The position numbers were made by a program, and so were the translations under genes. From positions 4,630-68,629 of the forward strand of contig NZ_CAXBJW010000012.1 of NCBI RefSeq assembly GCF_963976325.1: a stretch of 64,000 nucleotides of DNA. Reading direction: 5' to 3'. Source of the stretch: an uncultured Pseudosulfitobacter sp. (GTDB lineage Bacteria; Pseudomonadota; Alphaproteobacteria; Rhodobacterales; Rhodobacteraceae). The notes beneath the pieces were generated by a model. It was not told where the DNA came from and did no database searches. It saw only the letters and a program-made list of their open reading frames with translations. Shown here one piece after another: positions 1 to 64,000 of this stretch (positions are counted from its first letter, which is position 1; every line of letters begins with the position of its first letter).

Positions 1-287
1 ACGTCCCGAAAGCCCATCGTGGTGATCAGCCCCGTCTTGCACAGACGCCGCTCCAGCACCGCGTTGGTGGTGGTCGTGGTGCCATGCACGATCAGGTCCA
101 GCATCGCGGCATCCACGCCCGCGGCATCCAGCGCCGCCAGCACGCCATGCGCCTGATTGTCCAGCGTTGTCGGCACCTTGGCCAGTTTCACGCGGCCCGC
201 GCGGCTGTCGTAATGCACCAGATCGGTGAACGTGCCGCCGACGTCGATCCCGGCAAAGCTGCCGCTGAGTTCGGTTGCGTCTGTCAT
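1..287 (-). CDS. hydantoinase/oxoprolinase A-subunit-like protein, N-terminal part (gene continues beyond left edge)
   Basis: Not in the ORF track because it has no stop in the window. My reverse translation from ATG (complement of 285-287) gives MTDATELSGSFAGIDVGGTFTDLVHYDSRAGRVKLAKVPTT... GIDVGGTFTD is the hallmark N-terminal motif of hydantoinase A/5-oxoprolinase. The start overlaps the stop of the upstream gene (ATGA). Confidence 0.7.
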   Translation of the reverse strand, partial: MTDATELSGSFAGIDVGGTFTDLVHYDSRAGRVKLAKVPTTLDNQAHGVLAALDAAGVDAAMLDLIVHGTTTTTNAVLERRLCKTGLITTMGFRD

Positions 288-3016
288 GTCGTGGCCTTGT
301 TGTTTTGCGCCAGAATGGCGGCGCGCACGCGGTCGGGCGTGGCGGGCAAATGATGGATGCGCGCGCCACTGGCGTGGGCGATGGCGTTCAGAATGGCGGG
401 CGCCGTGGGGATCAGGCAATGCTCGCCCAGCCCCTTGGCCCCGTAAGGACCGTGCGCATCGCCGGATTCGATGATGACCGAGGTGATGCCCGGCACGTCG
501 CCGATGGTCGGGATCAGGTAGTCGTGCAGGTTCTCTGTCCGACCGGGCAGGAATTCCTCCATCAGCGCCAGACCGATGCCCTGCGCAATGCCGCCTTCGA
601 TCTGGCCCTCGACCAGCAGCGGGTTGATCGCGCGGCCCACGTCATGCGCGGCCAGAAACCGCAGCAGTTTGACCGTGCCCAGGGCCATGTCGACCTCAAG
701 CTCAACCATCTGCGCCGCCGTGCCGAACACGGCATAGGGCGATCCCTGCCCTTTTTCGTCCAGCGGCAAGGTGGGCGGGTCATAGCTTTCTTCAACTTCC
801 AGCGCATAGCCGTCGGCGGCGGGCAGGTCGATCCGGCGGCGCACCTCGCCCTCGGACAGCTCAATCGCGCCATCTGCAAACGAAATGACGGCCCCTTCGC
901 CCACATTGCCCATGCGCAAGATCTGCGCGCGCAGCGCCGCGCCCGCCAGCCGCGCGGCGTTGCCGGTGATGAACGTCTGACGGCTGGCCGAGGTTTTGCC
1001 CGCGTCCGGCGTTATGTCCGTGTCCGGCCCCACCAGCGTGACCGCCGACAACGGCACCCCCATCGCCTGCGCAAAAATCTGGGTGATGACGGTGTTCGAC
1101 CCCTGGCCGATATCCACCGCCCCCTGATGCAGCATCAGCACGCCATCCGACGTCACCCCCGCGCGGATCGTCGAGGGGTTCGACATCGACGTGTTGCCAC
1201 AGCCGTACCAGCCGCCCGCGACACCCACGCCGCGCTTGATCTGGGCATGGCCGGCGTTGAAGGCAGCCGCCTCGGCCAGCGCGCGGTCCCATTCGGGTTT
1301 CAGCGCGTCAAAGCAGGCGTCGATGCCCATGCCGGTGTCAAACACCTGCCCCGTGACCGTCGGATCGCCGTTTTGCAGGCAGTTTGCGCGGCGGAAGGCC
1401 AGCCGGTCCATGCCCAGCCTATCGGCCAGCAGGTCGAACAACTGCTCTTGCGCGACGGCGGATTGCGGCACGCCAAAGCCGCGGAATGCGCCCGCAGGGG
1501 CGGTGTTGGTGTGGATGCCAACGCTGTTGGCTTCGTAATCCGGCACGCGGTACGGGCCCGAGGCATGGATCGGCACACGGTTCGCCACCGTCGGCCCCCA
1601 GCTTGCATACGCGCCCGTATTGAACACCCCGTCAAACCGCGCGCCCACGATCCGGCCGCCTGCGTCTGCGCCGATCTTCATGGTAATCTCGGACGGGTGC
1701 CGTTTGGTCGAACTGGCGATGCTTTCGGCGCGGGTATAGGCCATGCGCACCGGTTGTCCCAATTTCCACGCCGCCAGCGCAACATAGGGCTGCGCGGTCA
1801 GGTCCAGTTTCGATCCGAACCCGCCGCCGACCGCCGTGGGCAGAATGCGCACCGCCGCAGGGTCCAGCCCCAGAATACCCGCCAGCGCATCGCGGTTCAT
1901 ATAGGGCGCCTGCGTGCAGCATTGCACCTCGATCCGGTCGCCCACCCTGCGGGCGCTGGCCGCTTCGGGTTCGATATAGCCGTGTTCGATGAACCCCGTG
2001 GAGAAATCGCCCGTGACCACATGCGCCGCCTGCGCCAGCGCCGCATCGGCATCGCCGCGCGCAACAAACCCGCGACACATCACGTTGTCCGCGCGGTCGG
2101 GATGCAGCAGCGCCGCCGCGTCGGCCCCCGTGGGCGTCAGCTGCGCCGTGCGTTCGTCCCAGTCCACCGGAAAGGCACCCATCGCATCCAGCACATCCGC
2201 ACGGCCCACCACGGCGGCAACCGCTTCGCCCTTGAACCGCGCCTCGGATTCGGCAAAGACCGGCTGGTCGATGAACCCCGGAATGACGCCAAACAGGTTC
2301 GCCCCCGGCACGTCACTGGCGGTCAGGATCAGGTCCAGCCCGTTTTCAGCCCGAAACGCCTCAAGATCACCAAACCGGAACCCGGCGCGGTGAAACGGTG
2401 ACCGGATCACCCGCACCGTCAGCGCATCTGCCGGGGCCACGTCATCGCCAAAGCGTTCGCCCCCCGACACCTTGGGCCAGCCGTCCAGCCGCGCCACCCG
2501 CGCGCCGATGCCGCCTTCGGTCAATGTCTTGGTGGTCGCGCTTGCGTCCAGAACCGCCGCGATGATCTTGCGATAGCCGGTGCACCGGCACAGCACGCCG
2601 CCCAAGGCATCGGCCACCCGGTCCTCGGTCAACACTGCGCCCGAGCGCAGCAGCGCCACCGCCGACACCATCATGCCCGGTGTGCAGATCCCGCATTGCG
2701 CCGCCTGATGGCGCTGGAACGCATCCGCCAGCCGCGCGGCGTCGGGGTCGCCCGCCACCAGCCCCGATTGCGTCTCGACCGTCCGGCCCTGCGCCTGACC
2801 GGCAGCGGTGATGCACGCGCACACCGGCGCACCGTCCAGCAGCACCGTGCAGGCCCCGCAATCGCCCGCGTTGCACCCCACCTTGACGTCCAGCGCGCCC
2901 GCGCTGTTGCGCAGCACCTCGGACAGCCGCGCGGTGGCCTGCGCCGGTACGGTGATCGCGTCCCCGTTCAGGGTCAGGGTCAGGGCAATCTGGCCTTTGG
3001 GTTCATCAAGCGACAT
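284..3016 (-). CDS. xanthine dehydrogenase/aldehyde oxidase-family molybdenum hydroxylase, fused [2Fe-2S] small-subunit + molybdopterin-binding large-subunit
   Basis: ORF 284..3106. The N-terminus carries two 2Fe-2S Cys motifs (GCNAGDCGACTV; CGICTPGM...CRCTGY). About 750 aa of MoCo large-subunit-like sequence follows. Start placed at MSLDEPKG (complement 3014-3016), which overlaps the stop of the FAD-subunit gene. Confidence 0.85.
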   Translation of the reverse strand: MSLDEPKGQIALTLTLNGDAITVPAQATARLSEVLRNSAGALDVKVGCNAGDCGACTVLLDGAPVCACITAAGQAQGRTVETQSGLVAGDPDAARLADAFQRHQAAQCGICTPGMMVSAVALLRSGAVLTEDRVADALGGVLCRCTGYRKIIAAVLDASATTKTLTEGGIGARVARLDGWPKVSGGERFGDDVAPADALTVRVIRSPFHRAGFRFGDLEAFRAENGLDLILTASDVPGANLFGVIPGFIDQPVFAESEARFKGEAVAAVVGRADVLDAMGAFPVDWDERTAQLTPTGADAAALLHPDRADNVMCRGFVARGDADAALAQAAHVVTGDFSTGFIEHGYIEPEAASARRVGDRIEVQCCTQAPYMNRDALAGILGLDPAAVRILPTAVGGGFGSKLDLTAQPYVALAAWKLGQPVRMAYTRAESIASSTKRHPSEITMKIGADAGGRIVGARFDGVFNTGAYASWGPTVANRVPIHASGPYRVPDYEANSVGIHTNTAPAGAFRGFGVPQSAVAQEQLFDLLADRLGMDRLAFRRANCLQNGDPTVTGQVFDTGMGIDACFDALKPEWDRALAEAAAFNAGHAQIKRGVGVAGGWYGCGNTSMSNPSTIRAGVTSDGVLMLHQGAVDIGQGSNTVITQIFAQAMGVPLSAVTLVGPDTDITPDAGKTSASRQTFITGNAARLAGAALRAQILRMGNVGEGAVISFADGAIELSEGEVRRRIDLPAADGYALEVEESYDPPTLPLDEKGQGSPYAVFGTAAQMVELEVDMALGTVKLLRFLAAHDVGRAINPLLVEGQIEGGIAQGIGLALMEEFLPGRTENLHDYLIPTIGDVPGITSVIIESGDAHGPYGAKGLGEHCLIPTAPAILNAIAHASGARIHHLPATPDRVRAAILAQNNKATT

Positions 3017-3842
3017 CTGTTTTCTCCACTGCATCCAGCACCGTGCGCCGCACCAGCGTGCGCACCGCATCCATGCGATAGGCGGCACTTGCGCGCACAT
3101 CATCAATCGGCGTCAGCTCGTCCAGCCGCGCCTGACCGACAATGCCGCCCACGTCCCCCAGCGCGGCACCGACCAGCGCCGTTTCCAGCGCGACCAGCCG
3201 GCGCGCCACCGGCGAACAAGACCCGACAGCGATATGGGCACGCACGATCCGCCCGCCTTCGGCGTGCACCACGGCCCCGACCATCGCGATGGAAATCACC
3301 AGATACCGCCGCGCCCCCAGCTTGCGGAATGCGCCGCATCCGGGCGCATCGGGCACATAGATCGCCGTCATCAACTCAGCCGGCCCCAGATCGACCTTGC
3401 GGATACCTTGGATAAAAGCGCCCAGCGGCACCCGCCGCGCGCCATCCGGCCCCGTCAGCTCAACCTCGGCGTCCAGCGCCAGCAGCGCGGGCACGCCATC
3501 TGCGGCGGGCGAGGCGTTGCACAGGTTGCCCGCGACGGTGCCGGTGTTCTGGATCTGCACCGACCCGACCTCGCGCGCGGCCAGCTTCAGACCGTCGAAC
3601 AGCGCCGGCAGGTCGGCGCGCACCACATCCGTCCACGTCGTCGCCGCCCCGATCCGCCAGTGGTCGCCGTCGCGCGTGATCCCGCGCAGCCCCGACACCG
3701 CCGACACGTCGATCATGCGCGCAGGCGCAGGTGCATCGCGCAGGCCGGGATACACATCCGTGCCCCCCGCCAGAACAACGCCACCCCCTTCGGCCAGCAG
3801 GGCCAGGGCTGCGTCCAGTGTCTCGGGCCGATGAAGCGTCAT
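3006..3842 (-). CDS. FAD-binding (medium, CoxM-like) subunit of a molybdenum hydroxylase
   Basis: 278 aa. MTLHRPETLDAALALLAEGGGVVLAGGTDVYPGL is a typical FAD-binding medium-subunit N-terminus. Same operon as, and overlapping, the Fe-S/MoCo gene. Confidence 0.85.
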   Translation of the reverse strand: MTLHRPETLDAALALLAEGGGVVLAGGTDVYPGLRDAPAPARMIDVSAVSGLRGITRDGDHWRIGAATTWTDVVRADLPALFDGLKLAAREVGSVQIQNTGTVAGNLCNASPAADGVPALLALDAEVELTGPDGARRVPLGAFIQGIRKVDLGPAELMTAIYVPDAPGCGAFRKLGARRYLVISIAMVGAVVHAEGGRIVRAHIAVGSCSPVARRLVALETALVGAALGDVGGIVGQARLDELTPIDDVRASAAYRMDAVRTLVRRTVLDAVEKTDVA

Positions 3843-3979
3843 GATGGGCCTCTCTCACACCCCGAAAGCGTGCGGGGCTTCATTTGTGTGCAAACGATAC
3901 AGGCACACCGTAGAAACTTGCACGAAAAGTTGTCAATCGTCCTGATCGCTTTCGGGGCTTTATCGGGCAAAAAACTTTT

Positions 3980-3995
3980 TTCGTTTGTGTACGAA
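3980..3995. promoter_or_regulatory. operator-like inverted repeat TTCGT-N6-ACGAA (TTCGTTTGTGTACGAA) in the divergent Mo-hydroxylase/fpr promoter region
   Basis: Read directly from the sequence. It lies just upstream of a sigma70-like TTGACG(4002-4007)-N17-TTATGC(4025-4030) ahead of fpr. A second copy of the same architecture is at 4927-4942. Related CGTTTG-type half sites are at 3883-3896 and 4902-4915. Confidence 0.45.
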
Positions 3996-4046
3996 TGAAT
4001 TTTGACGCAGCATCTGCCCTGAAATTATGCACAACGGAGCATTGCG

Positions 4047-4874
4047 ATGACCGATCTTGTCCTTGATCCCATCCTGCGGGGGCAACCCGCCGGATTCGAA
4101 ATTCCCGCCGCCTGCTTTGGCCTGACGGTGACCGAGGTGCAGCATTACACCGACCGGTTGTTCCGCTTTCGGGTGACCCGCCCCGCCACCTTCCGCTTCC
4201 GGTCGGGCGAGTTCGTGATGATCGGCCTGCCCAATGCCGACCGCCCCGTCATGCGCGCCTATTCCATCGCATCGCCCGCATGGGACGACACGCTGGAATT
4301 CTATTCGATCAAGGTCCCCGACGGCCCGCTGACCGAGCATTTGCAGAACATTCAGGTGGGCGACACGGTCCTGATGCGCAAGAAACCCACCGGCACGCTG
4401 GTGCTGGACGCGCTGACCCCGGGCAAGCGGCTGTGGATGCTGTCCACCGGCACCGGTATCGCGCCTTTTGCCTCGCTGATTCGCGATCCCGAAACCTATG
4501 ACCGCTTTGACGAGGTGATCCTGTGCCACTGCTGCCGCGAGGTGGCCGAGCTGACCTATGGCGACGAAATCACCACGGCCACGCTGAACGATCCGCTGGT
4601 TGGCGAACTGGCCCAAGGCCGCCTGCGCCTGTTCAACACCGCCACCCGCGAGGCGTACAAAGTGCAGGGGCGCATCACCGACATGATTCGCACCGGCACT
4701 ATATATACGGCCCTGGGCGTGCCCCCGATCACCGCCGCAGACGACCGCGTGATGATCTGCGGGTCGATGGAGATGCTGGCCGATTGCCGCGCGATCTGTC
4801 TTGATCTGGGGCTGGAAGAAGGGGCCAACAACCGCCCCGCTGAATTCGTAGTCGAAAAGGCGTTTGTGGACTGA
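4047..4874 (+). CDS. fpr: ferredoxin-NADP+ reductase
   Basis: 275 aa. Contains RAYSIAS (FAD-binding RxYS motif) and MLSTGTGIAPFASL (NADP-binding GTGIAP motif). GGAG RBS 7 nt upstream of the ATG. Confidence 0.85.
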   Translation: MTDLVLDPILRGQPAGFEIPAACFGLTVTEVQHYTDRLFRFRVTRPATFRFRSGEFVMIGLPNADRPVMRAYSIASPAWDDTLEFYSIKVPDGPLTEHLQNIQVGDTVLMRKKPTGTLVLDALTPGKRLWMLSTGTGIAPFASLIRDPETYDRFDEVILCHCCREVAELTYGDEITTATLNDPLVGELAQGRLRLFNTATREAYKVQGRITDMIRTGTIYTALGVPPITAADDRVMICGSMEMLADCRAICLDLGLEEGANNRPAEFVVEKAFVD

Positions 4875-4926
4875 TCCATGACCACAACCCGCGCAAAACT
4901 GTTGACACACAAACGGGTGTCGTGCG

Positions 4927-4942
4927 TTCGTATACAAACGAA
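4927..4942. promoter_or_regulatory. operator-like inverted repeat TTCGT-N6-ACGAA (TTCGTATACAAACGAA) upstream of the Hnr-like gene
   Basis: Same 5-6-5 architecture as 3980-3995. It is preceded by TTGACACACAAACG (4902-4915), which contains a perfect TTGACA. Confidence 0.45.
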
Positions 4943-4993
4943 TTGCACATCCGACATGATCCGCCCGATTGCCAAGACACCGGAGCCCGCACC

Positions 4994-6505
4994 GTGACCG
5001 AGACCGCCAGCAAACGCCCCCAGACCGCCAAGCCGGAGAAAATCCGCTGCGACGCCTGCCCGGTCATGTGCTACATCGCCGACGGCCGTTCGGGCGCCTG
5101 CGACCGATACGCAAACGAGGGCGGCGAGCTGGTGCGTCTGGACCCGCTGACCATTCTGGAAAACCGCGAGGACACGCCGCTGGTGCCCTTCCTTGACCGC
5201 GAATGGGATGGCGATCTGGTCACCGGCGACCAGACGTTCATCACCGCCGTCGGGTCGGGCACCACCTATCCCGACTATAAACCCGCGCCCTTCATCGTCG
5301 CCTCGAAATCCGCGGGCGTCGACATGATCACCGTCGTGACCGAGGGCATCTTTTCCTATTGCGGGGCCAAGGTGAAAATCGACACCGACCGCCACCTTGG
5401 CAGCGAATGCGCGCCTGTCCGTGCCGATGGCGAGGTGATCGGCCACGTCTCGACGTCCGAATACGGATCGCAAATGCTGTCGCTGGGCGGGGTCAATCAC
5501 CTGACAGGCGGATCGAAGAAAGAGGGGCGCGCGACCTGTTCGGCCCTGCTGGCGCTGTGCAACGGCGAACAGGTTGCGCTGACCATCGACAACGGTGCCG
5601 ACCTTGAGATTGCTGCCGGACAGGCCCCCATCGTCAACGGCACGCCCGAGCAACGCATGCGCGTCGGCTGCGGGTCGGCCACGGTGGGCATGTTCGCGGC
5701 ACAGTGGCAGGGGCTGGTGGACGAGGTTGTCGTCGTCGATGACCACATCACCGGCGTCATGTCCGAACATCAGGCGGGCAAGGTCATCGGCTGGGCCCCC
5801 TCGGGCATCAAGATCAAGGGCCGCCGCTCGACCCCGGGACGTTACTTTCAAGTGGCCGAACCCGGCACCGGCTGGGGCGGCACCGATCTGACCGATCCGC
5901 TGGACATTCTGGACACGTGGAAACCCGATCAGGCGCGTGCCGGCCTGTCGCTGCTGATGGTGTCGACCACCGGCGAAAACGCCGCCTACTACGAGCTGAA
6001 CGACGATCTGGTGCCGGTGCAAAAGGACATGCCCGCGCGGCTGCTGCCCTCGGTCCAACGGATCGAGGAAAACTGCGAACCTTCGCTGACCTCGGTGCTG
6101 TTCATGGCCGGTGCGGGCGGGTCGTTGCGGTCTGGCGTCACGGAAAACCCCGTGTCGCTGACCCGTTCGGTGCAATCGCGGCTGACCCGTGTGACATCGG
6201 GCGGCGCGCCGGTGTTCATCTGGCCGGGTGGCGGCATCACCTTTATGGCAGACGTCACGCAAATGCCGAAAAATGCCTTTGGCTATGTGCCCACGCCCGC
6301 GCTGGTAGCGCCCATTGAATTTACCATGACTGCGGCGGATTACGCCGCGCTTGGCGGGCATATAGATTACGTCATGCCGCTGGAAGACGCCCTGCGCGGC
6401 CTTAAGGGGCGGCAGAACGATCACCGCCTGTCCGGCCAACGCTCGGAAAACCGCAAGACCGGCGCGCCGTGGCCTATATCGTCGGACACACGGGGGCCGA
6501 AATGA
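4994..6505 (+). CDS. 6-hydroxynicotinate-reductase-like Fe-S protein (function unproven)
   Basis: ORF 4922..6505. I prefer the GTG at 4994 because a GGAG lies 8 nt upstream; the start is uncertain. The N-terminal Cys cluster CDACPVMCYIADGRSGACDRY is compatible with a 4Fe-4S site. The overall sequence resembles proteins I recall being annotated as 6-hydroxynicotinate reductase. Confidence 0.6.
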   Translation: MTETASKRPQTAKPEKIRCDACPVMCYIADGRSGACDRYANEGGELVRLDPLTILENREDTPLVPFLDREWDGDLVTGDQTFITAVGSGTTYPDYKPAPFIVASKSAGVDMITVVTEGIFSYCGAKVKIDTDRHLGSECAPVRADGEVIGHVSTSEYGSQMLSLGGVNHLTGGSKKEGRATCSALLALCNGEQVALTIDNGADLEIAAGQAPIVNGTPEQRMRVGCGSATVGMFAAQWQGLVDEVVVVDDHITGVMSEHQAGKVIGWAPSGIKIKGRRSTPGRYFQVAEPGTGWGGTDLTDPLDILDTWKPDQARAGLSLLMVSTTGENAAYYELNDDLVPVQKDMPARLLPSVQRIEENCEPSLTSVLFMAGAGGSLRSGVTENPVSLTRSVQSRLTRVTSGGAPVFIWPGGGITFMADVTQMPKNAFGYVPTPALVAPIEFTMTAADYAALGGHIDYVMPLEDALRGLKGRQNDHRLSGQRSENRKTGAPWPISSDTRGPK

Positions 6506-7386
6506 GCTGGCAGGAAACCCCAACGGCGCACCTGTCGCCTGACGGTCATCTGCGGCTGGTCCATGGCCCGATTGACCTGATCGTGGTGGCCGAAGGGTCG
6601 GCACAGGCGGTGCGCGCTGCCTATCTGCGCGCGCGGGATGCCTTTGCGCCGGTGCTGGGCGATCTGGTGGCCGAGCTGCCGCGTTTGCGCAAATGCGACG
6701 GGCCTGCGCCCACCGGCGTGATCGCACGGAAGATGCAGCAAGCCGTCGCCCCCTTTGCCCCCACCTTTGTCACCCCGATGGCCGCCGTCGCCGGTGCCGT
6801 GGCCGACCACATCCTGACCGCGATGCTGGCCCCGAGCCATCGTCTGACCCGCGCCCATGTGAACAACGGCGGCGACATTGCCCTGTGGACCGCGCACCAG
6901 CCCCTGCGCCTTGCGATCTGCGAGGACCCGACCACCGCCAGCGCAGGCGCGCAAGCCGACATCGGGCCCCATGACGGCATCGGCGGCGTGGCCACATCGG
7001 GCTGGCGGGGCCGGTCGCATTCGCTGGGCATTGCCGACGCGGTGACCGTGCTGGCCGCCACTGCGGCGCAGGCCGACGCCGCCGCCACGCTGATCGCCAA
7101 CGCCATCGACCTGCCCGACCACCCCGCCATCACCCGCGCCCCCGCCAACAGCCTGTCGCCCGACAGCGATCTGGGCGCGCGGCGGGTCACCACCGATGTT
7201 GCCCCCCTGCCCGGTACGGATGTGACCGCCGCACTGGATCACGGGGCCGCCATCGCCACAAATTTTGCCGCACGCGGACTGATTGTCGGCGCATGTCTTG
7301 CCTGTCAGGGCCAAAGACGCATGATCGGCACAACCAAGACCGCCCGCACCACGCAGGGCCAGCCCAAGGACCTTATCCATGCCTGA
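6502..7386 (+). CDS. UPF0280-family (ApbE-like) protein
   Basis: ORF 6469..7386. Start placed at MSWQETP (ATG 6502), overlapping the upstream stop (ATGA). The segment HLRLVHGPIDLIVVAEG...FVTPMAAVAGAVADHI resembles UPF0280 proteins. Confidence 0.6.
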   Translation: MSWQETPTAHLSPDGHLRLVHGPIDLIVVAEGSAQAVRAAYLRARDAFAPVLGDLVAELPRLRKCDGPAPTGVIARKMQQAVAPFAPTFVTPMAAVAGAVADHILTAMLAPSHRLTRAHVNNGGDIALWTAHQPLRLAICEDPTTASAGAQADIGPHDGIGGVATSGWRGRSHSLGIADAVTVLAATAAQADAAATLIANAIDLPDHPAITRAPANSLSPDSDLGARRVTTDVAPLPGTDVTAALDHGAAIATNFAARGLIVGACLACQGQRRMIGTTKTARTTQGQPKDLIHA

Positions 7387-7963
7387 ACCCGTCATCCGCA
7401 AAACGGCAATCCTGACCGAAACCATCTATCACGAGGGCGGCCCCGCCCCCGAAACACCCCTGCGCCGCGCCGCTTGCATGACCGTCATCGCGAACCCCTT
7501 CGCAGGGCGTTATGTCGAGGATATTCAGGGCTTTATGGAAGATCTGAAACCGCTGGGCGCGCAGATGGCACAGGATCTGATCGCCGCTCTTGGCGGTGAC
7601 GCGTCCGCCATTCAGGGCTACGGCAAAGGCGCCATCGTCGGCACCAACGGCGAACTGGAACACGGCGCGCTGTGGCATGTGCCCGGCGGCTATGCCATGC
7701 GCGACACCATTGCCGACAGCATGGCCATCGTGCCCTCGACGAAAAAGATCGGCGGACCGGGCACCCGTCTGGACGTGCCGATCACCCACACCAACGCGTC
7801 CTATGTGCGCAGCCATTTCGACGCGATGGAGGTCGGCCTGTCCGACGGACCCAAGGCCGACGAAATCCTGCTGGTGCTGGTGATGAGCACCGGCCCCCGC
7901 ATTCACGCCCGCGTCGGTGGTCTGGCCGCCGAGGACGTCAAGGGCGAGGACGGCTTGCGGTGA
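7379..7963 (+). CDS. amino acid synthesis family protein (PF06684-like), paralog 1
   Basis: 194 aa. Contains NPFAGRYVEDI...QGYGKGAIVGTNGELEHGAL...YVRSHFDAMEV...RVGGL, typical of the 'amino acid synthesis' family. Overlaps the upstream gene by 8 nt. Confidence 0.7.
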   Translation: MPEPVIRKTAILTETIYHEGGPAPETPLRRAACMTVIANPFAGRYVEDIQGFMEDLKPLGAQMAQDLIAALGGDASAIQGYGKGAIVGTNGELEHGALWHVPGGYAMRDTIADSMAIVPSTKKIGGPGTRLDVPITHTNASYVRSHFDAMEVGLSDGPKADEILLVLVMSTGPRIHARVGGLAAEDVKGEDGLR

Positions 7964-8538
7964 ACCTGCGCCGGATCATAACGCTGGTCGAAGAGACACG
8001 CACCGAAATGGGCCAACCCGTTTCGCCCCCCGCACGGCGCGCACTGGCGGCGGCGGTGATCGTGAACCCCTATGCGGGGCGTTATGTGGACGATCTGGCC
8101 GAGCTGTTCGACACCGGCGCACAGCTTGGCGCGCTTCTGGGCATCGAGGCGCTGACCGCTTTGGGCTGTGCGGCGGGCGATGTTCAAGGCTACGGCAAAG
8201 CAGCCCTCGTGGGCGAAGACGGCGAGCTGGAACACGCCGCCGCCCTGCTGCACCCGACGCTGGGCGCGCCCCTGCGCGACGTGCTGGGCGGCGGCAAGGC
8301 GCTGGTGCCCTCGTCCAAGGCGATGGGCGGACCGGGCAGCGTGATCGACGTGCCGCTGGGCCACAAGAACGCCGCTTACGTGCGCAGCCACTTTGACGGG
8401 ATGCGCCTGCAACTGCCCGATGCCCCGCGGCGCGGGGAAATCGTGGTGGCCGTGGCCCTGCAACTGGCCGGGCGACCCAATCCGCGCGTCGGCGGGCTGA
8501 AACACAGCGAAGTCACCGGCGCGGACGGGCTGCGCTAG
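7960..8538 (+). CDS. amino acid synthesis family protein (PF06684-like), paralog 2
   Basis: Reading frame of ORF 7672..8538. GTG start at 7960 overlaps the upstream TGA (GTGA). NPYAGRYVDDL...QGYGKAALVGEDGELEHAA...YVRSHFDGMRL...RVGGL is clearly paralogous to the preceding gene. Confidence 0.7.
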   Translation: MNLRRIITLVEETRTEMGQPVSPPARRALAAAVIVNPYAGRYVDDLAELFDTGAQLGALLGIEALTALGCAAGDVQGYGKAALVGEDGELEHAAALLHPTLGAPLRDVLGGGKALVPSSKAMGGPGSVIDVPLGHKNAAYVRSHFDGMRLQLPDAPRRGEIVVAVALQLAGRPNPRVGGLKHSEVTGADGLR

Positions 8539-8560
8539 AGACACCACCAAGGAGGTCAAC

Positions 8561-9631
8561 ATGACGAAATTCGTTCGAAATGCCTGGTACGTGGCCGCGT
8601 GGTCGACCGAGATCGACGACGACCTGCGCCGCTTTACCATCCTTGGTGACCACGTCGTCATGTACCGCAAATCCGACGGCGGCGTTGTCGCACTTGAGGA
8701 TCGCTGCCCGCACCGCCTGTTGCCGCTGTCCAAGGGCAAGCGCGTGGGCGACAACGTGCAATGCGGCTATCACGGGCTGACCTTCGACTGTTCGGGCGCC
8801 TGCGTGCGGGTGCCGGGCCAGACCAACCTGCCCAAATCCGCCTATGTCGAGGCGTTTCCCATCGAGGAACGCCACGGCATCGTCTGGATCTGGATGGGCG
8901 ACCCGGCCCGCGCCGACACGTCCAAAGTGTTCGACATGCCCGAATTCACCGACCCCGCCTGGAAGGTCCACCACGGCGACGCGCTGCATCTGAAATCGAA
9001 CTATCTGAACGTGGCCGAAAACCTGGTTGATCCGGCGCACGTCAGCTTTGTCCACCCCACCACGCTGGGCAACGCCGCATCCGAAAACGTCCCCGTACAC
9101 GTGCAGACCGAAGGCGAGGCGATCCTGGCCTGGCGCTGGATACGCGACGCGGAACCGATTGGGTTTTTCAAAGGGTTCGGCGGATTCACCGGCAACGTGG
9201 ACCGCTGGCATTACTACTACCTTTACACCCCCTGCACCGCCGTCATCGACTTTGGCTCGGCCCCCGCCGAGGACGCCATTGCCGAGGACGAACGCAACAA
9301 GGGCGTGCGCATCTTTGCCCTGCATTTCATCACACCGGTGACCGAAACCTATTCCATCGACCGCTGGATGCACATCCGCAACACCGCGCTTGACGATCCC
9401 GACGCAGAAGCGACCATGGACAAGATGTTCCGCGTGGCTTTTCAAGAGGACAAAGAGATCCTTGAAGCCGTGCAAGAGGAAGAAAACCGCCCCGCCAAAC
9501 GGCGTCCGATCCGCATCGCCATCGACAAGGGCCCGCTTGTCTACCGCAAGCGGATCAACGACCTGATCGAACTGGAACGGACCGAAGATCTCGCAAGCGA
9601 TCCGTCGCCTGCCTTTGTTTATCACGACTAA
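8561..9631 (+). CDS. Rieske [2Fe-2S] aromatic ring-hydroxylating/demethylating oxygenase, alpha subunit (VanA/phthalate-family type)
   Basis: 356 aa. Rieske motif CPHRLLPLSKGKRVGDNVQCGYHG. AAGGAGG RBS upstream. Confidence 0.9.
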   Translation: MTKFVRNAWYVAAWSTEIDDDLRRFTILGDHVVMYRKSDGGVVALEDRCPHRLLPLSKGKRVGDNVQCGYHGLTFDCSGACVRVPGQTNLPKSAYVEAFPIEERHGIVWIWMGDPARADTSKVFDMPEFTDPAWKVHHGDALHLKSNYLNVAENLVDPAHVSFVHPTTLGNAASENVPVHVQTEGEAILAWRWIRDAEPIGFFKGFGGFTGNVDRWHYYYLYTPCTAVIDFGSAPAEDAIAEDERNKGVRIFALHFITPVTETYSIDRWMHIRNTALDDPDAEATMDKMFRVAFQEDKEILEAVQEEENRPAKRRPIRIAIDKGPLVYRKRINDLIELERTEDLASDPSPAFVYHD

Positions 9632-9691
9632 CCGGCGTAAGACCGGATCACGACCCCCGCAGCACTGCTGCCACCAATAGGAGAGACCCCG

Positions 9692-10912
9692 ATGACCCTG
9701 ACGCGACGCACCCTGATCGCCGCTGCCACCGCCCTTGTGATGGCGCCCGGCTTTATGTCTGGGGCCGCACTGGCCCAAGACACCATCAAGATCGGCGAGA
9801 TCAACCATTACAAACGCATGGCCGCCTTTGCCGAGCCCTATAAGATGGGCATCGAACTGGCGCTGAAAGAGATCAACGACGCGGGCGGTGTGCTGGGCAA
9901 ACCGCTTGAATTCATCTACCGCGACGATCAGGGCGACCCCGCCGAAGCGGTCAAGATCGCAGAAGAGCTGATGACCCGCGACGGGGCCGTCATGCTGACC
10001 GGTTCGATCCTGTCGCACGTCGGTCTGGCGCTGTCGTCCTTTGCCGCCGAAAAGGGGTATCTCTACCTGGCCGCCGAACCGCTGGCCGACAGCCTTGTGT
10101 GGCAGTCAGGCAACCCCAACACCTTCCGGCTGCGCGCCTCGACGTGGATTCAGGCCGCGATGCTGGCCGAAGAGGCCGCCAAAACCGACGCGATCAAATA
10201 CGCCACCATCGCGCCCAACTATGCCTATGGTCAGGATGCCGTCGCAGCGTTCAAGGAAAACCTGAAACGGCTGAAGCCCGAGGTTGAATTCGTCGCCGAA
10301 CAATGGCCCGCCCTGTTCAAGATCGACGCCGGCGCCGAGGTGCAGGCGATCGAACGTGCCAAGCCCGACGCGATCTATAACGTGACCTTTGGCACCGACC
10401 TTGCCAAATTCGTGCGCGAAGGCGGCGACCGTGGCCTGTTCGATGGCCGCCCCGTCTATGGTCTGCTGTCCGGCGAGCCCGAATATCTGGAACCGCTGGG
10501 CGACGAGGCCCCCGAAGGCTGGTTCGTGACCGGCTATCCCTGGTACGCCTTTGACAACGGCACCCCGGAAAAAGCGTTCGTAGACGCCTATATCGCGGAA
10601 ACCGGTGAAACGCCCAAGATCGGCTCGTTGGTTGGCTATCTTGACGTGCTGTCCATCGCCGCCGCCATCGAAAAGGCCGGCGCCACCGACACCGCGTCGC
10701 TGATCGCCGCCTTTGAGGGTCTGGAAATCCCCGACACGCCCATCGGCACGCTCAGCTACCGCGAAATCGACAACCAGTCGAACATGGGCGCCTATGTCGG
10801 CACCCTCGCGTTGGAAGACGGCAAGGGCGTGATGGTCGACTGGACCTACAAATCGCCCGACGGCTACATGCCCTCCGACGAAGAAGTCACAGCGATGCGC
10901 CCGGCCGAATAA
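9692..10912 (+). CDS. ABC transporter substrate-binding protein (branched-chain amino acid/Liv-type family)
   Basis: 406 aa. Signal peptide MTLTRRTLIAAATALVMAPGFMSGAALAQ. Followed by Liv-type permease and ATPase genes. Confidence 0.85.
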   Translation: MTLTRRTLIAAATALVMAPGFMSGAALAQDTIKIGEINHYKRMAAFAEPYKMGIELALKEINDAGGVLGKPLEFIYRDDQGDPAEAVKIAEELMTRDGAVMLTGSILSHVGLALSSFAAEKGYLYLAAEPLADSLVWQSGNPNTFRLRASTWIQAAMLAEEAAKTDAIKYATIAPNYAYGQDAVAAFKENLKRLKPEVEFVAEQWPALFKIDAGAEVQAIERAKPDAIYNVTFGTDLAKFVREGGDRGLFDGRPVYGLLSGEPEYLEPLGDEAPEGWFVTGYPWYAFDNGTPEKAFVDAYIAETGETPKIGSLVGYLDVLSIAAAIEKAGATDTASLIAAFEGLEIPDTPIGTLSYREIDNQSNMGAYVGTLALEDGKGVMVDWTYKSPDGYMPSDEEVTAMRPAE

Positions 10913-10925
10913 GCCAGCCGCAACA

Positions 10926-10953
10926 GGCAGGTGGGCAAGAACGCCCGCCTGCC
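10926..10953 (+). other. intercistronic stem-loop after the substrate-binding gene
   Basis: GGCAGGTGGGC-aagaac-GCCCGCCTGCC. An 11-bp stem with one G-U pair and no U-tract. Confidence 0.4.
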
Positions 10954-11012
10954 ACGCCCCTTCCTGACATGACACACCGCTTGGCGGTGACCACCCAAGG
11001 ATTATCTTCCGC

Positions 11013-12872
11013 ATGGCCTTTTTCTTTGCACAGCTTCTGACCGGCCTCGCCAATGCCTCGTCTTTGTTCCTCGTGGCGTCGGGCCTGTCGCTGATCTTTG
11101 GCGTCACCCGCATCGTGAACTTTGCCCACGGGTCGTTCTATATGCTGGGGGCTTTTGTCGGCGTTACCCTGATGAACGTGCTGCCCGGCACGGTCGGCTT
11201 CTGGGGCGCGATCCTGATCACCGGCCTTGTGGTGGGGGCCATCGGCGCCTTTGTCGAAATGGTGGTGCTGCGCCCGATCTACCGCGCGCCGGAGCTGTTC
11301 CAACTGGTCGCCACCTTTGGCGTGATCCTTGTCATTCAGGACCTTGCCCTGATGATCTGGGGCGCCGAGGACCGCATGGGCCCCCGCGCCCCCGGCCTGC
11401 GCGGCGTCTGGCGCATCTTTGGCGAACCGGTGCCCAAATACGATCTGGTGATCATTGCCATCACCCCGTTCATCCTGTTCGCCCTGTGGTATCTGATCAC
11501 CAAGACACGGGTCGGCGTGCTGGTCCGCGCCGCGACCCAGGACCGCGAGATGGTCGGCGCGCTTGGCGTCAATCAGGCGTGGCTGTTCACCGGCGTCTTT
11601 GCCCTTGGCTCGGCGCTGGCCGGCTGGGGCGGTGCGTTGCAACTGCCCAAGGGCGGGGCGGACCTGTTGATGGACTTTAACATCATCGGCGCGGTCTTTG
11701 TCGTGGTGGTCATCGGCGGCATGGGGTCACTGCCCGGCGCGTTTATCGCCGCTGTGCTGATCTCGGTGCTGAACGTCTTTGGCGTCACCTACCTGCCGCA
11801 ATCCACGCTGGTGCTGATGTTTGTCGTCATGGCCGTTGTGCTGATCATCCGCCCCTACGGCCTGCTGGGCCGCGAGGAAGTCGCGGGCGAACACGGACAG
11901 GTCGGCGCGCCCGAAACCCCGATCCGTCCCTATGGCACCACAGGTCAGATGCTGGTCGCCGCCTTGCTTCTGGCACTGGCCGCCCTGCCCCTGTTTGCCG
12001 ACCGCTTCATGCTGATCCTGCTGATCGACATGGTGGTCTTTGCCCTGTTTGCCGCATCGCTGCACTTTATCCTGGGCTCTGGCGGGCTGGTCAGCTTTGG
12101 CCACGCGGCGTTCTTTGGCGGCGGGGCCTATGCCGCGGCGCTGCTGGTCTTTCACCTTGATACGCCCATGGAGGTCGCATTCCTGTTTGCCCCCCTTGCG
12201 GCCGGTCTGCTGGCGCTGGGGATCGGCTGGTTCTGTATCCGCCTCAGCGGGGTCTATTTTGCCATGCTCACGCTGGCGTTTTCGCAACTGGTCTGGTCGA
12301 TGGCCTATCAATGGCGCGACCTGACGCGGGGCGATGACGGGCTGGTCAACATCTGGCCCTCGGCATGGCTCAGCGACACCATCCCGTTCTATTACTTCAC
12401 GCTGGCCTTTGGCGTCGGCGGCATCCTTGTGCTGCGCCACATCATCCATTCGCCATTCGGCTACGCCCTGCGCGCCGGCCGCGACAGCCCGCGTCAGGCC
12501 GAGGCGATGGGGATCAACGTCAAACGCGTGCAGCATGTGGCCTTTGGCCTTGCCGGTGTGATGGCGGGTCTGGCGGGCGGTATCTTTGTCTTTTCCAAAG
12601 GGTCGGTGTTCCCCACCGAACTGGAAATCGCCGCCTCGTTCGACGCGCTGATCGTCGTGTTCCTGGGCGGTGTCAAAACTCTTGCCGGTGGCGTCGTCGG
12701 CGCGGGCTTTATGACCGTCGTCGAAGACTGGCTGACCCGCCTTGAATACTGGCGGCTGGTGCTGGGTCTGGTGATCATCGCCGTGGTCATCATCGCGCCC
12801 GAAGGCATCGTCGGCACCCTGCGCAGCACGTGGGCCAAATTCCGCGGCACCAACGAAGAGGCCGTCAAATGA
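11013..12872 (+). CDS. branched-chain amino acid-type ABC permease, fused LivH-like + LivM-like domains
   Basis: 619 aa, highly hydrophobic. The N-terminal half is LivH-like (VNFAHGSFYMLGAF). The C-terminal half is LivM-like (SFGHAAFFGGGAY). Confidence 0.85.
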   Translation: MAFFFAQLLTGLANASSLFLVASGLSLIFGVTRIVNFAHGSFYMLGAFVGVTLMNVLPGTVGFWGAILITGLVVGAIGAFVEMVVLRPIYRAPELFQLVATFGVILVIQDLALMIWGAEDRMGPRAPGLRGVWRIFGEPVPKYDLVIIAITPFILFALWYLITKTRVGVLVRAATQDREMVGALGVNQAWLFTGVFALGSALAGWGGALQLPKGGADLLMDFNIIGAVFVVVVIGGMGSLPGAFIAAVLISVLNVFGVTYLPQSTLVLMFVVMAVVLIIRPYGLLGREEVAGEHGQVGAPETPIRPYGTTGQMLVAALLLALAALPLFADRFMLILLIDMVVFALFAASLHFILGSGGLVSFGHAAFFGGGAYAAALLVFHLDTPMEVAFLFAPLAAGLLALGIGWFCIRLSGVYFAMLTLAFSQLVWSMAYQWRDLTRGDDGLVNIWPSAWLSDTIPFYYFTLAFGVGGILVLRHIIHSPFGYALRAGRDSPRQAEAMGINVKRVQHVAFGLAGVMAGLAGGIFVFSKGSVFPTELEIAASFDALIVVFLGGVKTLAGGVVGAGFMTVVEDWLTRLEYWRLVLGLVIIAVVIIAPEGIVGTLRSTWAKFRGTNEEAVK

Positions 12873-13639
12873 CCGAAATCCTGCGCGTCGAGAACCTGAA
12901 GAAAAGCTATGACGGATTTCTAGCCGTCAACGGCGTGTCCTTTGCCGTGCAACAGGGCGAGCTGAAGGCGCTGATCGGCCCCAACGGGGCGGGCAAATCC
13001 ACCTGTTTCAACATGCTGATGGGGCAGTTGAAACCCACCGGCGGCCAAGTGTTTCTGGACGGCGAAAACGTCACCGGCCAGCGCCCCCGCGACATCTGGC
13101 GCAAGGGGGTTGGCCGCACGTTCCAGATCACCGGCACCTACCAGTCGATGAGCGTGATCGAGAACGTGCAGATGGCGCTGATCAGCCACCACCGCAAACT
13201 GTTCTCGATGCTGCCCCGCGCGTGGAAACTGTACCGCGACGAAGCGTTCGAGTTTCTGGAAACCGTGTCGATGGCCGATCAGGCCGACCGGCCCTGTTCG
13301 GTTCTGGCGTATGGCGATCTGAAACGGCTGGAACTGGCGATTGCGCTGACCCACCGTCCGCGTCTGCTGCTGATGGATGAACCCACCGCCGGCATGGCCC
13401 CTTCGGCGCGGATCGCGCTGATGCAACTGGTCGCGGATATTGTACAGGATCAGGGCGTTTCAGTCCTTTTTACCGAACACGACATGGATGTCGTCTTTGC
13501 CCATGCGCATCACATCATGGTGCTGAACCGGGGCGAGCTGATCGCAGATGGCAGCGCCGCAGAGGTGCGTGAAAACCCGCAAGTCCAAGAGGTGTACCTG
13601 GGCGGTGGCACGTTGTTCAAGGAGGCACAGGATGCTTAA
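12869..13639 (+). CDS. ABC transporter ATP-binding protein (LivG-like)
   Basis: Start at MTEILRVENL (ATG 12869, ATGA overlap with the permease stop). Walker A GPNGAGKST. LLLMDEPTAGM. Confidence 0.9.
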   Translation: MTEILRVENLKKSYDGFLAVNGVSFAVQQGELKALIGPNGAGKSTCFNMLMGQLKPTGGQVFLDGENVTGQRPRDIWRKGVGRTFQITGTYQSMSVIENVQMALISHHRKLFSMLPRAWKLYRDEAFEFLETVSMADQADRPCSVLAYGDLKRLELAIALTHRPRLLLMDEPTAGMAPSARIALMQLVADIVQDQGVSVLFTEHDMDVVFAHAHHIMVLNRGELIADGSAAEVRENPQVQEVYLGGGTLFKEAQDA

Positions 13640-14333
13640 TATCGAAGGCATTCACAGCTATTACGACAAGGCCCACATCCTGAACGGGTTGTCCTTTCAG
13701 ATCGGGCGGGGCGAGGTCGTGGCGTTGCTGGGCCGCAATGGTGCGGGCAAATCCACAACGATGAAATCGGTCATGCAACTGGTGCGCCCCCGCACCGGCC
13801 GCGTGATGTTTCAGAACACCGATCTGGTCGGCGCCCCCGCTTTTCGCGTCGCCAAATCCGGCATCGGATACGTCCCCGAAGACCGCCGCATTTTCACCGA
13901 CCTGACCGTGATGGAAAACCTTGAAGTCGGCCGCCAGCCGCCGCGCGACGGTGCGCCGACATGGACGGTCGAACAGCTTTTCGACATCTTCCCGAACCTG
14001 GCCGAACGCCGCAGCAACCGCGGCAAACATATGTCGGGCGGCGAACAGCAGATGCTGACCATCGCGCGCACGCTTATGGGCAACCCGTTGCTTTTGCTGC
14101 TGGACGAGCCGTCCGAAGGCATCGCGCCGGTGATCGTCGAAGAGATGGCCAACACCATCCTCAAGCTCAAGGCCCAAGGGCTGACAGTGGTGATTTCCGA
14201 GCAAAACCTGCACTTTGCCCGCGCCGTGGCCGACCGTGCCATCATCATCGAAAGCGGCGAAAAGAAGTTCGACGGCAGCTTTGCCGAGCTGGAGGCCCAC
14301 CCCGAAATCCGCGATGCCTATCTGTCGGTCTGA
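13632..14333 (+). CDS. ABC transporter ATP-binding protein (LivF-like)
   Basis: Start at MLNIEGIHSYY (ATG 13632). Walker A GRNGAGKST. Signature MSGGEQQML. Confidence 0.9.
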   Translation: MLNIEGIHSYYDKAHILNGLSFQIGRGEVVALLGRNGAGKSTTMKSVMQLVRPRTGRVMFQNTDLVGAPAFRVAKSGIGYVPEDRRIFTDLTVMENLEVGRQPPRDGAPTWTVEQLFDIFPNLAERRSNRGKHMSGGEQQMLTIARTLMGNPLLLLLDEPSEGIAPVIVEEMANTILKLKAQGLTVVISEQNLHFARAVADRAIIIESGEKKFDGSFAELEAHPEIRDAYLSV

Positions 14334-14402
14334 TCCCGTCGCTGTATTGCCACCGCGCGCGGCACGCTTTAGGTCCGGTGACAGCAACCCAAGGAGAGCC
14401 CG

Positions 14403-14849
14403 TTGAGCGAGATCACACAGCCGCGCACCAGCGACGAGCATGGGTATGTGCTGGACGCGCAAATCGGCTTTTTGCTGCGCAAAGCCTATCAGCGCAATTC
14501 GACGATCTTTCTGGAACAAGTGCCGGGCAAACTGACCACGACCCAGTTTTCAATCATGCACCGGCTGGCCGAGGACGGGCCGATGTCGCAAAACCTGCTG
14601 GGCCGTTCCGTTGCCATGGACGGTGCTACGACCAAGGGCGTGGTGGACCGCCTGATTGCACGCGATCTGCTGGCCACCCGCCGTGACCCCGCCGACCGCC
14701 GCCGCCATCTTGTTTCGCTGACGCCCCGTGGGGTCAAGCTGATCGACGAGGCCGTCGATGCCGCGATCCGTGTGACCGAAGAAACCCTTGCCCCCCTGCG
14801 CGAGCGCGAGAAAGAAACGCTGCTGCGGTTGCTGGCCAAGATCATCTAG
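14403..14849 (+). CDS. MarR family transcriptional regulator
   Basis: 148 aa with a TTG start. TTTQFSIMHRLAEDGPMSQNLLGRSVAMDGATTKGVVDRLIARDLL is a typical MarR winged HTH. Confidence 0.85.
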   Translation: MSEITQPRTSDEHGYVLDAQIGFLLRKAYQRNSTIFLEQVPGKLTTTQFSIMHRLAEDGPMSQNLLGRSVAMDGATTKGVVDRLIARDLLATRRDPADRRRHLVSLTPRGVKLIDEAVDAAIRVTEETLAPLREREKETLLRLLAKII

Positions 14850-14919
14850 CTGCGGGCCTGCCGCGTTCGCGTGAAGCGACAGGCCCGGACCAAAGGCCCG
14901 GACCACAGACTGACTGTGC

Positions 14920-15744
14920 CTAGCGGGCAATGCCAAGCGATTGCAGATAGGCCACCGATGGCAAAATGCCGTCCTTGTCCCGCAATTCCAGTATCAGGCG
15001 CGGGTTGCTGCCCAATTCGCCAAGTGCGCGGAACACGGCCTCCCACCGGATCGTGCCCTGCCCGATGGCCCAGTGCCGGTCGGCGTAACCGTCCGCGTCT
15101 TGCAGATGGATGTGCTGCAACCGGTCACCGGCACGGCGCACATAGTAATCGACCGGCGCCGCGCCATTGGTGCCATGTGCGTAATGGGCGTGGCCGGTGT
15201 CGATCGACACGGCCATGGCGGGCGAATTGAAGCTGTCGGCCAGCGCGCAGCGGATGTCGGGGTCGATGTCCTCGATGTTTTCGATCACCATGGTCACACC
15301 GCAATCTTCGGCGCGTTTCACGACCGCGTCCATCGTGTCATGGCAGTTTTCCAGCAGCCGGTCGTATTCCTTGCGGTCGGGCGCGTTGTCCAGGTTGTTG
15401 AAGCTCCACGTGGTGTAGGGGCTGTGAATGACCATCTGGGTGGCCCCCAGATATTCGCAAACCTCGATGCCCTGCAAATGCTTGCGCTTGTTCAGCGCGC
15501 GCATTTCGGTGTCGGGGCTGGCGATGTTCAGGCCCCAGAACGGCCCGTGAATGCCCAGCCGTCCGGTGTATCCGGTCAACAGGTTACGGGTGTGGTCGGC
15601 CACTGTTTTCCAGTCGCCATTCAGCAGGTCGCCGTCGCAGAAATCCTGAATTTCCAGATCGCGGTTTTCGGACAGGATGAAATCCTGAAGCGTTTCAAGC
15701 GTGGCCGTCGGCATAGCAGCGCCCAGCAGCGGAAGATCGGTCAT
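14920..15744 (-). CDS. sugar phosphate isomerase/epimerase (xylose isomerase-like TIM barrel) family protein
   Basis: ORF 14920..15795. Start placed at MTDLPLLG. Contains VIENIEDID...SIDTGHAHYA...HIHLQD, typical of AP-endonuclease-2/xylose-isomerase-like TIM barrels. Confidence 0.7.
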   Translation of the reverse strand: MTDLPLLGAAMPTATLETLQDFILSENRDLEIQDFCDGDLLNGDWKTVADHTRNLLTGYTGRLGIHGPFWGLNIASPDTEMRALNKRKHLQGIEVCEYLGATQMVIHSPYTTWSFNNLDNAPDRKEYDRLLENCHDTMDAVVKRAEDCGVTMVIENIEDIDPDIRCALADSFNSPAMAVSIDTGHAHYAHGTNGAAPVDYYVRRAGDRLQHIHLQDADGYADRHWAIGQGTIRWEAVFRALGELGSNPRLILELRDKDGILPSVAYLQSLGIAR

Positions 15745-15802
15745 GGTGTGGTCCTTGCGTGTTAAGTGAAGGGAAAGCTCAGAGGGTGACGGCAACGCGG
15801 CG

Positions 15803-16462
15803 TTAGGTCAGACGGGCCAGCAAAGCGCCAAGCTGTTCGGCACCATGCACCACATGGTCGGCCCCGGCCGCGCGCAGCGTGTCGGCATGGTTCGGGCGAT
15901 GATCGGTCGGCCCGACAAAACCGATGGCCAGAACACCGGCGGTGCGGGCGCAGCGGATGCCGTGAATGTTGTCATCTATGAACACCGCGCGATCTGCGGC
16001 AGTGTTCATCTGCGCCAGACAGTGCAGTGCCAGATCCGGCGCCGGCTTGCTGTGCTGCACGTGTTCAGCGCTATAGATATGCGGGCCGAAAAAGGCAGCC
16101 AGCGGGGTGCGGCCAAGGCTTGCGCGCAAACGGTCGACGCCGCTGTTGGACGCGACACAAACCGGCACATCCAGCGCGGCCAGAAGGCGGTGCATCCCGG
16201 GCACGGGCGGAACGCCTTGGGCGAACAAGGCCTCAAGCCGGGCGCCCGCGTCGGTCAGGACGTGCGTTGCATCCAGCCCCAGCCCGGCGATCAATGCGTG
16301 GGTTTCATCCCGTCCTGCGCCGGAAAACGTCCGCTCGGCGGTTTGCGTCGTCATCGGCACGCCCGCATCGGAAATGGCGCCGGCCAAGGCAGTGGCCCCC
16401 ATCGCTTCGCTGTCAATCAGCACACCGTCACAGTCGAAAATGACCAGCTCTATGGCAGTCAT
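15803..16462 (-). CDS. HAD-superfamily hydrolase (phosphatase)
   Basis: 219 aa. Motif I is VIFDCDGVLIDSE. ATGA overlap with the upstream gene. Confidence 0.85.
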   Translation of the reverse strand: MTAIELVIFDCDGVLIDSEAMGATALAGAISDAGVPMTTQTAERTFSGAGRDETHALIAGLGLDATHVLTDAGARLEALFAQGVPPVPGMHRLLAALDVPVCVASNSGVDRLRASLGRTPLAAFFGPHIYSAEHVQHSKPAPDLALHCLAQMNTAADRAVFIDDNIHGIRCARTAGVLAIGFVGPTDHRPNHADTLRAAGADHVVHGAEQLGALLARLT

Positions 16463-17217
16463 ATCGCCATCTCCTGCGCCATGATCCTGTGCGCCAGTCG
16501 CGGGTCATCGGTGGTTAGAAAACCGACACCGCGGCCCAACCAACGTGCAATCAGGTCGGGGTCGTTCAACGTCCAGACGCCCATCTGCTCCAACGGAAAC
16601 AAGTTGGTGATCAGGTCGAATTCAGCCTCGAACAGTTCATGATGCACGGCCACCAAACCGGCAAGATCACCCAAGCCCCCAAAGAACGCCCGGACGCCAC
16701 CCTGCCGGTCGACCCAATCGCGGTTGACCGAAACCTTGCGCGCGCATTCCGGTGCCGTGTCGCGGATCATGCGCAGCACGCCGGTGTCGAAACTGTGCAG
16801 AACCGTGCGTGATACCACATCATAGGCGCGCAGTGTCTGAACCGTGGCGGCGATCAGCGCGGGGTCGTAGACCCCGTTCTCGTCTGCCTTGATCTCCGGG
16901 AACAGCCGCAGGCCCGGCACGGGGGCAAGGATGTCCAGCACTTCGGTCAGGGTCGGCACGCCTTCGGCAATCTCGCCGTCGGGGCCGATCAGGCGCAGGT
17001 TGTGGCGGGTGTCGTCGGTCAGCGCGCGCACCGGCCCTGTGCCGGTTGTCGTGCGGTCCAGCGTGGCGTCATGGATCACCAGAACCTCGCCGCTTGCGCC
17101 CAGATGCAGGTCGAATTCCACCGCCCCCACGCCCAGTTCCACCACATTGCGGAACCCCGAAAGAGAATTTTCCGCCCACAGATTGCGTGCGCCGCGATGG
17201 GCGATAATTTGGGTCAC
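16459..17217 (-). CDS. glycerophosphodiester phosphodiesterase family protein
   Basis: 252 aa with a GTG start. IIAHRGARNLWAENSLSGF...VEFDLHL is the GDPD signature (HRG...EN...E.D). Confidence 0.85.
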   Translation of the reverse strand: MTQIIAHRGARNLWAENSLSGFRNVVELGVGAVEFDLHLGASGEVLVIHDATLDRTTTGTGPVRALTDDTRHNLRLIGPDGEIAEGVPTLTEVLDILAPVPGLRLFPEIKADENGVYDPALIAATVQTLRAYDVVSRTVLHSFDTGVLRMIRDTAPECARKVSVNRDWVDRQGGVRAFFGGLGDLAGLVAVHHELFEAEFDLITNLFPLEQMGVWTLNDPDLIARWLGRGVGFLTTDDPRLAHRIMAQEMAI

Positions 17218-17232
17218 GTCAGGTGTCCTTTG

Positions 17233-18099
17233 TCAGCGAATGGTCGGGTCAAGCTTGTCGCGCAGCCAGTCCCCGACCAAAGAGATCGACAGCGTCGTCA
17301 TCATGATCACAAAGGCAGGCCCCAGCATGATCCACGGCGCGCGGGTCAGATATTCGCGGCCAAAGCCGACCATATTGCCCAGCGAGCTTTCGGGGGGCTG
17401 CACGCCCAGGCCCAGGAACGACAGGCCGCTTTCCATCAGGATGATCTCGGGGAAGGTCAGGGTCATCGACACGATCAGGGTGGAGGCGACGTTGGGCAGG
17501 ATGTGCCGCAGGTACACCCGCGACGGGTTCGCGCCCAGTTGCACCACCGCCGACGCATAGCCCTGTGCGCCCGCCGAAATCGCCAGCCCGCGCGAGATGC
17601 GGGCGTACCGTTCCCAGCCATAGAACCCCATCAGCCCCACCAGCAGCGTCATCGACGACCCGAAGAACGCCAGCACCGCCAGCGACAGGATCAGGAACGG
17701 CAGCGCCGCCTGAAAATCCGCCAGCACAAGGATCAGGTGTTCGACCGTGCCGCGAAACTGCGCCGCGAGAAAGCCCAGCGTGGTGCCGAAAAACGCCGAC
17801 AGCAACGTCGCGCCAAAGGCGATCACCAGCGACACGCGAATGGACTGGATCAGCCGCGACAGCACATCGCGGCCCAGCTCGTCCGTGCCCAGCAAATGGC
17901 CGGGGCTCAGCGGGCCGACCAGACGCGCCGACAGGTCCATCTGCGTCACGTCATAGGGGCGGATGACATCGGCAAAGACGGCCGTAAACACCATCAGCCC
18001 CAGCCAACCCAGCCCGAAGGCCACCAGCAGCGGCACCCTGAACCGCAAGCGCCGGACCAGCGTCGGGGCCGCGGTTATGTTTGTTGCCTGAGCGGTCAT
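17233..18099 (-). CDS. ABC transporter permease (DppC/OppC-like)
   Basis: ORF 17233..18219. Start placed at MTAQATNI (complement 18097-18099). Hydrophobic, with a typical peptide/nickel-type permease C-terminus. Confidence 0.85.
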   Translation of the reverse strand: MTAQATNITAAPTLVRRLRFRVPLLVAFGLGWLGLMVFTAVFADVIRPYDVTQMDLSARLVGPLSPGHLLGTDELGRDVLSRLIQSIRVSLVIAFGATLLSAFFGTTLGFLAAQFRGTVEHLILVLADFQAALPFLILSLAVLAFFGSSMTLLVGLMGFYGWERYARISRGLAISAGAQGYASAVVQLGANPSRVYLRHILPNVASTLIVSMTLTFPEIILMESGLSFLGLGVQPPESSLGNMVGFGREYLTRAPWIMLGPAFVIMMTTLSISLVGDWLRDKLDPTIR

Positions 18100-18110
18100 A
18101 TCACTGTCCT

Positions 18111-19040
18111 TTAATGTGCGGCGGCTTTGGCCCGCAGACGCGGGTCCAGCAGGCCATAGGCGAAATCGACACACAGGTTGGCGATGACCATGGCCGACGC
18201 GATCACCAGCAGCAGGCATTGCACCACCGCCAGATCACGGTTCGACACCGACACGATCAGCAGCCTGCCGATGCCGGGCCATGAGAAAATGCTTTCGACC
18301 ACCACGGCCCCCGCGATCAGCGACCCGACCATAAAGCCGACGATGGTGACGATCGGCACCGAGGCATTGGGCAACGCGTGTTTCCACACCACGTCGCGCC
18401 AGCTTAGCCCCTTGGCCATGGCGGTGCGGATATAGGGCTGGCCCATCACCTCGATCATCGCCGACCGCGAGAACCGCGCAAGGATGCCGATGCCGCCAAC
18501 CGACATGGTGGCAATCGGCAGGATCGCGTGTTGCCAACTGTCCTGCCCGCCCGACGGCAGCCACCCCAGCGTCACGGCAAAGACCAGCACCAGCACCAGC
18601 CCCATCACGAACGACGGAATGGTAAAGCCGAAGATCGACAGCATGATAACCCCCCGATCCGCGACCGATTCACGGTGCAGCGCCGCGTAGACACCGGCAG
18701 GGATACCAACGCCAAGCTGGATCAACAGCGTCGGCACGGTCAGGGCCAGCGTGGCGGGCACCCGTTCCAGCACCAGATCAATCGCCGGAGAGCGGTCGCG
18801 CATGGACACGCCGAAATCAAGTTGGGCAAGGGATTTGAGATAGGCCAGATACTGCTTCCAGATCGGATCGTCCAAACCCCATTGCGCGCGGAACGCCTCA
18901 ATGCTGTCGGTGGGCGCATCCGGCCCCAGCAGGATCGACGCGGGATCGCCCGACAGGCGCAGCACGACAAAGGCAAAGGTCATCACCAACAGGATCGTCA
19001 GGGCCGCACGAAACAGACGGGTAACAAAATAGCTTAGCAT
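18111..19040 (-). CDS. ABC transporter permease (DppB/OppB-like)
   Basis: ORF 18111..19205. Start placed at MLSYFVTRLFRAALTILLV, the canonical DppB-type N-terminus. Confidence 0.85.
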   Translation of the reverse strand: MLSYFVTRLFRAALTILLVMTFAFVVLRLSGDPASILLGPDAPTDSIEAFRAQWGLDDPIWKQYLAYLKSLAQLDFGVSMRDRSPAIDLVLERVPATLALTVPTLLIQLGVGIPAGVYAALHRESVADRGVIMLSIFGFTIPSFVMGLVLVLVFAVTLGWLPSGGQDSWQHAILPIATMSVGGIGILARFSRSAMIEVMGQPYIRTAMAKGLSWRDVVWKHALPNASVPIVTIVGFMVGSLIAGAVVVESIFSWPGIGRLLIVSVSNRDLAVVQCLLLVIASAMVIANLCVDFAYGLLDPRLRAKAAAH

Positions 19041-19071
19041 ATCATGGCTTTCGGGGTCATGCAGCGTACCA

Positions 19072-20055
19072 TCAGGCGGCCCGCCCGGCGCGGGGCGCGT
19101 CCAGCAGGTGACAGGCGGCGCGGCGCGCGGGGGCGATGGTTTGCAGGGACGGAACCGCCTGTGCACAGCTTGGGACAGCCGCCGCACAACGCGGATGGAA
19201 CGCACACCCCGCGGGGCGCTGCGCGGGGTTTGGCGGCTCGCCCTTCAGCAAGATGCGGCCTTGCAGCCGTTTGCCCGGCACCGGCACCGACGACACCAAC
19301 GCTTGGGTATAGGGGTGTTCGGGCTGCGCGAAAATCTGGTCCGAGCTGGCCTCTTCCACGATCCGGCCAAGGTACATCACCGCGACACGGTCACAGATGT
19401 TGCGCACGACTTTCAGGTCGTGGCTGATGAACACCATGGCGATCCCGTGGCGTTCCTGAAGGTCGCGCAGCAGGTTGACCACCTGCGCCTGAATGGACAC
19501 ATCCAGCGCCGACACCGGCTCGTCACAGACCAGCAGACGGGGCGACGTGGCCAATGCGCGGGCGATGATCACCCGCTGGCGCTGACCGCCCGACAACTCG
19601 TGCGGATAGCGCGCGCCCTGATCCTGCCGCAGACCCACCTGCGCCATCAGCTCGGCCACGCGTTCGGTCAGCTCGACGCCGGTGGCAAGCCCGTGAATTT
19701 CCAGCGGCTCGCCGATCTGGCGGGCGATGGTCAACCGCCGGTCCAGTGCGGCCAACGGGTCCTGATAGACAAACTGCATCTGTGCGCGCAACGCCCGCCA
19801 CGGGGCAGTGTGCAAGGGCGGCATCGGCTGGCCGTCAAACAGCACCTGCCCCTCGGTCGGGGCATCAATGCCCAGCAGCATCCGGCCCAGCGTCGACTTG
19901 CCCGACCCGCTTTCCCCGACGATGCCCAGCGTCTCACCAGCCTTCAGCGTCAGATCGACACCGTCGACCGCCCGCACCGACGCGGCCTTGTGAAACAGCG
20001 ATTTCTGGCCCTCGTAACAGCGGACCAGCCCGCGCGCTTGCAGCAATGCGGTCAT
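19072..20055 (-). CDS. ABC transporter ATP-binding protein (DppF/OppF-like)
   Basis: 327 aa. Walker A GESGSGKST. Signature LSGGQRQRV. Confidence 0.9.
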   Translation of the reverse strand: MTALLQARGLVRCYEGQKSLFHKAASVRAVDGVDLTLKAGETLGIVGESGSGKSTLGRMLLGIDAPTEGQVLFDGQPMPPLHTAPWRALRAQMQFVYQDPLAALDRRLTIARQIGEPLEIHGLATGVELTERVAELMAQVGLRQDQGARYPHELSGGQRQRVIIARALATSPRLLVCDEPVSALDVSIQAQVVNLLRDLQERHGIAMVFISHDLKVVRNICDRVAVMYLGRIVEEASSDQIFAQPEHPYTQALVSSVPVPGKRLQGRILLKGEPPNPAQRPAGCAFHPRCAAAVPSCAQAVPSLQTIAPARRAACHLLDAPRAGRAA

Positions 20056-21044
20056 GCGGGCAGCCTTTCGTCGGTGGTAGCAGTGCCGGTCGCGGGCGCC
20101 GTCACCGGATAGAAACAGGCCAACTGCCGGCCATCCTGTTGTGGTTTCAACGCGGGCACGTCGCTGTTGCAGAACGCCTGCGCCTTGGCACAGCGCGGGG
20201 CAAAGGCACAGCCCTGGGGCATATGGCGCGGGTCTGGCACGGTGCCGTGGATCGGGATCAGCCGGTCGCGCGTGCCGTCCAGTCGCGGGATCGCGTCGAA
20301 CAGGCCACGGGTATAAGGATGGCGCGGTGCGTCGAACATCGGGCCGATGGCACCGCTTTCGACAATCCGGCCTGCGTACATCACATGCACACGGTCACAG
20401 ATCGCACCAACCGCGCCCAGATCGTGGCTGATGAACACCATGCCCATGCCCGTTTCGCGGCGCAGTGTCGCCAGAAGGTCAAGGATTTGCGCCTGAATCG
20501 TGGCATCCAGCGCCGTGGTAGGTTCATCCGCGATCAAAAGATCCGGCGCGCCTGCCAGCGCCATGGCGATCATCACACGTTGGCATTGGCCGCCGGAAAA
20601 CTCGTGCGGGTACAGATCGACCCGTTTCGCAGCGCCCGGAATGCCGACCATATCCAGCAGCCGCACCGCCTCAATCCGGCCTGCGCGGCGGTCCATGCCG
20701 CGATGCAACCGCAGGCTTTCGCCAATCTGGTGACCGACGGTGCGCACCGGGTTCAGCGACGACGACGGGTCCTGAAAGATCATCGCGATCCGGCCACCGC
20801 GCACCCCCTCGACGGCGGCGCGTCCGGTGCCGATCAACTGCTGGCCTTCGACGGTCACCGATCCGCTGACCGACGCCTTGCCCGGCAACAGGCCCAGGGC
20901 GGCCAGCCACGTCACCGACTTGCCGCAGCCGGATTCACCCACCAGCCCCAGTGCCTCGCCCTTGGCGACGTCAAGGTTGATGCCGTGCAGGACCTGAACA
21001 CCGTCAAAGGCAACTTTCAGATCACGTATCGAAACATAGGACAT
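20052..21044 (-). CDS. ABC transporter ATP-binding protein (DppD/OppD-like)
   Basis: 330 aa. Walker A GESGCGKSV. Signature FSGGQCQRV. Confidence 0.9.
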   Translation of the reverse strand: MSYVSIRDLKVAFDGVQVLHGINLDVAKGEALGLVGESGCGKSVTWLAALGLLPGKASVSGSVTVEGQQLIGTGRAAVEGVRGGRIAMIFQDPSSSLNPVRTVGHQIGESLRLHRGMDRRAGRIEAVRLLDMVGIPGAAKRVDLYPHEFSGGQCQRVMIAMALAGAPDLLIADEPTTALDATIQAQILDLLATLRRETGMGMVFISHDLGAVGAICDRVHVMYAGRIVESGAIGPMFDAPRHPYTRGLFDAIPRLDGTRDRLIPIHGTVPDPRHMPQGCAFAPRCAKAQAFCNSDVPALKPQQDGRQLACFYPVTAPATGTATTDERLPA

Positions 21045-21061
21045 ATCAGGCTTTCAAATGC

Positions 21062-21093
21062 CACGTGGCGCCGCAGGATTGCCGCGCCACGTG
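21062..21093 (-). other. intercistronic stem-loop following the substrate-binding gene
   Basis: CACGTGGCGC-N12-GCGCCACGTG, a perfect 10-bp stem, between the SBP stop (21107) and the ATPase start (21044). Confidence 0.4.
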
Positions 21094-21106
21094 ATCGCGT
21101 TCTGGA

Positions 21107-22735
21107 TCAGGAGGCGTTCCAGTTGTCGGCGCGGAAATCCATCGCAAAGGCCGGTGCGGCCTTCCAGTTCAGGTCCGATTTCATGCCGGTGAACACGCAG
21201 TTCTGGTGCAGGACCTGGAATGCGGGATCTTCACGTTCGGTGATTTCCAGCATCCGCGCGAACGCTTTTTTGCGCGCGCCGCGATCCGTCGATTTCTGCA
21301 TGAAGTTCGACAGCTCGTTCATTTCGACGTTGGACCATTCGTTGCGCTGCTGCTGCAATCCGTTCGGCCCGTGCTGCGCCACAATCGACGACACCGGATC
21401 GTTGAACGTGGCCGAGTTCGACCAGTCGCGGATGCCGCGTGTGTCGTTGTCTTCCAGCACCTGACCCCAGTTTTCGACCATCTGGATTTCGACGTTCAGA
21501 CCCGCCTGCTTCCACATCTCGACCATGATCTGCGCGTTCGAAACCTGATTGATGTAATAGTTGTTCAGCACGCGGAACGGGATTGCATCGCCCTGATAGC
21601 CGGACTGTTTCACCAGATCGCGTGCCATTTCCAGGTTGAACTCGGGGGCGGTCCAGCCCTTGATGAACATATCATCGTAGAATTCAAATTGCAGACCTGC
21701 GGGCACCTTGGTCTGGCCGTCCCACAAGGCGTTCACGATCAATTGGCGGTCGATCGAATGGGTCATGGCGCGGCGGATCAGCGGGTCGGACAGGACCGGG
21801 TGCACCTTGTCAAAGACCTGAATGCGGTGGTTCAGAATGGTCGAACCCTGCACCTCAAGCCCGGCGGTGTTGCGCACGGCATCCAGTTGGTCGGGCGGCA
21901 GGTCGCAGGCAAAATCGTATTCGCCGGACAGCAGACCGTTCACGCGGCTGGCCACTTCGGGCACTTCCAGGAACCGGATTTCCGCCAGCGGCGGGCGGCC
22001 ACCCCAATAGTCATCGTGTGCCACCAGTGTCAGCGACACGTCGGGGCGGTATTCCTGCACCTTATAGGCGCCGGTGGTCACGGGCGCGTTGGCCCAGTCG
22101 GCATATGTCGCGGCTTCGTCCCACGCGCGGCGGCTGGCGATTTGCGAGCCAAAGGCGATCAGGCGCCCTTCCAGCGTCACATCGGGCGATGCGTTGTGGA
22201 ACCGCACGGTGTACTTGTCCACCGCTTCGACACCGCGCAGCGCCGGCCACAGACGACGGCCCACACCGGGCACACCGGCGGGCAGTTCCTTGTCTGTCTT
22301 GGGCTTGAAATTGTCCGCATACAGCGTTTCGCCGCCATCGGGCTGGGTGCCTGCAAACACACGTTCGTCCGAGAACGAAAACACCACGTCGTCGGCGGTC
22401 ATTTCGTCGCCGTTGTGGAATTTCACGCCTTCGCGCAGCTTCAGCTCGATGGTCTTGTCATCCAGACGCTTCCAGCTTGTCGCCAGACCGGGCACGCCGC
22501 CCTGATCGCCCATCCAGTTGCGGTTGATCAGACCTTCCCACAGGTTGGGGAAAAACACGCGTTCCCCGACGTTGGACTGTTCGTTCCAGACATCCATCGT
22601 GTTGTTGTTGGTGATCTTTTGAACGGCAACGGTGACTGTGCGGCGCTGGGATTGTGCGAACGACAGCCCCGGCATAGCCAAAGAGCCGGCAGCGGCCCCC
22701 AAAAGTCCAAGAGCGTGGCGGCGGTGAATAAGCAT
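21107..22735 (-). CDS. ABC transporter substrate-binding protein, family 5 (peptide/nickel/opine type)
   Basis: 542 aa. Signal peptide MLIHRRHALGLLGAAAGSLAMPGLSFAQ. First gene of the minus-strand ABC operon. Confidence 0.85.
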   Translation of the reverse strand: MLIHRRHALGLLGAAAGSLAMPGLSFAQSQRRTVTVAVQKITNNNTMDVWNEQSNVGERVFFPNLWEGLINRNWMGDQGGVPGLATSWKRLDDKTIELKLREGVKFHNGDEMTADDVVFSFSDERVFAGTQPDGGETLYADNFKPKTDKELPAGVPGVGRRLWPALRGVEAVDKYTVRFHNASPDVTLEGRLIAFGSQIASRRAWDEAATYADWANAPVTTGAYKVQEYRPDVSLTLVAHDDYWGGRPPLAEIRFLEVPEVASRVNGLLSGEYDFACDLPPDQLDAVRNTAGLEVQGSTILNHRIQVFDKVHPVLSDPLIRRAMTHSIDRQLIVNALWDGQTKVPAGLQFEFYDDMFIKGWTAPEFNLEMARDLVKQSGYQGDAIPFRVLNNYYINQVSNAQIMVEMWKQAGLNVEIQMVENWGQVLEDNDTRGIRDWSNSATFNDPVSSIVAQHGPNGLQQQRNEWSNVEMNELSNFMQKSTDRGARKKAFARMLEITEREDPAFQVLHQNCVFTGMKSDLNWKAAPAFAMDFRADNWNAS

Positions 22736-23119
22736 GAGGCAAACCTTTGCAGATGACGGCCCCGCGGATCAGGGCACGTTTCGGCGCCTTATCGGTCTGC
22801 TGTGCGACACCCATGTGATGGTTTCTTGAACTATTTGTTTCAGTGGCATTGCCAGGACACGGCGGGCACCTCAGCCCGATCCCCCTTTGGCGCGCCGCAA
22901 CGCGCGCCCCTGATTCCTTACTTTTTCAAGCACCGCATTCCATTTCGCCACCCTGCCCCATGCCCAAATTCCCGACGCACGCGCAAAATTTGCAACGCGT
23001 GTCGTTTTTCCATCGCACCGCGCCGTTGTGCATCCTTGCCCATCGCGTCCGCTGGCGCATAGGTGTCGGCACGGGGGCCGCATTCGATCCACCGCGCCCA
23101 AAGATTAGGATTTCTGACG

Positions 23120-24004
23120 ATGACCAAATATTGCCTGAACGTTAGCTGCGCCTCGCGCCGTGGCATCGTATCTGCCATCTCGGCCTTTCTGGCCGACCAC
23201 GGGTGCAACATTCTGGACAGTGCACAGTTCGACGACACGCACACCGGCAAGTTCTTTATGCGCGTGGGCTTTGCCTCGGAACTGGACGCCACGCTGGAAA
23301 CGCTGACCGCCGACTTTGGCGCCGTGGCCGAGCCGCTGGACCTGGACTGGTCGTTCCACGACGAAACCACCAAGATGAAAGCCGTGATCATGGTGTCGCG
23401 GTTTGGCCACTGCCTGAATGACCTGCTGTACCGCTGGCGCATCGGCGCGCTGCCCATCGACATCGTGGCGGTCATTTCCAACCACACCGATTACCAGAAG
23501 GTCGTGGTCAACCACGACATCCCGTTCCACCACATCAAGGTGACGCCGGAAAACAAACCGCAGGCCGAAGCGCGGATCATGGAAGTGGTCGAAGACGTGG
23601 ACGCCGATCTGGTGGTGCTGGCGCGCTACATGCAGATCCTGTCGGACAGCATGTGCAAGAAAATGTCGGGGCGCATCATCAACATCCACCATTCGTTCCT
23701 GCCGTCGTTCAAGGGGGCCAACCCCTACAAGCAGGCGTTTGATCGCGGCGTGAAACTGATCGGGGCCACCGCCCACTATGTCACCGCCGACCTGGACGAA
23801 GGTCCGATCATCGAACAGGACACCGTGCGCGTCACCCACGCCCAGAACGGCAGCGATTACGTGTCACTGGGCCGCGATGTCGAGGCCCAGGTGCTGGCCC
23901 GCGCCATCCACGCCCACGCCAACCGCCGCGTGTTCCTGAACGGCAACAAAACCGTGGTGTTCCCGCCGTCGCCCGGCGCCTACAGCAGCGACCGCATGGG
24001 CTGA
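23120..24004 (+). CDS. purU: formyltetrahydrofolate deformylase
   Basis: ORF 23063..24004. Start placed at MTKYCLNVSC. N-terminal ACT domain (GIVSAISAFLADHGCNILDSAQF). Formyltransferase core (INIHHSFLPSFKGANPY; ATAHYVTADLDEGPII). Confidence 0.9.
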   Translation: MTKYCLNVSCASRRGIVSAISAFLADHGCNILDSAQFDDTHTGKFFMRVGFASELDATLETLTADFGAVAEPLDLDWSFHDETTKMKAVIMVSRFGHCLNDLLYRWRIGALPIDIVAVISNHTDYQKVVVNHDIPFHHIKVTPENKPQAEARIMEVVEDVDADLVVLARYMQILSDSMCKKMSGRIINIHHSFLPSFKGANPYKQAFDRGVKLIGATAHYVTADLDEGPIIEQDTVRVTHAQNGSDYVSLGRDVEAQVLARAIHAHANRRVFLNGNKTVVFPPSPGAYSSDRMG

Positions 24005-24057
24005 ACTGCCGTCGGGCGCTGTCTGCGCCTGCCGCTTTTCACAAAACTTTCACGCAA

Positions 24058-24087
24058 GGGCTGCGCCAGAACAGGCGCGGCCCTTTT
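24058..24087 (+). terminator. rho-independent terminator of purU
   Basis: GGGCTGCGCC-agaaca-GGCGCGGCCC followed by TTTT. Confidence 0.6.
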
Positions 24088-24188
24088 GCGTGGGTGACGG
24101 CCAAAATCGACTTTTCCCCTATGAGACAGGCGAATTTTGCAACAAACTTTGTGCAATTACCGCGCAATTTTTTTGGAAAGGGCAATTC

Positions 24189-25613
24189 ATGGCCATCGAA
24201 TACATTCTGACCAGCACCTCCACCGCTTATGACGTTCAAACATCTGACGACGTGTTCGTCATGGACGGCGTGAACATCACATCGACAACAAACGCCATTT
24301 TCACAGACGTGGCAGGGGTCAATAACGGCATCACCGTCACTGTGCGTGGCGGCCTGTACGGCACGACAGGCATCAACCTGTGGTCCAATTCCACCCAAAA
24401 CAACGATACATATATTTATCTGGCCAAAGGCGCGCACGTTCACGGCACCCAGGACGGCATCACGATCCGGCAGGGGGACGACAATGTGGTCGTCAACTAC
24501 GGCGAGATTTCAGCGCAGCAAGCGGGCATATATTTTCAGGGCGGCGAGGCCACCGTCATCAATCACGGCAGCATCAGCTCGTTCGGCGAGTCCGGTCAGG
24601 GTGCGATCATCTTCAATGCCACAGCCGACGGCGACGATATTCGCGAGGTGGTCAACACTGGTATCATCAGCGGCGCACCACAAATCACAAGCTCGGTTAT
24701 ATACGCGACGATCCTCAATGCCGGCGGTGCCGAATTCCGTCTGAACAATTCGGGCCTGATCGAAGGCATTGGCGCAGATGCACTTTATAGCAGCGCAAGC
24801 CTGAACCTTCTGAACAACTCGGGCGAAATCAATGGAAATCTCGTTCTGCGCAACACCACCACATTGTCCAACACCGGCACGATCTTTGGCGATGTCGAAT
24901 TCGGAAGCGGCGACGACATCTATACCGGCATCGGCAACGGGATCATCACCGGCGGGCTGGCCCTTGGGTCTGGCGACGACACCGCCACCTTGGGCAACCT
25001 GGGCGGCACCGTCTATGGTGACGCAGGCAACGACACCCTGACCGGCGGCGCCGGCGCGGACTTTCTTGACGGTGGCGACGACAACGACCGCTTGTACGGG
25101 CGCGGCGGTGACGACGACCTGCGCGGGGGCCTGGGCAGCGACTATGTGTCCGGTGGCATGGGCGACGACCAGTTGATCGGCGACGACGGGGCCGACAAGA
25201 TGTTCGGAGGCGAAGGCGACGACACCCTGAACGGGGGCCGCGACAAGGACACCATCCGTGGCGGCGACGGCGAGGACGAAATCAAAGGCGGCCGTCTGGC
25301 CGATGTCCTGCGCGGCGGCGCGGGCGCCGACACCTTTGTCTATGACATCAAACAAGACAGCAGCACCGGTGCGTCCGATGTGATCCAGGACTTTGAGGTT
25401 GGCATTGACGTGATCGACCTAACCGGCGTGGCATCGGGTTTGACGTTTGTCGGAACGGCAGCGTTTTCGGGCACCGCAAACGAGGTCCGCTATGACATCG
25501 CGGGCAACGGGCGGACCTATATCCAGGTCGACACCGACGCCAACGGCAGCGCCGATATGCGCATCTGGCTGACGGACGTGGGCGCGCTGAGCGTGGATGA
25601 CTTCGTGCTGTAG
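24189..25613 (+). CDS. RTX-type calcium-binding repeat protein (putative T1SS-secreted)
   Basis: ORF 24090..25613. Start placed at MAIEYILTS. Tandem GGxGxD nonapeptides (GGAGADFLDGGDDNDRLYGRGGDDDLRGGLGSDYVSGGMGDDQLIGDDGADKMFGGEGDDTLNGG). C-terminal serralysin-C-like segment. No signal peptide. Confidence 0.85.
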   Translation: MAIEYILTSTSTAYDVQTSDDVFVMDGVNITSTTNAIFTDVAGVNNGITVTVRGGLYGTTGINLWSNSTQNNDTYIYLAKGAHVHGTQDGITIRQGDDNVVVNYGEISAQQAGIYFQGGEATVINHGSISSFGESGQGAIIFNATADGDDIREVVNTGIISGAPQITSSVIYATILNAGGAEFRLNNSGLIEGIGADALYSSASLNLLNNSGEINGNLVLRNTTTLSNTGTIFGDVEFGSGDDIYTGIGNGIITGGLALGSGDDTATLGNLGGTVYGDAGNDTLTGGAGADFLDGGDDNDRLYGRGGDDDLRGGLGSDYVSGGMGDDQLIGDDGADKMFGGEGDDTLNGGRDKDTIRGGDGEDEIKGGRLADVLRGGAGADTFVYDIKQDSSTGASDVIQDFEVGIDVIDLTGVASGLTFVGTAAFSGTANEVRYDIAGNGRTYIQVDTDANGSADMRIWLTDVGALSVDDFVL

Positions 25614-25635
25614 CCATCATTTGCAAAACACCAAA

Positions 25636-25670
25636 GACGGGCCGTTTTACAGAAAACCGCCCGTCTGTTT
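25636..25670. terminator. bidirectional terminator hairpin between the RTX gene and scpB-like gene
   Basis: GACGGGCCGTTTT-acag-AAAACCGCCCGTC, a 13-bp stem with one mismatch. It is flanked by A/T runs on both sides and sits in a convergent gene gap. Confidence 0.65.
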
Positions 25671-25697
25671 CCCTGTACAGTCTCTCTTCTGATGGCC

Positions 25698-26291
25698 CTA
25701 CGCCTGACGCAGCCCGGCATCTTCCAACTGCTCAGGGTCGGGAAGGTCGCGCAGGCTTTCCAGCCCGAAGGCCACCAGAAACCGGTCGGTGGTCACAAAG
25801 GTATAGGGCGCGCCGCGTCGGGGCGACCGTGGGCCGGTTCCGATCAGCCCTTGGGCGTCCAGACGACCAATCAGGTCGCGGGCGATCTCTTTGCCAAAAA
25901 TGTCCTTTAACCCGTCACGGGTGACCGGCTGGTGATAGGCGATGGCCGCCAGAACCGCGATGTCGAATTCGCTCAGGTCCAGAACCTGCGCGCCCGCCTC
26001 GGCGGCGGACCGGATCGCAGGCCCGTAAGCGACCCGCGTGCGCAATATCCAGCCGTCGCCAACCTTGGCCACCTCGAACGACCGCCCTTCCAGATCGGCG
26101 GCCAGATCCTCGACCAGCAGATCCACCGCCGCCCCCTGCCCCACCACGCGCGCCAGCTTTTCGCGCGGCACCGGGCTGGACGCGGCGAACAGCACCGCCT
26201 CGATCCGGCGCATCCATTCGTGCCAGCGCAGGTCCGCAGGCAGCTCAGCCAGTTCGCGGTCCAGTTCGGGCGGGTTCTGTTTCACACTCAC
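25698..26291 (-). CDS. scpB: ScpB-like segregation and condensation protein B homolog
   Basis: 197 aa with a GTG start. EAVLFAASSPV...LSEFDIAVLAAIAYHQPVTRDGLKDIFGKEIARDLIGRLDAQGLI...GAPYTFVTTDRFLVAFGLESLRDLP matches the two winged-helix ScpB signature. Confidence 0.8.
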   Translation of the reverse strand: MSVKQNPPELDRELAELPADLRWHEWMRRIEAVLFAASSPVPREKLARVVGQGAAVDLLVEDLAADLEGRSFEVAKVGDGWILRTRVAYGPAIRSAAEAGAQVLDLSEFDIAVLAAIAYHQPVTRDGLKDIFGKEIARDLIGRLDAQGLIGTGPRSPRRGAPYTFVTTDRFLVAFGLESLRDLPDPEQLEDAGLRQA

Positions 26292-27172
26292 ACCCCGTAC
26301 AGCCGGAACGTGTCACGCCCCGTCAATTCGCGCACCGCACCCAGGGACACCAGCCGGTCACACAGCCGCCGCGCCGCCCTGTCCGGCAATGGCAAACCCG
26401 CAGGGGCGACCGCATCGCGCGTCAGGAACATCTGCACCGCGGCACCCGCCGCCTTGGCCCGCAACTTGGGTGCGACGGCCTGCAAATGCGCCGCCCGCCG
26501 CGCAAGGTCGCCCGCGATGCGCGCAGCATGTGACACCGACGCCGTCACCGCCCGGTGGCACGCCATTTCCAGATCCGCATCCCCCTTACCCAGATCGGCC
26601 CGTTTCAAACCGGCAGCCAGCAGCGGCACCATATGTGTCCACCCCAGGGCCCGCGCCAGCGCCGCATCCGCCAGGATCAGCGCGGCGGTTTCTGCGCGCG
26701 GGGCATCGGCCAGAACCGCCTGCAACACCATCGCCGCGCGGGTCACCGGCCCGCCCTCTTGCGCGTCCAGCCACCCCGCGATCTGCGTGGCATCCATTCC
26801 GGGCAGCGCACGGGCCAGCATTCCGACAGACACCGGCCGCGCGACCGCACGCTGCCAGCTTACCAAGGTTTCTCCCGCAGGGCCGGGCAAGTCACCGGGC
26901 CGCATCAGGTGCACCGCATCGCGCAACGCAGCCGCCCGTTCGGGTCGTCCTGTGAACACCACACAGGCCTCGGCAGCGCCCAAGGCAAGACGGTCCCGAA
27001 ACAAGGGCTGGGGGACCGCGTCGGCGTGCACCACAAGATGCAGATGCGCCAGCGCCGCACCCGACAAAAACGCCACATCTTCGGGGGTTTGCCCACGCAC
27101 AGAGGTGACCCAGACAGGCATATGGGGTATCGTGTCGGTGGCGACGACAGGTGTGACCGGTGCAGGTTTCAT
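26288..27172 (-). CDS. DUF1403-like protein (function unknown)
   Basis: 294 aa, Ala/Leu-rich, with no catalytic motif I can recognise. It resembles the DUF1403 proteins I recall from alphaproteobacterial plasmids. Its stop overlaps the scpB-like start (GTGA). Confidence 0.55.
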   Translation of the reverse strand: MKPAPVTPVVATDTIPHMPVWVTSVRGQTPEDVAFLSGAALAHLHLVVHADAVPQPLFRDRLALGAAEACVVFTGRPERAAALRDAVHLMRPGDLPGPAGETLVSWQRAVARPVSVGMLARALPGMDATQIAGWLDAQEGGPVTRAAMVLQAVLADAPRAETAALILADAALARALGWTHMVPLLAAGLKRADLGKGDADLEMACHRAVTASVSHAARIAGDLARRAAHLQAVAPKLRAKAAGAAVQMFLTRDAVAPAGLPLPDRAARRLCDRLVSLGAVRELTGRDTFRLYGV

Positions 27173-27292
27173 AAAGCAAGCCTAGTTTGCGGCGGCGCTT
27201 TTATCCAGATAATTACGCCTAAACCGCCTCAAAGTGTCGGGCCTTGTTATGTCCGATAATTCCAGGGTCAGGTGCCGCAAAACGCCACCTGC

Positions 27293-28108
27293 TCACCCCT
27301 CCACAACAAAAACAATGCGCCTGCCCAGGCCCACTTCGGCCATCACGGCCTCGGCCATGACCGTGCTGAAATGTGTCTCCAGATACCGCACAACGAACCC
27401 GCTGCGCGCGGCCAGCGTGTAAACGCCACCTTCGTCCGACACGAACCGCAGCGGCGCAAACCAGTTGCGGTGCTTTTCGGGATACAGCGCGCGCAGCCGT
27501 TCCGACACCGCATACCACGACGTGCCATCATCAGGCGCTGCCGCCTCTTGCACCGGTTTGGTAAAATCAACCTTCACCACCGACGACCGTTGCGCCGGGT
27601 CCAGTTCCGCCATGCGCTCGGCATAGTCCGTCCCCACGGCGGTCCAGACGTCCCGCGACATCTCGAACACCCGCAGCATGTTCAGCCGGTACGCCCCCAC
27701 CCTGCCCCGCACGCCTTTGCGTACGCAGATCAGCAGACGGTCATCGACCCAACGTTTGATCTCGCGTTTCACGGTGCGTTCGGTCACATGCCACATCCGC
27801 GCCATTTCGGGCTGGCCCACGCAGAAATGATCCAGCTTCCAGTTGTACCGGGCCGTGATCAGGGCACAGAGCCGCGTCATCGAAATTTGCTGGGCGGGCG
27901 ATCCGTGCAGACCCGACACGACCAGCGCGGTCAGCACATCATACTTCATAGACCCCGCACCGGGTCCTGTCAGTCGCTTGGGTTCCATGTTGGTCTCACT
28001 GTCTCGCCTCTCAATGGCGGCCATCTGCGGGCCGATTCTCATTGAGGTTGATAAGTGCATAAAATCCCGTTTTCTGTCAACGCCTCTCAAAATACACGAA
28101 TTACCCAA
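27293..28108 (-). CDS. replication initiator of the DnaA-like plasmid/chromid type
   Basis: ORF of 271 aa. HTH-like segment MWHVTERTVKREIKRWVDD. The C-terminal WYAVSERLRALYPEKHRNWFAPLRFVSDEGGVYTLAARSGFVVRYLETHF resembles DnaA domain I. Divergent from parAB across an AT-rich iteron region. The start is uncertain, with in-frame ATGs at complement 28060, 28042, 28024 and 27988. Confidence 0.6.
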   Translation of the reverse strand: MGNSCILRGVDRKRDFMHLSTSMRIGPQMAAIERRDSETNMEPKRLTGPGAGSMKYDVLTALVVSGLHGSPAQQISMTRLCALITARYNWKLDHFCVGQPEMARMWHVTERTVKREIKRWVDDRLLICVRKGVRGRVGAYRLNMLRVFEMSRDVWTAVGTDYAERMAELDPAQRSSVVKVDFTKPVQEAAAPDDGTSWYAVSERLRALYPEKHRNWFAPLRFVSDEGGVYTLAARSGFVVRYLETHFSTVMAEAVMAEVGLGRRIVFVVEG

Positions 28109-28141
28109 AAGAATAAATGAATCAGGTATACATGGTATAGG

Positions 28142-28213
28142 GTGACACCTCTATGTCACTGTATCGCGGTCCTCATGTCACCAAATAGAGACTGAACCGC
28201 ACCGTTGTGTCAC
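28142..28213. repeat. putative origin iterons: four TGTCAC motifs in the AT-rich rep/parA intergenic region
   Basis: GTGACA (28142-28147, inverted) and TGTCAC at 28154-28159, 28176-28181 and 28208-28213. The surrounding 28045-28340 is visibly AT-rich compared with the rest of the window. Confidence 0.45.
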
Positions 28214-28347
28214 TAAATATATGTTCTTTTTCGTGTGATCCAAAGAACCCGGCGGATTAACAGGAGCGGAATTGGAAAAGTTTGGTTTTGCCAATTCAGC
28301 CATATCCCGTTATTGAAGAAAAATATCCAAATAACAAGAGCAGTATC

Positions 28348-29652
28348 ATGAGAGATCATTCAGACCTACAGGACATGAACGCGCGCAGCCTGGCACAACA
28401 GGCCTCTGTGCGCCGCGCGACATTCGACCCCGGCGTGGTCAAGGCGCTGCGGCCGTTTTCGATCTGGGAAATCAGCCAGTTCATGTTCGACATTCCCCCC
28501 GACACCCTGCGCAAGAAACTGGCCGAAGACCCGACCTTGCCGCAAGGGGAAACCCAGGACGACGGCCGCCAGCGCTGGTTTTCGCTGAAAGAGATCAACG
28601 AACTGCGCCGCCGCCTGCGGTTCCGCGGCAAGACGTTGCTGCCCCGCAGGCCCGATGGGCGCGCGATCCGCGTGGCTGTGTCCAACTTCAAGGGGGGCGT
28701 CGGCAAGACCGTCGTGGCGCAGCACCTGGCGAATGCCGCCGCCTTGGATGGCTACCGCGTGCTGTGCATCGACTTTGACCCGCAGGCGACGCTGACCCAT
28801 TCGATGGGGCTGGTCGAGGTCAAGGAAGGCAACACCGTCTGGGGCATCATGTGCCGCGATCTGTGCCGCGAGGCCGACCGGATCATGAACAGCTATGACC
28901 TGCCCGAGGAATGCCCCTACCCCGCCGCCGATGAATTGCCCGAAGACGTGCAAAGCATCGGCGCGCAGCGAACGCAGGACTTTATCCAGCCGACATGCTG
29001 GCCCACCATCGACATCATCCCAAGCTGCGCCAACGCGGCCTTTGTCGAATTCGCCAGCGCGCAATACCGCGCGCTGCACAAGGCGTGGTCGTTCTTTGGC
29101 TGCGTCGCCCGTTACCTGGATGAACTGCCTGACGACCAATATGACGTTATCATTTTCGACTGCCCGCCGGCCATCGGCTATCAATCCCTGAACGCGGCAT
29201 TTGCGGCGGACATTCTCTATATCCCCTCGGGTCCCGGCTATTGGGAATACGATTCCACCACCAGCTATCTGGGTCAATTGGGCGACGCGATGGAGGATAT
29301 TTCCGACGGGTTCGGCAAGCTGGCGGCGGACGCGGGGATAACGCTTCCTAAACAGTTTATGGACATTCGTATTCTCATGACCCGGTTCGAAACCAACAAC
29401 CCGCTGCATTCTGCGATGATGGACGCCTTTCGCAATGTGTTCGGCGCGGACGTTTGCCAGAACCCGATTGAAATGACCCGTGCGGTCGAACAATCGGGCC
29501 GGTTCCAGATGTCGGTTTACGAACAGGACTATCGGCAGATGACCCGCGAAACCTGGAAACGGGCACGGCAAAGTTTCGACCGGGCGTATGAGGAATTCAG
29601 GGCGACCATGCTGACGGCCTGGGATCGCACCGCAGACAAGGGAGAGACATGA
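28348..29652 (+). CDS. parA: plasmid partitioning ATPase ParA/RepA-type
   Basis: ORF 28282..29652. Start placed at MRDHSDLQ. Deviant Walker A is VSNFKGGVGKTVVAQHLA. Contains IIFDCPPAIG. Confidence 0.9.
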   Translation: MRDHSDLQDMNARSLAQQASVRRATFDPGVVKALRPFSIWEISQFMFDIPPDTLRKKLAEDPTLPQGETQDDGRQRWFSLKEINELRRRLRFRGKTLLPRRPDGRAIRVAVSNFKGGVGKTVVAQHLANAAALDGYRVLCIDFDPQATLTHSMGLVEVKEGNTVWGIMCRDLCREADRIMNSYDLPEECPYPAADELPEDVQSIGAQRTQDFIQPTCWPTIDIIPSCANAAFVEFASAQYRALHKAWSFFGCVARYLDELPDDQYDVIIFDCPPAIGYQSLNAAFAADILYIPSGPGYWEYDSTTSYLGQLGDAMEDISDGFGKLAADAGITLPKQFMDIRILMTRFETNNPLHSAMMDAFRNVFGADVCQNPIEMTRAVEQSGRFQMSVYEQDYRQMTRETWKRARQSFDRAYEEFRATMLTAWDRTADKGET

Positions 29653-29653
29653 G

Positions 29654-30721
29654 ATGGCCAAGAGCAACAAATTCGGGTTCGCCCCTTTGGAAACCGAACC
29701 ACCGCAGCGGCGGGAACGGTCTGTTGGCCCCATGGGGGCCGCGGTGCGCGAGGCGGCAGAAAGCCTGACGGATGCCACCGAGGCCAAGGTTGAAAAGCGC
29801 CGGCAGAACGCCGTGGATGCCGAAGCGTTTCGCGCCGCCCAGGACGAGGGGCGGGTTCTGATGTCGCTGGAGCTGTCGCAGATTGCGACGGATGATCTGC
29901 CGCGCGACCGGATGGACCTTGAGGCGGTCGCGGCCTCGGACGAGATGGAAGAGCTGAAGGCATCCATTCGGGAACGCGGTCAGAAAGAGCCGATCGAGAT
30001 TTATCCCGGACCTGATGGCAGCTATCAGCTTAAGAAAGGCTGGCGCCGGTTCACCGCGCTGTCGCAGCTTTTGGCCGAAACCGGCGATGCGCGGTTCGGT
30101 ACCATCATCGCGCGGATCGAGCGGGGCGATGACGGGCGGCTGGCGCGGTACATCGACATGGTCGAGGAAAACGTGGTGCGCGAGGATCTGACCTTTGCCG
30201 AGATGGCGCAGGTTGTCATCACCGCCGCGCAGGACGACGCGGTGGGCGAACCGGACCCCGATGCGCTGGTGGCGCGGCTGTACGGCTCGCTGCACAAGAT
30301 GAAAAAATCCTACATCCGCAGCTTTGTCTTCCTGCTGTCGCAGCTGGGCGATGTGCTGCCGTTCCCCAAGGCGGTGTCGCGCAACCTGGGTGTGGATGTG
30401 TCGCGGGCGTTCAAGACCCAAGGTGCGGCTGAAGCCTTGCGCGAAAAGCTGGCCACGTGCCGGACCGCCGAAGAGCAGAACAAGGCGCTGGCGGCCTTTG
30501 TCGACGCGGCGAAATCAACCCCGCAGACGCCGAAGAAAAAGCTGGAGCCACGGGAAAAGTTCGAGTTTCACGTGGGCAGCCTGAAGGTGACAGCGCGGCG
30601 GGGCGAGTGCCGGATCGTCAGCAAGGACGACTTCGCAGCGATCCCCAAGTCCCAGCTTGAGCGTGCGATCAAGGCATTCGAGGAAGAGCTGCGCGGCGGG
30701 CCGTCGGTCAAACCGCTGTGA
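29654..30721 (+). CDS. parB: plasmid partitioning protein ParB/RepB-type
   Basis: 355 aa. ParB N-terminal domain (LKASIRERGQKEPIEIYPGPDGSYQLKKGWRRFTAL). Starts 2 nt after the parA stop. Confidence 0.85.
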   Translation: MAKSNKFGFAPLETEPPQRRERSVGPMGAAVREAAESLTDATEAKVEKRRQNAVDAEAFRAAQDEGRVLMSLELSQIATDDLPRDRMDLEAVAASDEMEELKASIRERGQKEPIEIYPGPDGSYQLKKGWRRFTALSQLLAETGDARFGTIIARIERGDDGRLARYIDMVEENVVREDLTFAEMAQVVITAAQDDAVGEPDPDALVARLYGSLHKMKKSYIRSFVFLLSQLGDVLPFPKAVSRNLGVDVSRAFKTQGAAEALREKLATCRTAEEQNKALAAFVDAAKSTPQTPKKKLEPREKFEFHVGSLKVTARRGECRIVSKDDFAAIPKSQLERAIKAFEEELRGGPSVKPL

Positions 30722-30726
30722 CAGGC

Positions 30727-30818
30727 GGTAACCCATGGGTTACCCCGGCGGCCAGGTGCTGAGGGTAACCCACGGGTTACCTTGATGGCGGGGCAGGGGT
30801 GGTAACCCATGGGTTACC
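30727..30818. repeat. parS-like centromere: three copies of the 18-bp palindrome GGTAACCCATGGGTTACC
   Basis: Copies at 30727-30744 (perfect), 30764-30781 (GGTAACCCACGGGTTACC, one mismatch) and 30801-30818 (perfect). They begin immediately downstream of the parB stop. Confidence 0.75.
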
Positions 30819-30937
30819 CTCGCAATTATAAAACAAAAACAATTACTTAGTCTAAGGCCCTGCCAGAAATACAGGGCTGGATGCAAGGTGGCACAGCCGC
30901 ACGCAGGTGCTTTGCCGCATAATCCTTGCGGTGTGCA

Positions 30938-30953
30938 AACTAATATATTAGTT
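30938..30953. promoter_or_regulatory. perfect 16-bp AT-rich palindrome AACTAATATATTAGTT upstream of the RraA-like gene
   Basis: Read directly; the reverse complement is identical. It lies 44 nt upstream of ATG 30997. Confidence 0.35.
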
Positions 30954-30996
30954 AGAAAGCCAACCCACAGCCTGCATCTGTACCAAGGATTTCCCC

Positions 30997-31722
30997 ATGA
31001 GCGATTACATCCTGTCCGACGCCACCAAGGCGCAACTCAAGCGCACCGGCACCGCGTCGATTGCGACGCAGTTGTACAAGCGCGGTCTGCGCAACCAGTT
31101 CATCCAAGGCGTCGTGCCGGTGTCGGCCAAGGCCGAGCGGATGGTGGGGCAGGCGTTTACCCTGCGCTACATTCCCGCGCGCGAGGATCGCAACCAACTG
31201 GACGTGTTCCGCAACGCCGACCATCCGCAGCGGGTGGCGGTGGAAACCTGTCCCGAGGGGCATGTGCTGGTGATGGACGCGCGACAGGATTCCACTGCGG
31301 CAACCGCCGGGTCGATCCTGATCACACGGATGGCGGTGCGCGGCTGTGCCGGTGTGGTCACCGACGGCGGTCTGCGCGATGCGGCGGGGATTGGCGCGCT
31401 GGACATGCCTGCGTTTCACGCGCGGGCTTCGGCCCCGACCAACCTGACCAAACACGAGGCGCTGGACATCAACGTGCCCATCGGCTGCGGCGGGGTTGCG
31501 GTGTTTCCCGGTGACGTGATCGTGGGGGACGGCGACGGGGTCATGGTGATCCCCGCGCATCTGGCCGACGAAATTGCCGAGGTCTGTGCAGGCATGGAAG
31601 CGTTCGAGGATTTCGTGCTGGAAGAAGTTTTGGCAGGCGCGCCGATCATCGGGCTGTATCCCTGCACCCTGGAAGAAAACCAGAAGAAGTTTGACGCCTG
31701 GCGCGCCAAAACGGGCCGGTAA
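30997..31722 (+). CDS. RraA-family protein (HMG/CHA aldolase / oxaloacetate decarboxylase-like)
   Basis: 241 aa. VLVMDARQDSTAATAGSILITRMAVRGCAGVVTDGGLRD...GDVIVGDGDGVMVIP is typical of the RraA/aldolase fold. Confidence 0.7.
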   Translation: MSDYILSDATKAQLKRTGTASIATQLYKRGLRNQFIQGVVPVSAKAERMVGQAFTLRYIPAREDRNQLDVFRNADHPQRVAVETCPEGHVLVMDARQDSTAATAGSILITRMAVRGCAGVVTDGGLRDAAGIGALDMPAFHARASAPTNLTKHEALDINVPIGCGGVAVFPGDVIVGDGDGVMVIPAHLADEIAEVCAGMEAFEDFVLEEVLAGAPIIGLYPCTLEENQKKFDAWRAKTGR

Positions 31723-31957
31723 GGCGCGGCGCTGACGGGCGCACACCGTTTGAATTTTTGCACGCCTCGGGCGGGCCTGCATCTGGACGCTGCCGGTTTC
31801 GATCTGGCGGCGCGCAGGGCTTTGCCAAAAATGCATTGGTTTTTGGTATGTAACATTACCCAAAGTTATATCTTGGCGGCCAATCGGTATTTTCAATGAA
31901 AATGGCGACTGGCTAGGCTGCGAGGAACGGAAACCTTAAAGGGGGGGCCTTTCTCGG

Positions 31958-33130
31958 ATGCCGACACTTCCACAGATCGCTGCAATGCACGACGAGATGA
32001 CCGAATGGCGGCGCGATTTTCATGCGCATCCCGAGTTGAACTATCAGGAACAACGGACATCCGACCTGGTGGCGGAGCGGCTGGAAAGCTGGGGGATCGA
32101 GGTGCATCGCGGTCTGGGCCAGACCGGCGTGATCGGGGTGCTGCGCGGCGGTGACGGGGACGGGTCGATCGGGTTGCGGGCCGATATGGACGCGCTGCCG
32201 ATGGAGGAACAGACCAACCTGCCGTACCGGTCGACCAACAGCGGCGTGATGCACGCCTGTGGTCATGACGGGCACACCACGATGTTGCTGGGGGCCGCCA
32301 AGTATCTGGCCGAGACGCGCAATTTTTCGGGCACGGTGCATTTCATTTTCCAGCCCGCCGAAGAAGCCGGGGCAGGGGCCAAGCGCATGATTGCCGAGGG
32401 GCTGTTTGACCAGTTCCCGTGCGACAGCGTCTGGGCCTTGCACAACGCGCCCAACCGGCCTGTCGGCACCGCATCGGTGCGGGCCGGGGCGGTGATGGCG
32501 GCGGTCGACACGATGAAGATCGTGATCCACGGCAAGGGCAGCCACGCGGCACGCCCGCACAACGGTAACGATCCCATCGCGGTGGGCCTGCAATTGCACA
32601 CGGCGTTTCAGCATCTGTGCACCAAGAACATCGACCCCATCGAGGTGGCCGTGGTGAACGTGACCCGCTTTATCGCGGGCACAGCCGTCAACGTGGTCCC
32701 GCCAAGCGCCGAGCTGCACGCGACGATCCGCACATTCGATCCCGGCGTGCGCGAAACCGTGCGGCGGCGGGTGCAAGAGATTTGCAAGGGCATCGAGGTG
32801 GCCTACGGCGTCACGCTGGATCTGGAATATCGCATGGGCTGTCCGCCCACGATCAACACCCCCGCCGAGGCGACATCCGCAGACCGGGCGATTTCGTCTA
32901 TACTGGGGTCCGACGCTATTGTGCGCGATCAAAAGCCGGTGGCGGGCGGAGAGGATTTTGCCGAGATGCTGGCGGTTCTGCCCGGTGCCTATATCCATGT
33001 CGGTTCAGCCAAGGGGGCGGACGATCCCCAGCTGCATCATCCAGCATATGACTTCAACGACGAGATCCTGCCCATTGGCGCGTCATATTTTGCCGCCCTG
33101 GTCGAGGATCAATTGTCAGCGAAACGCTGA
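31958..33130 (+). CDS. M20-family amidohydrolase (hippurate hydrolase / N-acyl-amino acid amidohydrolase-like)
   Basis: 390 aa. Contains FHAHPELNYQE, LRADMDALPMEE and HACGHDGHTTMLLGAAK. Confidence 0.85.
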   Translation: MPTLPQIAAMHDEMTEWRRDFHAHPELNYQEQRTSDLVAERLESWGIEVHRGLGQTGVIGVLRGGDGDGSIGLRADMDALPMEEQTNLPYRSTNSGVMHACGHDGHTTMLLGAAKYLAETRNFSGTVHFIFQPAEEAGAGAKRMIAEGLFDQFPCDSVWALHNAPNRPVGTASVRAGAVMAAVDTMKIVIHGKGSHAARPHNGNDPIAVGLQLHTAFQHLCTKNIDPIEVAVVNVTRFIAGTAVNVVPPSAELHATIRTFDPGVRETVRRRVQEICKGIEVAYGVTLDLEYRMGCPPTINTPAEATSADRAISSILGSDAIVRDQKPVAGGEDFAEMLAVLPGAYIHVGSAKGADDPQLHHPAYDFNDEILPIGASYFAALVEDQLSAKR

Positions 33131-33152
33131 CATCTTTCAGGGAGAGAGAAAC

Positions 33153-34748
33153 ATGAAACATTCGAAACTTATGTCCGCGCTGGCCATGTCCACGGCGGTT
33201 GTGCTTGCGACGGGGCAGGGGGCCATGGCGCAGGAAAACGTGCTGAAGTGGGCCTCGCAGGCGGATATTGCCAACCTGGACCCGCATGGCACAACCGGCG
33301 CGCTGCCGCTGACCATTCTGGGCAACGTCTATGAGCCGCTGGTGATGCGCGCGTCGGATATGTCGCTGGCGCCGGGGTTGGCCACAAGCTGGGAGGTGAT
33401 CAACCCGACCACCTGGCGGTTCCATCTGCGGGAAGGGGTCAAGTTTCAGAACGGCAACGATTTCAACGCCGACGACGTGATCTTTTCCATGGGGCGGGTG
33501 GGCAACGAATATTCGTTCCTGCGCGACCGTGTGACCATGGTCACCGAAATGACCAAGGTGGACGATTACACCATCGACTTTCACACCGCCGAGCCGAACC
33601 CGATCCTGCCGAACATGTGGACCAGCATCTATATGATGGACAAGGAATGGTCCGAGGAAAACAGCGCGACCGTGCCGTCGAACACGGTGGAAAACATCGA
33701 AAGCTATGCGGGTTTGCATTCGAACGGCACCGGCCCGTTCATGGTGACCGAACGCCAGCCCGAGACCAGGACCGTGTTCGAGCCGTTCGACGGCTGGTGG
33801 GGCGAGCGGACGGACAATCTGGACCGTGTGATTTATACGCCGATCACCCAGGACGGCACCCGCGTGGCGGCGCTGTTGTCGGGCGAGATCGACATGATGT
33901 TCCCCGTACCGCTGCAAGACATCGACCGGGTGAATGCCAACGAGGGCACGCAGGTGCTGATCCAGCCGGAACTGCGCACCATGATGCTGGGCATGGACCA
34001 GAACCGCGATGTGGCGCTGTTGACGGACACGCCGACCAATCCGTTCAAGGACCGGCGCGTGCGGCTGGCGCTGTATCAGGCGATTGATATTGACGGCATC
34101 CAGTCCAAGCTGATGAACGGATTGTCCGAGCCTGCGGCGACGCTGATTTCGCCGCTGCTGTTCGCCCCCGCGGGCGAGATGGAGCGGTATCCCTTTGACC
34201 CCGAAGCGTCGCGCAAGCTGCTGGCCGAAGCGGGCTATCCCGACGGGTTCAGGACTGCGCTGGTGTGCCCCAACAACCGTTATGTGAACGACGAAAAGAT
34301 CTGTCAGGCCGTGGCGTCGATGCTGGCGCGTGTGGGCATTCAGGTGGACCTGCGCACCATGAACGTCAGCCAGTACTGGAAGGTCGTGGGCCGTCCCGTG
34401 CAAGAGTTCGCCATTTACATGATGGGTTGGACGCCCGGCGGTTTGGACAGCTATTCGGTGCTGTTCAACCTGATGGGAAGCTGGGACGAGGCGTCGGGCC
34501 GTGGCCGGATCAACAACGGCGACTTTTCCAACCCGCGTATCGACGAGATCGTCGCATTGGTGGAAAGCGAAACCGACACGGCCAAGCGTGATGCCCTGAT
34601 CGCCGAAGCTTACCAGATCGTGCACGACGAGGTTTATTACCTGCCGCTGCACCAACAGACCGTGGTCTGGGGTGTGCGGGACGGTGTCGAGGTCAAACAG
34701 CGGGCCGATGACGGTTTCAACTACGCCGATGCGAAGATGACCCGCTAA
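33153..34748 (+). CDS. ABC transporter substrate-binding protein, family 5
   Basis: Frame of ORF 32919..34748. Start placed at MKHSKLMSALAMSTAVVLATGQGAMAQ (signal peptide). GGAGAGAG RBS. Confidence 0.85.
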   Translation: MKHSKLMSALAMSTAVVLATGQGAMAQENVLKWASQADIANLDPHGTTGALPLTILGNVYEPLVMRASDMSLAPGLATSWEVINPTTWRFHLREGVKFQNGNDFNADDVIFSMGRVGNEYSFLRDRVTMVTEMTKVDDYTIDFHTAEPNPILPNMWTSIYMMDKEWSEENSATVPSNTVENIESYAGLHSNGTGPFMVTERQPETRTVFEPFDGWWGERTDNLDRVIYTPITQDGTRVAALLSGEIDMMFPVPLQDIDRVNANEGTQVLIQPELRTMMLGMDQNRDVALLTDTPTNPFKDRRVRLALYQAIDIDGIQSKLMNGLSEPAATLISPLLFAPAGEMERYPFDPEASRKLLAEAGYPDGFRTALVCPNNRYVNDEKICQAVASMLARVGIQVDLRTMNVSQYWKVVGRPVQEFAIYMMGWTPGGLDSYSVLFNLMGSWDEASGRGRINNGDFSNPRIDEIVALVESETDTAKRDALIAEAYQIVHDEVYYLPLHQQTVVWGVRDGVEVKQRADDGFNYADAKMTR

Positions 34749-34785
34749 GCCACTCCCCGGCGGCCCGGTTGCGGGCCGCTGACTT

Positions 34786-34818
34786 CCGGGGACCAGGCTG
34801 ATCTGGTCCCCGGTTTTT
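34786..34818 (+). terminator. stem-loop with U-tract after the SBP gene (partial terminator/attenuator)
   Basis: CCGGGGACCAG-gctgat-CTGGTCCCCGG followed by TTTTT. It sits 18 nt before the permease ATG. Confidence 0.6.
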
Positions 34819-34835
34819 CTGTCGGAAGGTACGCT

Positions 34836-35831
34836 ATGATCCGCTATATCTCGGGCCGTCTGGCCCAGTCGTTTATCGTCATGTTCGTTGTCGCAGCCGT
34901 GGCTTTTGCGCTGTTTGATTTCGTCGGTGACCCGGTGCGCCAGATGGTCACCGAGGATGCCTCGCAGGCCGAGATCGAACGGCTGCGCGAGATGATGGGG
35001 CTGAACGATTCCGTGGCGGTGCAGTTCTGGCGCTATGTCAGCGGCGCGGTGCAGGGCGATTTCGGCGTGTCCTATTTCCACAAGCGCCCCGTGGGCGTGC
35101 TGTTGCAGGAACGTATGCCCGCCACCTTCGAGCTGGCGGGCACATCGGTCTTGTTGTCGATCCTGCTGGGGATACCCTTGGGCGTCTACACTGGTCTGCA
35201 CCGCAACGGGCGGATCGCGCGGGGGCTGATGGCGGTGTCGCTGGTGGGAATCTCGATCCCGACCTTCCTGATCGGGATCATGCTGATCTATCTGTTCTCG
35301 GTCGTGCTGGGCTGGTTGCCGTCCTTTGGGCGTGGCGAGACGACCGAGGTGTTTGGCGGCGCGTGGACCACCGGTTTTCTGACCACCTCGGGGTTGCGGG
35401 CGCTGATCCTGCCGTCGATCACGCTGGCGCTGTTCCAGACCACGATGGTGATGCGGCTGGTGCGCGCCGAGATGCTGGACGTGATGCGCACCGACTACAT
35501 CAAGTTCGCCCGCGCGCGGGGCTTGCGTGACCGGGTGGTGCACTTTCGCCATGCGCTGAAAAACACGCTGATGCCCGTGGTGACGGTGATCGGGCTGCAA
35601 TTGGGGGCGGTCATCGCCTTTGCCATCATCACCGAAAGCGTTTTTCAGTGGCCGGGCATGGGGCGGCTGTTTTTGCAGGCGATCCAGCAGGTCGATATTC
35701 CTGTGATGTCCGCCTATCTGATCATGATCGCGTTCTTTTTCGTGGTGATCAACCTGATCACCGACCTGACCTATTATGCCATCGACCCGCGTCTGCGGTC
35801 CGGGGCGCTGAAGGGGAACGCACATGCGTAA
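34836..35831 (+). CDS. ABC transporter permease (DppB-like)
   Basis: 331 aa. MIRYISGRLAQSFIVMFVV is a canonical N-terminus. Hydrophobic. Confidence 0.9.
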   Translation: MIRYISGRLAQSFIVMFVVAAVAFALFDFVGDPVRQMVTEDASQAEIERLREMMGLNDSVAVQFWRYVSGAVQGDFGVSYFHKRPVGVLLQERMPATFELAGTSVLLSILLGIPLGVYTGLHRNGRIARGLMAVSLVGISIPTFLIGIMLIYLFSVVLGWLPSFGRGETTEVFGGAWTTGFLTTSGLRALILPSITLALFQTTMVMRLVRAEMLDVMRTDYIKFARARGLRDRVVHFRHALKNTLMPVVTVIGLQLGAVIAFAIITESVFQWPGMGRLFLQAIQQVDIPVMSAYLIMIAFFFVVINLITDLTYYAIDPRLRSGALKGNAHA

Positions 35832-36762
35832 TTCTGTCTATGCACCACCTGTCACGCGTTGGCAGCGTATCCGCCAAAGCGACCTGATGCTCAGCTTTCT
35901 TGAATCGCCCGTGACCGTGATTGCGGCGTTGGGGGCGTTGGTGATGATCTTGGCCGCGCTGGGGGCGGGGGTCATTGCGTTGCATGATCCCTACGACATG
36001 GCGTCGATCGACATTTTCGATTCCAACCTGCCGCCGGCATGGGTTGAAGGCGGCGATGGACGCTATCCGCTGGGCACCGATGCGGTGGGGCGGGGGATCT
36101 TTTCGACCATTCTGTACGGCAGCCGTATGTCGATTTTCATCGGGGTGACCAGCGTGGCGCTGTCGCTGGTGATCGGGGTGACTGCGGGGCTGATCGCGGG
36201 CTATCGCGGCGGGTTCATGGATGCGGTCATCATGCGGATCGCCGAGGTGCAACTGGCGCTGCCGACGATCCTTGTCGCGCTGTTGATCAGCGGCATTTTG
36301 CGGGCCATCGCGCCGCCGTCGACCATGGACAAGGTGGCCATTCTGGTGCTGATCCTGTCGATTGGCCTGTCGAACTGGGTGCAGTTTGCGCGGGCGGTGC
36401 GCGCGTCGACCATGGTCGAGCGCAGTCAGGAATATGTGCTGGCGGCGCGGCTGATCGGGATCGGGCAGTTGACGATCATGTTCCGCCACATCCTGCCCAA
36501 TGTCATGGGGCCGATCATGGTGATTGCCACGCTGAACCTGTCGGGTGCGATCCTGACCGAGGCGACGCTGTCCTTTCTGGGGGTTGGTGTGCCGCCGACC
36601 CAGCCGTCTCTGGGCACGCTGATCAACGGCGGCACCGATTACCTGTTTTCGGGATCGTGGTGGATCACCATTTTCCCCGGTGCCGCGCTGGCGCTGTTGG
36701 TGCTGACCGTCAATCTGGTCGGTGACTGGCTGCGCGACGCCCTTAACCCGACGTTGGGATGA
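35824..36762 (+). CDS. ABC transporter permease (DppC-like)
   Basis: 312 aa, hydrophobic. Overlaps the upstream permease by 8 nt. Confidence 0.85.
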   Translation: MRNSVYAPPVTRWQRIRQSDLMLSFLESPVTVIAALGALVMILAALGAGVIALHDPYDMASIDIFDSNLPPAWVEGGDGRYPLGTDAVGRGIFSTILYGSRMSIFIGVTSVALSLVIGVTAGLIAGYRGGFMDAVIMRIAEVQLALPTILVALLISGILRAIAPPSTMDKVAILVLILSIGLSNWVQFARAVRASTMVERSQEYVLAARLIGIGQLTIMFRHILPNVMGPIMVIATLNLSGAILTEATLSFLGVGVPPTQPSLGTLINGGTDYLFSGSWWITIFPGAALALLVLTVNLVGDWLRDALNPTLG

Positions 36763-36766
36763 TAAC

Positions 36767-38503
36767 ATGAGCCTTTTGGATCTGCGCAATCTGAAGATAG
36801 ATTTTGACACCCGTCGGGGTACTGTCGAGGCGGTGCGCGGCATCGACCTGAGCATTGCACGCGGTGAAATCGTGGGCATCGTGGGTGAATCCGGTGCGGG
36901 CAAGTCGACCATCGGCAACGCGGTGATCGGCCTGTTGGAACCGCCCGGGCGGATCGCGGGCGGCGAGGTGTGGTTTGATGGCAAGCGCATCGACACCTGT
37001 TCCGAGACCGAGTTGCGGCGCATTCGCGGGCGGCGGATCGGGATGATCTTTCAGGACCCGATGACCAGCCTGAACCCGCTGCTGACCATCGGCGACCAGA
37101 TTGCCGAAACCATCTGTCAGCACAGCGACACCAGCCGCGCCGAGGCGTTGCGGCAGGCGGTGGCCTTGCTGGCCGAGGTGGGCATTCCGAACCCCGAGCA
37201 GCGGATGAACGAATACCCCCACCAGTTTTCGGGCGGGATGCGGCAACGGGTGGTGATCACGCTGGCGCTGTGCGCCAACCCCGATCTGGTGATCTGTGAC
37301 GAACCGACGACGGCGCTGGATGTATCGGTGCAGGCGCAGATCCTGTCGCTGTTGCGGCGGTTGTGCCGCGAGCGGAACGTGGGCGCGATTTTCATCACCC
37401 ATGACATGGGCGTGATTTCCGAAGTCACCGACCGCGTGGCGGTGATGCACCACGGGTTGATCGTGGAAACCGGCGACACGCAGACCGTTCTGGCGCACCC
37501 GCGTCATGCCTATAGCCAAAGCCTGTTGTCGGCCGTGCCGCGTGCCGATGCGCGGCTGGAGCGGTTTCCGCAACTGGATTACCGCGAAGACGGCGCGCCG
37601 CCCGAAGAGCGGCAGGTGATTGATCTGTCGACCCACTGGCTGGGACGGCGGGGCAAGGCGGTGCAGGGTGGCGACCAGACCCTGTTGGACGCACGCAACC
37701 TGACCATGCGCTTTGTCAGCCACCGGTCGATCATTCCGGCCTGGCGGCGCGATTTTACGGCTGTGGACGACCTGAGCTTTGACATCAAGCGCGGCGAGAC
37801 GTTCGGGCTGGTGGGTGAAAGCGGATCGGGCAAGTCCACCGTGGCGCGGATGATCGCGGGGCTGTACACGCCCAGCGTCGGGCAGGTGGTCTATGACGGG
37901 CAGGTGATCGGCGGCACCAATGCGCAGCCGATCACGGCCAAGGTGCGGCAGCAGATCCAGATGATCTTTCAGGACCCGTTTTCATCGCTGAACCGGCGGA
38001 TGCGGGTGGGGGACATCGTGGCCGAGCCGATCCTGCACCATGGTCTGGCCGGCAGCCGCAGCGAAGCGCAGAGCGTGGTGGCGGACCTGCTGGACCACGT
38101 GGGGCTGGGGGCCGATGCCGCGCACAAGTATCCCCATGCGTTTTCCGGCGGACAGCGGCAGCGGATTTCCATTGCGCGGGCGCTGGCGACGCGGCCTCAG
38201 TTCCTGATCTGTGACGAGCCGACCTCGGCCTTGGATGTGTCGATCCAGGCGCAGATCCTGAACCTGCTGAAAGACCTGCAAGCCGAGCTGGGGCTGACGC
38301 TGTTGTTCATCAGCCACGACCTGCCGGTGATCCGCCAGATGTGCGACCGCGTGGGCGTGATGAAGTCGGGCAAGCTGGTAGAGCTGGCCGCAGCGGAAGA
38401 TATTTTCGAGGCGCCCAAGCATCCCTATACCACGGAGTTGCTGTCGCTGATGCCGCGCGTGACGGCACCGGATGCGTCAGAGTGGGCGGCGGTCAAAGGC
38501 TGA
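36767..38503 (+). CDS. ABC transporter ATP-binding protein, duplicated (fused DppD-DppF-like) ATPase
   Basis: Frame of ORF 36722..38503. Start placed at MSLLDLRNLKIDF. Two Walker A motifs (GESGAGKST; GESGSGKST) and two signature motifs (FSGGMRQRV; FSGGQRQRI). Confidence 0.9.
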   Translation: MSLLDLRNLKIDFDTRRGTVEAVRGIDLSIARGEIVGIVGESGAGKSTIGNAVIGLLEPPGRIAGGEVWFDGKRIDTCSETELRRIRGRRIGMIFQDPMTSLNPLLTIGDQIAETICQHSDTSRAEALRQAVALLAEVGIPNPEQRMNEYPHQFSGGMRQRVVITLALCANPDLVICDEPTTALDVSVQAQILSLLRRLCRERNVGAIFITHDMGVISEVTDRVAVMHHGLIVETGDTQTVLAHPRHAYSQSLLSAVPRADARLERFPQLDYREDGAPPEERQVIDLSTHWLGRRGKAVQGGDQTLLDARNLTMRFVSHRSIIPAWRRDFTAVDDLSFDIKRGETFGLVGESGSGKSTVARMIAGLYTPSVGQVVYDGQVIGGTNAQPITAKVRQQIQMIFQDPFSSLNRRMRVGDIVAEPILHHGLAGSRSEAQSVVADLLDHVGLGADAAHKYPHAFSGGQRQRISIARALATRPQFLICDEPTSALDVSIQAQILNLLKDLQAELGLTLLFISHDLPVIRQMCDRVGVMKSGKLVELAAAEDIFEAPKHPYTTELLSLMPRVTAPDASEWAAVKG

Positions 38504-38505
38504 GC

Positions 38506-38670
38506 TTACAGCCCCCACCACCGCAGGGTCTGCACCAGATGCAGGTCGATGGCGGCGATGGTCTTTTGCGTGTCGCCGGCCTGAAGCGCTGCGATGATCG
38601 ACAGGTGTTCCTGCATGGCGGGCACGATCCGGTCCTGTAGCCGCGCGTCAAAGGCCCTTTTGCTTGCAGG
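38506..38670 (-). pseudogene. remnant of the C-terminus of a GntR/FCD-type regulator
   Basis: My translation of the minus strand gives PASKRAFDARLQDRIVPAMQEHLSIIAALQAGDTQKTIAAIDLHLVQTLRWWGL*. It is bounded upstream by an in-frame stop at 38671-38673 and has no start codon. The H..I..A...GD...A...HL pattern resembles the last helices of FCD domains. Confidence 0.4.
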
Positions 38671-39969
38671 TCAGTGCCCTGTCATCCGTTCCACCGCATC
38701 GCGGAAGCGATACCAGCCGGTGACGGCGGGCAGGAACCACGGGGTTTCGCGGTAAAAGGGCACGGTGGGGAAATCCAGATTCCAGAAGGCGGATTTTGGC
38801 CCGCCCGACATCGCCTGACCCGCCATGTGGCCCAGATAGCTTTGCATGGCCACGCCCGAGCCGTTGCAGCCAAGGGCGTGAACGATGCCTTCGTGTTCGC
38901 CCATGTGCGGCAGCAGGTCGAAGGTAAAGGCGATCTTGCCCGACCATGCGTAGCGGATCGGCAGGCCGGTGATTTGCGGAAACACGGCATAGAGGCGCGC
39001 GGCCAGTTCGTCGGCGACCTGTTTTGCGTCGCGTTCTTGCAGGCTGGCGCGGCCCCCGAACAGGATGCGTTTGCGATCCGGCGTCGGGCGGTAGTAGCTG
39101 AGCAGGCGTTTGCTGTCGACGGCGGTGCGGCCTTGGGGCAGCAGGTCGTCGATCAGCCCGTCGGGCAGTTCGTCCGTGACAACGATGTAACTGGCCGCAG
39201 GGATCACGCGGCGGCGCATCCACGGGCGCAGGGCGTCGGAATAGCCGTTGGTGGCGATGAACACTTTTTCGCAATCCACCCGCGCATTGCCGGCCGCGAC
39301 CCGCCAGCCGGTGCCGGTGCGGGTGATGCCGCTAACGCGGTGATTGTCGCACAGGACCGCGCCGGTACTGACCGCAAGGTCCACCAGACCCTGCACGTAT
39401 TTGCCCGGATGCAACTGGCCCGCGCGGTCGATGGTCATGACGCCGTGATAGAGATCGGTTCCGATCACCAGACGCTGTTGGTCCTTGGGATAGAGCTGCG
39501 TGCCGTCGCGGGTCATCTTGCCGCTTTTGGCCTGCATCGCGGTGTAATGTGCGGGCAGGGCGGCGCAGACGACGCGGCCCGAGCGGCGGTATTCCGCATC
39601 GCGCGGCAACTGTGGCATCAGCGCCTCGATATGGTCAAAGGACGCGGCGGCCTCGGCCTTCAGGGCGTCATAGACGCCGGGCGGCAAGCGCCCCTCAAGC
39701 GGCGAGCGGACGTTGGAGGACGCGGCGGATTTGCCAAGGTTCACACCGCTGGACACATGGCCCGCGTTGCGCCCGCTGGCGCCAAAGCCGAAAGCGTCCG
39801 CTTCGAGCACCACCACCGACACGCCGGCGCGGCGCAGGGTGATGGCCGCGTTCAGGCCGGTAAAGCCGCCGCCGACGATCACCACATCGGTTTTCGCGGG
39901 CGGCGTGTTGCCCAAACGGCGTGGGGGTGCTTCCTCCCACCAATAGGGGGTGCTGATCAGGTTTTGCAT
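38671..39969 (-). CDS. FAD-dependent oxidoreductase (DAO family, gamma-glutamylputrescine oxidase-like)
   Basis: Frame of ORF 38671..40350. Start placed at MQNLISTPYWWEE (complement 39967-39969). Dinucleotide fold DVVIVGGGFTGLNAA. Confidence 0.8.
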   Translation of the reverse strand: MQNLISTPYWWEEAPPRRLGNTPPAKTDVVIVGGGFTGLNAAITLRRAGVSVVVLEADAFGFGASGRNAGHVSSGVNLGKSAASSNVRSPLEGRLPPGVYDALKAEAAASFDHIEALMPQLPRDAEYRRSGRVVCAALPAHYTAMQAKSGKMTRDGTQLYPKDQQRLVIGTDLYHGVMTIDRAGQLHPGKYVQGLVDLAVSTGAVLCDNHRVSGITRTGTGWRVAAGNARVDCEKVFIATNGYSDALRPWMRRRVIPAASYIVVTDELPDGLIDDLLPQGRTAVDSKRLLSYYRPTPDRKRILFGGRASLQERDAKQVADELAARLYAVFPQITGLPIRYAWSGKIAFTFDLLPHMGEHEGIVHALGCNGSGVAMQSYLGHMAGQAMSGGPKSAFWNLDFPTVPFYRETPWFLPAVTGWYRFRDAVERMTGH

Positions 39970-40745
39970 CAGTCGCGTTCCACGAAGAACTGGATGCCGA
40001 TGACGCGGTCCAGAATGAACACCATGGCCGAAGTGAACAGCACCAGTGCCGCAGACACCGCTGCGATGATGGGGCTGGCGCTTTCCAGAACTTCGGAAAA
40101 CACCTGAACGGGCAGGGTCATGACGAAGGGACCGACCAGGAACAGGGTCACCGTCACCTCGTCGAACGAGATGATGAAGGTGAACAAAAGCGACGTGACC
40201 AGACCGGGGCGCACCGCAGGCAGGGTCACCATCCAGAAGGTGCGCCAGGGGCGTGCGCCCAGGCTGGCGGCGGCCTCTTCCAGGGCGGCGTCGGATTTGC
40301 GCAGGGCGGCGGCGACGGGGCGATAGGCGTAGGGAATGGTCAGGATGCAATGCACCAGTATGAGGCCCGAGAAGGTGCCAAGCCAGCCCAGGCTGGACAG
40401 GGTGACGATCATGATCACGCCAATCGCGGCATGGGGAAAGATCAGCGGCGCCAGCAGGATGGTTTCATAGGTGGCGCCAAAGCGGACCTTGTGGCGGACC
40501 ACGGCCCATGCGGCGGCAAAGCAGGCACCGGTGCTGACCAAGGCGCCAATCAGCGCCAGCAGCGCCGAGGTGCCCAGGACCCGCAGCCAGTCGGCCGAGC
40601 CGAGGAATTCCGCATACCAGCGCAGCGACAGCCCCTTGATCGGGAAGGACAGGTAGCCCGCCGCGGTAAAGGACGACAGCACCACGATAAGGATGGGCAT
40701 GGGCAGGAACAACAGGACGGCGATGCCGGTGTAACGGGCGATCAT
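39969..40745 (-). CDS. ABC transporter permease (PotC-like)
   Basis: 258 aa, hydrophobic. Its stop overlaps the oxidoreductase start by 1 nt. Confidence 0.85.
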   Translation of the reverse strand: MIARYTGIAVLLFLPMPILIVVLSSFTAAGYLSFPIKGLSLRWYAEFLGSADWLRVLGTSALLALIGALVSTGACFAAAWAVVRHKVRFGATYETILLAPLIFPHAAIGVIMIVTLSSLGWLGTFSGLILVHCILTIPYAYRPVAAALRKSDAALEEAAASLGARPWRTFWMVTLPAVRPGLVTSLLFTFIISFDEVTVTLFLVGPFVMTLPVQVFSEVLESASPIIAAVSAALVLFTSAMVFILDRVIGIQFFVERD

Positions 40746-41581
40746 GAGGGGGCTCCATCGGTCAGGCGTTTGGACAGCCAGCGTTCCAGAAATTGCAGCG
40801 GCAGCACGACGGCCATGGCGGTGACCAGCAGGACGGTCGCCAGGGCTGCGGCCTTGGGGTAGTCAAAGAAGTGCATGACCTCTTGGAAGATTTCCGTGCC
40901 GATCATGGTGTCGCCCAGGCCCCCCAGCAGCAGCGGGGTGACAATCGCGCCGGTGGACATCAGGTAAACCAGCGTCACGCCGGTCAGGATGCCGGGCAGG
41001 GACAGCGGCAACAACACGGTGCGAAAGCTGTAGACGGGGCGTCCGCCAAGGCTCATCGACGCTTCTTCCAAAGTGCGCGAGATTTGCATCAGCACCGACA
41101 GGATGGCGATGATCATGAACGGCAGCAGCACGTGCACCAGCCCCATCACCACGCCAAAGTCGTTGTACATCAGCTTGAACGGGCGGTCGGCCATGCCGGT
41201 CCACATCAGGAACCCGTTGACCAGCCCGCGCGGCCCCAGGATCACCACCCAGCCATAACTGCGCACCACGATGGACACCAGCCACGGGAAGATGATCAGC
41301 AGCAGCAGGATGTTCCGGTTGCCCTGATAGCGCGCCACATAATAGGCGGTGGGATAGCCCAGCAGCAGGCAGAAAAACGTGGTCAGCGCCGCCGTGCGCA
41401 GGGTCCGGCCCAGCATCGCGACATAGTCGGGGCGGTTCATGATGTCGACGTAATGGTGCAGGTCGATCTGCCCGTCGATCAGGACCGACGACGCGATCAG
41501 CCGCACCAGCCCGATCAGGAATACCCCGATCAGAAAGGCAGAGGGCGCAAGCAACAGGGCAGACCGCAGGGTCTTGGCCAT
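40742..41581 (-). CDS. ABC transporter permease (PotB-like)
   Basis: 279 aa, hydrophobic. ATGA-type overlap with the downstream permease. Confidence 0.85.
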   Translation of the reverse strand: MAKTLRSALLLAPSAFLIGVFLIGLVRLIASSVLIDGQIDLHHYVDIMNRPDYVAMLGRTLRTAALTTFFCLLLGYPTAYYVARYQGNRNILLLLIIFPWLVSIVVRSYGWVVILGPRGLVNGFLMWTGMADRPFKLMYNDFGVVMGLVHVLLPFMIIAILSVLMQISRTLEEASMSLGGRPVYSFRTVLLPLSLPGILTGVTLVYLMSTGAIVTPLLLGGLGDTMIGTEIFQEVMHFFDYPKAAALATVLLVTAMAVVLPLQFLERWLSKRLTDGAPS

Positions 41582-41615
41582 AGGAAGGCTCCGTTCGTTT
41601 CGACAGCAAGGGGTG

Positions 41616-41641
41616 GCAGGCCCGGACAGTGCCGGGCCTGC
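41616..41641 (-). other. intercistronic stem-loop following the substrate-binding gene
   Basis: GCAGGCCCGG-acagtg-CCGGGCCTGC, a perfect 10-bp stem, between the SBP stop (41649) and the permease start (41581). Confidence 0.4.
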
Positions 41642-41648
41642 GGTCAGA

Positions 41649-42707
41649 TCAAAGGGTCGACATCATCTGGTCGATGGCGGCGACGGTGTCTTTTTGGTGT
41701 TCGGCGATATAGCCCCAGTCGGGCTGGTACAGCTTGGCGCGCAGGTCGGTATAGTCCATGCCCAGCTTGGCCTTGATGTCATCGGTGGCCACCGCGTTTG
41801 AGTTGGCGGGGATATAGCCGGAAAAGGCCATGCCGCTTTCTTGCGGTGCGGCGCTGGCGCAATAGTTCAGCCATTCGGCCACCTGTTCGCGGTCCTTGAC
41901 GCCTTTGGGGGCAAAGACGGCATAGGGCAGCAACAGGCTGCCTTCGGTGGGGATCACCATCTTGACGTAATCAATGCCCGCTTCGTTCAGCGCCCAGACG
42001 CGGGTGGAATAGAACGGCATCGCCGCCACTTCACCGCGTTCCAGCATGGTGTTTTGCTGGGCCAGCGAATTCGACACGATCAACACGTTGCGCGCCATGC
42101 CGGTCAACAGCTCCATGCCGCCCGCGGTGTTCATCTCGTCGCCGCCGGCGGCGATTGAGAACATGGTCAGGTCATAGGTCGACAGATAGATCGGGCGGGT
42201 CATGCCCAGACGGCCACGCCATTTTTCGTTCGCCAGATCTTTCCAGGACTGGAAGTCGTCAACCGAAGCTTCGTTGGTGTTCACGGCAATGCCGTAATAG
42301 GCGAAATAGGGCGTGACACCGGCCAGACGGCCATCGGGGGTTTTCAGCCAGTATTTTTCGTCAATGTCCTTCATCGCGGGCAGTTCGTCGATGCTGAAGG
42401 TTTCCAGCATGTCGTCGCGCATCAGGTTCACGCCCTGCACAAAGGTGCCGATGCCGCTGTGATACTGCGGTGCGCCGGCCTGCGCGCGAAACTGGGCCTC
42501 GGGGTTGGGGACCTCGACCACGCGCACGGCGGTGCCGGATTGTTCCTGATAGGGGGTGGCAAAGGAATGGGTCCAGGTGTCCCCCGTGCCGCCGCCCCAA
42601 GAGGCGTGCAGCAACTGGTCGGTCTGGGCGGAAAGGCGGCCCGGAAGGCTGAGGGCGGCGGCTGTGCCAAGCGCGCCCGCGATGGTCTGGCGTCGTGTCA
42701 GTGTCAT
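41649..42707 (-). CDS. ABC transporter substrate-binding protein (PotD/PotF polyamine-type family)
   Basis: 352 aa. Signal peptide MTLTRRQTIAGALGTAAALSLPGRLSAQ. Lies within a PotABC-like operon. Confidence 0.8.
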   Translation of the reverse strand: MTLTRRQTIAGALGTAAALSLPGRLSAQTDQLLHASWGGGTGDTWTHSFATPYQEQSGTAVRVVEVPNPEAQFRAQAGAPQYHSGIGTFVQGVNLMRDDMLETFSIDELPAMKDIDEKYWLKTPDGRLAGVTPYFAYYGIAVNTNEASVDDFQSWKDLANEKWRGRLGMTRPIYLSTYDLTMFSIAAGGDEMNTAGGMELLTGMARNVLIVSNSLAQQNTMLERGEVAAMPFYSTRVWALNEAGIDYVKMVIPTEGSLLLPYAVFAPKGVKDREQVAEWLNYCASAAPQESGMAFSGYIPANSNAVATDDIKAKLGMDYTDLRAKLYQPDWGYIAEHQKDTVAAIDQMMSTL

Positions 42708-42726
42708 GTCAGTTCTCCATGTCAGG

Positions 42727-43896
42727 TTATGAACGTCCCGGTTTGCCCGGGATCAGTGTCACTGCGGTGTCGGTCCATCCGACAGACACCGGTGCTTTGG
42801 CCGGCAGCGGGTGGCCGCCGCCCGGTTGGAACGGCACCTGCGCCAAAAGGCGGCCTGCCGCGCTGTCCAGCGCATAGGTGATCGTGGCGCCGGAAAAACT
42901 GTGGGACAGGACCGTTGCTGCAATCGGCTGGTCGGTGCCTGTGCCAAGGGTCATGTGTTCGGGCCGGATCGAGATGGCCACATCGGTGCCCAGCCCCAGC
43001 AATCTGTCGCCCGCAGGGACAGTCACCACGGCATCAACCCCGTCGAGTTTCAGGGTCATCCGGCCGCCGCTGGCCGCCTGGACCTGTCCGCGCAGCAGGT
43101 TGGTTTCACCCACGAAACGGGCCACGAATTCGGTTGCGGGGCGGTGATAGGTGTCGACCGCCGAGCTGAACTGTTCAACCCGACCGGCGTTCATCACGGC
43201 GATGCGGTCGGACATCGACAGGGCTTCTTCCTGATCGTGGGTGACAAAGACAAATGTGATGCCGGTTTCCTGCTGGATGCGTTTCAGTTCGGTCTGCAAC
43301 TGGCGGCGCAGTTTCAGGTCCAGCGCCGACAGCGGCTCGTCCAGCAGCAGCACGTCGGGCTGGGTGACCAGCGACCGCGCCAGCGCCACACGCTGCCGTT
43401 GCCCGCCGGAAATCTGGCCGGTGCGGCGGTCGTCGAACCCGTCAAGCCCGACCAGCGCCAGCATGTCCTGCACCTTGGCTTGCAGCCCGTCGGTGCGGCC
43501 CCGTGCCCGCAGCCCGAAGGCCACGTTGTCAAAGACGTTCATGTGCGGAAACAGCGCAAGGTTCTGAAACACCAGCCCAATCTCGCGGTCATAGGCGGGG
43601 CGGTGGGACATGTCCTCGCCGCGCATCAGGATGCGGCCGCGGGTGGGGGTTTCAAACCCTGCGATCATCCGCAGCAAGGTGGACTTGCCGCAGCCCGACG
43701 GCCCCAGAAGGGTGACAAATTCGCCTTGCAGGACCTCGATCGACACGCTGCTGACCGCCTCGGTTCCGTCAAAGCGTTTGGTGACGTGATCTATGGACAG
43801 GATCGGTTCGGCAGGGGCGTTGTCACGGGCCAAATTCAGTGTCTCCACGATGGATGCATGGGGGGATGCATTGGGGATATGAGGGGTCTGGATCAT
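42727..43896 (-). CDS. ABC transporter ATP-binding protein (PotA-like)
   Basis: ORF 42727..43911 (GTG). Alternative ATG at complement 43896 (MIQTPHI), so the start is uncertain. Walker A GPSGCGKST. Signature ISGGQRQRV. Confidence 0.85.
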   Translation of the reverse strand: MIQTPHIPNASPHASIVETLNLARDNAPAEPILSIDHVTKRFDGTEAVSSVSIEVLQGEFVTLLGPSGCGKSTLLRMIAGFETPTRGRILMRGEDMSHRPAYDREIGLVFQNLALFPHMNVFDNVAFGLRARGRTDGLQAKVQDMLALVGLDGFDDRRTGQISGGQRQRVALARSLVTQPDVLLLDEPLSALDLKLRRQLQTELKRIQQETGITFVFVTHDQEEALSMSDRIAVMNAGRVEQFSSAVDTYHRPATEFVARFVGETNLLRGQVQAASGGRMTLKLDGVDAVVTVPAGDRLLGLGTDVAISIRPEHMTLGTGTDQPIAATVLSHSFSGATITYALDSAAGRLLAQVPFQPGGGHPLPAKAPVSVGWTDTAVTLIPGKPGRS

Positions 43897-44192
43897 GCCC
43901 GATGATCGCACCGCGGCCCCCGTTCAAGTCAAATAGCAAGTTTTTTCAATATCATTCGATTTAGGAATGTTTGATGTGATTTCGCGCGTGGCGGGTGCGG
44001 TCAGGGCGTCAGAGCCATCCATGCAGGGCGCTAAAAGACCGTCGTTTTCGCCGGTATACCACTCATAATCTGGGGTAATGTTTAGTGAACCATTTGGCAT
44101 TTGCGCGTCGGCAGAATGGCTGTCTAGGTGAAGGGGAAGAGGGACAGCTTGTCCGTCTGAGCCACGCAAAAAACCGCAGGACATATGCCCGG

Positions 44193-45794
44193 ATGACACC
44201 CGTACCCCTGACCCGGCCCGACCAGACGCCAGACCAACGCCGCGCCACAATCGAGGCCGCCACGCTGCCGCAGTCGGTGCCTGCATTGCTGGACGAGGCG
44301 GCGCAGGATTGCCCCGACCAGACGCTGTGGGATTTCTTTGATGACGGCACGCAGACGACCTATGCCCAAGGGCAGCATGACAGCCGCAAGATGGCCGCGT
44401 TGCTGGCCGATCTGGGGGTGACCCAGGGCGACAAGGTGGCGGTGATGCTGCCCAACGTGTGTGAAATGCCGCTGCTGTGGCTGGCGCTGGGTCGGTTGGG
44501 GGCGGTGATGGTGCCGGTGAACACCCGCTATTCCCCGCGCGAACTGGACTATGCGGTGACCAATTCGGGGGCTGCGTTTCTGGTGATCCATCAGGAACTG
44601 GCCGATATGCTGGACGCTGCGACCGTGACCCCGACGGTGGTTGTCGTCGGCTCGGACGATTGGGCCGACCGCTGGGCGCGCGCGGATGCGCAGGATTGCC
44701 CGCAGGTGACGGTGGGCTGCGATGATCTGCTGAACATTCAATACACCTCGGGGACCACGGGGTTGCCCAAGGGGTGCCTGCTGTCGCATCGCTATTGGCT
44801 GACCATCGGCATGGTGAACGCATGGCGCGACGGGCAGCGGTTCGGGCGGGTTCTGGCGACAACACCGTTCAGCTATATGGACCCGCAGTGGCTGCTGCTG
44901 ATGGCGATCTATCAGCGCGGCACGCTGGTGGTGGGCCGCAAGCAAAGCGCGTCGAAGTTTGCGCATTGGCTGTCGGTGCACCGGATCAATTTCTGCCTGT
45001 TCCCCGAGGCGGCGCTGAAACAGCCCGCCGCCGCCCATGATGCCGACAACCCCGTGGTGCGCGCCAACATCTACGGCGTGCGCGCCACGGCGCACCGCGA
45101 GATTGAGCAGCGTTACGGATTGGTCGCGCGCGAAGCCTTTGGCATGACGGAAATCGGGTCTGGCATGTACATGCCGCTGGAATCCGACGACATGATCGGG
45201 TCGGGCAGTTGCGGCATCGCTTCGCCGTTCCGGGAGACCAAGATCGTCGATGATGCGGGCCGCGAGGTGCCGACGGGCGCGGTCGGGGAATTGCTGGTGC
45301 GCGGTCCGGGCATGGCGGCGGGGTATTATGACAACCCCAAGGCGTCCGCCGAACTGTTGTCCGACGGCTGGCTGCACACCGGTGATCTGTTCCGCAAGGA
45401 CGCGCAGGGTTATCATTACATCGTGGGCCGCAAAAAGGATATGATCCGGCGGTCGGGCGAAAACATCGCCTGCCGCGAGGTCGAGGGCGTGTTGCGCGAC
45501 ATGGAGGCCATCGAAGAGGTGGCGCTGATCGCGGTGCCGGACGACTTGCGCGGCGAAGAGGTCAAGGCGTTCATCTCGCTTCAGCAGGGGGCCACCGGTG
45601 ATGCCGACCTGATCGGGCAGATCGTGGAATATGCGGGCGGCAGGCTCGCGTCGTTCAAGGTGCCGCGGTACTTCGAATTTATCGAAACCATGCCCCGCAC
45701 GACGTCGTTCAAAGTGGCCAAGACCGAACTGGCCAAGATACGCGACGATCACCGGATCGGGGCATTTGACCGGGTGGAACACCTGTGGCGCTAG
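44193..45794 (+). CDS. AMP-dependent synthetase/ligase (acyl-CoA ligase family)
   Basis: Frame of ORF 44085..45794. Start placed at MTPVPLTRP. AMP-binding motif IQYTSGTTGLPKG. Contains GWLHTGDL and KVPRYFEF. Confidence 0.85.
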   Translation: MTPVPLTRPDQTPDQRRATIEAATLPQSVPALLDEAAQDCPDQTLWDFFDDGTQTTYAQGQHDSRKMAALLADLGVTQGDKVAVMLPNVCEMPLLWLALGRLGAVMVPVNTRYSPRELDYAVTNSGAAFLVIHQELADMLDAATVTPTVVVVGSDDWADRWARADAQDCPQVTVGCDDLLNIQYTSGTTGLPKGCLLSHRYWLTIGMVNAWRDGQRFGRVLATTPFSYMDPQWLLLMAIYQRGTLVVGRKQSASKFAHWLSVHRINFCLFPEAALKQPAAAHDADNPVVRANIYGVRATAHREIEQRYGLVAREAFGMTEIGSGMYMPLESDDMIGSGSCGIASPFRETKIVDDAGREVPTGAVGELLVRGPGMAAGYYDNPKASAELLSDGWLHTGDLFRKDAQGYHYIVGRKKDMIRRSGENIACREVEGVLRDMEAIEEVALIAVPDDLRGEEVKAFISLQQGATGDADLIGQIVEYAGGRLASFKVPRYFEFIETMPRTTSFKVAKTELAKIRDDHRIGAFDRVEHLWR

Positions 45795-45804
45795 GAGAAC
45801 AGCA

Positions 45805-46653
45805 ATGATCATCGACTTTGGCGCAACGCCACCCATCGAAACCCTGTCGCTGGGCGACGGCAGCCATCTGGCCAATTACCGGCGCGTCTATGCGTCCAGC
45901 GAAAAGGCATCGGCGCGGGGGCAGACGACGCTGGACCAGTGGTTTGCGAATGTGGATGCGGCCGGGATCGACCTGACGGTGATCAAGGCGCGCGATGTCG
46001 AAACCACCTTTGGCGGGCGGGTCACCAACGAGGCGGTGGCCGAGGTGGTCGCGGCGCATCCGGGGCGGTTTCTGGGCTTTGCCGGCGTGGACCCCAACAA
46101 GGGCATGACGGCGGTGCGTGAACTGGAATACGCGGTGCGCGAGCTGGGCCTGAAGGGGCTGAACCTGCAATGTTTCGAGAACCAGTTGGCCATCGACGAC
46201 CGGCGGATGTACCCGCTCTATGCCAAATGCGTGGAGCTGGACATTCCGGTGAACATCCATGTCGGCATCAACTTTTCGCTGAAATCCTCGCCTGATTTCG
46301 GACGGCCCGAGATGCTGGACCGGGTGCTGTGCGATTTTCCCGAACTGCGCGCCATCGCGTCGCCGCCGGGCTGGCCGTGGGTGCAGGAACTGCTGGCGGT
46401 GGCGTGGCGGCAGCCGAACCTGTGGATCGGGCTGGTGGCGATGCGGCCCCGGCTGATGGCGGTAGAACACTCGGGGTACGGCCCGCTGATGCAATACGGG
46501 CGCACGGTGCTGAAGGACCGGATGATCGTGGGCACCGCATGGCCGATGCAGCCAATGGACCGCGTGCTGGACGAGGTGCGCCAGTTGCCGATCGAAGACG
46601 ACATTGCCGCGCGCTGGCTGGGCGGAAATGCCAGGACGTTCCTACAGCTTTAA
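45805..46653 (+). CDS. amidohydrolase-2 (ACMSD-like metal-dependent hydrolase/decarboxylase) family protein
   Basis: Frame of ORF 45631..46653. Start placed at MIIDFGATPP with a GGAG RBS. The IID...D...N.H.G pattern is typical of amidohydrolase_2. Confidence 0.7.
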   Translation: MIIDFGATPPIETLSLGDGSHLANYRRVYASSEKASARGQTTLDQWFANVDAAGIDLTVIKARDVETTFGGRVTNEAVAEVVAAHPGRFLGFAGVDPNKGMTAVRELEYAVRELGLKGLNLQCFENQLAIDDRRMYPLYAKCVELDIPVNIHVGINFSLKSSPDFGRPEMLDRVLCDFPELRAIASPPGWPWVQELLAVAWRQPNLWIGLVAMRPRLMAVEHSGYGPLMQYGRTVLKDRMIVGTAWPMQPMDRVLDEVRQLPIEDDIAARWLGGNARTFLQL

Positions 46654-46715
46654 CCGTTGCGTTCGCCTTTGGGGACATCCCTAATCCGGCGGACAGGACC
46701 AAAGGGAGACCGAAG

Positions 46716-48149
46716 ATGACCGATGACGATCTGTGCCGGATGACGGCAACCGAGCTTTTGCCGCTGACGCAATCCGGCAAGGTCAAGGCGGCGCGGCTGA
46801 TGCGTGCCGTGCTGGACCGGATCGAGCGGTTGGACAAGGACACCAACGGCATCGCCAACATGGACCCCGAGGCCGCGATGGCCGACGCCGAGGCCCGCGA
46901 TGCGGCACTGGCCCGCGGCGAAGCGCCGGGCGCGTTTCAGGGCATTCCGGTCACCGCCAAGGATTTGCTGAACGTCAAAGGGTTGCCGACGGAAAGCGGG
47001 TCTTTTGCGCACAAGGGGCTGATGCCCGACGCCGATGTCGAAGCCGTCGCGCGGTTGCGCCGCAAGGGGGCCATCCCCTTTGCCAAGACCGCGACGCCGG
47101 AATTCGGGCACAAGGTGATCACCGACTGCCCCACCAACGGGATCACCCGCAACCCGTGGGATTTGTCGCGCAGTTGCGGCGGGTCGTCGGGCGGCACCGG
47201 CGTGGCCACCGCCATGGGGTTCGGTCCGCTGCACCTGTCGTCAGACGGGGCGGGGTCCGGGCGCATTCCGGCGTCGGCCTGCGGTGTTGCGGGCATCAAG
47301 CCGACATGGGGGCTGATCCCGCACGAATCCACCACGGATGTGTTCGGTTCGTTCACCGTGATCGGGGTGATGGGGCGGTCGATTGCCGACCTTGCCCTGG
47401 GCCTGAACGGGATGAAGGGCATGGACCGCCGCGACCCGTGGTCCTTTGGCAGCCCCGCCGCGCCGATCACGCTGCCGGCCGATCCGGTCAAGGCGATGAA
47501 GGGGATGCGCGTGCGGGTGATGATGCGCACCGTCAACGACTGGGTCGATCCCGAGGTCGAGGCGGCGGTGCTGAACGCGGTGTCGGCGCTGACCGGGGCA
47601 GGGGCGCAGGATGTCGGCATGATCGACGATCCGGTGCATGACATTTCCAGCGCGCTGACCCATATGCGCGCCTATCAATACGCCCGCTTTGGCCATCTGG
47701 TCGAGGAATTCGGTGACCGGATGGACCGCACGGCGAAAATGTCGCTGACCTCGAACCCGCATCATTCCTATGACGCGCTGGCCATGGCGCTGCGCGCGCG
47801 GACGGATATTTTCCACAATATGGAGCATCTGCTGGACGGCACCGATGTTTACGTCACGCCCACCATCGCCACGCCGTCGCTGCCGATTGATCAGGTGCAG
47901 GATGCACCGCTGGTCGTGGACGGGGTGGATTACGGCCCGCTGCGCGAAGCGTGGTATCCCTATACCGTGCCGCAGAATGCCAGTGGCCATCCGGCGATGT
48001 CGGTGCCCGTGGGAATGAGCAGCAAGGGCATTCCCATCGGGATGCAGATCGTGGGCCCGTGGCATTCCGAGGCGACCTTGCTGACGGTCGCGGCGGCGCT
48101 GGAAAAACTGATGCCCTGGGCCGACCGCTGGCCGCCCGCGGCGGCGTGA
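46716..48149 (+). CDS. amidase (amidase-signature family)
   Basis: Frame of ORF 46329..48149. Start placed at MTDDDLCRMTATEL with a GGGAG RBS. AS signature GGSSGGTGVATAMGFGPLHLSSDGAGSGRIPA. Confidence 0.9.
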   Translation: MTDDDLCRMTATELLPLTQSGKVKAARLMRAVLDRIERLDKDTNGIANMDPEAAMADAEARDAALARGEAPGAFQGIPVTAKDLLNVKGLPTESGSFAHKGLMPDADVEAVARLRRKGAIPFAKTATPEFGHKVITDCPTNGITRNPWDLSRSCGGSSGGTGVATAMGFGPLHLSSDGAGSGRIPASACGVAGIKPTWGLIPHESTTDVFGSFTVIGVMGRSIADLALGLNGMKGMDRRDPWSFGSPAAPITLPADPVKAMKGMRVRVMMRTVNDWVDPEVEAAVLNAVSALTGAGAQDVGMIDDPVHDISSALTHMRAYQYARFGHLVEEFGDRMDRTAKMSLTSNPHHSYDALAMALRARTDIFHNMEHLLDGTDVYVTPTIATPSLPIDQVQDAPLVVDGVDYGPLREAWYPYTVPQNASGHPAMSVPVGMSSKGIPIGMQIVGPWHSEATLLTVAAALEKLMPWADRWPPAAA

Positions 48150-48155
48150 CCGTGA

Positions 48156-48192
48156 CCAAGGCCCGGCGGTGATGCCGGGCCTTGGGTCTTTT
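48156..48192. terminator. bidirectional rho-independent terminator between the convergent amidase genes
   Basis: CCAAGGCCCGGC-ggtgat-GCCGGGCCTTGG followed by GTCTTTT. Confidence 0.7.
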
Positions 48193-48198
48193 GCCGTC

Positions 48199-49605
48199 TT
48201 ACATCGGCCAGGGGCGCATTTCGGGGCGCATCTGTTCATAGGCTTTCGCCATCCGCAGCACGCCCAGATCGTCAAACCGGTGCCCCGCGATTTGCAGCCC
48301 CATCGGCACGCCGTTGGTGTCGTAGCCACAGCACAGCGACACGGCGGGCTGTTCGCTCATGTTATAGGGCACGGTAAAGCCGATCTGGTCGTGGGCGCGG
48401 GTCACGTCGTTGTTGGCATAGCCCCATTCCGCCGGAAAGCTGATGTGCGCCGACAGCGGCGACAACATGAAGTCGTAGGGTTTGGTTGCGGCGACGGTCA
48501 GCTTGCGGATGTCGACCGTGGCCTGAAACGCGCGGTAACCTTCAAGGGCGGTAAAGCCCGGCACCGGTTCGACCCATTCCAGGAAAATCGGCAAGATCTT
48601 TTCGCGGTGGCCCGGCGGCAGGTCGGCAATGTCCTTGGCGGCGCGGATGCTCCAGAAGCGGTTCAGCCCTTGCAGGATCTCGTCGGTCATCCACGGGGCG
48701 ACCTCTTCGATGATCGCGCCTGCGGCTTCGAACGCCTTGGCGGCTGCCAGCACCGGCGGGATCACCTGCGGGTCGATGGCGATGCCGCAACCGGCGTCCA
48801 GTTGCAGACCGATTTTGACGCCGGTCAGGTCCATGTCCAGATCGGTCCAGTTGATGTCGGCGGGCGGCAGGTTCATCCAGTCGCGCTGATCCGGATCGGG
48901 GCGGGCCATCACGGCCATCATCAGCGCGGCATCGTCCACGGTGCGGGTCATCGGACCGGCACAGCGGCCCATGAAGGGCGGATCAATCGGCACGCGGCCA
49001 AGGCTGGGTTTCAGACCGACCAGCCCGTTCCAGCCCGCCGGAAAGCGGACCGAGCCGCCGATGTCGGTGCCCACATGCAGCGGGCCGTACCCTGCGGCCC
49101 CCGCCGCACCGGCCCCTGCGCTGGAGCCGCCGGGGTTCATTTTCAGGTTCCACGGGTTGCGCGTCAGCGGGTGGATGCTGGACAGGCCCGACGACATCGC
49201 GCCGAACTCGGGCATCGTGGTCTTGCCCAGAATGACAGCCCCCGCTTCGCGCAGGCGGGCCGAGGGCGGCGCGTCCTGTTCGGCGGGGACCAGCGGCGTG
49301 GCGGCGGTGCCAAAGGGGACGGGCGTGCCCTTGGTCGCGATGTTTTCCTTGATGGTGGTCGGGATGCCGTCGATGGTCACGCCACCTTCGGTGATCGGGG
49401 TGCCGTTTTTCCAGCGGGCGGCCGAGTCCTCGGCGGTCTTCAACGCGCCTTCGGGGTCATAGGCATAGGTCGCTTGCAGCTCGGGCTCGCGGCGGGCGAT
49501 CTGGGCGATCACGTCGCGGGTGGCATCGACGGGGGTGGCTTTGCCGGATTTGTACAGCGCAATCAGTTGGGTCGCGGTCAGTTCGTGCAGTGACGTGGGG
49601 GTCAT
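48199..49605 (-). CDS. amidase (amidase-signature family)
   Basis: 468 aa. AS signature GGSSAGAGAAGAAGYGPLHVGTDIGGSVRFPA. Confidence 0.9.
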   Translation of the reverse strand: MTPTSLHELTATQLIALYKSGKATPVDATRDVIAQIARREPELQATYAYDPEGALKTAEDSAARWKNGTPITEGGVTIDGIPTTIKENIATKGTPVPFGTAATPLVPAEQDAPPSARLREAGAVILGKTTMPEFGAMSSGLSSIHPLTRNPWNLKMNPGGSSAGAGAAGAAGYGPLHVGTDIGGSVRFPAGWNGLVGLKPSLGRVPIDPPFMGRCAGPMTRTVDDAALMMAVMARPDPDQRDWMNLPPADINWTDLDMDLTGVKIGLQLDAGCGIAIDPQVIPPVLAAAKAFEAAGAIIEEVAPWMTDEILQGLNRFWSIRAAKDIADLPPGHREKILPIFLEWVEPVPGFTALEGYRAFQATVDIRKLTVAATKPYDFMLSPLSAHISFPAEWGYANNDVTRAHDQIGFTVPYNMSEQPAVSLCCGYDTNGVPMGLQIAGHRFDDLGVLRMAKAYEQMRPEMRPWPM

Positions 49606-49857
49606 TCCGTGGGGGTCCTTGTTTTTGCCGATGGGCCGGGCGGGTGCCGTGGGCTATTTTCGATGCAACTGTATCAATTGTTGACATAGGCATATCAACC
49701 CGACAAGCCTATTCAGGACATTTCAGGCAAAATGCGGCGGTTTGCGTGATCTGGTGCCACACATGCCACCCGCAGGGGCGCATCGGGGCAGAAATGTCGG
49801 GCGGGCGTTGCGACCGACGTGATATAGCGGCCGGATGCCACGCAAGAGAGGGTGAGA

Positions 49858-50682
49858 ATGACGAACGAGACGATCCACGCCTGGAATGGTTCCTATCCGG
49901 CGGCTGTCAACGACACCGAAACGGAGGGCAGCGACGCGTTGTTCGTCCGCGCGGCGGCGCGCACCATGCAGGTGCTGTCGGCCTTTCACGGGGCGCAGGG
50001 GCCGCTGAGCCTGACCGATATGTCCAAGGCCGCAGGGCTGGACCGCAGCACCACGCAGCGGATCATCCACACCCTGCGCAAGCTGGGATATATCCAGCGC
50101 GACGACCGCGACACGGGCTATTTGCCGGGCATTCGTCTGTACGACCATATCTTTGACACCATGCGCCTGAACGGCCTGATCCAGCGCGCCATTCCGGTGC
50201 TGTTGCAACTGCGCGACACGGTGGGCGAACGGGTGGACCTGTCGTTGATCGACGACGTGCGGCTGATCTATGCGACGCGGTTCCAGCCCAAGCGGGACAC
50301 GCTGCACGCGATGATGCTGGGGCACAGCGTGCCGATGTATTGCACGTCAACCGGCTGGTCCGTGCTGTCGCAGATGGACGAGGACGCCGCGCGCGATGTT
50401 CTGGCGCGGTCCGACCGGATGAAGTTCACCGAACATACGCTGACCGACCCCGATGCGATTTTGGAAAAGACGCGGCAGGTGAAACAGCAGGGCTACGCAG
50501 TGGCGCTGGAACAGTTGATGCCGGGCGAGATCGCCATCGGCGCGGCGATTGTGAACGCCCAAGGCGTGCCGATCGGGGCCGTCACGATCACGGCGATGCT
50601 GTCGGACTGGCCCGAAGACGATTTCGTCCGCGCCATGCGCCCGTCGCTGATGCAGGCGGTGAACATGCTGGGGCGGGGGTAG
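49858..50682 (+). CDS. IclR family transcriptional regulator
   Basis: ORF 49852..50682 (GTG). ATG at 49858 preferred. HTH is LSLTDMSKAAGLDRSTTQRIIHTLRKLGYI. IclR effector domain at the C-terminus. Confidence 0.85.
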   Translation: MTNETIHAWNGSYPAAVNDTETEGSDALFVRAAARTMQVLSAFHGAQGPLSLTDMSKAAGLDRSTTQRIIHTLRKLGYIQRDDRDTGYLPGIRLYDHIFDTMRLNGLIQRAIPVLLQLRDTVGERVDLSLIDDVRLIYATRFQPKRDTLHAMMLGHSVPMYCTSTGWSVLSQMDEDAARDVLARSDRMKFTEHTLTDPDAILEKTRQVKQQGYAVALEQLMPGEIAIGAAIVNAQGVPIGAVTITAMLSDWPEDDFVRAMRPSLMQAVNMLGRG

Positions 50683-50749
50683 GGACGGGCACCCGTGCGT
50701 CGGCGGGAACCGGCACGTCGGTGCGTGACAATCAGCATCCAGATTTGAT

Positions 50750-51952
50750 CTAGCCGACAGATCCAGTGCGACGCTTGACCGGTTGCCCCGGCAACTGAAC
50801 GTATTGCGACCAGTGGGGCATTGTCTTGACGCCCCCGCCGACGTGAATTGATCCGGGCAGGTCGTAGCCTGTGGGGAACTTCCTGGCCTTGGGGTATCTG
50901 AAGTGGGTGTCGTGGATCAACACATCCTCCCGGATCAGGGGCCAGACGAAATCTGCCAGAAACGCCTGATCACCGAACTTGTTGTCAAAATACCGGGTGT
51001 CATCCCCCAGCAATCCCGCGATATTCGGCAATACACCGGCGGTGCCGCCCCACATGCCTGCCAGAATAAGCTCGTGGTGATAGATGTGATCGCGCATGAT
51101 GTGAAACCGTTTTCCTGATTCAAGCCACGCATTCACCGCCAGCAACTCTTTGGCATTCAATCTTGAATCCGCGTCACGGCAGATAAAGACGTTTACGTCT
51201 GGATCATCCGAGACCAGAAAGCGCCACATGGGCCGATAGCGTTGATGTTCGGGCCGGTCCATCAATACAACTTGCGCGCCGTAGGCCCGTAAGGCGTGAA
51301 TCGCGTCGGCGGGCACGCTGTTGTCGCAATAGAAACGTGGTGTCCAACACACATAAATGTGCTGCGCGATCTGTGCGTTGACGATGGCGCCTGTAATGTA
51401 CTCCGGTCGATCACCCCACAGTGAAAAGGCAATGATATTGCGCGTGCGTTGCGACGGATCAAAGGTGCCGCCGCCGTCGCGCAACCGTTGCTTGCGATGT
51501 ACGGACGCCTTGAACCCCGCCAGCGCATTCCTGTCTTTCAGGCGGATGTTGTGATGGCCTTCCTGCTTTGCTTCTTGCACCTGTCCGGCGCGCCACAGAA
51601 CGCCGATCAGGGCGTTTCGCACTTCGGCGTCATCCCGAATGGTCAGCGCCGTTCTGAGCGGTGCGATTGAATCTTCAAGGCGACCGGTGTTTTTCAGGAA
51701 GGTGCCGTAGCTGGTCCATCCCTCAAAGTCTTCGGCGTTGACCTCGAGATAGGCCCGAAAGGCAGCTTCTGCCTGATCGAACCGTTCCGCATCCCGCAGG
51801 CATAAGGCAACGAACAGACCTGCCCTTGATCGGGGCAGCATTTTGCTGGCGTCGTCATAGGCCGCGGCGGCGTCCAGAAAAGCCTTTTGCTGGCGGAGTT
51901 TCCGACCTTTGGCCATCTTCAACGCATGGGGTGTGGCGGCTGATTTTCGCAT
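50750..51952 (-). CDS. TPR-repeat protein with C-terminal glycosyltransferase-like domain (hypothetical)
   Basis: 400 aa. The N-terminal ~160 aa are helical and TPR-like (AEAAFRAYLEVNAEDFEGWTSYGTFLKNTGRLEDSIAPLRTAL). The C-terminal part carries a DxD-like FICRDADSR and MRDHIYHHELILAGMWGG. GC is visibly lower than in neighbouring genes. Confidence 0.5.
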   Translation of the reverse strand: MRKSAATPHALKMAKGRKLRQQKAFLDAAAAYDDASKMLPRSRAGLFVALCLRDAERFDQAEAAFRAYLEVNAEDFEGWTSYGTFLKNTGRLEDSIAPLRTALTIRDDAEVRNALIGVLWRAGQVQEAKQEGHHNIRLKDRNALAGFKASVHRKQRLRDGGGTFDPSQRTRNIIAFSLWGDRPEYITGAIVNAQIAQHIYVCWTPRFYCDNSVPADAIHALRAYGAQVVLMDRPEHQRYRPMWRFLVSDDPDVNVFICRDADSRLNAKELLAVNAWLESGKRFHIMRDHIYHHELILAGMWGGTAGVLPNIAGLLGDDTRYFDNKFGDQAFLADFVWPLIREDVLIHDTHFRYPKARKFPTGYDLPGSIHVGGGVKTMPHWSQYVQLPGQPVKRRTGSVG

Positions 51953-52059
51953 CGAGGCCTCGATCAGGTGAGAGCCGCAACAGAAAAGTATACCTACTTA
52001 TTAATGTCAATAACATACTTTAGTATATATATGGACGGGCGGGAGATATGATTTGCCCC

Positions 52060-52548
52060 TTACCCCTCCACAATCTCGTAAGCCGTCTCGAACCAATGTT
52101 CCTCAAGGTTCACGCCCTCGCCGATGCGGTCGACCACGGCGAACAGGCCGGGCGCGTGGATCGGGGTCAGGACGCCGTGCCATGTGCCGCGGTGCAGGTT
52201 GATCGCTTGTCCCGCCGTCGTCACGAAGGCGCGGGGGGTGCCGGGTTTGCCGTTCTCGTCGGGGGCGACCACCACGACGAAAGGGTGCAGGCTCATCGGG
52301 ATAAAGGCCTGAGAGCCCTCGGGATGACGTTCGACCATGTCCAGCGTGATCGGAAACTGGCGCGGTTCGGCGTTGAACAGGCTGATGCCCGCGCGCCCGT
52401 CCGAAAAGTCCAGCGTGGCGCGGTCGTGGTGGCGGCCGCACAGGCCCTGGTTGATGATCTTGTCCGGCGTGCCCGAAACATCCAGAACATCGCCAAAGGG
52501 GGCAAACGCCTGCGCCGTCAGGGTGCTGAGTGTCAGCGTCTGGGTCAT
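52060..52548 (-). CDS. allA: ureidoglycolate lyase
   Basis: 162 aa. FAPFGDVL...INQGLCGRHHD...ERHPEGSQAFIPM...HRGTWH is typical of AllA. Confidence 0.85.
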   Translation of the reverse strand: MTQTLTLSTLTAQAFAPFGDVLDVSGTPDKIINQGLCGRHHDRATLDFSDGRAGISLFNAEPRQFPITLDMVERHPEGSQAFIPMSLHPFVVVVAPDENGKPGTPRAFVTTAGQAINLHRGTWHGVLTPIHAPGLFAVVDRIGEGVNLEEHWFETAYEIVEG

Positions 52549-53957
52549 TGGCCGAACTTCTCGATCAGGCGCAGTTCCGCGATGCGCTCAACCTGTGCGC
52601 AGGCCTCGGCAAATTCGGTGTCGCGGTCGTTGTCGATGCGGCGGGCGAAGGCGTCCATGATCGACGCCTTGGTGTTGTCGCGCACGGCGATGATGAAGGG
52701 AAAGCCGAACTTGGCGGTATAGGCGTCGTTCAGTTCGGTGAATTTCGCGCGTTCGTCGTCGGTCAGCGCGTCCAGACCGACCGAGGCTTGCTCGGCCGTC
52801 GACTCGGCGGTCAGACGTTTCGCCGTCGCCAGCTTGCCGGCCAAATCGGGGTGGGCGGTCAGCACGGCCAGACGTTGTTCGTCCGATGCGGTGCGGAACA
52901 CCCGCGCCAGCGCCTGATGGATGCCCTGCGCGGTGTCGTGGGTGCGGCCCAGTTCCAGCGCATGGGCGCCTTCGGCGATCCAGGGGCTGTGTTCAAAGAT
53001 GCCGCCGAACGCCTGCACGAATGTGTCGCGGTCCATGTCCGACGGGCGCTGCGCCGTCGGGGCAGGATGGGTGCGCGCCCAGTGCTCGGCAATCTCAAGC
53101 CGGCTGGCGAACCACACGCCATCGTGCGACTTCATATAGTCCAGCGCCCGTTTCAGCCCGGCGGCCCGCCCCGGACGGCCCGCGATGCGGCAATGCAGAC
53201 CGATCGACAGCATCTTCGGCGCGCCCTCTTGTCCTTCGGCATAGAGCATGTCGAAACTGTCCATCAGATAGCTTTCGAACTGCGCCCCGGTGGTAAAGCC
53301 CGCCTGAATGCCAAAGCGCATGTCGTTGCAGTCCATCGTATAGGGCACCATCAACTGGTCGCGCCCGTCAAACCGTTCCCAATAGGGCAGCTCGTCGGAA
53401 TAGGTGTCGGCCAGATAGGCAAACTGCCCCGTCTCGGCGGCCAGACGGTTGGTGTCCATCGAACACCGCCCCGTGTACCAGCCGCGCGGCGGGGTGCCGG
53501 TGACTTCGGTGTGCAGGCGGATGGCCTCGGCGATTGCGGCGCGTTCCTCGTCCTCGGGCATGTCCTTGTGTTCGACCCATTTCAAGCCGTGGCTGGCGAT
53601 TTCCCAGCCTGCGGTCTGCATCGCCTTGACCTGCTCGGGCGCACGGGCCAGCGCGGTGGCCACGCCGTAAACGGTGACGGGCAGGTCGGCCATCATGCGG
53701 TGCAGACGCCAGAAGCCTGCGCGCGATCCGTATTCATAGATGGTTTCCATGTTCCAGTGCCGCTGCCCGACCCAGGGCTGCGCGCCGGTGATCTCGGACA
53801 GGAACGCCTCGGACGCGGCGTCGCCGTGCAGGATGTTGTTCTCGCCGCCCTCTTCGTAGTTCAGCACGATCTGAACGGCGATCTTCGCCCCATCGGGCCA
53901 GTTGGCTGCGGGCGGGGTGGCACCATGGCCGGTCATGTCTCGGGGGTAGCGGTTCAT
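52545..53957 (-). CDS. puuE: bifunctional allantoinase PuuE (polysaccharide-deacetylase type) / OHCU decarboxylase UraD fusion
   Basis: 470 aa. The N-terminal ~300 aa are PuuE-like (YPRDMTGHG...WPDGAKIAVQIVLNYEEGGE). The C-terminal ~165 aa are OHCU-decarboxylase-like (FGGIFEHSPWIAE...LTAHPDLAGK...FGFPFIIAVR). Confidence 0.85.
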   Translation of the reverse strand: MNRYPRDMTGHGATPPAANWPDGAKIAVQIVLNYEEGGENNILHGDAASEAFLSEITGAQPWVGQRHWNMETIYEYGSRAGFWRLHRMMADLPVTVYGVATALARAPEQVKAMQTAGWEIASHGLKWVEHKDMPEDEERAAIAEAIRLHTEVTGTPPRGWYTGRCSMDTNRLAAETGQFAYLADTYSDELPYWERFDGRDQLMVPYTMDCNDMRFGIQAGFTTGAQFESYLMDSFDMLYAEGQEGAPKMLSIGLHCRIAGRPGRAAGLKRALDYMKSHDGVWFASRLEIAEHWARTHPAPTAQRPSDMDRDTFVQAFGGIFEHSPWIAEGAHALELGRTHDTAQGIHQALARVFRTASDEQRLAVLTAHPDLAGKLATAKRLTAESTAEQASVGLDALTDDERAKFTELNDAYTAKFGFPFIIAVRDNTKASIMDAFARRIDNDRDTEFAEACAQVERIAELRLIEKFGQ

Positions 53958-54110
53958 GGTGGTCTCCTTTGATCAGGTCTGCACCCCCTGTAATCCAAAA
54001 CAATCGCGGGGATTATCAAAAAATATCAGAAGCAGCCTTTTGTGCGCGATGCTTTGCCGGGGGTGCTGCGCCCTGTCTATATGCCAGCGGAACGCACAGG
54101 AGGAAATGCG

Positions 54111-54464
54111 ATGGCCGGATATTTGACAACCCATGTTCTGGACACGGCGCGGGGGTGTCCCGCGGCGGGGATGCGGATTGAGCTGTTTCGGGTCGAGGAT
54201 GGGGGGCGGACGCATCTGAAAACGGTTGAGACCAATGCCGACGGGCGCACGGATGCGCAGATCCTGCCCGAGGCGGAGTTTCAGGTCGGCACCTACGAGC
54301 TGGTGTTTCACGCGGGCGATTATCTGGATGGGTGCGGTGTGCCCCCCGAAGCGCCGCGCTTTCTGGACGTGATCCCGCTGCGGTTCGGGATGTCGGAGGC
54401 GATGCATTACCATGTGCCATTGTTGCTGTCGCCGTTCGGGTATTCGACGTATCGGGGGAGTTAG
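54111..54464 (+). CDS. uraH: 5-hydroxyisourate hydrolase
   Basis: Frame of ORF 54042..54464. Start placed at MAGYLTTHVLDTARG with an AGGAGG RBS. The C-terminal YSTYRGS is the transthyretin-like HIUase signature. Confidence 0.9.
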   Translation: MAGYLTTHVLDTARGCPAAGMRIELFRVEDGGRTHLKTVETNADGRTDAQILPEAEFQVGTYELVFHAGDYLDGCGVPPEAPRFLDVIPLRFGMSEAMHYHVPLLLSPFGYSTYRGS

Positions 54465-54716
54465 GGTCTGCGCTGAAAATGCAGCCCGAAGCCGCGCATC
54501 GACGGGCCGAGGTGCGGCGATCCAACCTGAGTGTCTGCCACTTAATGGCAGCCAAGCACATTCAACCCATCTGTTCCGCGCAACAGAAACCAAATCGCCG
54601 TGCCGTGGGGCGGCCCGGCGATGCGCGGCGGCCTGCGGCCTTGAATCCGCGCGGGGGGGAAGTCGGAAAGGCCTCAAACCCGACCTTCGCCGCAACCTCA
54701 CCTAACACCAGCCCCA

Positions 54717-54946
54717 CACACCAAAGCCCGGAATCAAGGTGCTTTAGCACCGCCGGGCAGCGCCCGACCGCCCGTCACGCCGGAGGCGTGCCTGAAATAG
54801 TCGGCGCACCTTTGGTGCGACGGGCGGGCGCTTTCTCACCGTTTTGCACTTTGTCACCCGCACGCCAAAGCGGATAGATAAAGTGGCATTAACGAAGGTA
54901 TCTGCGCCCACCCGCGGTCGGGCGCTGCCCTGTGTGGCGAAGTCAC
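54717..54946. repeat. structured intergenic repeat, copy A (RIME/MITE-like)
   Basis: Aligns by eye with 57223-57404. 17-bp long-range inverted repeat GGGCAGCGCCCGACCGC (54755-54771) / GCGGTCGGGCGCTGCCC (54914-54930). Lies in the convergent gap between uraH and a LysR gene. Confidence 0.7.
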
Positions 54947-54953
54947 GATCCCC

Positions 54954-55871
54954 CTAAAGCATCCCGCTGTCGCGCACGTCCTTGCTGATGCGGTCGATCA
55001 CGAAATCCATGAACAGGCGGGTTTTCGGGTCCTGCCGTTTGCGGTGGGTGAACAGGCACGCCATCTGGATCGGCTCGGGCGGGGTGGCTGTGGCCACGGG
55101 CACCAGCCGTCCGGCGCGCAGGTGGTCGGCGACCTCGAAGATCGGTTTCAGCACGATCCCTTGCCCCGCCAGCGCCCAGTCGATCAGCACGTCGCCGTCG
55201 TCGGATTCGTAGCGCCCCGTCACGGCAAAGCGTTTCGGCCCCTCGGGTGTCATCAGCCGCCACTGAAATTCCGGCGCGCCGGGAAAGCGCAGGTTCAGGC
55301 ATTCGTGGCGGTCGGTCACCAGCGCCTCGCCCGACACCGGATTGCCGCGCGCGGCGATATAGTCCGGGGCGGCGCACAGCACCCGTTCCACATCGGCGAT
55401 CTTGCGGATGCGCAGGGTGCTGTCCTCGGGCTGACCCAGGAAAAACGCCAGATCCAGCCCCTCGGTGGTCAGATCCACCTTGCGGTCGGTCAGGCGCAGG
55501 CGCACGGACACCTCGGGGTAGGCTTTCAGAAACGCCGGCACCTGCGGCGCGATCAGGCGGCGGCCGACACCCAGCGGGGCGGCCACGAACAGCGCGCCCT
55601 TGGGGTTGTCGGTGATCGACACCACCTGTGCCTCGGCGTTGTCGACCGATTCCAGTATCTCGCAGGCCCCGCTGTAAAACGCCTTGCCCTGCTCGGTCGG
55701 GGTCAGGCTGCGGGTGGTGCGCTGGAACAGGCGCACGCTCAGATGATCCTCAAGCTGGGAAATCCGCGACGAGGTCACTGCCGGAGAAATGCGCAAATCG
55801 CGCCCCGCTGCGGACATACTGCCCAATTCGTAGACACGCACAAAGGTGCGGATATTATCAAGATAGGACAT
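54954..55871 (-). CDS. LysR family transcriptional regulator
   Basis: 305 aa. HTH is FVRVYELGSMSAAGRDLRISPAVTSSRISQLEDHLSVRLFQRTTR. Divergent from puuD. Confidence 0.9.
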   Translation of the reverse strand: MSYLDNIRTFVRVYELGSMSAAGRDLRISPAVTSSRISQLEDHLSVRLFQRTTRSLTPTEQGKAFYSGACEILESVDNAEAQVVSITDNPKGALFVAAPLGVGRRLIAPQVPAFLKAYPEVSVRLRLTDRKVDLTTEGLDLAFFLGQPEDSTLRIRKIADVERVLCAAPDYIAARGNPVSGEALVTDRHECLNLRFPGAPEFQWRLMTPEGPKRFAVTGRYESDDGDVLIDWALAGQGIVLKPIFEVADHLRAGRLVPVATATPPEPIQMACLFTHRKRQDPKTRLFMDFVIDRISKDVRDSGML

Positions 55872-55971
55872 TGTTCTGATTTTTTTGATGCTGCTTGGTC
55901 TTTTGCGCTAATAGCAGAAGAATGTCCAAACGCCTAGAGTGGCGGGACATAGGAATCGAGGGAGAAGTGCC

Positions 55972-57204
55972 ATGTATGATCTGGCTGTCTTGTGGGACTG
56001 GGCCGCGTTCGCTGTCCGCTGGTTGCATGTTGTCACCGCGATGGCATGGATCGGCGCGTCGTTCTTTTTCATCGCTTTGGATCTGGGGCTGAAAAAAGCG
56101 CCCAACATGCCCTTTGGCGTCAACGGTGAAGAATGGCAGGTGCACGGCGGCGGGTTCTATCACATCCAGAAGTATCTGGTGGCGCCGGAAAACATGCCGG
56201 AACACCTGATCTGGCACAAATGGCAAAGCTACATCACATGGGTGTCGGGGGCGGCGCTGTTGATGATCGTCTATTGGGTCGGCGGCGAGCTGTTCCTGCT
56301 GGACCCGACCAAGGCCGATCTGGCGCTGTGGCAAGGCATTCTGATTTCCGGTGGATCGCTGACGATTGGCTGGCTCCTGTACGATCTGATGTGCAAATCC
56401 AGGCTGGGCGAAACGCCGACCGTGCTGATGCTGTTGCTGTTCGTGATCCTGGTGGTGATGTCCTGGGGCTATAACCAGATTTTCACCGGCCGCGCGGCGC
56501 TGCTGCATCTGGGGGCGTTTACGGCGACGATCATGACGGCCAACGTGTTTTTCATCATCATGCCGAACCAGCGCATCGTGGTCAAAGACCTGCAAGAAGG
56601 GCGCACGCCCGACCCCAAATACGGCAAGATCGCCAAGCTGCGGTCGACCCACAACAATTACCTGACGCTGCCTGTCGTCTTCCTGATGCTGTCCACGCAT
56701 TACCCGCTGTCGTTTGCGACTGAATACAGTTGGATCATCGCCAGCCTTGTGTTCCTGACCGGCGTGACCATCCGGCACTATTTCAACACCATGCACGCCA
56801 CCGGCAAGGGGCCGCACTGGACGTGGGGCGTGACGGTGATCCTGTTCATCCTGATCGCGTGGCTGTCCACGGCGTCGATGAACGACACCTATGAGGAGGC
56901 CGAGGCGCGGCCCCTGACCGCGACCGAACAGCGGTTTGCATCGGCCGAGGGGTTTGACGCGGCCTATGATGCGGTGATTTCCAACTGTTCCATGTGCCAC
57001 GCCCGCGAGCCGGTTTGGCAGGGGCTGCAATGGCCGCCCAAGGGCGTGCTGCTGGAAACCAAAAGCGACGTGGTACGCCATGCGCCGCAGATCTACATGC
57101 AGGCGGGGCTAAGCCACGCGATGCCGCCGCCCAGTGCGGTGCAGATGGACGATGAGGCGCGGCGTCAGATTGTGGCGTGGGTGCGGTCGGCGTCGGGGGA
57201 TTAG
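55972..57204 (+). CDS. puuD: membrane urate hydroxylase PuuD (cytochrome c-containing)
   Basis: Frame of ORF 55939..57204. Start placed at MYDLAVLWDW with a GAGGGAGA RBS. Polytopic membrane N-terminus (RWLHVVTAMAWIGASFFFIALD). C-terminal CxxCH heme motif (NCSMCHA). Confidence 0.8.
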   Translation: MYDLAVLWDWAAFAVRWLHVVTAMAWIGASFFFIALDLGLKKAPNMPFGVNGEEWQVHGGGFYHIQKYLVAPENMPEHLIWHKWQSYITWVSGAALLMIVYWVGGELFLLDPTKADLALWQGILISGGSLTIGWLLYDLMCKSRLGETPTVLMLLLFVILVVMSWGYNQIFTGRAALLHLGAFTATIMTANVFFIIMPNQRIVVKDLQEGRTPDPKYGKIAKLRSTHNNYLTLPVVFLMLSTHYPLSFATEYSWIIASLVFLTGVTIRHYFNTMHATGKGPHWTWGVTVILFILIAWLSTASMNDTYEEAEARPLTATEQRFASAEGFDAAYDAVISNCSMCHAREPVWQGLQWPPKGVLLETKSDVVRHAPQIYMQAGLSHAMPPPSAVQMDDEARRQIVAWVRSASGD

Positions 57205-57222
57205 GGCGGGTTAAGCCGCCAC

Positions 57223-57404
57223 TCACCAAAGCCCGGAACAAGGCACGCAGTGCCGCCGGGCAGCGCCCGACCGCCCCATGGGCGGGCGCTTCCTCACCGT
57301 ATTGCGATTCATCTGCCCCACGCCAAAGACTAGAAATAAAGTGGTCGCCACTGATGTTCCGATGCCCACCCGCGGTCGGGCGCTGCCCTGTGTGGCTGGG
57401 TCAC
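57223..57404. repeat. structured intergenic repeat, copy B (RIME/MITE-like)
   Basis: Same blocks as copy A. 17-bp inverted repeat at 57258-57274 / 57372-57388. Lies in the convergent gap between puuD and the second LysR gene. Confidence 0.7.
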
Positions 57405-57424
57405 TCTGGGCACATTCTCGACTG

Positions 57425-58327
57425 CTAACCCGCAGGCAACAGCCCCTCGCACTGCTTCACCACGAAATCGACGAACAGCCGCACCTTCGGGTCCTGCAAC
57501 TTCTTGTGCGGATACAAACACCCAAAGATCATGGGCACCGGCGGCGTATCAGGCAGCACCTCGACCAGATCGCCGCGCGCCAGATGCGCCGCCACATCAA
57601 AGCGTGGCTTGTTCACGATCCCGCGCCCGTCCAGCGCCCAATCGGTCAGCACATCGCCGTCATCGGCATCGTATTTTCCCGCCACCTCCAGCTTGCGCGG
57701 CCCTTGGGCGGTGTCCAGCGTCCAGAAATACTCGGGCGAGCGGGGGTAGCGCAGCAGCAAACAGTTGTGCTCCATCAGGTCGTCAGGCCCCGCAGGCGTG
57801 CCCCGTTGCGCCAGATAGCGCGGGGCGGCGCACAGCACGCGGGCGCAATCCGCGATCTTGCGCAGCTTCATGTTTGAATCCCCCGGCGTGCCGATGAAAA
57901 ACGCGATGTCCAGACCGTCGGCCAATATGTCCACCTTGCGATCCGACAGACGCATCCGCACCCGTGTTTCGGGAAAGGCATCGACGAATCGCGGCACCAG
58001 CGGGGCGATCAAACGGCGACCGGCCCCCAGCGGCGCGGTGATCTGGATGGTGCCGCGTGGCTGGGCGGAATAATTCGCCACCTTGGCCTCTGCCGTCTCT
58101 AACGCGCCCAGAACCGACTTTGCCTCGTCATAGAACACATGCCCGACCTCGGTGGGGGACAGCGACCGCGTGGTGCGGTTGAACAGGCGCACGCCCAGGT
58201 GTTTTTCCAGTTCCTTGATACGCTTGCTGGCCACAGCGGGGGTCAGCCGCAGGTCGCGGCCACCCGAGGTGATGCTGCCCAGTTCGACCACGCGCACGAA
58301 CACTTTCAGGCTTTCGATATAGGACAT
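57425..58327 (-). CDS. LysR family transcriptional regulator (paralog of 54954-55871)
   Basis: Frame of ORF 57425..58513. Start placed at MSYIESLKVFVRVVELGSITSGGRDLRLTPAVASKRIKELEKHLGVRLFNRTTR. Divergent from xdhA. Confidence 0.9.
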   Translation of the reverse strand: MSYIESLKVFVRVVELGSITSGGRDLRLTPAVASKRIKELEKHLGVRLFNRTTRSLSPTEVGHVFYDEAKSVLGALETAEAKVANYSAQPRGTIQITAPLGAGRRLIAPLVPRFVDAFPETRVRMRLSDRKVDILADGLDIAFFIGTPGDSNMKLRKIADCARVLCAAPRYLAQRGTPAGPDDLMEHNCLLLRYPRSPEYFWTLDTAQGPRKLEVAGKYDADDGDVLTDWALDGRGIVNKPRFDVAAHLARGDLVEVLPDTPPVPMIFGCLYPHKKLQDPKVRLFVDFVVKQCEGLLPAG

Positions 58328-58506
58328 GGGTGCGGTTTCCCTGGCTGTTGGCGGTGCCCTTATAGTCCCGTTTCGCAGATCCATTATCAACGTTTTGTTG
58401 AAAGTATTTTCCAAAAGGCGCTGTTTTTCGGTGCAGTCGGGTGACGTATCGTTCCTCAAATCCGGCCCGGCCAACCGCCGACGGATCACCCCACAGGAGG
58501 CCCCCC

Positions 58507-59970
58507 ATGACACACCGCACCCACATCCGCTTTGTTCTGAATGGCCGCGAGGTGACGGTGCCTGACGTGGGTGCCAGCCAGACCTTGCTGGATTTCCTGC
58601 GGCTGGACCGGCGCATGACCGGCACCAAGGAAGGCTGCGCCGAGGGCGATTGCGGGGCGTGTACCGTGCTGGTCGGACGGCTGGGGGCCGACGGTCTGAG
58701 CTATGCGCCGGTCAATGCCTGCATCCGGTTTCTGGCGTCGGTGGATGGCTGTCATGTGGTGACCATTGAACATCTGTCCGGCCCCGACGGGCGGCTGCAT
58801 CCGGTGCAACAGGCGATGGTGGACCATCACGGCAGCCAGTGCGGGTTTTGCACGCCGGGCTTTGTGATGTCCCTCTATGCGCTGTGGATGGCGGTGCCCG
58901 AGCCGGCGGAAACGCAGGTGGAAACCGCTTTGCAAGGCAACCTGTGCCGCTGCACCGGCTATGCCCCGATCATCCGCGCCGCCGTGGCGGTCAGCCGTTA
59001 CGGGTCACCCGCCGCCGACTATCTGAACACCGAGCGTGCCAGCGTCACGGCGCAACTGACGGCACTGCGGGACGGAGTGCGGATCGTAACAGGGCCGGCG
59101 GATGATCTGGCGATATTGCCTGCGGATGTGGACGATCTGGCGGCGGCGCTGCTGGAGTATCCCGACGCCACGCTGATCGCCGGGGCGACCGATGTGGGCC
59201 TGTGGGTCACGAAATTCCTGCGCCCGATTGGCCCCGCGATTTTCATGGGCCAACTGGACGCGCTGAAGGCGGTGCAGGTAAAGCGCGACGCGCTGCACAT
59301 CGGGGCAGGGGCCAGTTACACCGACTGTCAGGATGCCATCGCGGACCATTTCCCGCATCTTTCCCCCTATTGGGACCGCATCGCGGGCTGGCAGGTGCGC
59401 AATATGGGCACCGTGGGTGGCAACATCGCCAACGGCTCGCCCATCGGCGACACGCCGCCGGTGCTGATCGCGCTGGGGGCGGACATCACCCTGCGATGCG
59501 GTGATGTGCGGCGGGTGCTGCCGCTGGAGCGGTTTTTCATTGACTACGGCAAACAGGACCGCGCGGCGGGCGAGTTTGTCGAAAGCATCCGCGTGCCGCT
59601 GCCCGCGCAGGGGCAGATCGACGCCGCCTACAAGATCTCGAAACGGCGGGACGAGGATATTTCATCGGTCGCCGCAGGCATCAGTGTAATCCGCGACGGC
59701 GATACGATCACCGATGTGCGGATCGCCTTTGGCGGGATGGCGGCGACGCCGAAACGGGCAGCACAGGCCGAGGCGGCTTTGCGGGGTGCGGTGTGGTCCG
59801 AGGGGACCTTTGAGCAGGCGGCACAGGCTTTGGCGCAGGACTTTGCCCCGCTCAGCGATTGGCGGGCCTCGGCGGACTACCGGATGCTGGCGGCCCAGAA
59901 CCTGCTGCGCCGGTTCTTTCTGGAACATGACGACGCGACGGCTGCGCCGGTGCAACTGGCCATAGCGTAA
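58507..59970 (+). CDS. xdhA: xanthine dehydrogenase small subunit ([2Fe-2S] + FAD-binding)
   Basis: Frame of ORF 58441..59970. Start placed at MTHRTHIRFVLNG with a CAGGAGG RBS. Contains GCAEGDCGACTV and CGFCTPGF...CRCTGY, followed by an FAD-binding domain. Confidence 0.9.
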   Translation: MTHRTHIRFVLNGREVTVPDVGASQTLLDFLRLDRRMTGTKEGCAEGDCGACTVLVGRLGADGLSYAPVNACIRFLASVDGCHVVTIEHLSGPDGRLHPVQQAMVDHHGSQCGFCTPGFVMSLYALWMAVPEPAETQVETALQGNLCRCTGYAPIIRAAVAVSRYGSPAADYLNTERASVTAQLTALRDGVRIVTGPADDLAILPADVDDLAAALLEYPDATLIAGATDVGLWVTKFLRPIGPAIFMGQLDALKAVQVKRDALHIGAGASYTDCQDAIADHFPHLSPYWDRIAGWQVRNMGTVGGNIANGSPIGDTPPVLIALGADITLRCGDVRRVLPLERFFIDYGKQDRAAGEFVESIRVPLPAQGQIDAAYKISKRRDEDISSVAAGISVIRDGDTITDVRIAFGGMAATPKRAAQAEAALRGAVWSEGTFEQAAQALAQDFAPLSDWRASADYRMLAAQNLLRRFFLEHDDATAAPVQLAIA

Positions 59971-59984
59971 GAGAGGGTATTGCG

Positions 59985-62303
59985 ATGAAAGACGAACTTT
60001 CCATCCGCGGCGCGGTCCACACCGACCGCATCCACGACAGTGCGATCAAACATGTGACGGGGTCTGCGGATTACACCGACGACATCCCCCAGCCCCAAGG
60101 CACGCTGCACGCTTACCTGGGCGTGTCGAACGTGGCGCACGCGACGCTGAACGCGATTGACCTAAGCGCGGTGCGCACCGCCCCCGGCGTGGTCGGGGTG
60201 CTGACCGCCGCCGATGTGCCGGGCAGCAACGACATCAGCCCCACGGGGCAAAACGACGAGCCGGTGTTCCCCACCGACAAGATCGAATACCACGGCCAGC
60301 CGCTGTTTGCGGTGGTCGCAGACACCCGCGATGCCGCGCGCCGTGCAGCAGAATTGGCGCAGGTGGATTGCGCCGTTCTGCCGCACGCGCTGGATGTGGG
60401 GGCCGCGCAAGAGGCCGGATACCCCCATGTCACAGCACCCTTGAAACTGGAGCGTGGCACGGTCGATGACGGCTTTGCCGCCGCGCCGAACCGCCTTCAG
60501 GGGCGGATCACCATTGGCGGGCAGGATCATATGTATCTGGAAGGGCAGATCGCCTTTGCCATTCCCGGCGAGGATGACGACGTGGTGGTGCATTGCAGCA
60601 CCCAGCACCCGTCCGAGGCGCAGCATATGGTGGCCCATGCGCTGGGTGTACCGTCCAATGCGGTCACCGTGAACGTGCGGCGCATGGGCGGCGGGTTTGG
60701 CGGCAAGGAAAGCCAGATGAACCTGTTCTGCGTGGTTGCGGCCATGGCCGCAAAGAAATGGAACCGCGCGGTGAAAATCCGCCCTGACCGCGATCAGGAC
60801 ATGACCGCCACCGGCAAGCGGCACGATTTCGTGGTGGATTACGACGTGGGCTTTGACGACGACGGTCGCATTCAGGCGGTCGAAAGCTGCTTTGCCGCGC
60901 GCTGTGGCTATTCGTCGGACCTGTCCGGTCCGGTGACCGACCGCGCGTTGTTTCACGCCGACAACGCCTATTTCTACCCGCATGTGCGCCTGACCAGCCG
61001 CCCGATGAAGACGAATACAGTCTCGAACACGGCCTTTCGCGGCTTTGGCGGGCCGCAGGGTGTCGTCGCTGCCGAACGGATGATCGAAGAGATTGCATAC
61101 GCCACGGGCCGCGATCCGCTGGACGTGCGCAAGGTGAATTTCTATGGCGATGCGGGGCGGGATCTGACGCCGTACCACCAGCCGGTGCAGGACAATATCA
61201 TTGGCCGGCTGGTGGACGAGCTGGAGGAAGCCGCCGCCTATCGCGAGCGGCGGGCGGAGATTGTGGCCTTTAACGCAAGTTCCAAGGTTCTGAAAAAGGG
61301 CATCGCCCTGACGCCTGTCAAATTCGGCATTTCGTTCACCGCCACCCACTACAATCAGGCCGGTGCGCTGGTGCATGTTTACTCTGACGGGTCCATCGCG
61401 CTGAACCACGGCGGCACCGAGATGGGGCAGGGGCTGAACACCAAGGTGGCGCAGGTTGTGGCCGATGCGTTTCAGGTGGACTTTGACCGCATCAAGATCA
61501 CCAAAACCACCACGGAAAAGGTGCCGAACACCTCCGCCACTGCCGCCTCGTCCGGGTCGGACCTGAACGGGATGGCGGCGCTGAACGCGGTTGAACAGAT
61601 CAAGGGGCGGTTGGTCGCGTTCGCCGCCGAGAAATGGGGCGTGGCGCCCGAAGATGTACGGTTTCTGCCCAATCTTGTACAAGTTGGCACCGACACGCTG
61701 ACCTTCGACAGCTTCATCAAACAGGCCTACATGGCGCGTGTGCAACTTTCGGCGGCAGGGTTCTACAAAACCCCCGACATCCATTGGGACCGTGCCAGCG
61801 GCAAGGGGCGTCCGTTCTATTACTACGCCTATGGTGCGGCTTGTTCCGAGGTGACGATTGACACGCTGTCCGGCGAATACCGCGTCACGCGGACCGACAT
61901 CCTGCATGACGTGGGCCGGTCGCTGAACCCCGTTCTGGACAAGGGACAGGTCGAGGGCGCGTTCATTCAGGGCATGGGCTGGCTGACCACCGAGGAATTG
62001 TGGTGGGACGACAAGGGCGCGCTGCGCACCCATGCGCCGTCGACCTACAAGATCCCGCTGGCCAGCGACCGGCCGCGCATCTTCAACGTCAATCTGGCCG
62101 ACTGGTCCGAGAACCGCGAGCTGACGATCAAACGGTCCAAGGCCGTGGGCGAGCCGCCCTTCATGCTGGGCATTTCGGTGTTCGAGGCGCTGTCGATGGC
62201 GGTGGCTTCGGTGGCGGATTACACCGTCTGCCCGCGTCTGGATGCGCCCGCCACGCCTGAACGGGTGCTGATGGCGGTGGCGCGGTTGCGGGCGGGGGCG
62301 TGA
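59985..62303 (+). CDS. xdhB: xanthine dehydrogenase molybdopterin-binding subunit
   Basis: 772 aa. Contains GGGFGGKE, FRGFGGPQG and EPPFMLG, motifs typical of XdhB. Confidence 0.9.
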   Translation: MKDELSIRGAVHTDRIHDSAIKHVTGSADYTDDIPQPQGTLHAYLGVSNVAHATLNAIDLSAVRTAPGVVGVLTAADVPGSNDISPTGQNDEPVFPTDKIEYHGQPLFAVVADTRDAARRAAELAQVDCAVLPHALDVGAAQEAGYPHVTAPLKLERGTVDDGFAAAPNRLQGRITIGGQDHMYLEGQIAFAIPGEDDDVVVHCSTQHPSEAQHMVAHALGVPSNAVTVNVRRMGGGFGGKESQMNLFCVVAAMAAKKWNRAVKIRPDRDQDMTATGKRHDFVVDYDVGFDDDGRIQAVESCFAARCGYSSDLSGPVTDRALFHADNAYFYPHVRLTSRPMKTNTVSNTAFRGFGGPQGVVAAERMIEEIAYATGRDPLDVRKVNFYGDAGRDLTPYHQPVQDNIIGRLVDELEEAAAYRERRAEIVAFNASSKVLKKGIALTPVKFGISFTATHYNQAGALVHVYSDGSIALNHGGTEMGQGLNTKVAQVVADAFQVDFDRIKITKTTTEKVPNTSATAASSGSDLNGMAALNAVEQIKGRLVAFAAEKWGVAPEDVRFLPNLVQVGTDTLTFDSFIKQAYMARVQLSAAGFYKTPDIHWDRASGKGRPFYYYAYGAACSEVTIDTLSGEYRVTRTDILHDVGRSLNPVLDKGQVEGAFIQGMGWLTTEELWWDDKGALRTHAPSTYKIPLASDRPRIFNVNLADWSENRELTIKRSKAVGEPPFMLGISVFEALSMAVASVADYTVCPRLDAPATPERVLMAVARLRAGA

Positions 62304-62307
62304 CGCC

Positions 62308-63177
62308 ATGAGCGCGCTTGCTGATTTCCTGTCGGCCCATGCGTCGGTGATCTGCGTGACGCTGACCCGCGTGCGGGGGTCGTCGCCGCGCAATGCGGGC
62401 ACGCAGATGTTCGTGGCCCCGCAGGCGTTGTGCGGCACCATCGGCGGCGGACAACTTGAGCATATGGCGATTGAGCGCGCCCGTGCGATGCTGAGAGACG
62501 GCGCGCTGAACGCTGTGATGGACGTGCCGCTGGGGCCAGAGATTGGCCAGTGTTGCGGCGGGCGGGTCGAGCTGTCGCTGGTGCGGATGCGGCAGGGCGA
62601 CCGGCGCGCGGCGCTGAAACAGGCGCAACAGGCGCAGGCGGCCTTGCCTTCGGTTTACGTAATGGGCGCGGGCCATGTGGGCCGGGCGTTGGCGGACCAG
62701 TTGCAGCATTTGCCGGTAAACTGCGTGCTGGTCGACACCCGCCCCGAGGAACTGGCGCAGTGTCGCGCGGATGTGGACATGCGGTTCAGCATGATCCCCG
62801 AGGTCGAGATTGCGACCGCCCCTGCCGGCAGCGCCTTTGTCGTGCTGACGCATGATCACGGGCTGGACTTTCTGCTGACCTCGGCGGCGCTGGAACGGGG
62901 CGACGCGGCCTATGTGGGCATGATCGGGTCGGCCACCAAACGGGTGAAATTCCGCAACTGGCTGCGCGATCATTGCGACGGCCAAAGCATCGAAAACTTG
63001 AATTGCCCCATCGGGGCAAGCGGCAGCCGCGATAAGCGGCCCAGCGTCATTGCGGCCTTTGTGGTGGCCGAAGTGATGGCTGAATTGACCTCTGAAACTG
63101 CCGCGACTGCCCCTTTTGGGGAAAACGAAGCGCCCGGAGGGGGCGCACAAACAGACCGGGCAGGGAGGACCGCCTGA
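62308..63177 (+). CDS. xdhC: xanthine dehydrogenase accessory protein XdhC
   Basis: 289 aa. Contains VTLTRVRGSSPRNAGTQM...GTIGGGQLE and YVMGAGHVGRAL. Immediately follows xdhB. Confidence 0.85.
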   Translation: MSALADFLSAHASVICVTLTRVRGSSPRNAGTQMFVAPQALCGTIGGGQLEHMAIERARAMLRDGALNAVMDVPLGPEIGQCCGGRVELSLVRMRQGDRRAALKQAQQAQAALPSVYVMGAGHVGRALADQLQHLPVNCVLVDTRPEELAQCRADVDMRFSMIPEVEIATAPAGSAFVVLTHDHGLDFLLTSAALERGDAAYVGMIGSATKRVKFRNWLRDHCDGQSIENLNCPIGASGSRDKRPSVIAAFVVAEVMAELTSETAATAPFGENEAPGGGAQTDRAGRTA

Positions 63178-63219
63178 CATCAGGCGTGCGTGTCCGGTCG
63201 CAGTGGAGGAGTGCCCGTC

Positions 63220-64000
63220 ATGGACGGCAAAACATACAATTACAGACTGTTCGCGCGCAGTGATTTCAGCGCGTTCTGGGCGTTGTTCACCGACAACCTG
63301 ATCAACCTGATCGTGCTGGCGGGGGTGTGCCAGTTCGTGTTCGACATGCCCGCGGCCATCGTGTTCGGACGCATCCTGCCCGGGGCTGCGGTGGCGATCA
63401 TGGCGGGGGTTGCGGTGTACACATGGCTGGCCAAACGCGCCGCCACGCGGGCGGGGCGGGATTTCACCGCACTGCCTTACGGCATTTCGACGCCGGTGAT
63501 GTTTGTCTATCTGTTCGGCGTGATCGGCCCGATTTACTGGGCCACGAATGACCCGCTGCTGGCGTGGCAGGTGGGCATCGGCGCGGGGTTCATGGGCGGT
63601 ATTGTCGCGGCGATGGGGGCCATTGTCGGCCCCTTGCTGAAACGTGTGACACCGCGCGCGGGGATGCTGGGCACGCTGTGTGGCATCGCGCTGGTGTTCA
63701 TCGGCACGGTGCCCTTGGCCACGGTGTTCGAAGACCCCTATGTCGGCTTTGCGTCGATGATCATCATCCTGTGGGGGCTGGTCGGGCGGTTTCGGCTGCC
63801 GTTCAACATGCCCGCCGGTCTGCTGGCGCTGATCGTCGGCACCGTGGTGGCATTGGGCATGGGCAAGGCCAGCGTCAGTTTCGAGGGCGTCGCGTTCTAT
63901 CCGCCGCTGCCCTATTTCGGCGACCTGATCGTGGGCATCCAGCATCTGTTTGCCAACCCCGAGCTGTTTCTGGTTCTGGTGCCGGTGCAGATCTACAATT
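63220..64000 (+). CDS. polytopic membrane permease, probably a nucleobase (xanthine/uracil-type) transporter; 5' part, runs off the right edge
   Basis: Not in the ORF track because it has no stop in the window. My translation from ATG 63220 gives MDGKTYNYRLFARSDFSAFWALFTDNLINLIVLAGVCQFVF...GISTPVMFVYLFGVIGPIYW...; it is strongly hydrophobic. The family call rests mainly on its position after xdhABC. Confidence 0.5.
   Translation, partial: MDGKTYNYRLFARSDFSAFWALFTDNLINLIVLAGVCQFVFDMPAAIVFGRILPGAAVAIMAGVAVYTWLAKRAATRAGRDFTALPYGISTPVMFVYLFGVIGPIYWATNDPLLAWQVGIGAGFMGGIVAAMGAIVGPLLKRVTPRAGMLGTLCGIALVFIGTVPLATVFEDPYVGFASMIIILWGLVGRFRLPFNMPAGLLALIVGTVVALGMGKASVSFEGVAFYPPLPYFGDLIVGIQHLFANPELFLVLVPVQIYN

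Follow-up and report, generated by a model that had tools for sequence, protein, structure and literature searches.

Four translationally coupled genes on the plus strand (positions 4994-8538) of the window, as we call the whole 64,000-nucleotide stretch of DNA analysed here, probably make up the reductive part at the heart of a regulon for the catabolism of nicotinate (pyridine-3-carboxylate, vitamin B3). The module is a variant of a known nicotinate pathway and not the undescribed enzyme system envisaged in a preliminary description of the sequence, since the cluster and the pathway chemistry have been published (PMC3511419); its occurrence in an aerobe, taken earlier as a mark of something undescribed, has a precedent in aerobic Azorhizobium caulinodans, which uses the route through 1,4,5,6-tetrahydro-6-oxonicotinate (THON). 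That description therefore holds in part: the membership of the first protein in the 6-hydroxynicotinate reductase (Hnr) family, the co-occurrence of the genes and the proposed chemistry stand, while the undescribed status, the novelty in an aerobe and the view of PF06684 as wholly uncharacterised do not. The new points here are the modelled ApbE fold of UPF0280, an A/B duplication of PF06684, an Hnr model without a PDB match, and the window variant itself, which lacks enamidase and has caprolactamase-like HyuAB, a Rieske oxygenase, a ferredoxin-NADP reductase (FNR) and a conserved palindromic operator. The features are:

1 to 287, minus strand: hyuA, N-terminal 95 codons (hydantoinase/oxoprolinase A, caprolactamase-alpha-like), truncated at the window edge
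284 to 3016, minus strand: nicotinate-dehydrogenase-like subunit, 2x[2Fe-2S] fused to molybdopterin-binding domains (XDH family, by Pfam)
3006 to 3842, minus strand: FAD-binding subunit of the Mo dehydrogenase (Pfam FAD_binding_5, CO_deh_flav_C)
3982 to 3997, no strand: operator-like palindrome CGTTTGTGTACGAATG, between the divergent genes for the FAD subunit and FNR
4047 to 4874, plus strand: ferredoxin-NADP+ reductase, Fpr type, no Fe-S domain (Pfam FAD_binding_6, NAD_binding_1)
4925 to 4940, no strand: operator-like palindrome CGTTCGTATACAAACG, 69 nt ahead of the hnr start
4994 to 6505, plus strand: hnr (gene 1), 6-hydroxynicotinate reductase family, short form
6502 to 7386, plus strand: UPF0280 protein (gene 2), ApbE/Ftp superfamily
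7379 to 7963, plus strand: PF06684 (AA_synth/DUF1185) paralog A (gene 3), A clade
7960 to 8538, plus strand: PF06684 (AA_synth/DUF1185) paralog B (gene 4), B clade
8561 to 9631, plus strand: VanA/DdmC-like Rieske mono-oxygenase alpha subunit (Pfam Rieske, VanA_C)
9692 to 14333, plus strand: BCAA-type ABC importer (Pfam Peripla_BP_6, BPD_transp_2, ABC_tran; syntenic in loci L001 and L002), comprising a binding protein (9692-10912), a fused permease (11013-12872) and ATPases (about 12869-13639 and 13632-14333)
14403 to 14849, plus strand: MarR-family regulator, last gene of the cluster (Pfam MarR)

All four open reading frames and their junctions were confirmed on the plus strand, with overlaps of ATGA at 6502-6505, ATGCCTGA at 7379-7386 and GTGA at 7960-7963. 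The redox partners and importer noted earlier around the module are also in place: the FNR gene lies upstream, the Rieske and ABC importer genes lie downstream, and the opposite strand encodes the XDH-family Mo/FAD enzyme. The Mo subunit carries the Pfam domains Fer2, Fer2_2, Ald_Xan_dh_C, MoCoBD_1 and MoCoBD_2; its matches to the split subunits of Eubacterium barkeri nicotinate dehydrogenase (3hrd_A/B/D) sum to 227+200+112 bits, above its best single-chain PDB match, an aldehyde oxidoreductase (345 bits).

Judged by its sequence, the product of gene 1 is a true member of the Hnr family over its full length. Translation starts at a GTG at 4994, with GGAG 8 nt upstream, and gives a protein of 503 aa; the N-terminal Cys cluster singled out in the preliminary description is the motif C19-x2-C22-x3-C26-x9-C36, whose cysteines are kept in every family member with residues at those positions, and C226, T113, T297 and T444 are near-invariant. 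Homologs, which form 8000 or more clusters when grouped at 90% identity, bear the name 6-hydroxynicotinate reductase in NCBI and UniRef. The protein is 67-71% identical to its Bradyrhizobium and Afipia orthologs, and the ortholog of Bradyrhizobiaceae SG-6C, which lies within a published nicotinate cluster, has 42% identity to purified E. barkeri Hnr (PMC3511419). The window protein and E. barkeri Hnr (EC 1.3.7.1; Alhapel et al. 2006) appear to belong together in one family throughout the catalytic region and have the invariant Cys4 motif in common, and the nicotinate dehydrogenase and enamidase neighbours of the latter also accompany most relatives of the former; their identity, estimated through the SG-6C ortholog, is nevertheless only about 40%. 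A second branch (Fer4-Hnr), 42-45% identical and presumably of anaerobic lineages, carries an N-terminal 2x[4Fe-4S] ferredoxin domain that the window Hnr lacks, and two Hnr-family proteins include a fused GltD-like NAD(P)H module. Family and context indicate reduction of 6-hydroxynicotinate to THON, in line with the reductive step on a hydroxylated N-heterocycle proposed earlier, although Hnr function in the window's subfamily is a prediction, the sole purified Hnr being so distant and having the extra 2x[4Fe-4S] domain.

Neither Pfam nor NCBIfam has a model for gene 1, and its confident AlphaFold model (pLDDT 82.6) has no structural or fold match in the PDB; genes 2-4 have no function assigned to them in any characterised pathway. 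With three of the four proteins having no demonstrated function, one might think of a fundamentally new enzyme system of four proteins that has no link to known pathways, a reading that we regard as very improbable: besides the published cluster and chemistry, the neighbours are nicotinate dehydrogenase and enamidase orthologs, annotation pipelines already name the gene 1 product, and the survey of gene context contradicts it. Among 80 related loci with sufficient downstream sequence, the exact order Hnr-UPF0280-A-B occurs in 50, Hnr-UPF0280 with a single PF06684 gene in 14, and Hnr-UPF0280 alone in 7; the order Hnr, UPF0280, PF06684 is found in about 65 of the 80, across Alphaproteobacteria, Gammaproteobacteria and Acidobacteriota, with median intergenic gaps of at most 11 nt, which bears out the expected co-occurrence. 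Hnr adjoins UPF0280 in 74 of 83 sequences (the window and 82 loci), and loci of the Fer4-Hnr branch have UPF0280 (6/6) and PF06684 (4/6). The module almost always lies beside a nicotinate-dehydrogenase-like Mo enzyme and often beside an enamidase ortholog (2vun, E=9.5e-113; 38 of 82 loci), and several loci hold isochorismatase-family genes that may be nicotinamidase-like.

The published nicotinate clusters of A. caulinodans ORS571, Bradyrhizobium and SG-6C (PMC3511419) share the Hnr ortholog and the palindromic operator with the window, and in L056, L070, L073 and L080 hnr is followed by UPF0280, PF06684, BCAA-type ABC transporter and MarR genes, as here. These clusters have one PF06684 gene, whereas the window has two, and a NicAB-like Mo/cytochrome c hydroxylase in place of the XDH-like FAD enzyme (in Bradyrhizobium-type loci the genes of this non-orthologous hydroxylase lie upstream of hnr and on the other strand); HyuAB, the Rieske oxygenase and FNR set the window apart, and the Afipia locus L080 has an enamidase gene within 10 kb where the window has none.

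Gene 2 was correctly recognised at the outset as an ApbE-like UPF0280 protein: it matches the UPF0280 equivalog NF003322 at 334 bits (cut-off 290), and its model (pLDDT 89.6) shares the fold of ApbE/Ftp flavin transferases, with Foldseek matches to 2o34 and 29 ApbE/Ftp/FmnB chains (E <= 1e-3, probability about 1.0). Its similarity to these FAD:protein FMN transferases at the sequence level is below the Pfam ApbE threshold, as are the ApbE matches of 27/43 close homologs, while a UPF0280 protein beside Fer4-Hnr matches Pfam ApbE at E=1.9e-5, and homologs bear PF27030 'AbpE_bact'. The hhalign profile alignment of gene 2 with E. coli Ftp (probability 0.6, E=0.094) is alone not significant; in it four motifs, AAVAGxxAD, GGD, ATSG and DAAAT (of the form DAxxT), are in register with Ftp. 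E. coli Ftp, V. cholerae ApbE and Listeria FmnB are examples of the transferases whose fold UPF0280 shares. Unlike ApbE/Ftp, UPF0280 has no visible signal peptide or lipobox and is therefore cytoplasmic. We predict that it is a flavin transferase or maturation factor for a covalent flavin of Hnr, and the E. barkeri enzyme reportedly carries a covalently bound flavin. Against this, Hnr, the presumed client, lacks the FMN_bind-type SGAT motif of known ApbE targets, which sits in extracytoplasmic domains, and an autocatalytic Cys-flavin link at C226, needing no transferase, would fit equally.

Genes 3 and 4 are PF06684 paralogs (Pfam 235 and 225 bits; PDB 3byq at 9e-59 for A) with 45% mutual identity, close to the half estimated by eye in the preliminary description. 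On the family tree the pair is an ancient, strictly ordered A/B duplication, and the B clade also holds 20/22 single-copy genes, paralog B being the type kept in single-copy clusters. The family had been described as having no demonstrated function, but one member, TgnF of the trigonelline pathway, is partly characterised: in the account of PMC7913881 (citing Perchat et al. 2018) it stimulates succinate-semialdehyde dehydrogenase, an effect given there with no defined reaction. Genes 3 and 4 share a Pfam family with TgnF (DUF1185, Acinetobacter baylyi), BB2672 (3byq) and SPO0826 (2qtp), an association with BCAA-type ABC transporters (PMC2954203) and, with TgnF, a setting in pyridine carboxylate catabolism in which ring opening leads through an enamine or formyl-dicarboxylate to a semialdehyde; in the window, however, two diverged paralogs are coupled to Hnr and UPF0280 and not to a semialdehyde dehydrogenase. 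An aldehyde dehydrogenase gene adjoins PF06684 in L088 and belongs to the same cluster in L083, L084 and L089. About 15% of related loci and 2/6 Fer4-Hnr loci lack PF06684, which is therefore not essential to the reductase.

That absence counts against a reading in which UPF0280 and both PF06684 proteins are neither maturation nor downstream enzymes but serve structurally, as stoichiometric components of a heteromeric reductase that replace the 2x[4Fe-4S] domain lost in aerobic lineages. Such a complex would suit the overlapping stop/start coupling kept across phyla, the ancient and strict A/B order and the hexamers formed by PF06684 proteins (PMC2954203). We nonetheless think it improbable, as long Fer4-Hnr, its ferredoxin domain intact, is also accompanied by UPF0280 and PF06684, and both families lack conserved Cys/His clusters suggestive of a redox cofactor. 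Moreover, E. barkeri Hnr is said to have been purified active and described from one gene.

In ring opening the window probably departs from enamidase-bearing loci, no enamidase homolog being found in its 64 kb. The partial hyuA overlaps the stop of the Mo-enzyme gene (ATGA), and encodes almost the same sequence as the beginning of HyuA on the syntenic plasmid L001. Among the ATP-dependent lactam hydrolases (caprolactamase, 5-oxoprolinase, N-methylhydantoinase), full-length HyuA/HyuB score best in NCBIfam against caprolactamase alpha/beta (486/295 bits), far under the 1000-bit equivalog cut-offs. HyuAB and enamidase never occur together (9 loci versus 38), and because of this mutual exclusion the HyuAB substrate would be THON; in 36 loci neither gene is seen within 10 kb, and the argument from exclusivity is therefore based on incomplete views of the genomes.

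HyuAB takes the place of enamidase only in Roseobacter, Roseibium and Marinobacter loci, of marine hosts, and 7/9 have the Rieske gene. N-methylated osmolytes such as trigonelline are common in marine settings. The same chemistry might thus serve another substrate in this roseobacter-type variant, for example trigonelline (N-methylnicotinate), a relative of it or some other pyridine carboxylate with an N-methyl or different substituent, giving an enamidase-resistant N-substituted tetrahydro-oxo lactam opened by HyuAB, like N-methylhydantoinase/caprolactamase substrates, with the Rieske enzyme acting on the ring or methyl group. The caprolactamase match would agree, as would the demethylase-type Rieske protein (top PDB match dicamba O-demethylase DdmC, 4e-47; NdmA among the matches). 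We rate this as possible though unlikely: 4 enamidase-bearing loci have the Rieske gene too, close orthology links the Mo enzyme and Hnr to their counterparts in plain nicotinate clusters, and the literature searched yielded no account of trigonelline demethylation by a Rieske enzyme. The one characterised trigonelline pathway reportedly works differently.

The Rieske gene begins 22 nt past gene 4, with AAGGAGG ahead of its start, and is probably in the same operon as genes 1-4. The palindromic motif has 60 occurrences in 32/83 loci (0-6 in shuffles); L001, L002 and L005 have an identical CGTTCGTATACAAACG at the corresponding position, Bradyrhizobium and Afipia loci have near-copies ahead of hnr, and the MarR regulator, with homologs in 42 of the surveyed loci, is the candidate binder of the palindrome. 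Both sites flank the FNR gene, whose match to NCBIfam PRK10926 is below cut-off and whose product may supply electrons to Hnr, the Rieske oxygenase or both; no ferredoxin gene linking it to Hnr is present. The window host is presumably aerobic, unlike E. barkeri, and its Hnr donor is probably NADPH via FNR rather than fermentative ferredoxin.

For the favoured nicotinate pathway, we infer that nicotinate would enter through the ABC system, and the Rieske oxygenase may also make it from a methylated precursor. The divergently encoded Mo/FAD/[2Fe-2S] dehydrogenase would convert it to 6-hydroxynicotinate, which Hnr would reduce to THON, with electrons probably passing from NADPH via the adjacent, co-regulated FNR to the Cys4 Fe-S cluster and on to a covalent flavin attached by UPF0280 as dedicated maturation factor. 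HyuAB would open the lactam ring, and PF06684 A and B, probably a mixed hexamer, would act just afterwards on the enamine / 2-formylglutarate intermediate (by deamination, tautomerisation or decarboxylation towards glutarate semialdehyde), in a role analogous to that of TgnF in aiding a semialdehyde dehydrogenase. The window variant gives testable predictions for two orphan protein families.

In E. barkeri, and also in the aerobe Azorhizobium caulinodans, nicotinate is known to be degraded by a reductive pathway that runs through 6-hydroxynicotinate and 1,4,5,6-tetrahydro-6-oxonicotinate (THON) to opening of the ring (PMC3511419). The four-gene module of the window, consisting of a 6-hydroxynicotinate reductase homolog (Hnr), a UPF0280 protein and two PF06684 paralogs, is a variant of this pathway. 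The preliminary description had proposed a conserved but undescribed enzyme system performing a reductive step; the reductive chemistry and the conserved co-occurrence stand, whereas the idea of an unrelated new system was rejected, as the known nicotinate pathway matches. The genes are four consecutive ORFs on the forward strand, and the junctions read earlier (ATGA, ATGCCTGA and GTGA) are borne out in the window sequence.

Genes of the module and its immediate surroundings
1-287, reverse strand: 5' part of hyuA, truncated at the edge of the window
284-3842, reverse strand: XDH-family enzyme ([2Fe-2S]-MoCo fusion plus FAD subunit), identified with Pfam
4047-4874: ferredoxin-NADP reductase (FNR), Fpr-type, without an Fe-S domain, upstream of the four genes
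4994-6505, forward strand: gene 1, hnr, 503 aa
6502-7386, forward strand: gene 2, UPF0280, 294 aa
7379-7963, forward strand: gene 3, PF06684 A, 194 aa
7960-8538, forward strand: gene 4, PF06684 B, 192 aa
8561-9631: VanA/DdmC-like Rieske oxygenase, 22 nt after gene 4, with a strong ribosome-binding site ahead

Gene 1 has at least 8000 homolog clusters, the named top matches being 6-hydroxynicotinate reductases. At 50% identity, 279 representatives score E<1e-30; the alignments cover residues 15-470, and by sequence the gene is thus assigned to the Hnr family as a full-length homolog. No Pfam or NCBIfam model matches it, and a sequence search of the PDB with Hnr returned no relative. The Fe-S motif CxxCxxxC...C (C19, C22, C26 and C36) is present in every aligned sequence having residues there; other conserved features are C226 and the Ser/Thr residues T113, T116, T297 (in GWGGT) and T444 (in EFTM), among which C226, T113, T297 and T444 are candidate flavin-attachment residues. 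The N-terminal 2x[4Fe-4S] ferredoxin domain (Fer4) is absent from the window protein, in contrast to the characterised Hnr of E. barkeri, and the Cys4 motif lies about 18 residues after the start; Fer4 is present in the family members P0125 and P0192 and in the whole of a second branch, hereafter Fer4-Hnr. For the E. barkeri enzyme after purification, Alhapel et al. in 2006 reportedly found a single [2Fe-2S] cluster and two [4Fe-4S] clusters, together with a covalent flavin. Elimination would leave the [2Fe-2S] cluster for the universal Cys4 motif, so that the window Hnr would carry that cluster and the flavin. A Foldseek search of the PDB with the confident AlphaFold model of Hnr (m1a89cb415cb1, built on a 50-sequence alignment; pLDDT 82.6, pTM 0.81) yielded no structure at E <= 0.001; the fold therefore gives no functional clue, and judged from this model the family appears to have a fold without a solved representative in the PDB.

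Close Hnr homologs are modelled in RefSeq as proteins of 472-483 aa that begin at a Met inside CDACPVMC, as at 15167 of the related locus L001. The same choice in the window, ATG 5066 (equivalent to the start of a 480-aa homolog), was rejected because it removes the invariant C19 and C22. The start was placed instead at GTG 4994, which retains both cysteines and has GGAG 8 nt upstream; this GTG with its ribosome-binding site suits the family alignment better than the RefSeq start. A search for a sigma-70-like promoter ahead of hnr gave none.

Gene 2 scores 334 bits against the UPF0280 equivalog model NF003322 of NCBIfam (cut-off 290). Its predicted structure (pLDDT 89.6) adopts an ApbE fold, matching 2o34 at 8e-10 and 29 chains of ApbE, Ftp and FmnB at E <= 1e-3 (best 4e-5, probability ~1.0, TM 0.3-0.5), which are FAD:protein FMN transferases. 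In a PDB sequence search 2o34 was the sole match, and gene 2 has no match to the Pfam ApbE family PF02424 above the gathering threshold. Sub-threshold ApbE matches occur in 27 of 43 close homologs (best E=1.7e-4), no other family recurring; the UPF0280 partner of Fer4-Hnr reaches E=1.9e-5 and 24.8 bits against a cut-off of 25.6, and the newer Pfam family PF27030 'AbpE_bact' is carried by gene 2 homologs. The invariant motifs of UPF0280 are TPMAAVAGxxAD, NNGGD, ATSG and ADAAAT. An hhalign alignment whose score is not significant puts all four in register with E. coli Ftp, A164-T-S-G167 facing STSG and D192-A-A-A-T196 facing DAWDT; ATSG and DAxxT we take to be the FAD/Mg2+ site motifs of Ftp structures. 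By eye, no hydrophobic signal segment is visible in the N-terminus MSWQETPTAHLSPDGHLRLVHGPIDL; characterised ApbE proteins are typically extracytoplasmic, with a signal peptide or lipobox. A literature search found no paper linking UPF0280 or ApbE with Hnr or hydroxynicotinate, and nothing relevant on UPF0280. The most economical reading is that UPF0280 is a dedicated flavinylation factor of Hnr, a prediction made because an enzyme with a covalent flavin is almost always encoded beside a protein with a flavin-transferase fold.

The distribution of the module was surveyed in species-representative genomes, where a scan with the smaller Hnr alignment A2 (the most diverse alignment, A1, being too divergent) gave at least 586 confirmed Hnr relatives. 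Keeping the best 80 loci (64-87% identity) biases the survey of the window's branch to close relatives, which come from Alphaproteobacteria (including Bradyrhizobium and Afipia), Gammaproteobacteria (Granulosicoccus, Marinobacter) and Acidobacteriota. Arrangements were called by tblastn with the window proteins in 80 sequences with enough downstream DNA: Hnr-UPF0280-PF06684A-PF06684B occurs in 50 of the 80 loci, Hnr-UPF0280 with a single PF06684 in 14, and Hnr-UPF0280 only in 7. Intergene spacing is tight throughout (medians <=11 nt), and the grouping of Hnr, UPF0280 and two PF06684 genes outside the window, on which the preliminary description depended, is real and conserved. FAD and MoCo genes adjoin hnr in most loci, usually directly upstream on the same strand; further neighbours were found by clustering all remaining ORFs.

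A linked enzyme of the nicotinate dehydrogenase type, with Mo, FAD and 2Fe-2S components, lies at 284-3842 on the reverse strand of the window; its Mo protein scores 227+200+112 bits summed over the three split subunits of the E. barkeri enzyme, more than its best single-chain match (345 bits). In Bradyrhizobium/Afipia-type loci (L056, L069, L070, L073, L074, L077 and L080) the XDH-like enzyme is replaced by a NicAB-like one, a 1187-aa MoCo/cytochrome c fusion with a small [2Fe-2S] subunit, encoded at about 5600-9800 upstream of hnr on the opposite strand, as a non-orthologous displacement. The same module is served by two non-orthologous nicotinate hydroxylases, and this context argues well for 6-hydroxynicotinate as the shared intermediate. 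Isochorismatase-family genes, which we infer to be nicotinamidase-like, occur in Acidobacteria loci, and acyl-CoA dehydrogenase genes in some surveyed loci.

For the opening of the THON ring, an ortholog of the enamidase (PDB 2vun, E=9.5e-113) is found in 38 of 82 related loci; no enamidase homolog occurs in the 64-kb window (tblastn E>0.3). HyuA and HyuB, a hydantoinase/oxoprolinase-type pair, are encoded together in 9 loci (including L003-L008, L020 and, at 6655-10394, L001), and hyuA stands at the left edge of the window, in whose lineage HyuAB takes the place of the enamidase. HyuAB and the enamidase never occur together beside the Hnr module, and the best family match of HyuAB is caprolactamase, below the cut-off. 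This suggests that HyuAB is an ATP-dependent opener of the THON lactam, a role that we infer rather than assign because in 36 loci no gene of either kind lies within 10 kb.

The Bradyrhizobium and Afipia loci of the survey read Hnr-UPF0280-PF06684-ABC-MarR, and for this reason the two unknown proteins of the published nicotinate cluster (PMC3511419) are almost certainly UPF0280 and PF06684. In the window as in these loci, UPF0280 and PF06684 are followed by a binding protein, a permease and two ATPases. Compared with the published Bradyrhizobium-type cluster, the window has two PF06684 paralogs, an XDH-type rather than a NicAB-type hydroxylase, and HyuAB in place of the enamidase, with Rieske and FNR genes added.

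At a larger scale the Hnr family consists of two branches, that of the window (at least 62% identity) and a deep one (30-47%) whose members mostly have the N-terminal 2x[4Fe-4S] ferredoxin domain. Named members of the deep branch belong to Deltaproteobacteria, Thermodesulfobacteriota, Spirochaetes and Chloroflexota, taxa that suggest anaerobic hosts; the members of ten deep Hnr representatives included no organism beyond Chloroflexota. All six Fer4-Hnr neighbourhoods sampled have the gene order Fer2-FAD-MoCo-enamidase-Fer4Hnr-ApbE-like, with PF06684 also present in four and an aldehyde dehydrogenase gene nearby in four. Since the ApbE-like gene is in all six, its pairing with Hnr is, on the evidence of gene order, older than the split of the branches. 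Two natural fusions, P0128 (982 aa) and P0132 (969 aa), join Fer4, Fer4_20 and a GltD/DPD-like, NAD(P)H-binding Pyr_redox_2 domain to Hnr, suggesting that in some lineages the electrons come ultimately from NAD(P)H.

Both remaining genes of the module belong to PF06684 (gene 3, 235 bits; gene 4, 225 bits; cut-off 27) and share 45% identity; the solved DUF1185 structures 3byq (9e-59) and 2qtp (4e-46) are near gene 3. A neighbour-joining tree rooted on the copy from the Fer4-Hnr branch separates a clade of 51 first copies and 2 single-copy genes from one of 51 second copies and 20 single-copy genes. With two such clean, position-specific clades, the A/B duplication is, as far as the tree indicates, old and the B type the core copy. 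Members of the family are hexamers, trimers of dimers (PMC2954203), which makes an A/B hetero-hexamer plausible by analogy. PF06684 is missing from some loci and is therefore not required for the reductase itself. Very tentatively, the pair might act just after ring opening, in enamine deamination, tautomerisation or 2-formylglutarate decarboxylation, a placement resting on the fact that the trigonelline pathway likewise passes through an enamine or formyl-dicarboxylate and on a precedent from that pathway. The precedent, TgnF, is the sole functional one known; it stimulates succinate-semialdehyde dehydrogenase in trigonelline catabolism (PMC7913881). Both Fer4-Hnr loci without PF06684 contain a small cupin gene (L085, 12448-12903; L087, 1512-1835), which might substitute for it.

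To the right of the Rieske gene the window encodes a BCAA-type ABC importer and then a MarR regulator. The cluster has a 16-bp palindrome, CGTTnGTATACnAACG, at 4925-4940, 69 nt ahead of hnr, with a second copy at 3982-3997 in the divergent intergenic region between the FAD-subunit and FNR genes. Allowing at most 2 mismatches, 60 sites were found in 32 of 83 loci (among them L001, L002, L005, L037, L056, L070, L073 and L080) versus 0-6 in shuffled controls, and the sites inspected are mostly intergenic, upstream of hnr, FAD-subunit, FNR, MarR or transporter genes. The conserved MarR regulator probably uses the palindrome as its operator, and the palindrome also ties the FNR gene to the same regulon. 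The Rieske gene is probably in the same operon as the module, and no ferredoxin or VanB-type reductase gene was seen in the cluster; the oxygenase may act on a methylated pyridine carboxylate, for example trigonelline. A literature search for a Rieske trigonelline or homarine demethylase returned nothing relevant.

The closest database records, which share the gene order of the window, are plasmids from Pseudosulfitobacter (89% identity) and from Sagittula stellata E-37 (87%); window genes past 14.9 kb are unrelated to the cluster. An RTX-repeat (HemolysinCabind) protein and a ParA-like partition ATPase are encoded at 24090-25613 and 28282-30721, respectively, each followed by ORFs without Pfam matches; together with the plasmid matches, these genes suggest that the window derives from a roseobacter plasmid or chromid.

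A joint reading of the module, which we regard as possible but doubtful, would make UPF0280 the first ApbE-type flavin transferase that is cytoplasmic and has a defined client, placing FMN on a Ser/Thr of Hnr (T297 in GWGGT or T444), the PF06684 A/B hetero-hexamer the missing enamine/2-formylglutarate enzyme, and HyuAB a new ATP-driven THON lactamase. If this is true, the orphan family PF06684 gains its first reaction and HyuAB defines an enamidase-independent branch of nicotinate/trigonelline catabolism in marine bacteria. Nicotinate and its pyridine-carboxylate relatives are widespread as vitamins and osmolytes. Among several hundred relatives (at least 586 confirmed) Hnr almost always stands alongside an ApbE-like protein, and UPF0280 as a flavin transferase would explain the origin of the covalent flavin of Hnr. 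The survey also narrows what PF06684 may do to reactions close to ring opening and points to a possible ATP-dependent replacement of the enamidase, and the conserved operator, probably that of the MarR-type regulator, could serve for regulon prediction. Current knowledge is not overturned by these findings; they fill gaps in a known pathway.

Follow-up and report, generated by a model that had tools for sequence, protein, structure and literature searches.

A dispersed family of hairpin-forming intergenic repeats at gene ends in Rhodobacterales

The two related intergenic stretches studied here, copy A and copy B, are dispersed, non-coding, hairpin-forming repeats of a family that we call F1, and they are probably co-transcribed in the 3' regions of neighbouring genes, where they could plausibly act as a terminator or as a hairpin at the RNA end. 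The kind of element, REP/BIME-like, is known; the F1 variant is new and is an apparently undescribed family found in many marine Rhodobacterales. Both copies lie in the window, that is, the whole 64,000-nucleotide stretch of DNA that was analysed, which is syntenic to a plasmid of Pseudosulfitobacter pseudonitzschiae. The original prediction had proposed a structured intergenic repeat family, neither coding nor a one-off duplication, and this is supported by many plasmid copies and by stems that covary both within and between families. Of the three identities that it had offered, a REP or mosaic element fits best, and a classical MITE and a stand-alone sRNA gene are disfavoured.

Architecture and gene context of the elements

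The features of the locus are as follows.

54108-54464, + strand: hiuH/uraH, hydroxyisourate hydrolase (translation MAGYLTTHVLD...), convergent with LysR-family regulator 1
54492-54652, - strand: F2 element (F1-profile nhmmer E = 1.9e-5; F2 profile 176 bits), with P1 formed by GCGCGG/CCGCGC, left arm 54611-54628, right arm 54492-54509 and CCATTAAGTGG at 54538-54548
54660-54700, + strand: short hairpin module GAAGTCGG...GGCCTCAAACCCGACCTTCGC, here between the F2 and F1 elements
54722-54946, + strand: F1 element copy A, long form, including the family-specific tail TGTGTGGCGAAGTCAC (alignment with copy B and with 9 and 73 family members)
54726-54758, + strand: 5' domain of copy A, with P1 formed by GCCCGG (54726-54731) and CCGGGC (54753-54758)
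54755-54771, + strand: left arm of copy A, GGGCAGCGCCCGACCGC (exact match), overlapping the 3' half of P1 by GGGC
54774-54821, + strand: insert module of copy A, two 6-bp hairpins, GTCACGCC-GGA-GGCGTGCC and GGCGCACC-TTT-GGTGCGAC, with an A-rich spacer between them
54822-54837, + strand: segment b of copy A (GGGCGGGCGC), then TTTCTC
54878-54883, + strand: conserved central motif ATAAAG of copy A
54904-54930, + strand: segment c (GCGCCCACCC, 54904-54913) and right arm (GCGGTCGGGCGCTGCCC, 54914-54930) of copy A
54954-55871, - strand: LysR-family regulator 1 (Pfam HTH_1 and LysR_substrate), stop codon 23 nt from the right arm of copy A
55972-57204, + strand: urate hydroxylase PuuD (Pfam Urate_ox_N, 2.2e-130; the annotation of plasmid P3 agrees)
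57227-57404, + strand: F1 element copy B, short form, tail to 57404, with P1 57231-57236/57256-57261, hairpin h1 57242-57254, left arm 57258-57274, segment b 57280-57289, ATAAAG 57336-57341, segment c 57362-57371 and right arm 57372-57388
57425-58345, - strand: LysR-family regulator 2, 55% identical to regulator 1, stop codon 36 nt from the right arm of copy B

The hiuH gene is identified by an ortholog annotated as uraH on plasmid P3 and by a second ortholog, at locus L010, that matches the Transthyretin/HIUase family. Element boundaries were set from the flank conservation profile, family-wide conservation running from about 4 nt before GCCCGG (54722 in copy A, 57227 in copy B) to about 7 nt past CTGCCC. 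Copy B occupies the entire spacer between the puuD stop codon (57204), which is 26 nt from the P1 end of the element, and the stop codon of LysR regulator 2 (57425).

The conserved blocks that the two copies had been said to share are in place in both, with a mean column identity of 77% in the alignment and identical blocks of 20-33 nt. The perfect 17-bp inverted repeat was confirmed as well: the window contains exactly four instances of the 17-mer GGGCAGCGCCCGACCGC, each copy having one on either strand (54755-54771 and 54914-54930 in copy A, 57258-57274 and 57372-57388 in copy B). The separation of the arms, given earlier as about 100-140 nt, is corrected to 142 nt in copy A versus 97 nt in copy B. 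P1 of copy A encloses a conserved internal loop, AATCAA, and the small hairpin h1, which had been correctly located in both copies (GGTGC-TTTA-GCACC at 54738-54751 and GGCAC-GCA-GTGCC at 57242-57254).

The extra nucleotides of copy A do extend a stem, as proposed, CCGCCCGTC (54768-54776) pairing with GACGGGCGG (54819-54827) around them; their net number is 45 rather than about 42. The 48-nt double-hairpin module at 54774-54821 stands in place of a CAT loop and sits within the apical loop of a local hairpin, P2. Of about 110 copies, 15 carry it, with arms 141-144 nt apart; two arrangements of it are known, and it also occurs in one F2-like copy. Segment b has alternative partners, namely the left arm, giving P2 followed by a short T run, or segment c. 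The fold of copy A is better than shuffles (z = -7.2 on the + strand, -7.6 on the - strand), and that of copy B is better on both strands (z = -3.1 and -2.6).

A third element, missing from the original prediction, adjoins copy A at 54492-54652 on the - strand, the end of its right arm lying 27 nt from the hiuH stop codon. This F2 element has the same architecture as F1, with different arms that compensate each other; its single-sequence fold reaches only z = -1.6, no better than shuffles. A third arm variant, F3, is present elsewhere. In the closest relative, the 73-nt gap that separates F2 from F1 is not conserved. The module at 54660-54700, which lies in this gap, matches exactly at a single site in the window and is missing from the orthologous L010 spacer; in four other loci (L023, L091, L094 and L103) it sits after the F1 right arm.

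As had been predicted, no ORF is plausible, since no coding signal is found and the arm spacing varies; a small ORF through the central region, where one frame is open in both copies, was ruled out by long forms without an ATG and by the same variation over 95-101 nt. ARAGORN returned 0 tRNA or tmRNA genes over 54300-57600.

Among 81 copies for which both neighbours could be called, 41 lie between convergent genes, 38 between tandem genes and 2 between divergent genes, compared with 135, 531 and 116 in the background, so that the convergent share is 51% for elements versus 17% for the background. Nearly all of these copies (79/81) are downstream of a gene, and a neighbouring gene is at most 50 nt away in about 24 of 54 and about 22 of 66 copies. 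A sigma-70 scan found no promoter in or beside the elements, and the flank profile shows no conserved flank of promoter length on either side. Because the elements lack a promoter of their own and sit just past stop codons, they would be transcribed within the 3' region of a neighbouring gene; the lack of a conserved promoter-length flank and the abutting of stop codons likewise disfavour a stand-alone sRNA gene. A riboswitch or leader for purine catabolism, suggested by the locus, was discarded given the convergent-stop position, the unrelated contexts elsewhere and the absence of an Rfam match.

We favour a mechanism of the following kind. A neighbouring gene would read into the element, which would become part of its 3'-region RNA; on either strand, hairpins with short U-rich stretches behind them would then act as a terminator and/or as a barrier protecting the RNA 3' end, and convergent genes could be served in both directions, as by REP/BIME, ERIC and Correia elements in other bacteria. 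Consistent with this, the TT after P2 is invariant, 62 of 71 copies carry 3-4 T in the 8 nt past segment b on the + strand, and the conserved AAUCAA yields UUGAUU after h1 on the - strand. A consensus terminator scan called one internal minus-strand hairpin with a T run in copy B and called neither P2 nor h1. In Leisingera, canonical terminators stand at the same spacers. Against the terminator reading, two conserved unpaired motifs, GGAAUCAAGG and (C)AUAAAG, suggest sequence-specific recognition, which a plain terminator does not need.

Base pairing and covariation across the families

At the core of F1, a GC-rich unit that is a palindrome in its own right, GGGCAGCGCCCGACCGC..GGGYGGGCGC, is present twice in inverted orientation, and the core can be folded into a single long hairpin (about 27 bp) or into several local ones. 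Three loops can carry optional modules (h1, the double-hairpin insert, and a central domain, about 70 nt long, that contains the AUAAA loop), and element size ranges from a minimal 76 nt to a typical 160-205 nt. A search for split elements on either side of a gene was confounded, as the reverse complement of the right arm matches the left-arm pattern too.

The columns of P1 are 92.8% paired, as GCCCGG/CCGGGC in F1 and GCGCGG/CCGCGC in F2. Covariation is also clear in the h1 stem, with CG 42, UA 19 and GC 8 at one pair and GC 42, AU 18, CG 6 and UA 3 at another. In a mixed alignment of F1, F2 and F3, folding as a long hairpin gives 89.5% pairing and 17 pairs in which both sides have changed; for the local hairpins the values are 89.2% and 13. 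Both models beat 500 of 500 shuffles and all slid controls. The two are equally supported because the four GC-rich segments covary as a quartet, as is the case for REP doublets; at two loci (L017 and L029) GCGCCC has become GGGCCC in all four segments.

The compensatory changes between the h1 hairpins of copies A and B, noted in the original prediction, do reflect covariation, but with a caveat: both versions are frequent in the family as alleles. In a very close relative, the ortholog of copy A has the h1 version of copy B, so that exchange between copies, besides selection on point mutations, can yield a compensatory pattern. Stems are almost always perfect Watson-Crick helices with very few G-U pairs. 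An assignment of strand from G-U versus A-C mismatches was rejected as the signals conflict, G-U-compatible mismatches being found for both strands.

The unpaired positions are conserved as well. Two unpaired motifs, GGAAUCAAGG and (C)AUAAAG, are shared by F1 and F2, and the ATAAA of the latter motif shows no or hardly any variation among 73 F1 copies; in single-sequence folds ATAAA falls in a hairpin loop in 29 of 54 cases, on a stem that differs between subfamilies. Such features could be expected if the element were a functional RNA in itself, either acting in cis as a regulatory part of 3' UTRs or being processed from them as an sRNA, with the AUAAA hairpin loop and the GGAAUCAAGG internal loop contacting a protein or RNA. 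Three arm families that keep one architecture through compensating changes, the persistence of both unpaired motifs and of a fixed-length central domain despite sequence divergence, the AUAAA loop on differing stems, and insertions that are confined to loops and leave the scaffold intact all speak for it. We nevertheless regard it as distinctly unlikely: no promoter-length flank is conserved on either side, no clear strand signal emerges (orientation in tandem contexts is weakly biased, 25 versus 13), the covariation between families is largely one event inherited by many copies, Rfam gives no match, and orthologous loci of related genera do without the element.

Distribution, turnover and possible modes of spread

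The copy count that the original prediction had called for takes the family well beyond two copies and shows it to be multi-copy across Rhodobacterales. With copy B as query, 425 places on 148 plasmid records were found, and F2 occurs at 238 places on 96 plasmid records. Four F1 copies are present on each of two P. pseudonitzschiae plasmids, and the right-arm pattern CCCACCCGCGGTCRGGCSCTGCCC matches at least 105 stretches in species-representative genomes from many Rhodobacterales genera, with at least 7-10 exact right arms in each of three genomes among the matches listed. Arms are identical across many genera and about invariant; the central regions of copies from one genome share about 72% identity. 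The invariance of the right arm is partly due to ascertainment by the search pattern; the left arm is nearly invariant in 73 copies, though these were found by the right arm alone.

Elements of the family mark the ends of genes, and their turnover is rapid. A single spacer has three versions in three close relatives: between puuD and LysR regulator 2 there is a short F1 element in the window, a long F1 element on plasmid P3 and an F2 element in the opposite orientation at L010. Both orientations and the F1 and F2 families are thus interchangeable at a spacer. The element is missing from the syntenic purine loci of Sulfitobacter faviae, Sulfitobacter sp. OXR-159, Alloyangia and Leisingera, which indicates that it is dispensable there; a constant need for it at these spacers was accordingly ruled out by the S. 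faviae, OXR-159 and Leisingera loci. A phage origin was likewise rejected, with 0 matches to the element in viral contigs.

We presume that the element was spread and homogenised by a mechanism that leaves no target-site duplication, candidate routes being recombination or gene conversion between copies, or a putative enzyme acting on single-stranded DNA. The latter could be the main story if F1 were a non-autonomous element of REPIN or PATE type, moved as single-stranded DNA by a putative HUH/Y1-type enzyme (compare RAYT or the TnpA of IS200/IS605) that reads the invariant arms and hairpins, with any effect on RNA being secondary. Two inverted palindromic units in which both the long and the local folding are kept, near-perfect Watson-Crick stems as expected of DNA hairpins, invariant arms around a diverged interior, which fits sequence-specific recognition, and the lack of a target-site duplication are in line with such a history. 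A few pairs of copies within one genome are 93-96% identical, suggesting recent copying, and presence/absence differences and family swaps separate very close genomes. The swaps seen, however, replace whole spacers and are not clean insertions, and no flanking tetranucleotide is as strongly conserved as expected for IS200/IS605 targets. A tblastn search with E. coli RayT, covering plasmids and 1 Mb of element-bearing loci, gave 0 Rhodobacterales records among 32 plasmid hits and 0 hits in the loci, and Group 1, the most widespread RAYT group, is reported to be rare in Alphaproteobacteria (PMC5581495). On balance we consider this history unlikely.

A classical MITE, derived from and moved by an insertion sequence with a DDE transposase, would share with F1 the size of 160-205 nt, the inverted repeat, the multiple intergenic copies, the long and short variants and, in the Sulfitobacter-type subfamily, a short CCAC...GTGG at the outer ends. 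It is very improbable, being largely refuted by the absence of target-site duplications, a feature that the original prediction had proposed to look for: across 100 distinct copies and about 6,700 offset/length combinations no direct repeat rose above noise, the best case (9 observed versus 2 expected) being one of 3-mers among all these combinations. Furthermore, the 17-bp repeat is internal rather than terminal, P1 and h1 lying outside the left arm and the ends sharing CCAC/GTGG only. Clustering of 703 neighbouring ORFs gave only housekeeping families, with no transposase or other recurrent protein near the copies, and neither the literature nor existing annotation yielded a match.

If a LysR gene had been duplicated locally together with the sequence that follows it, this would explain why each copy stands immediately downstream of one of two paralogous LysR genes of like orientation. 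The probability of such a segmental duplication is practically nil, since the LysR proteins are only 55% identical, versus fully identical element blocks of 20-33 nt, the upstream partners of copies A and B differ, and the family occurs in unrelated contexts and genera; a simple duplication is already refuted by the many unlinked copies.

Rfam 15 covariance models gave no match at the gathering threshold over the whole window and only chance-level hits (E >= 2.8), elsewhere in the region, over 53900-57500. Literature searches by sequence and by topic returned nothing relevant on such repeats in Rhodobacterales. The lack of a match in Rfam or the literature, the stronger constraint on arms than on the interior and the recurrence of the same unpaired motifs across compensated stems are the basis of a broader idea, namely that F1, F2 and F3 may be an unrecognised, order-wide class of structured nucleic acid with a dedicated putative partner. 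In one version it would be an RNA module of 3' UTRs, and a conserved protein or RNA of Rhodobacterales would recognise its invariant arms, its AUAAA hairpin loop and its GGAAUCAAGG internal loop. In the other it would be a non-autonomous element that a new enzyme copies by way of single-stranded hairpins, in bacteria among which RAYTs seem to be uncommon. We find this conceivable rather than likely, and retain as the preferred reading a REP/BIME-like repeat at transcript 3' ends.

Bacteria of the roseobacter group are major marine heterotrophs with many plasmids and chromids, and their non-coding repeats are almost unstudied. Owing to its marking of gene ends and its rapid turnover, the family could serve for strain typing, for the annotation of transcript ends and for the study of recombination between replicons. 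Should a specific factor recognise the invariant arms and the loops, the family would be a convenient starting point for the study of a system that recognises RNA or DNA hairpins, in a lineage in which no classical REP/RAYT pair was detected; if it is a merely tolerated selfish hairpin, it would be one more ordinary family of intergenic repeats in bacteria.

Comparison with known systems

Two known kinds of structure were compared with F1. Integron attC sites have R''/R' cores (RYYYAAC / GTTRRRY) that are not present in the F1 sequence, and in contrast to cassette arrays F1 is dispersed, in both orientations, among syntenic metabolic genes. Bidirectional intrinsic terminators, like F1, lie between convergent stop codons and have GC-rich hairpins flanked by T-rich sequence on one strand and A-rich sequence on the other, whereas F1 is a repeated family with invariant arms, conserved loops, modular inserts and short U stretches.

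Among dispersed repeats, RIME and other rhizobial mosaic elements are alphaproteobacterial, intergenic and composed of large palindromes in mosaic arrangement, and F1 is likened to them by description; literature searches retrieved neither RIME nor another described repeat for Rhodobacterales. Correia elements (NEMIS, Neisseria) and ERIC (Enterobacteria) are intergenic repeats of 100-160 nt that form a long hairpin when co-transcribed with their neighbours, and they have long and short forms differing by an internal segment, as F1 does. Effects of these elements on mRNA processing and stability are known. Their sequences are unrelated to F1, whose counted copy numbers are far lower. The inverted repeats of Correia elements are terminal, 26 bp long and accompanied by a TA duplication, unlike F1, in which the repeat is internal and no duplication is found.

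The closest parallel is with REP/BIME of Enterobacteria and the REPINs of Pseudomonas. Classical REPs are species-specific, number hundreds of copies and are accompanied by a RAYT gene, which typically has the repeats on its flanks. F1 differs in being larger, in its conserved unpaired motifs and accessory hairpins, in having arms that are identical across genera rather than species-specific, with at least about 10 copies counted per genome, and in lacking a GTAG-type tetranucleotide; no RAYT was found on Rhodobacterales plasmids or in 1 Mb of loci. The likenesses are these: in both, GC-rich, imperfect palindromic extragenic units are concentrated at gene 3' ends and between convergent genes, occur as inverted pairs able to form one larger hairpin, are combined in mosaics with other short modules and show no target-site duplication. 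For REP/BIME, the roles described are termination and protection of the upstream mRNA (PMC5082802).

Two copies in a purine-catabolism cluster

Both copies, A and B, are surrounded by a purine-catabolism cluster, whose features are listed here; F1 and F2 denote arm families of one intergenic hairpin-forming repeat of Rhodobacterales.

52545-53957, minus, puuE/OHCU decarboxylase
about 54108-54464, plus, hydroxyisourate hydrolase (hiuH)
54492-54652, minus, F2 element
54722-54946, plus, F1 copy A (long form)
54954-55871, minus, LysR regulator 1
55972-57204, plus, urate hydroxylase PuuD
57227-57404, plus, F1 copy B (short form)
57425-58345, minus, LysR regulator 2
plus strand, xdhA and xdhB

It follows from this gene order that copies A and B occupy spacers between convergent stop codons. 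The window contains exactly three elements, the two F1 copies and one F2, together with a short hairpin module (54660-54700) that at other loci is placed after F1 copies.

The sequences at 54717-54946 and 57223-57404 agree with the original prediction of a structured repeat, and its conserved blocks align. The perfect 17-bp inverted repeat, GGGCAGCGCCCGACCGC, has exactly four occurrences in the 64 kb, one on each strand of each copy, and none elsewhere without mismatch. Two base pairs of the small 5' hairpin differ between the copies, both with compensation, and CCGCCCGTC/GACGGGCGG enclose the extra segment of copy A, as had been described; the net length difference, put at 42 nt, is 45 nt, the arms being 142 nt apart in copy A versus 97 nt in copy B. 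Against dinucleotide shuffles, the folds of A and of B are the better ones on either strand (z = -7.2 and -7.6 for the two strands of copy A, -3.1 and -2.6 for copy B).

A recent duplication of a LysR gene with its flank was ruled out, since the two regulators are merely 55% identical as proteins and such a duplication cannot account for identical element blocks of 20-33 nt. Each of these paralogues forms a divergent pair with a catabolic gene or operon (puuD; xdhAB) and has a structured repeat directly past its stop codon, and the two-LysR arrangement is also kept on plasmid P3 of P. pseudonitzschiae and in L010, a locus named Sulfitobacter sp. 20_GPM-1509m.

The window is collinear with P3 (NZ_CP086950.1) at 92-96% identity. 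Between window 22983-33572 and P3 1-13917, collinearity is interrupted from window 24015 to 27300; the P3 segment at ~14-27 kb, which encodes a YhaN-family protein, a recombinase, an ISKra4 transposase and part of a sugar transporter, is unmatched in the window, and below about 19 kb the window matches P3 weakly. The broken collinearity and this weak match indicate that the window replicon is a rearranged relative of P3. At 50683-52063, a low-GC segment of ~1.4 kb without a P3 match, which looks like a foreign insertion or replacement, stands in place of the 260-nt IclR/ureidoglycolate-lyase spacer that in P3 holds an F1 copy. It encodes a 400-aa ORF (50750-51952, minus) of low codon-usage score, and a very AT-rich stretch near 51985-52035 lies between this ORF and the ureidoglycolate lyase gene.

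Architecture, arm families and covariation

Read on the plus strand of the window, F1 begins with GCCCGG, AAUCAA, hairpin h1, G and CCGGGC, in which the outer pair GCCCGG/CCGGGC forms stem P1. The left arm GGGCAGCGCCCGACCGC begins with the final GGGC of P1 and is followed by CC(C), by either a 3-nt loop or a 48-nt double-hairpin insert, and by segment b, GGGCGGGCGC, with TT(T/C). A central region of ~70 nt, nearly fixed in length and variable in sequence except for (C)ATAAAG, precedes segment c, GCGCCCACCC, and the right arm, GCGGTCGGGCGCTGCCC. Flank profiles place the conserved span from 4 nt before GCCCGG to about 7 nt past CTGCCC. Six minimal copies, without central region and h1, consist of a ~76-nt hairpin after a simple P1 hairpin, so that the optional parts occupy three loops of a core hairpin.

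The double-hairpin insert (window 54774-54821) occupies an equivalent loop in F1 and F2-like copies and is known in two arrangements. In the rarer one, carried by the P3 ortholog of copy B (L003:33931-34199, minus), by L024 and by an F2-like copy (L082:7763-7902, minus), the hairpins are swapped and the loops complemented, as if inverted; the 10-nt A-rich spacer (AAATAGTC) has direct orientation in both. Half-size variants occur in L042 and L099. The internal loop beside h1 (window 54730-54736 and 57235-57241) reads GGAATC, GGAGTC or GGATTC in 41 of 73 F1 copies, which corresponds to GANTC, the CcrM methylation motif of Alphaproteobacteria, with a freely varying middle base; copy A has this site and copy B does not (GGAACAAGG). 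Rolling-circle (IS91-type) elements use CTTG/GTTC tetranucleotides, and some rolling-circle replicons have CTTGATA nick sites. Read on the opposite strand, the loop motif is CCTTGATTCC or CCTTGTTCC, which we take to contain CTTG/GTTC and to resemble those nick sites.

A profile of the 73 F1 copies yielded further diverged matches, including window 54516-54649 (minus), which, aligned with similar matches, defined the distinct family F2. Its layout is identical to that of F1, and both share the unpaired motifs GGA(A/U)UCAAGG and CCAU(A/U)AAGUGG, but every paired segment differs, with GCGCGG/CCGCGC in P1, CCGCGCAUCGCCGGGCCG/CGGCCCGUCGAUGCGCGG as the arms and CGGCGAU/AUCGCCG as segments b and c. 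F3, a third arm variant (GGCGAGCGCCGGCCCG/CGGGCCGGCGCUCGCC), was found in one Roseovarius genome. In the hiuH/LysR1 spacer, F2 (minus) and copy A (plus) stand with their P1 ends face to face, and their right-arm ends are each 23-27 nt from a stop codon.

Within F1, two h1 stem positions occur as CG 42, UA 19 and GC 8, and as GC 42, AU 18, CG 6 and UA 3. Structure was tested on 54 sequences, namely 38 diverse F1 copies, the right arm in the F1 set being fixed by the search pattern, five sequences found without that pattern (four F1, one F3) and 11 F2. A long-hairpin model (h1, arm:arm, b:c) paired 89.5% of cells with 17 pairs changed on both sides, and a local-hairpin model (P1, h1, left arm:b, c:right arm) 89.2% with 13; on most measures none of 500 shuffles reached either model, and no slid control did. 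As both models are supported, the four GC-rich segments covary as a quartet; in two copies, GCGCCC has become GGGCCC in all four. This quartet covariation is the pattern that two inverted copies of a self-complementary unit give, the same geometry as that of a REP doublet (REPIN). The covariation between families is mostly one event inherited by many copies. In h1, G-U pairs are almost absent and G-U-compatible mismatches are seen for both strands, so these data do not distinguish selection on RNA from selection on DNA, nor the strand. In L010, which comes from a very close relative, the ortholog of copy A carries the h1 version of copy B in an element otherwise 92% identical, a sequence pattern that points to exchange between copies.

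Distribution, placement and turnover

Sequence searches confirmed that the repeat extends well beyond two copies. Copy B matched 425 places on 148 plasmid records, mainly of Pseudosulfitobacter, with partial matches in Leisingera, Paroceanicella, Ruegeria and Tritonibacter, and all matches listed fall outside annotated features; F2 matched 238 places on 96 plasmid records. P3 carries four F1 copies or remnants, and P6, also from P. pseudonitzschiae, has four copies in unrelated contexts (toxin-antitoxin/GntR, HipA/CoA-transferase, IclR/CHAT and CHAT/GST). The exact right-arm pattern, scanned in one genome per species, gave at least 105 stretches, with at least 7-10 in each of three genomes; the matches listed include Sulfitobacter, Roseovarius, Paracoccus, Defluviimonas, Gemmobacter, Shimia, Thalassovita, Roseinatronobacter, Oceanicella and others. 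The viral contigs searched contained no match. At some loci, three or four copies or fragments of F1 and/or F2, some directly adjacent, are grouped within a few hundred to a few thousand nucleotides (L099:4600-5310, L103:1566-2042 and L103:5432-7664), an adjacency that resembles BIME clusters.

Genes were called with a simple codon-usage caller that reproduces those of the window. Of the 81 copies for which both neighbours were called, 41 lie in convergent spacers, 25 and 13 in tandem spacers (two orientations) and 2 in divergent ones, against a background of 17% convergent, 68% tandem and 15% divergent in the same loci. Many copies are within 50 nt of a neighbouring gene, and orientation relative to the upstream gene is weakly biased.

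The suggestion of a MITE is disfavoured: no target-site duplications were found, flanking direct repeats were not above chance at any offset or length, and the inverted repeat of F1 is internal, not terminal. The 703 neighbouring ORFs contain no recurrent protein family, and the largest groups among them are ordinary genes of metabolism and housekeeping. No relative of E. coli RayT was found on any Rhodobacterales plasmid or in 1 Mb of element loci; Bertels et al. (PMC5581495) described Group 1, the most widely distributed RAYT group, as rare in Alphaproteobacteria, and REP association as limited to two RAYT groups. Copies within a genome typically share ~72% identity in the central region with unchanged arms, and a few pairs reach 93-96%, indicating that most copies are old, that copying is occasional, and that the arms are strongly constrained or homogenised.

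L010 has the same purine cluster, with third codon positions 84-92% identical. Its hiuH/LysR1 spacer holds the orthologous F2 and F1 pair at 92.5% and 91.8% identity, about the synonymous rate or slightly better. The puuD/LysR2 spacer contains F2 in opposite orientation in L010, F1 copy B in the window and a long-form F1 in P3; homology between L010 and the window ends there at both stop codons, so the entire spacer was exchanged. In P3, most of copy A is deleted. F1 and F2 were not found in syntenic loci of Sulfitobacter faviae, Sulfitobacter sp. OXR-159, Alloyangia and Leisingera, nor in puuD loci of Limimaricola and a Paracoccus, where neighbouring genes differ; the element is thus dispensable at those loci. 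The hiuH/LysR spacer is 21-24 nt in S. faviae and OXR-159, and the equivalent Leisingera spacers have canonical hairpin-plus-T-run terminators. In OXR-159 (L114 5220-6341), an IS110-family and another transposase lie past puuD, in the position that copy B and LysR2 occupy in the window, and neither F1 nor F2 was detected in that segment. IS110-type elements target repeated palindromes in other bacteria.

Possible role and relation to known systems

The elements have no promoter-length conserved flank and abut stop codons; any RNA made from them would therefore be the tail of a neighbouring gene's transcript. We infer a terminator-like role in such tails. On the plus strand, the P2 hairpin (left arm:b) would be the first stable structure, followed by an invariant UU with 3-4 U in 8 nt; h1 and UUGAUU, the complement of the conserved AAUCAA, would come after the long hairpin on the minus strand. 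Such a role would explain why h1 keeps its structure with a free sequence, why either orientation and either family occur in the same convergent spacer, and why plain terminators stand at equivalent spacers in other genera. A simple terminator scan did not call the U-rich stretches past P2 and h1, which are short. A plain terminator gives no account of the conserved AUAAA loop and the invariant arms, which may instead have a specific partner, either a protein or a nucleic acid.

Comparison with Rfam placed the element in no family, and tests for MITE, Correia, attC and tRNA-like membership rejected each. F1, F2 and F3 matched no description in the papers searched, whether queried by sequence or by topic. 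A Bradyrhizobium study reported homologues of the BjsR3 sRNA terminator stem-loop in many Rhizobiales and Rhodobacterales, among them Phaeobacter (PMC5082802). In BLAST, the P2 hairpin alone matched partially in Leisingera, Tritonibacter and Paroceanicella. Assignment to REP/RAYT would be premature: no RAYT turned up on the plasmids and in the loci searched, copy numbers stand as lower bounds (at least 7-10 right arms in each of three genomes), and the sequence is conserved across the order. The closest known systems are REP/BIME and REPIN elements, followed by Correia and ERIC elements, rhizobial mosaic elements and bidirectional terminators.
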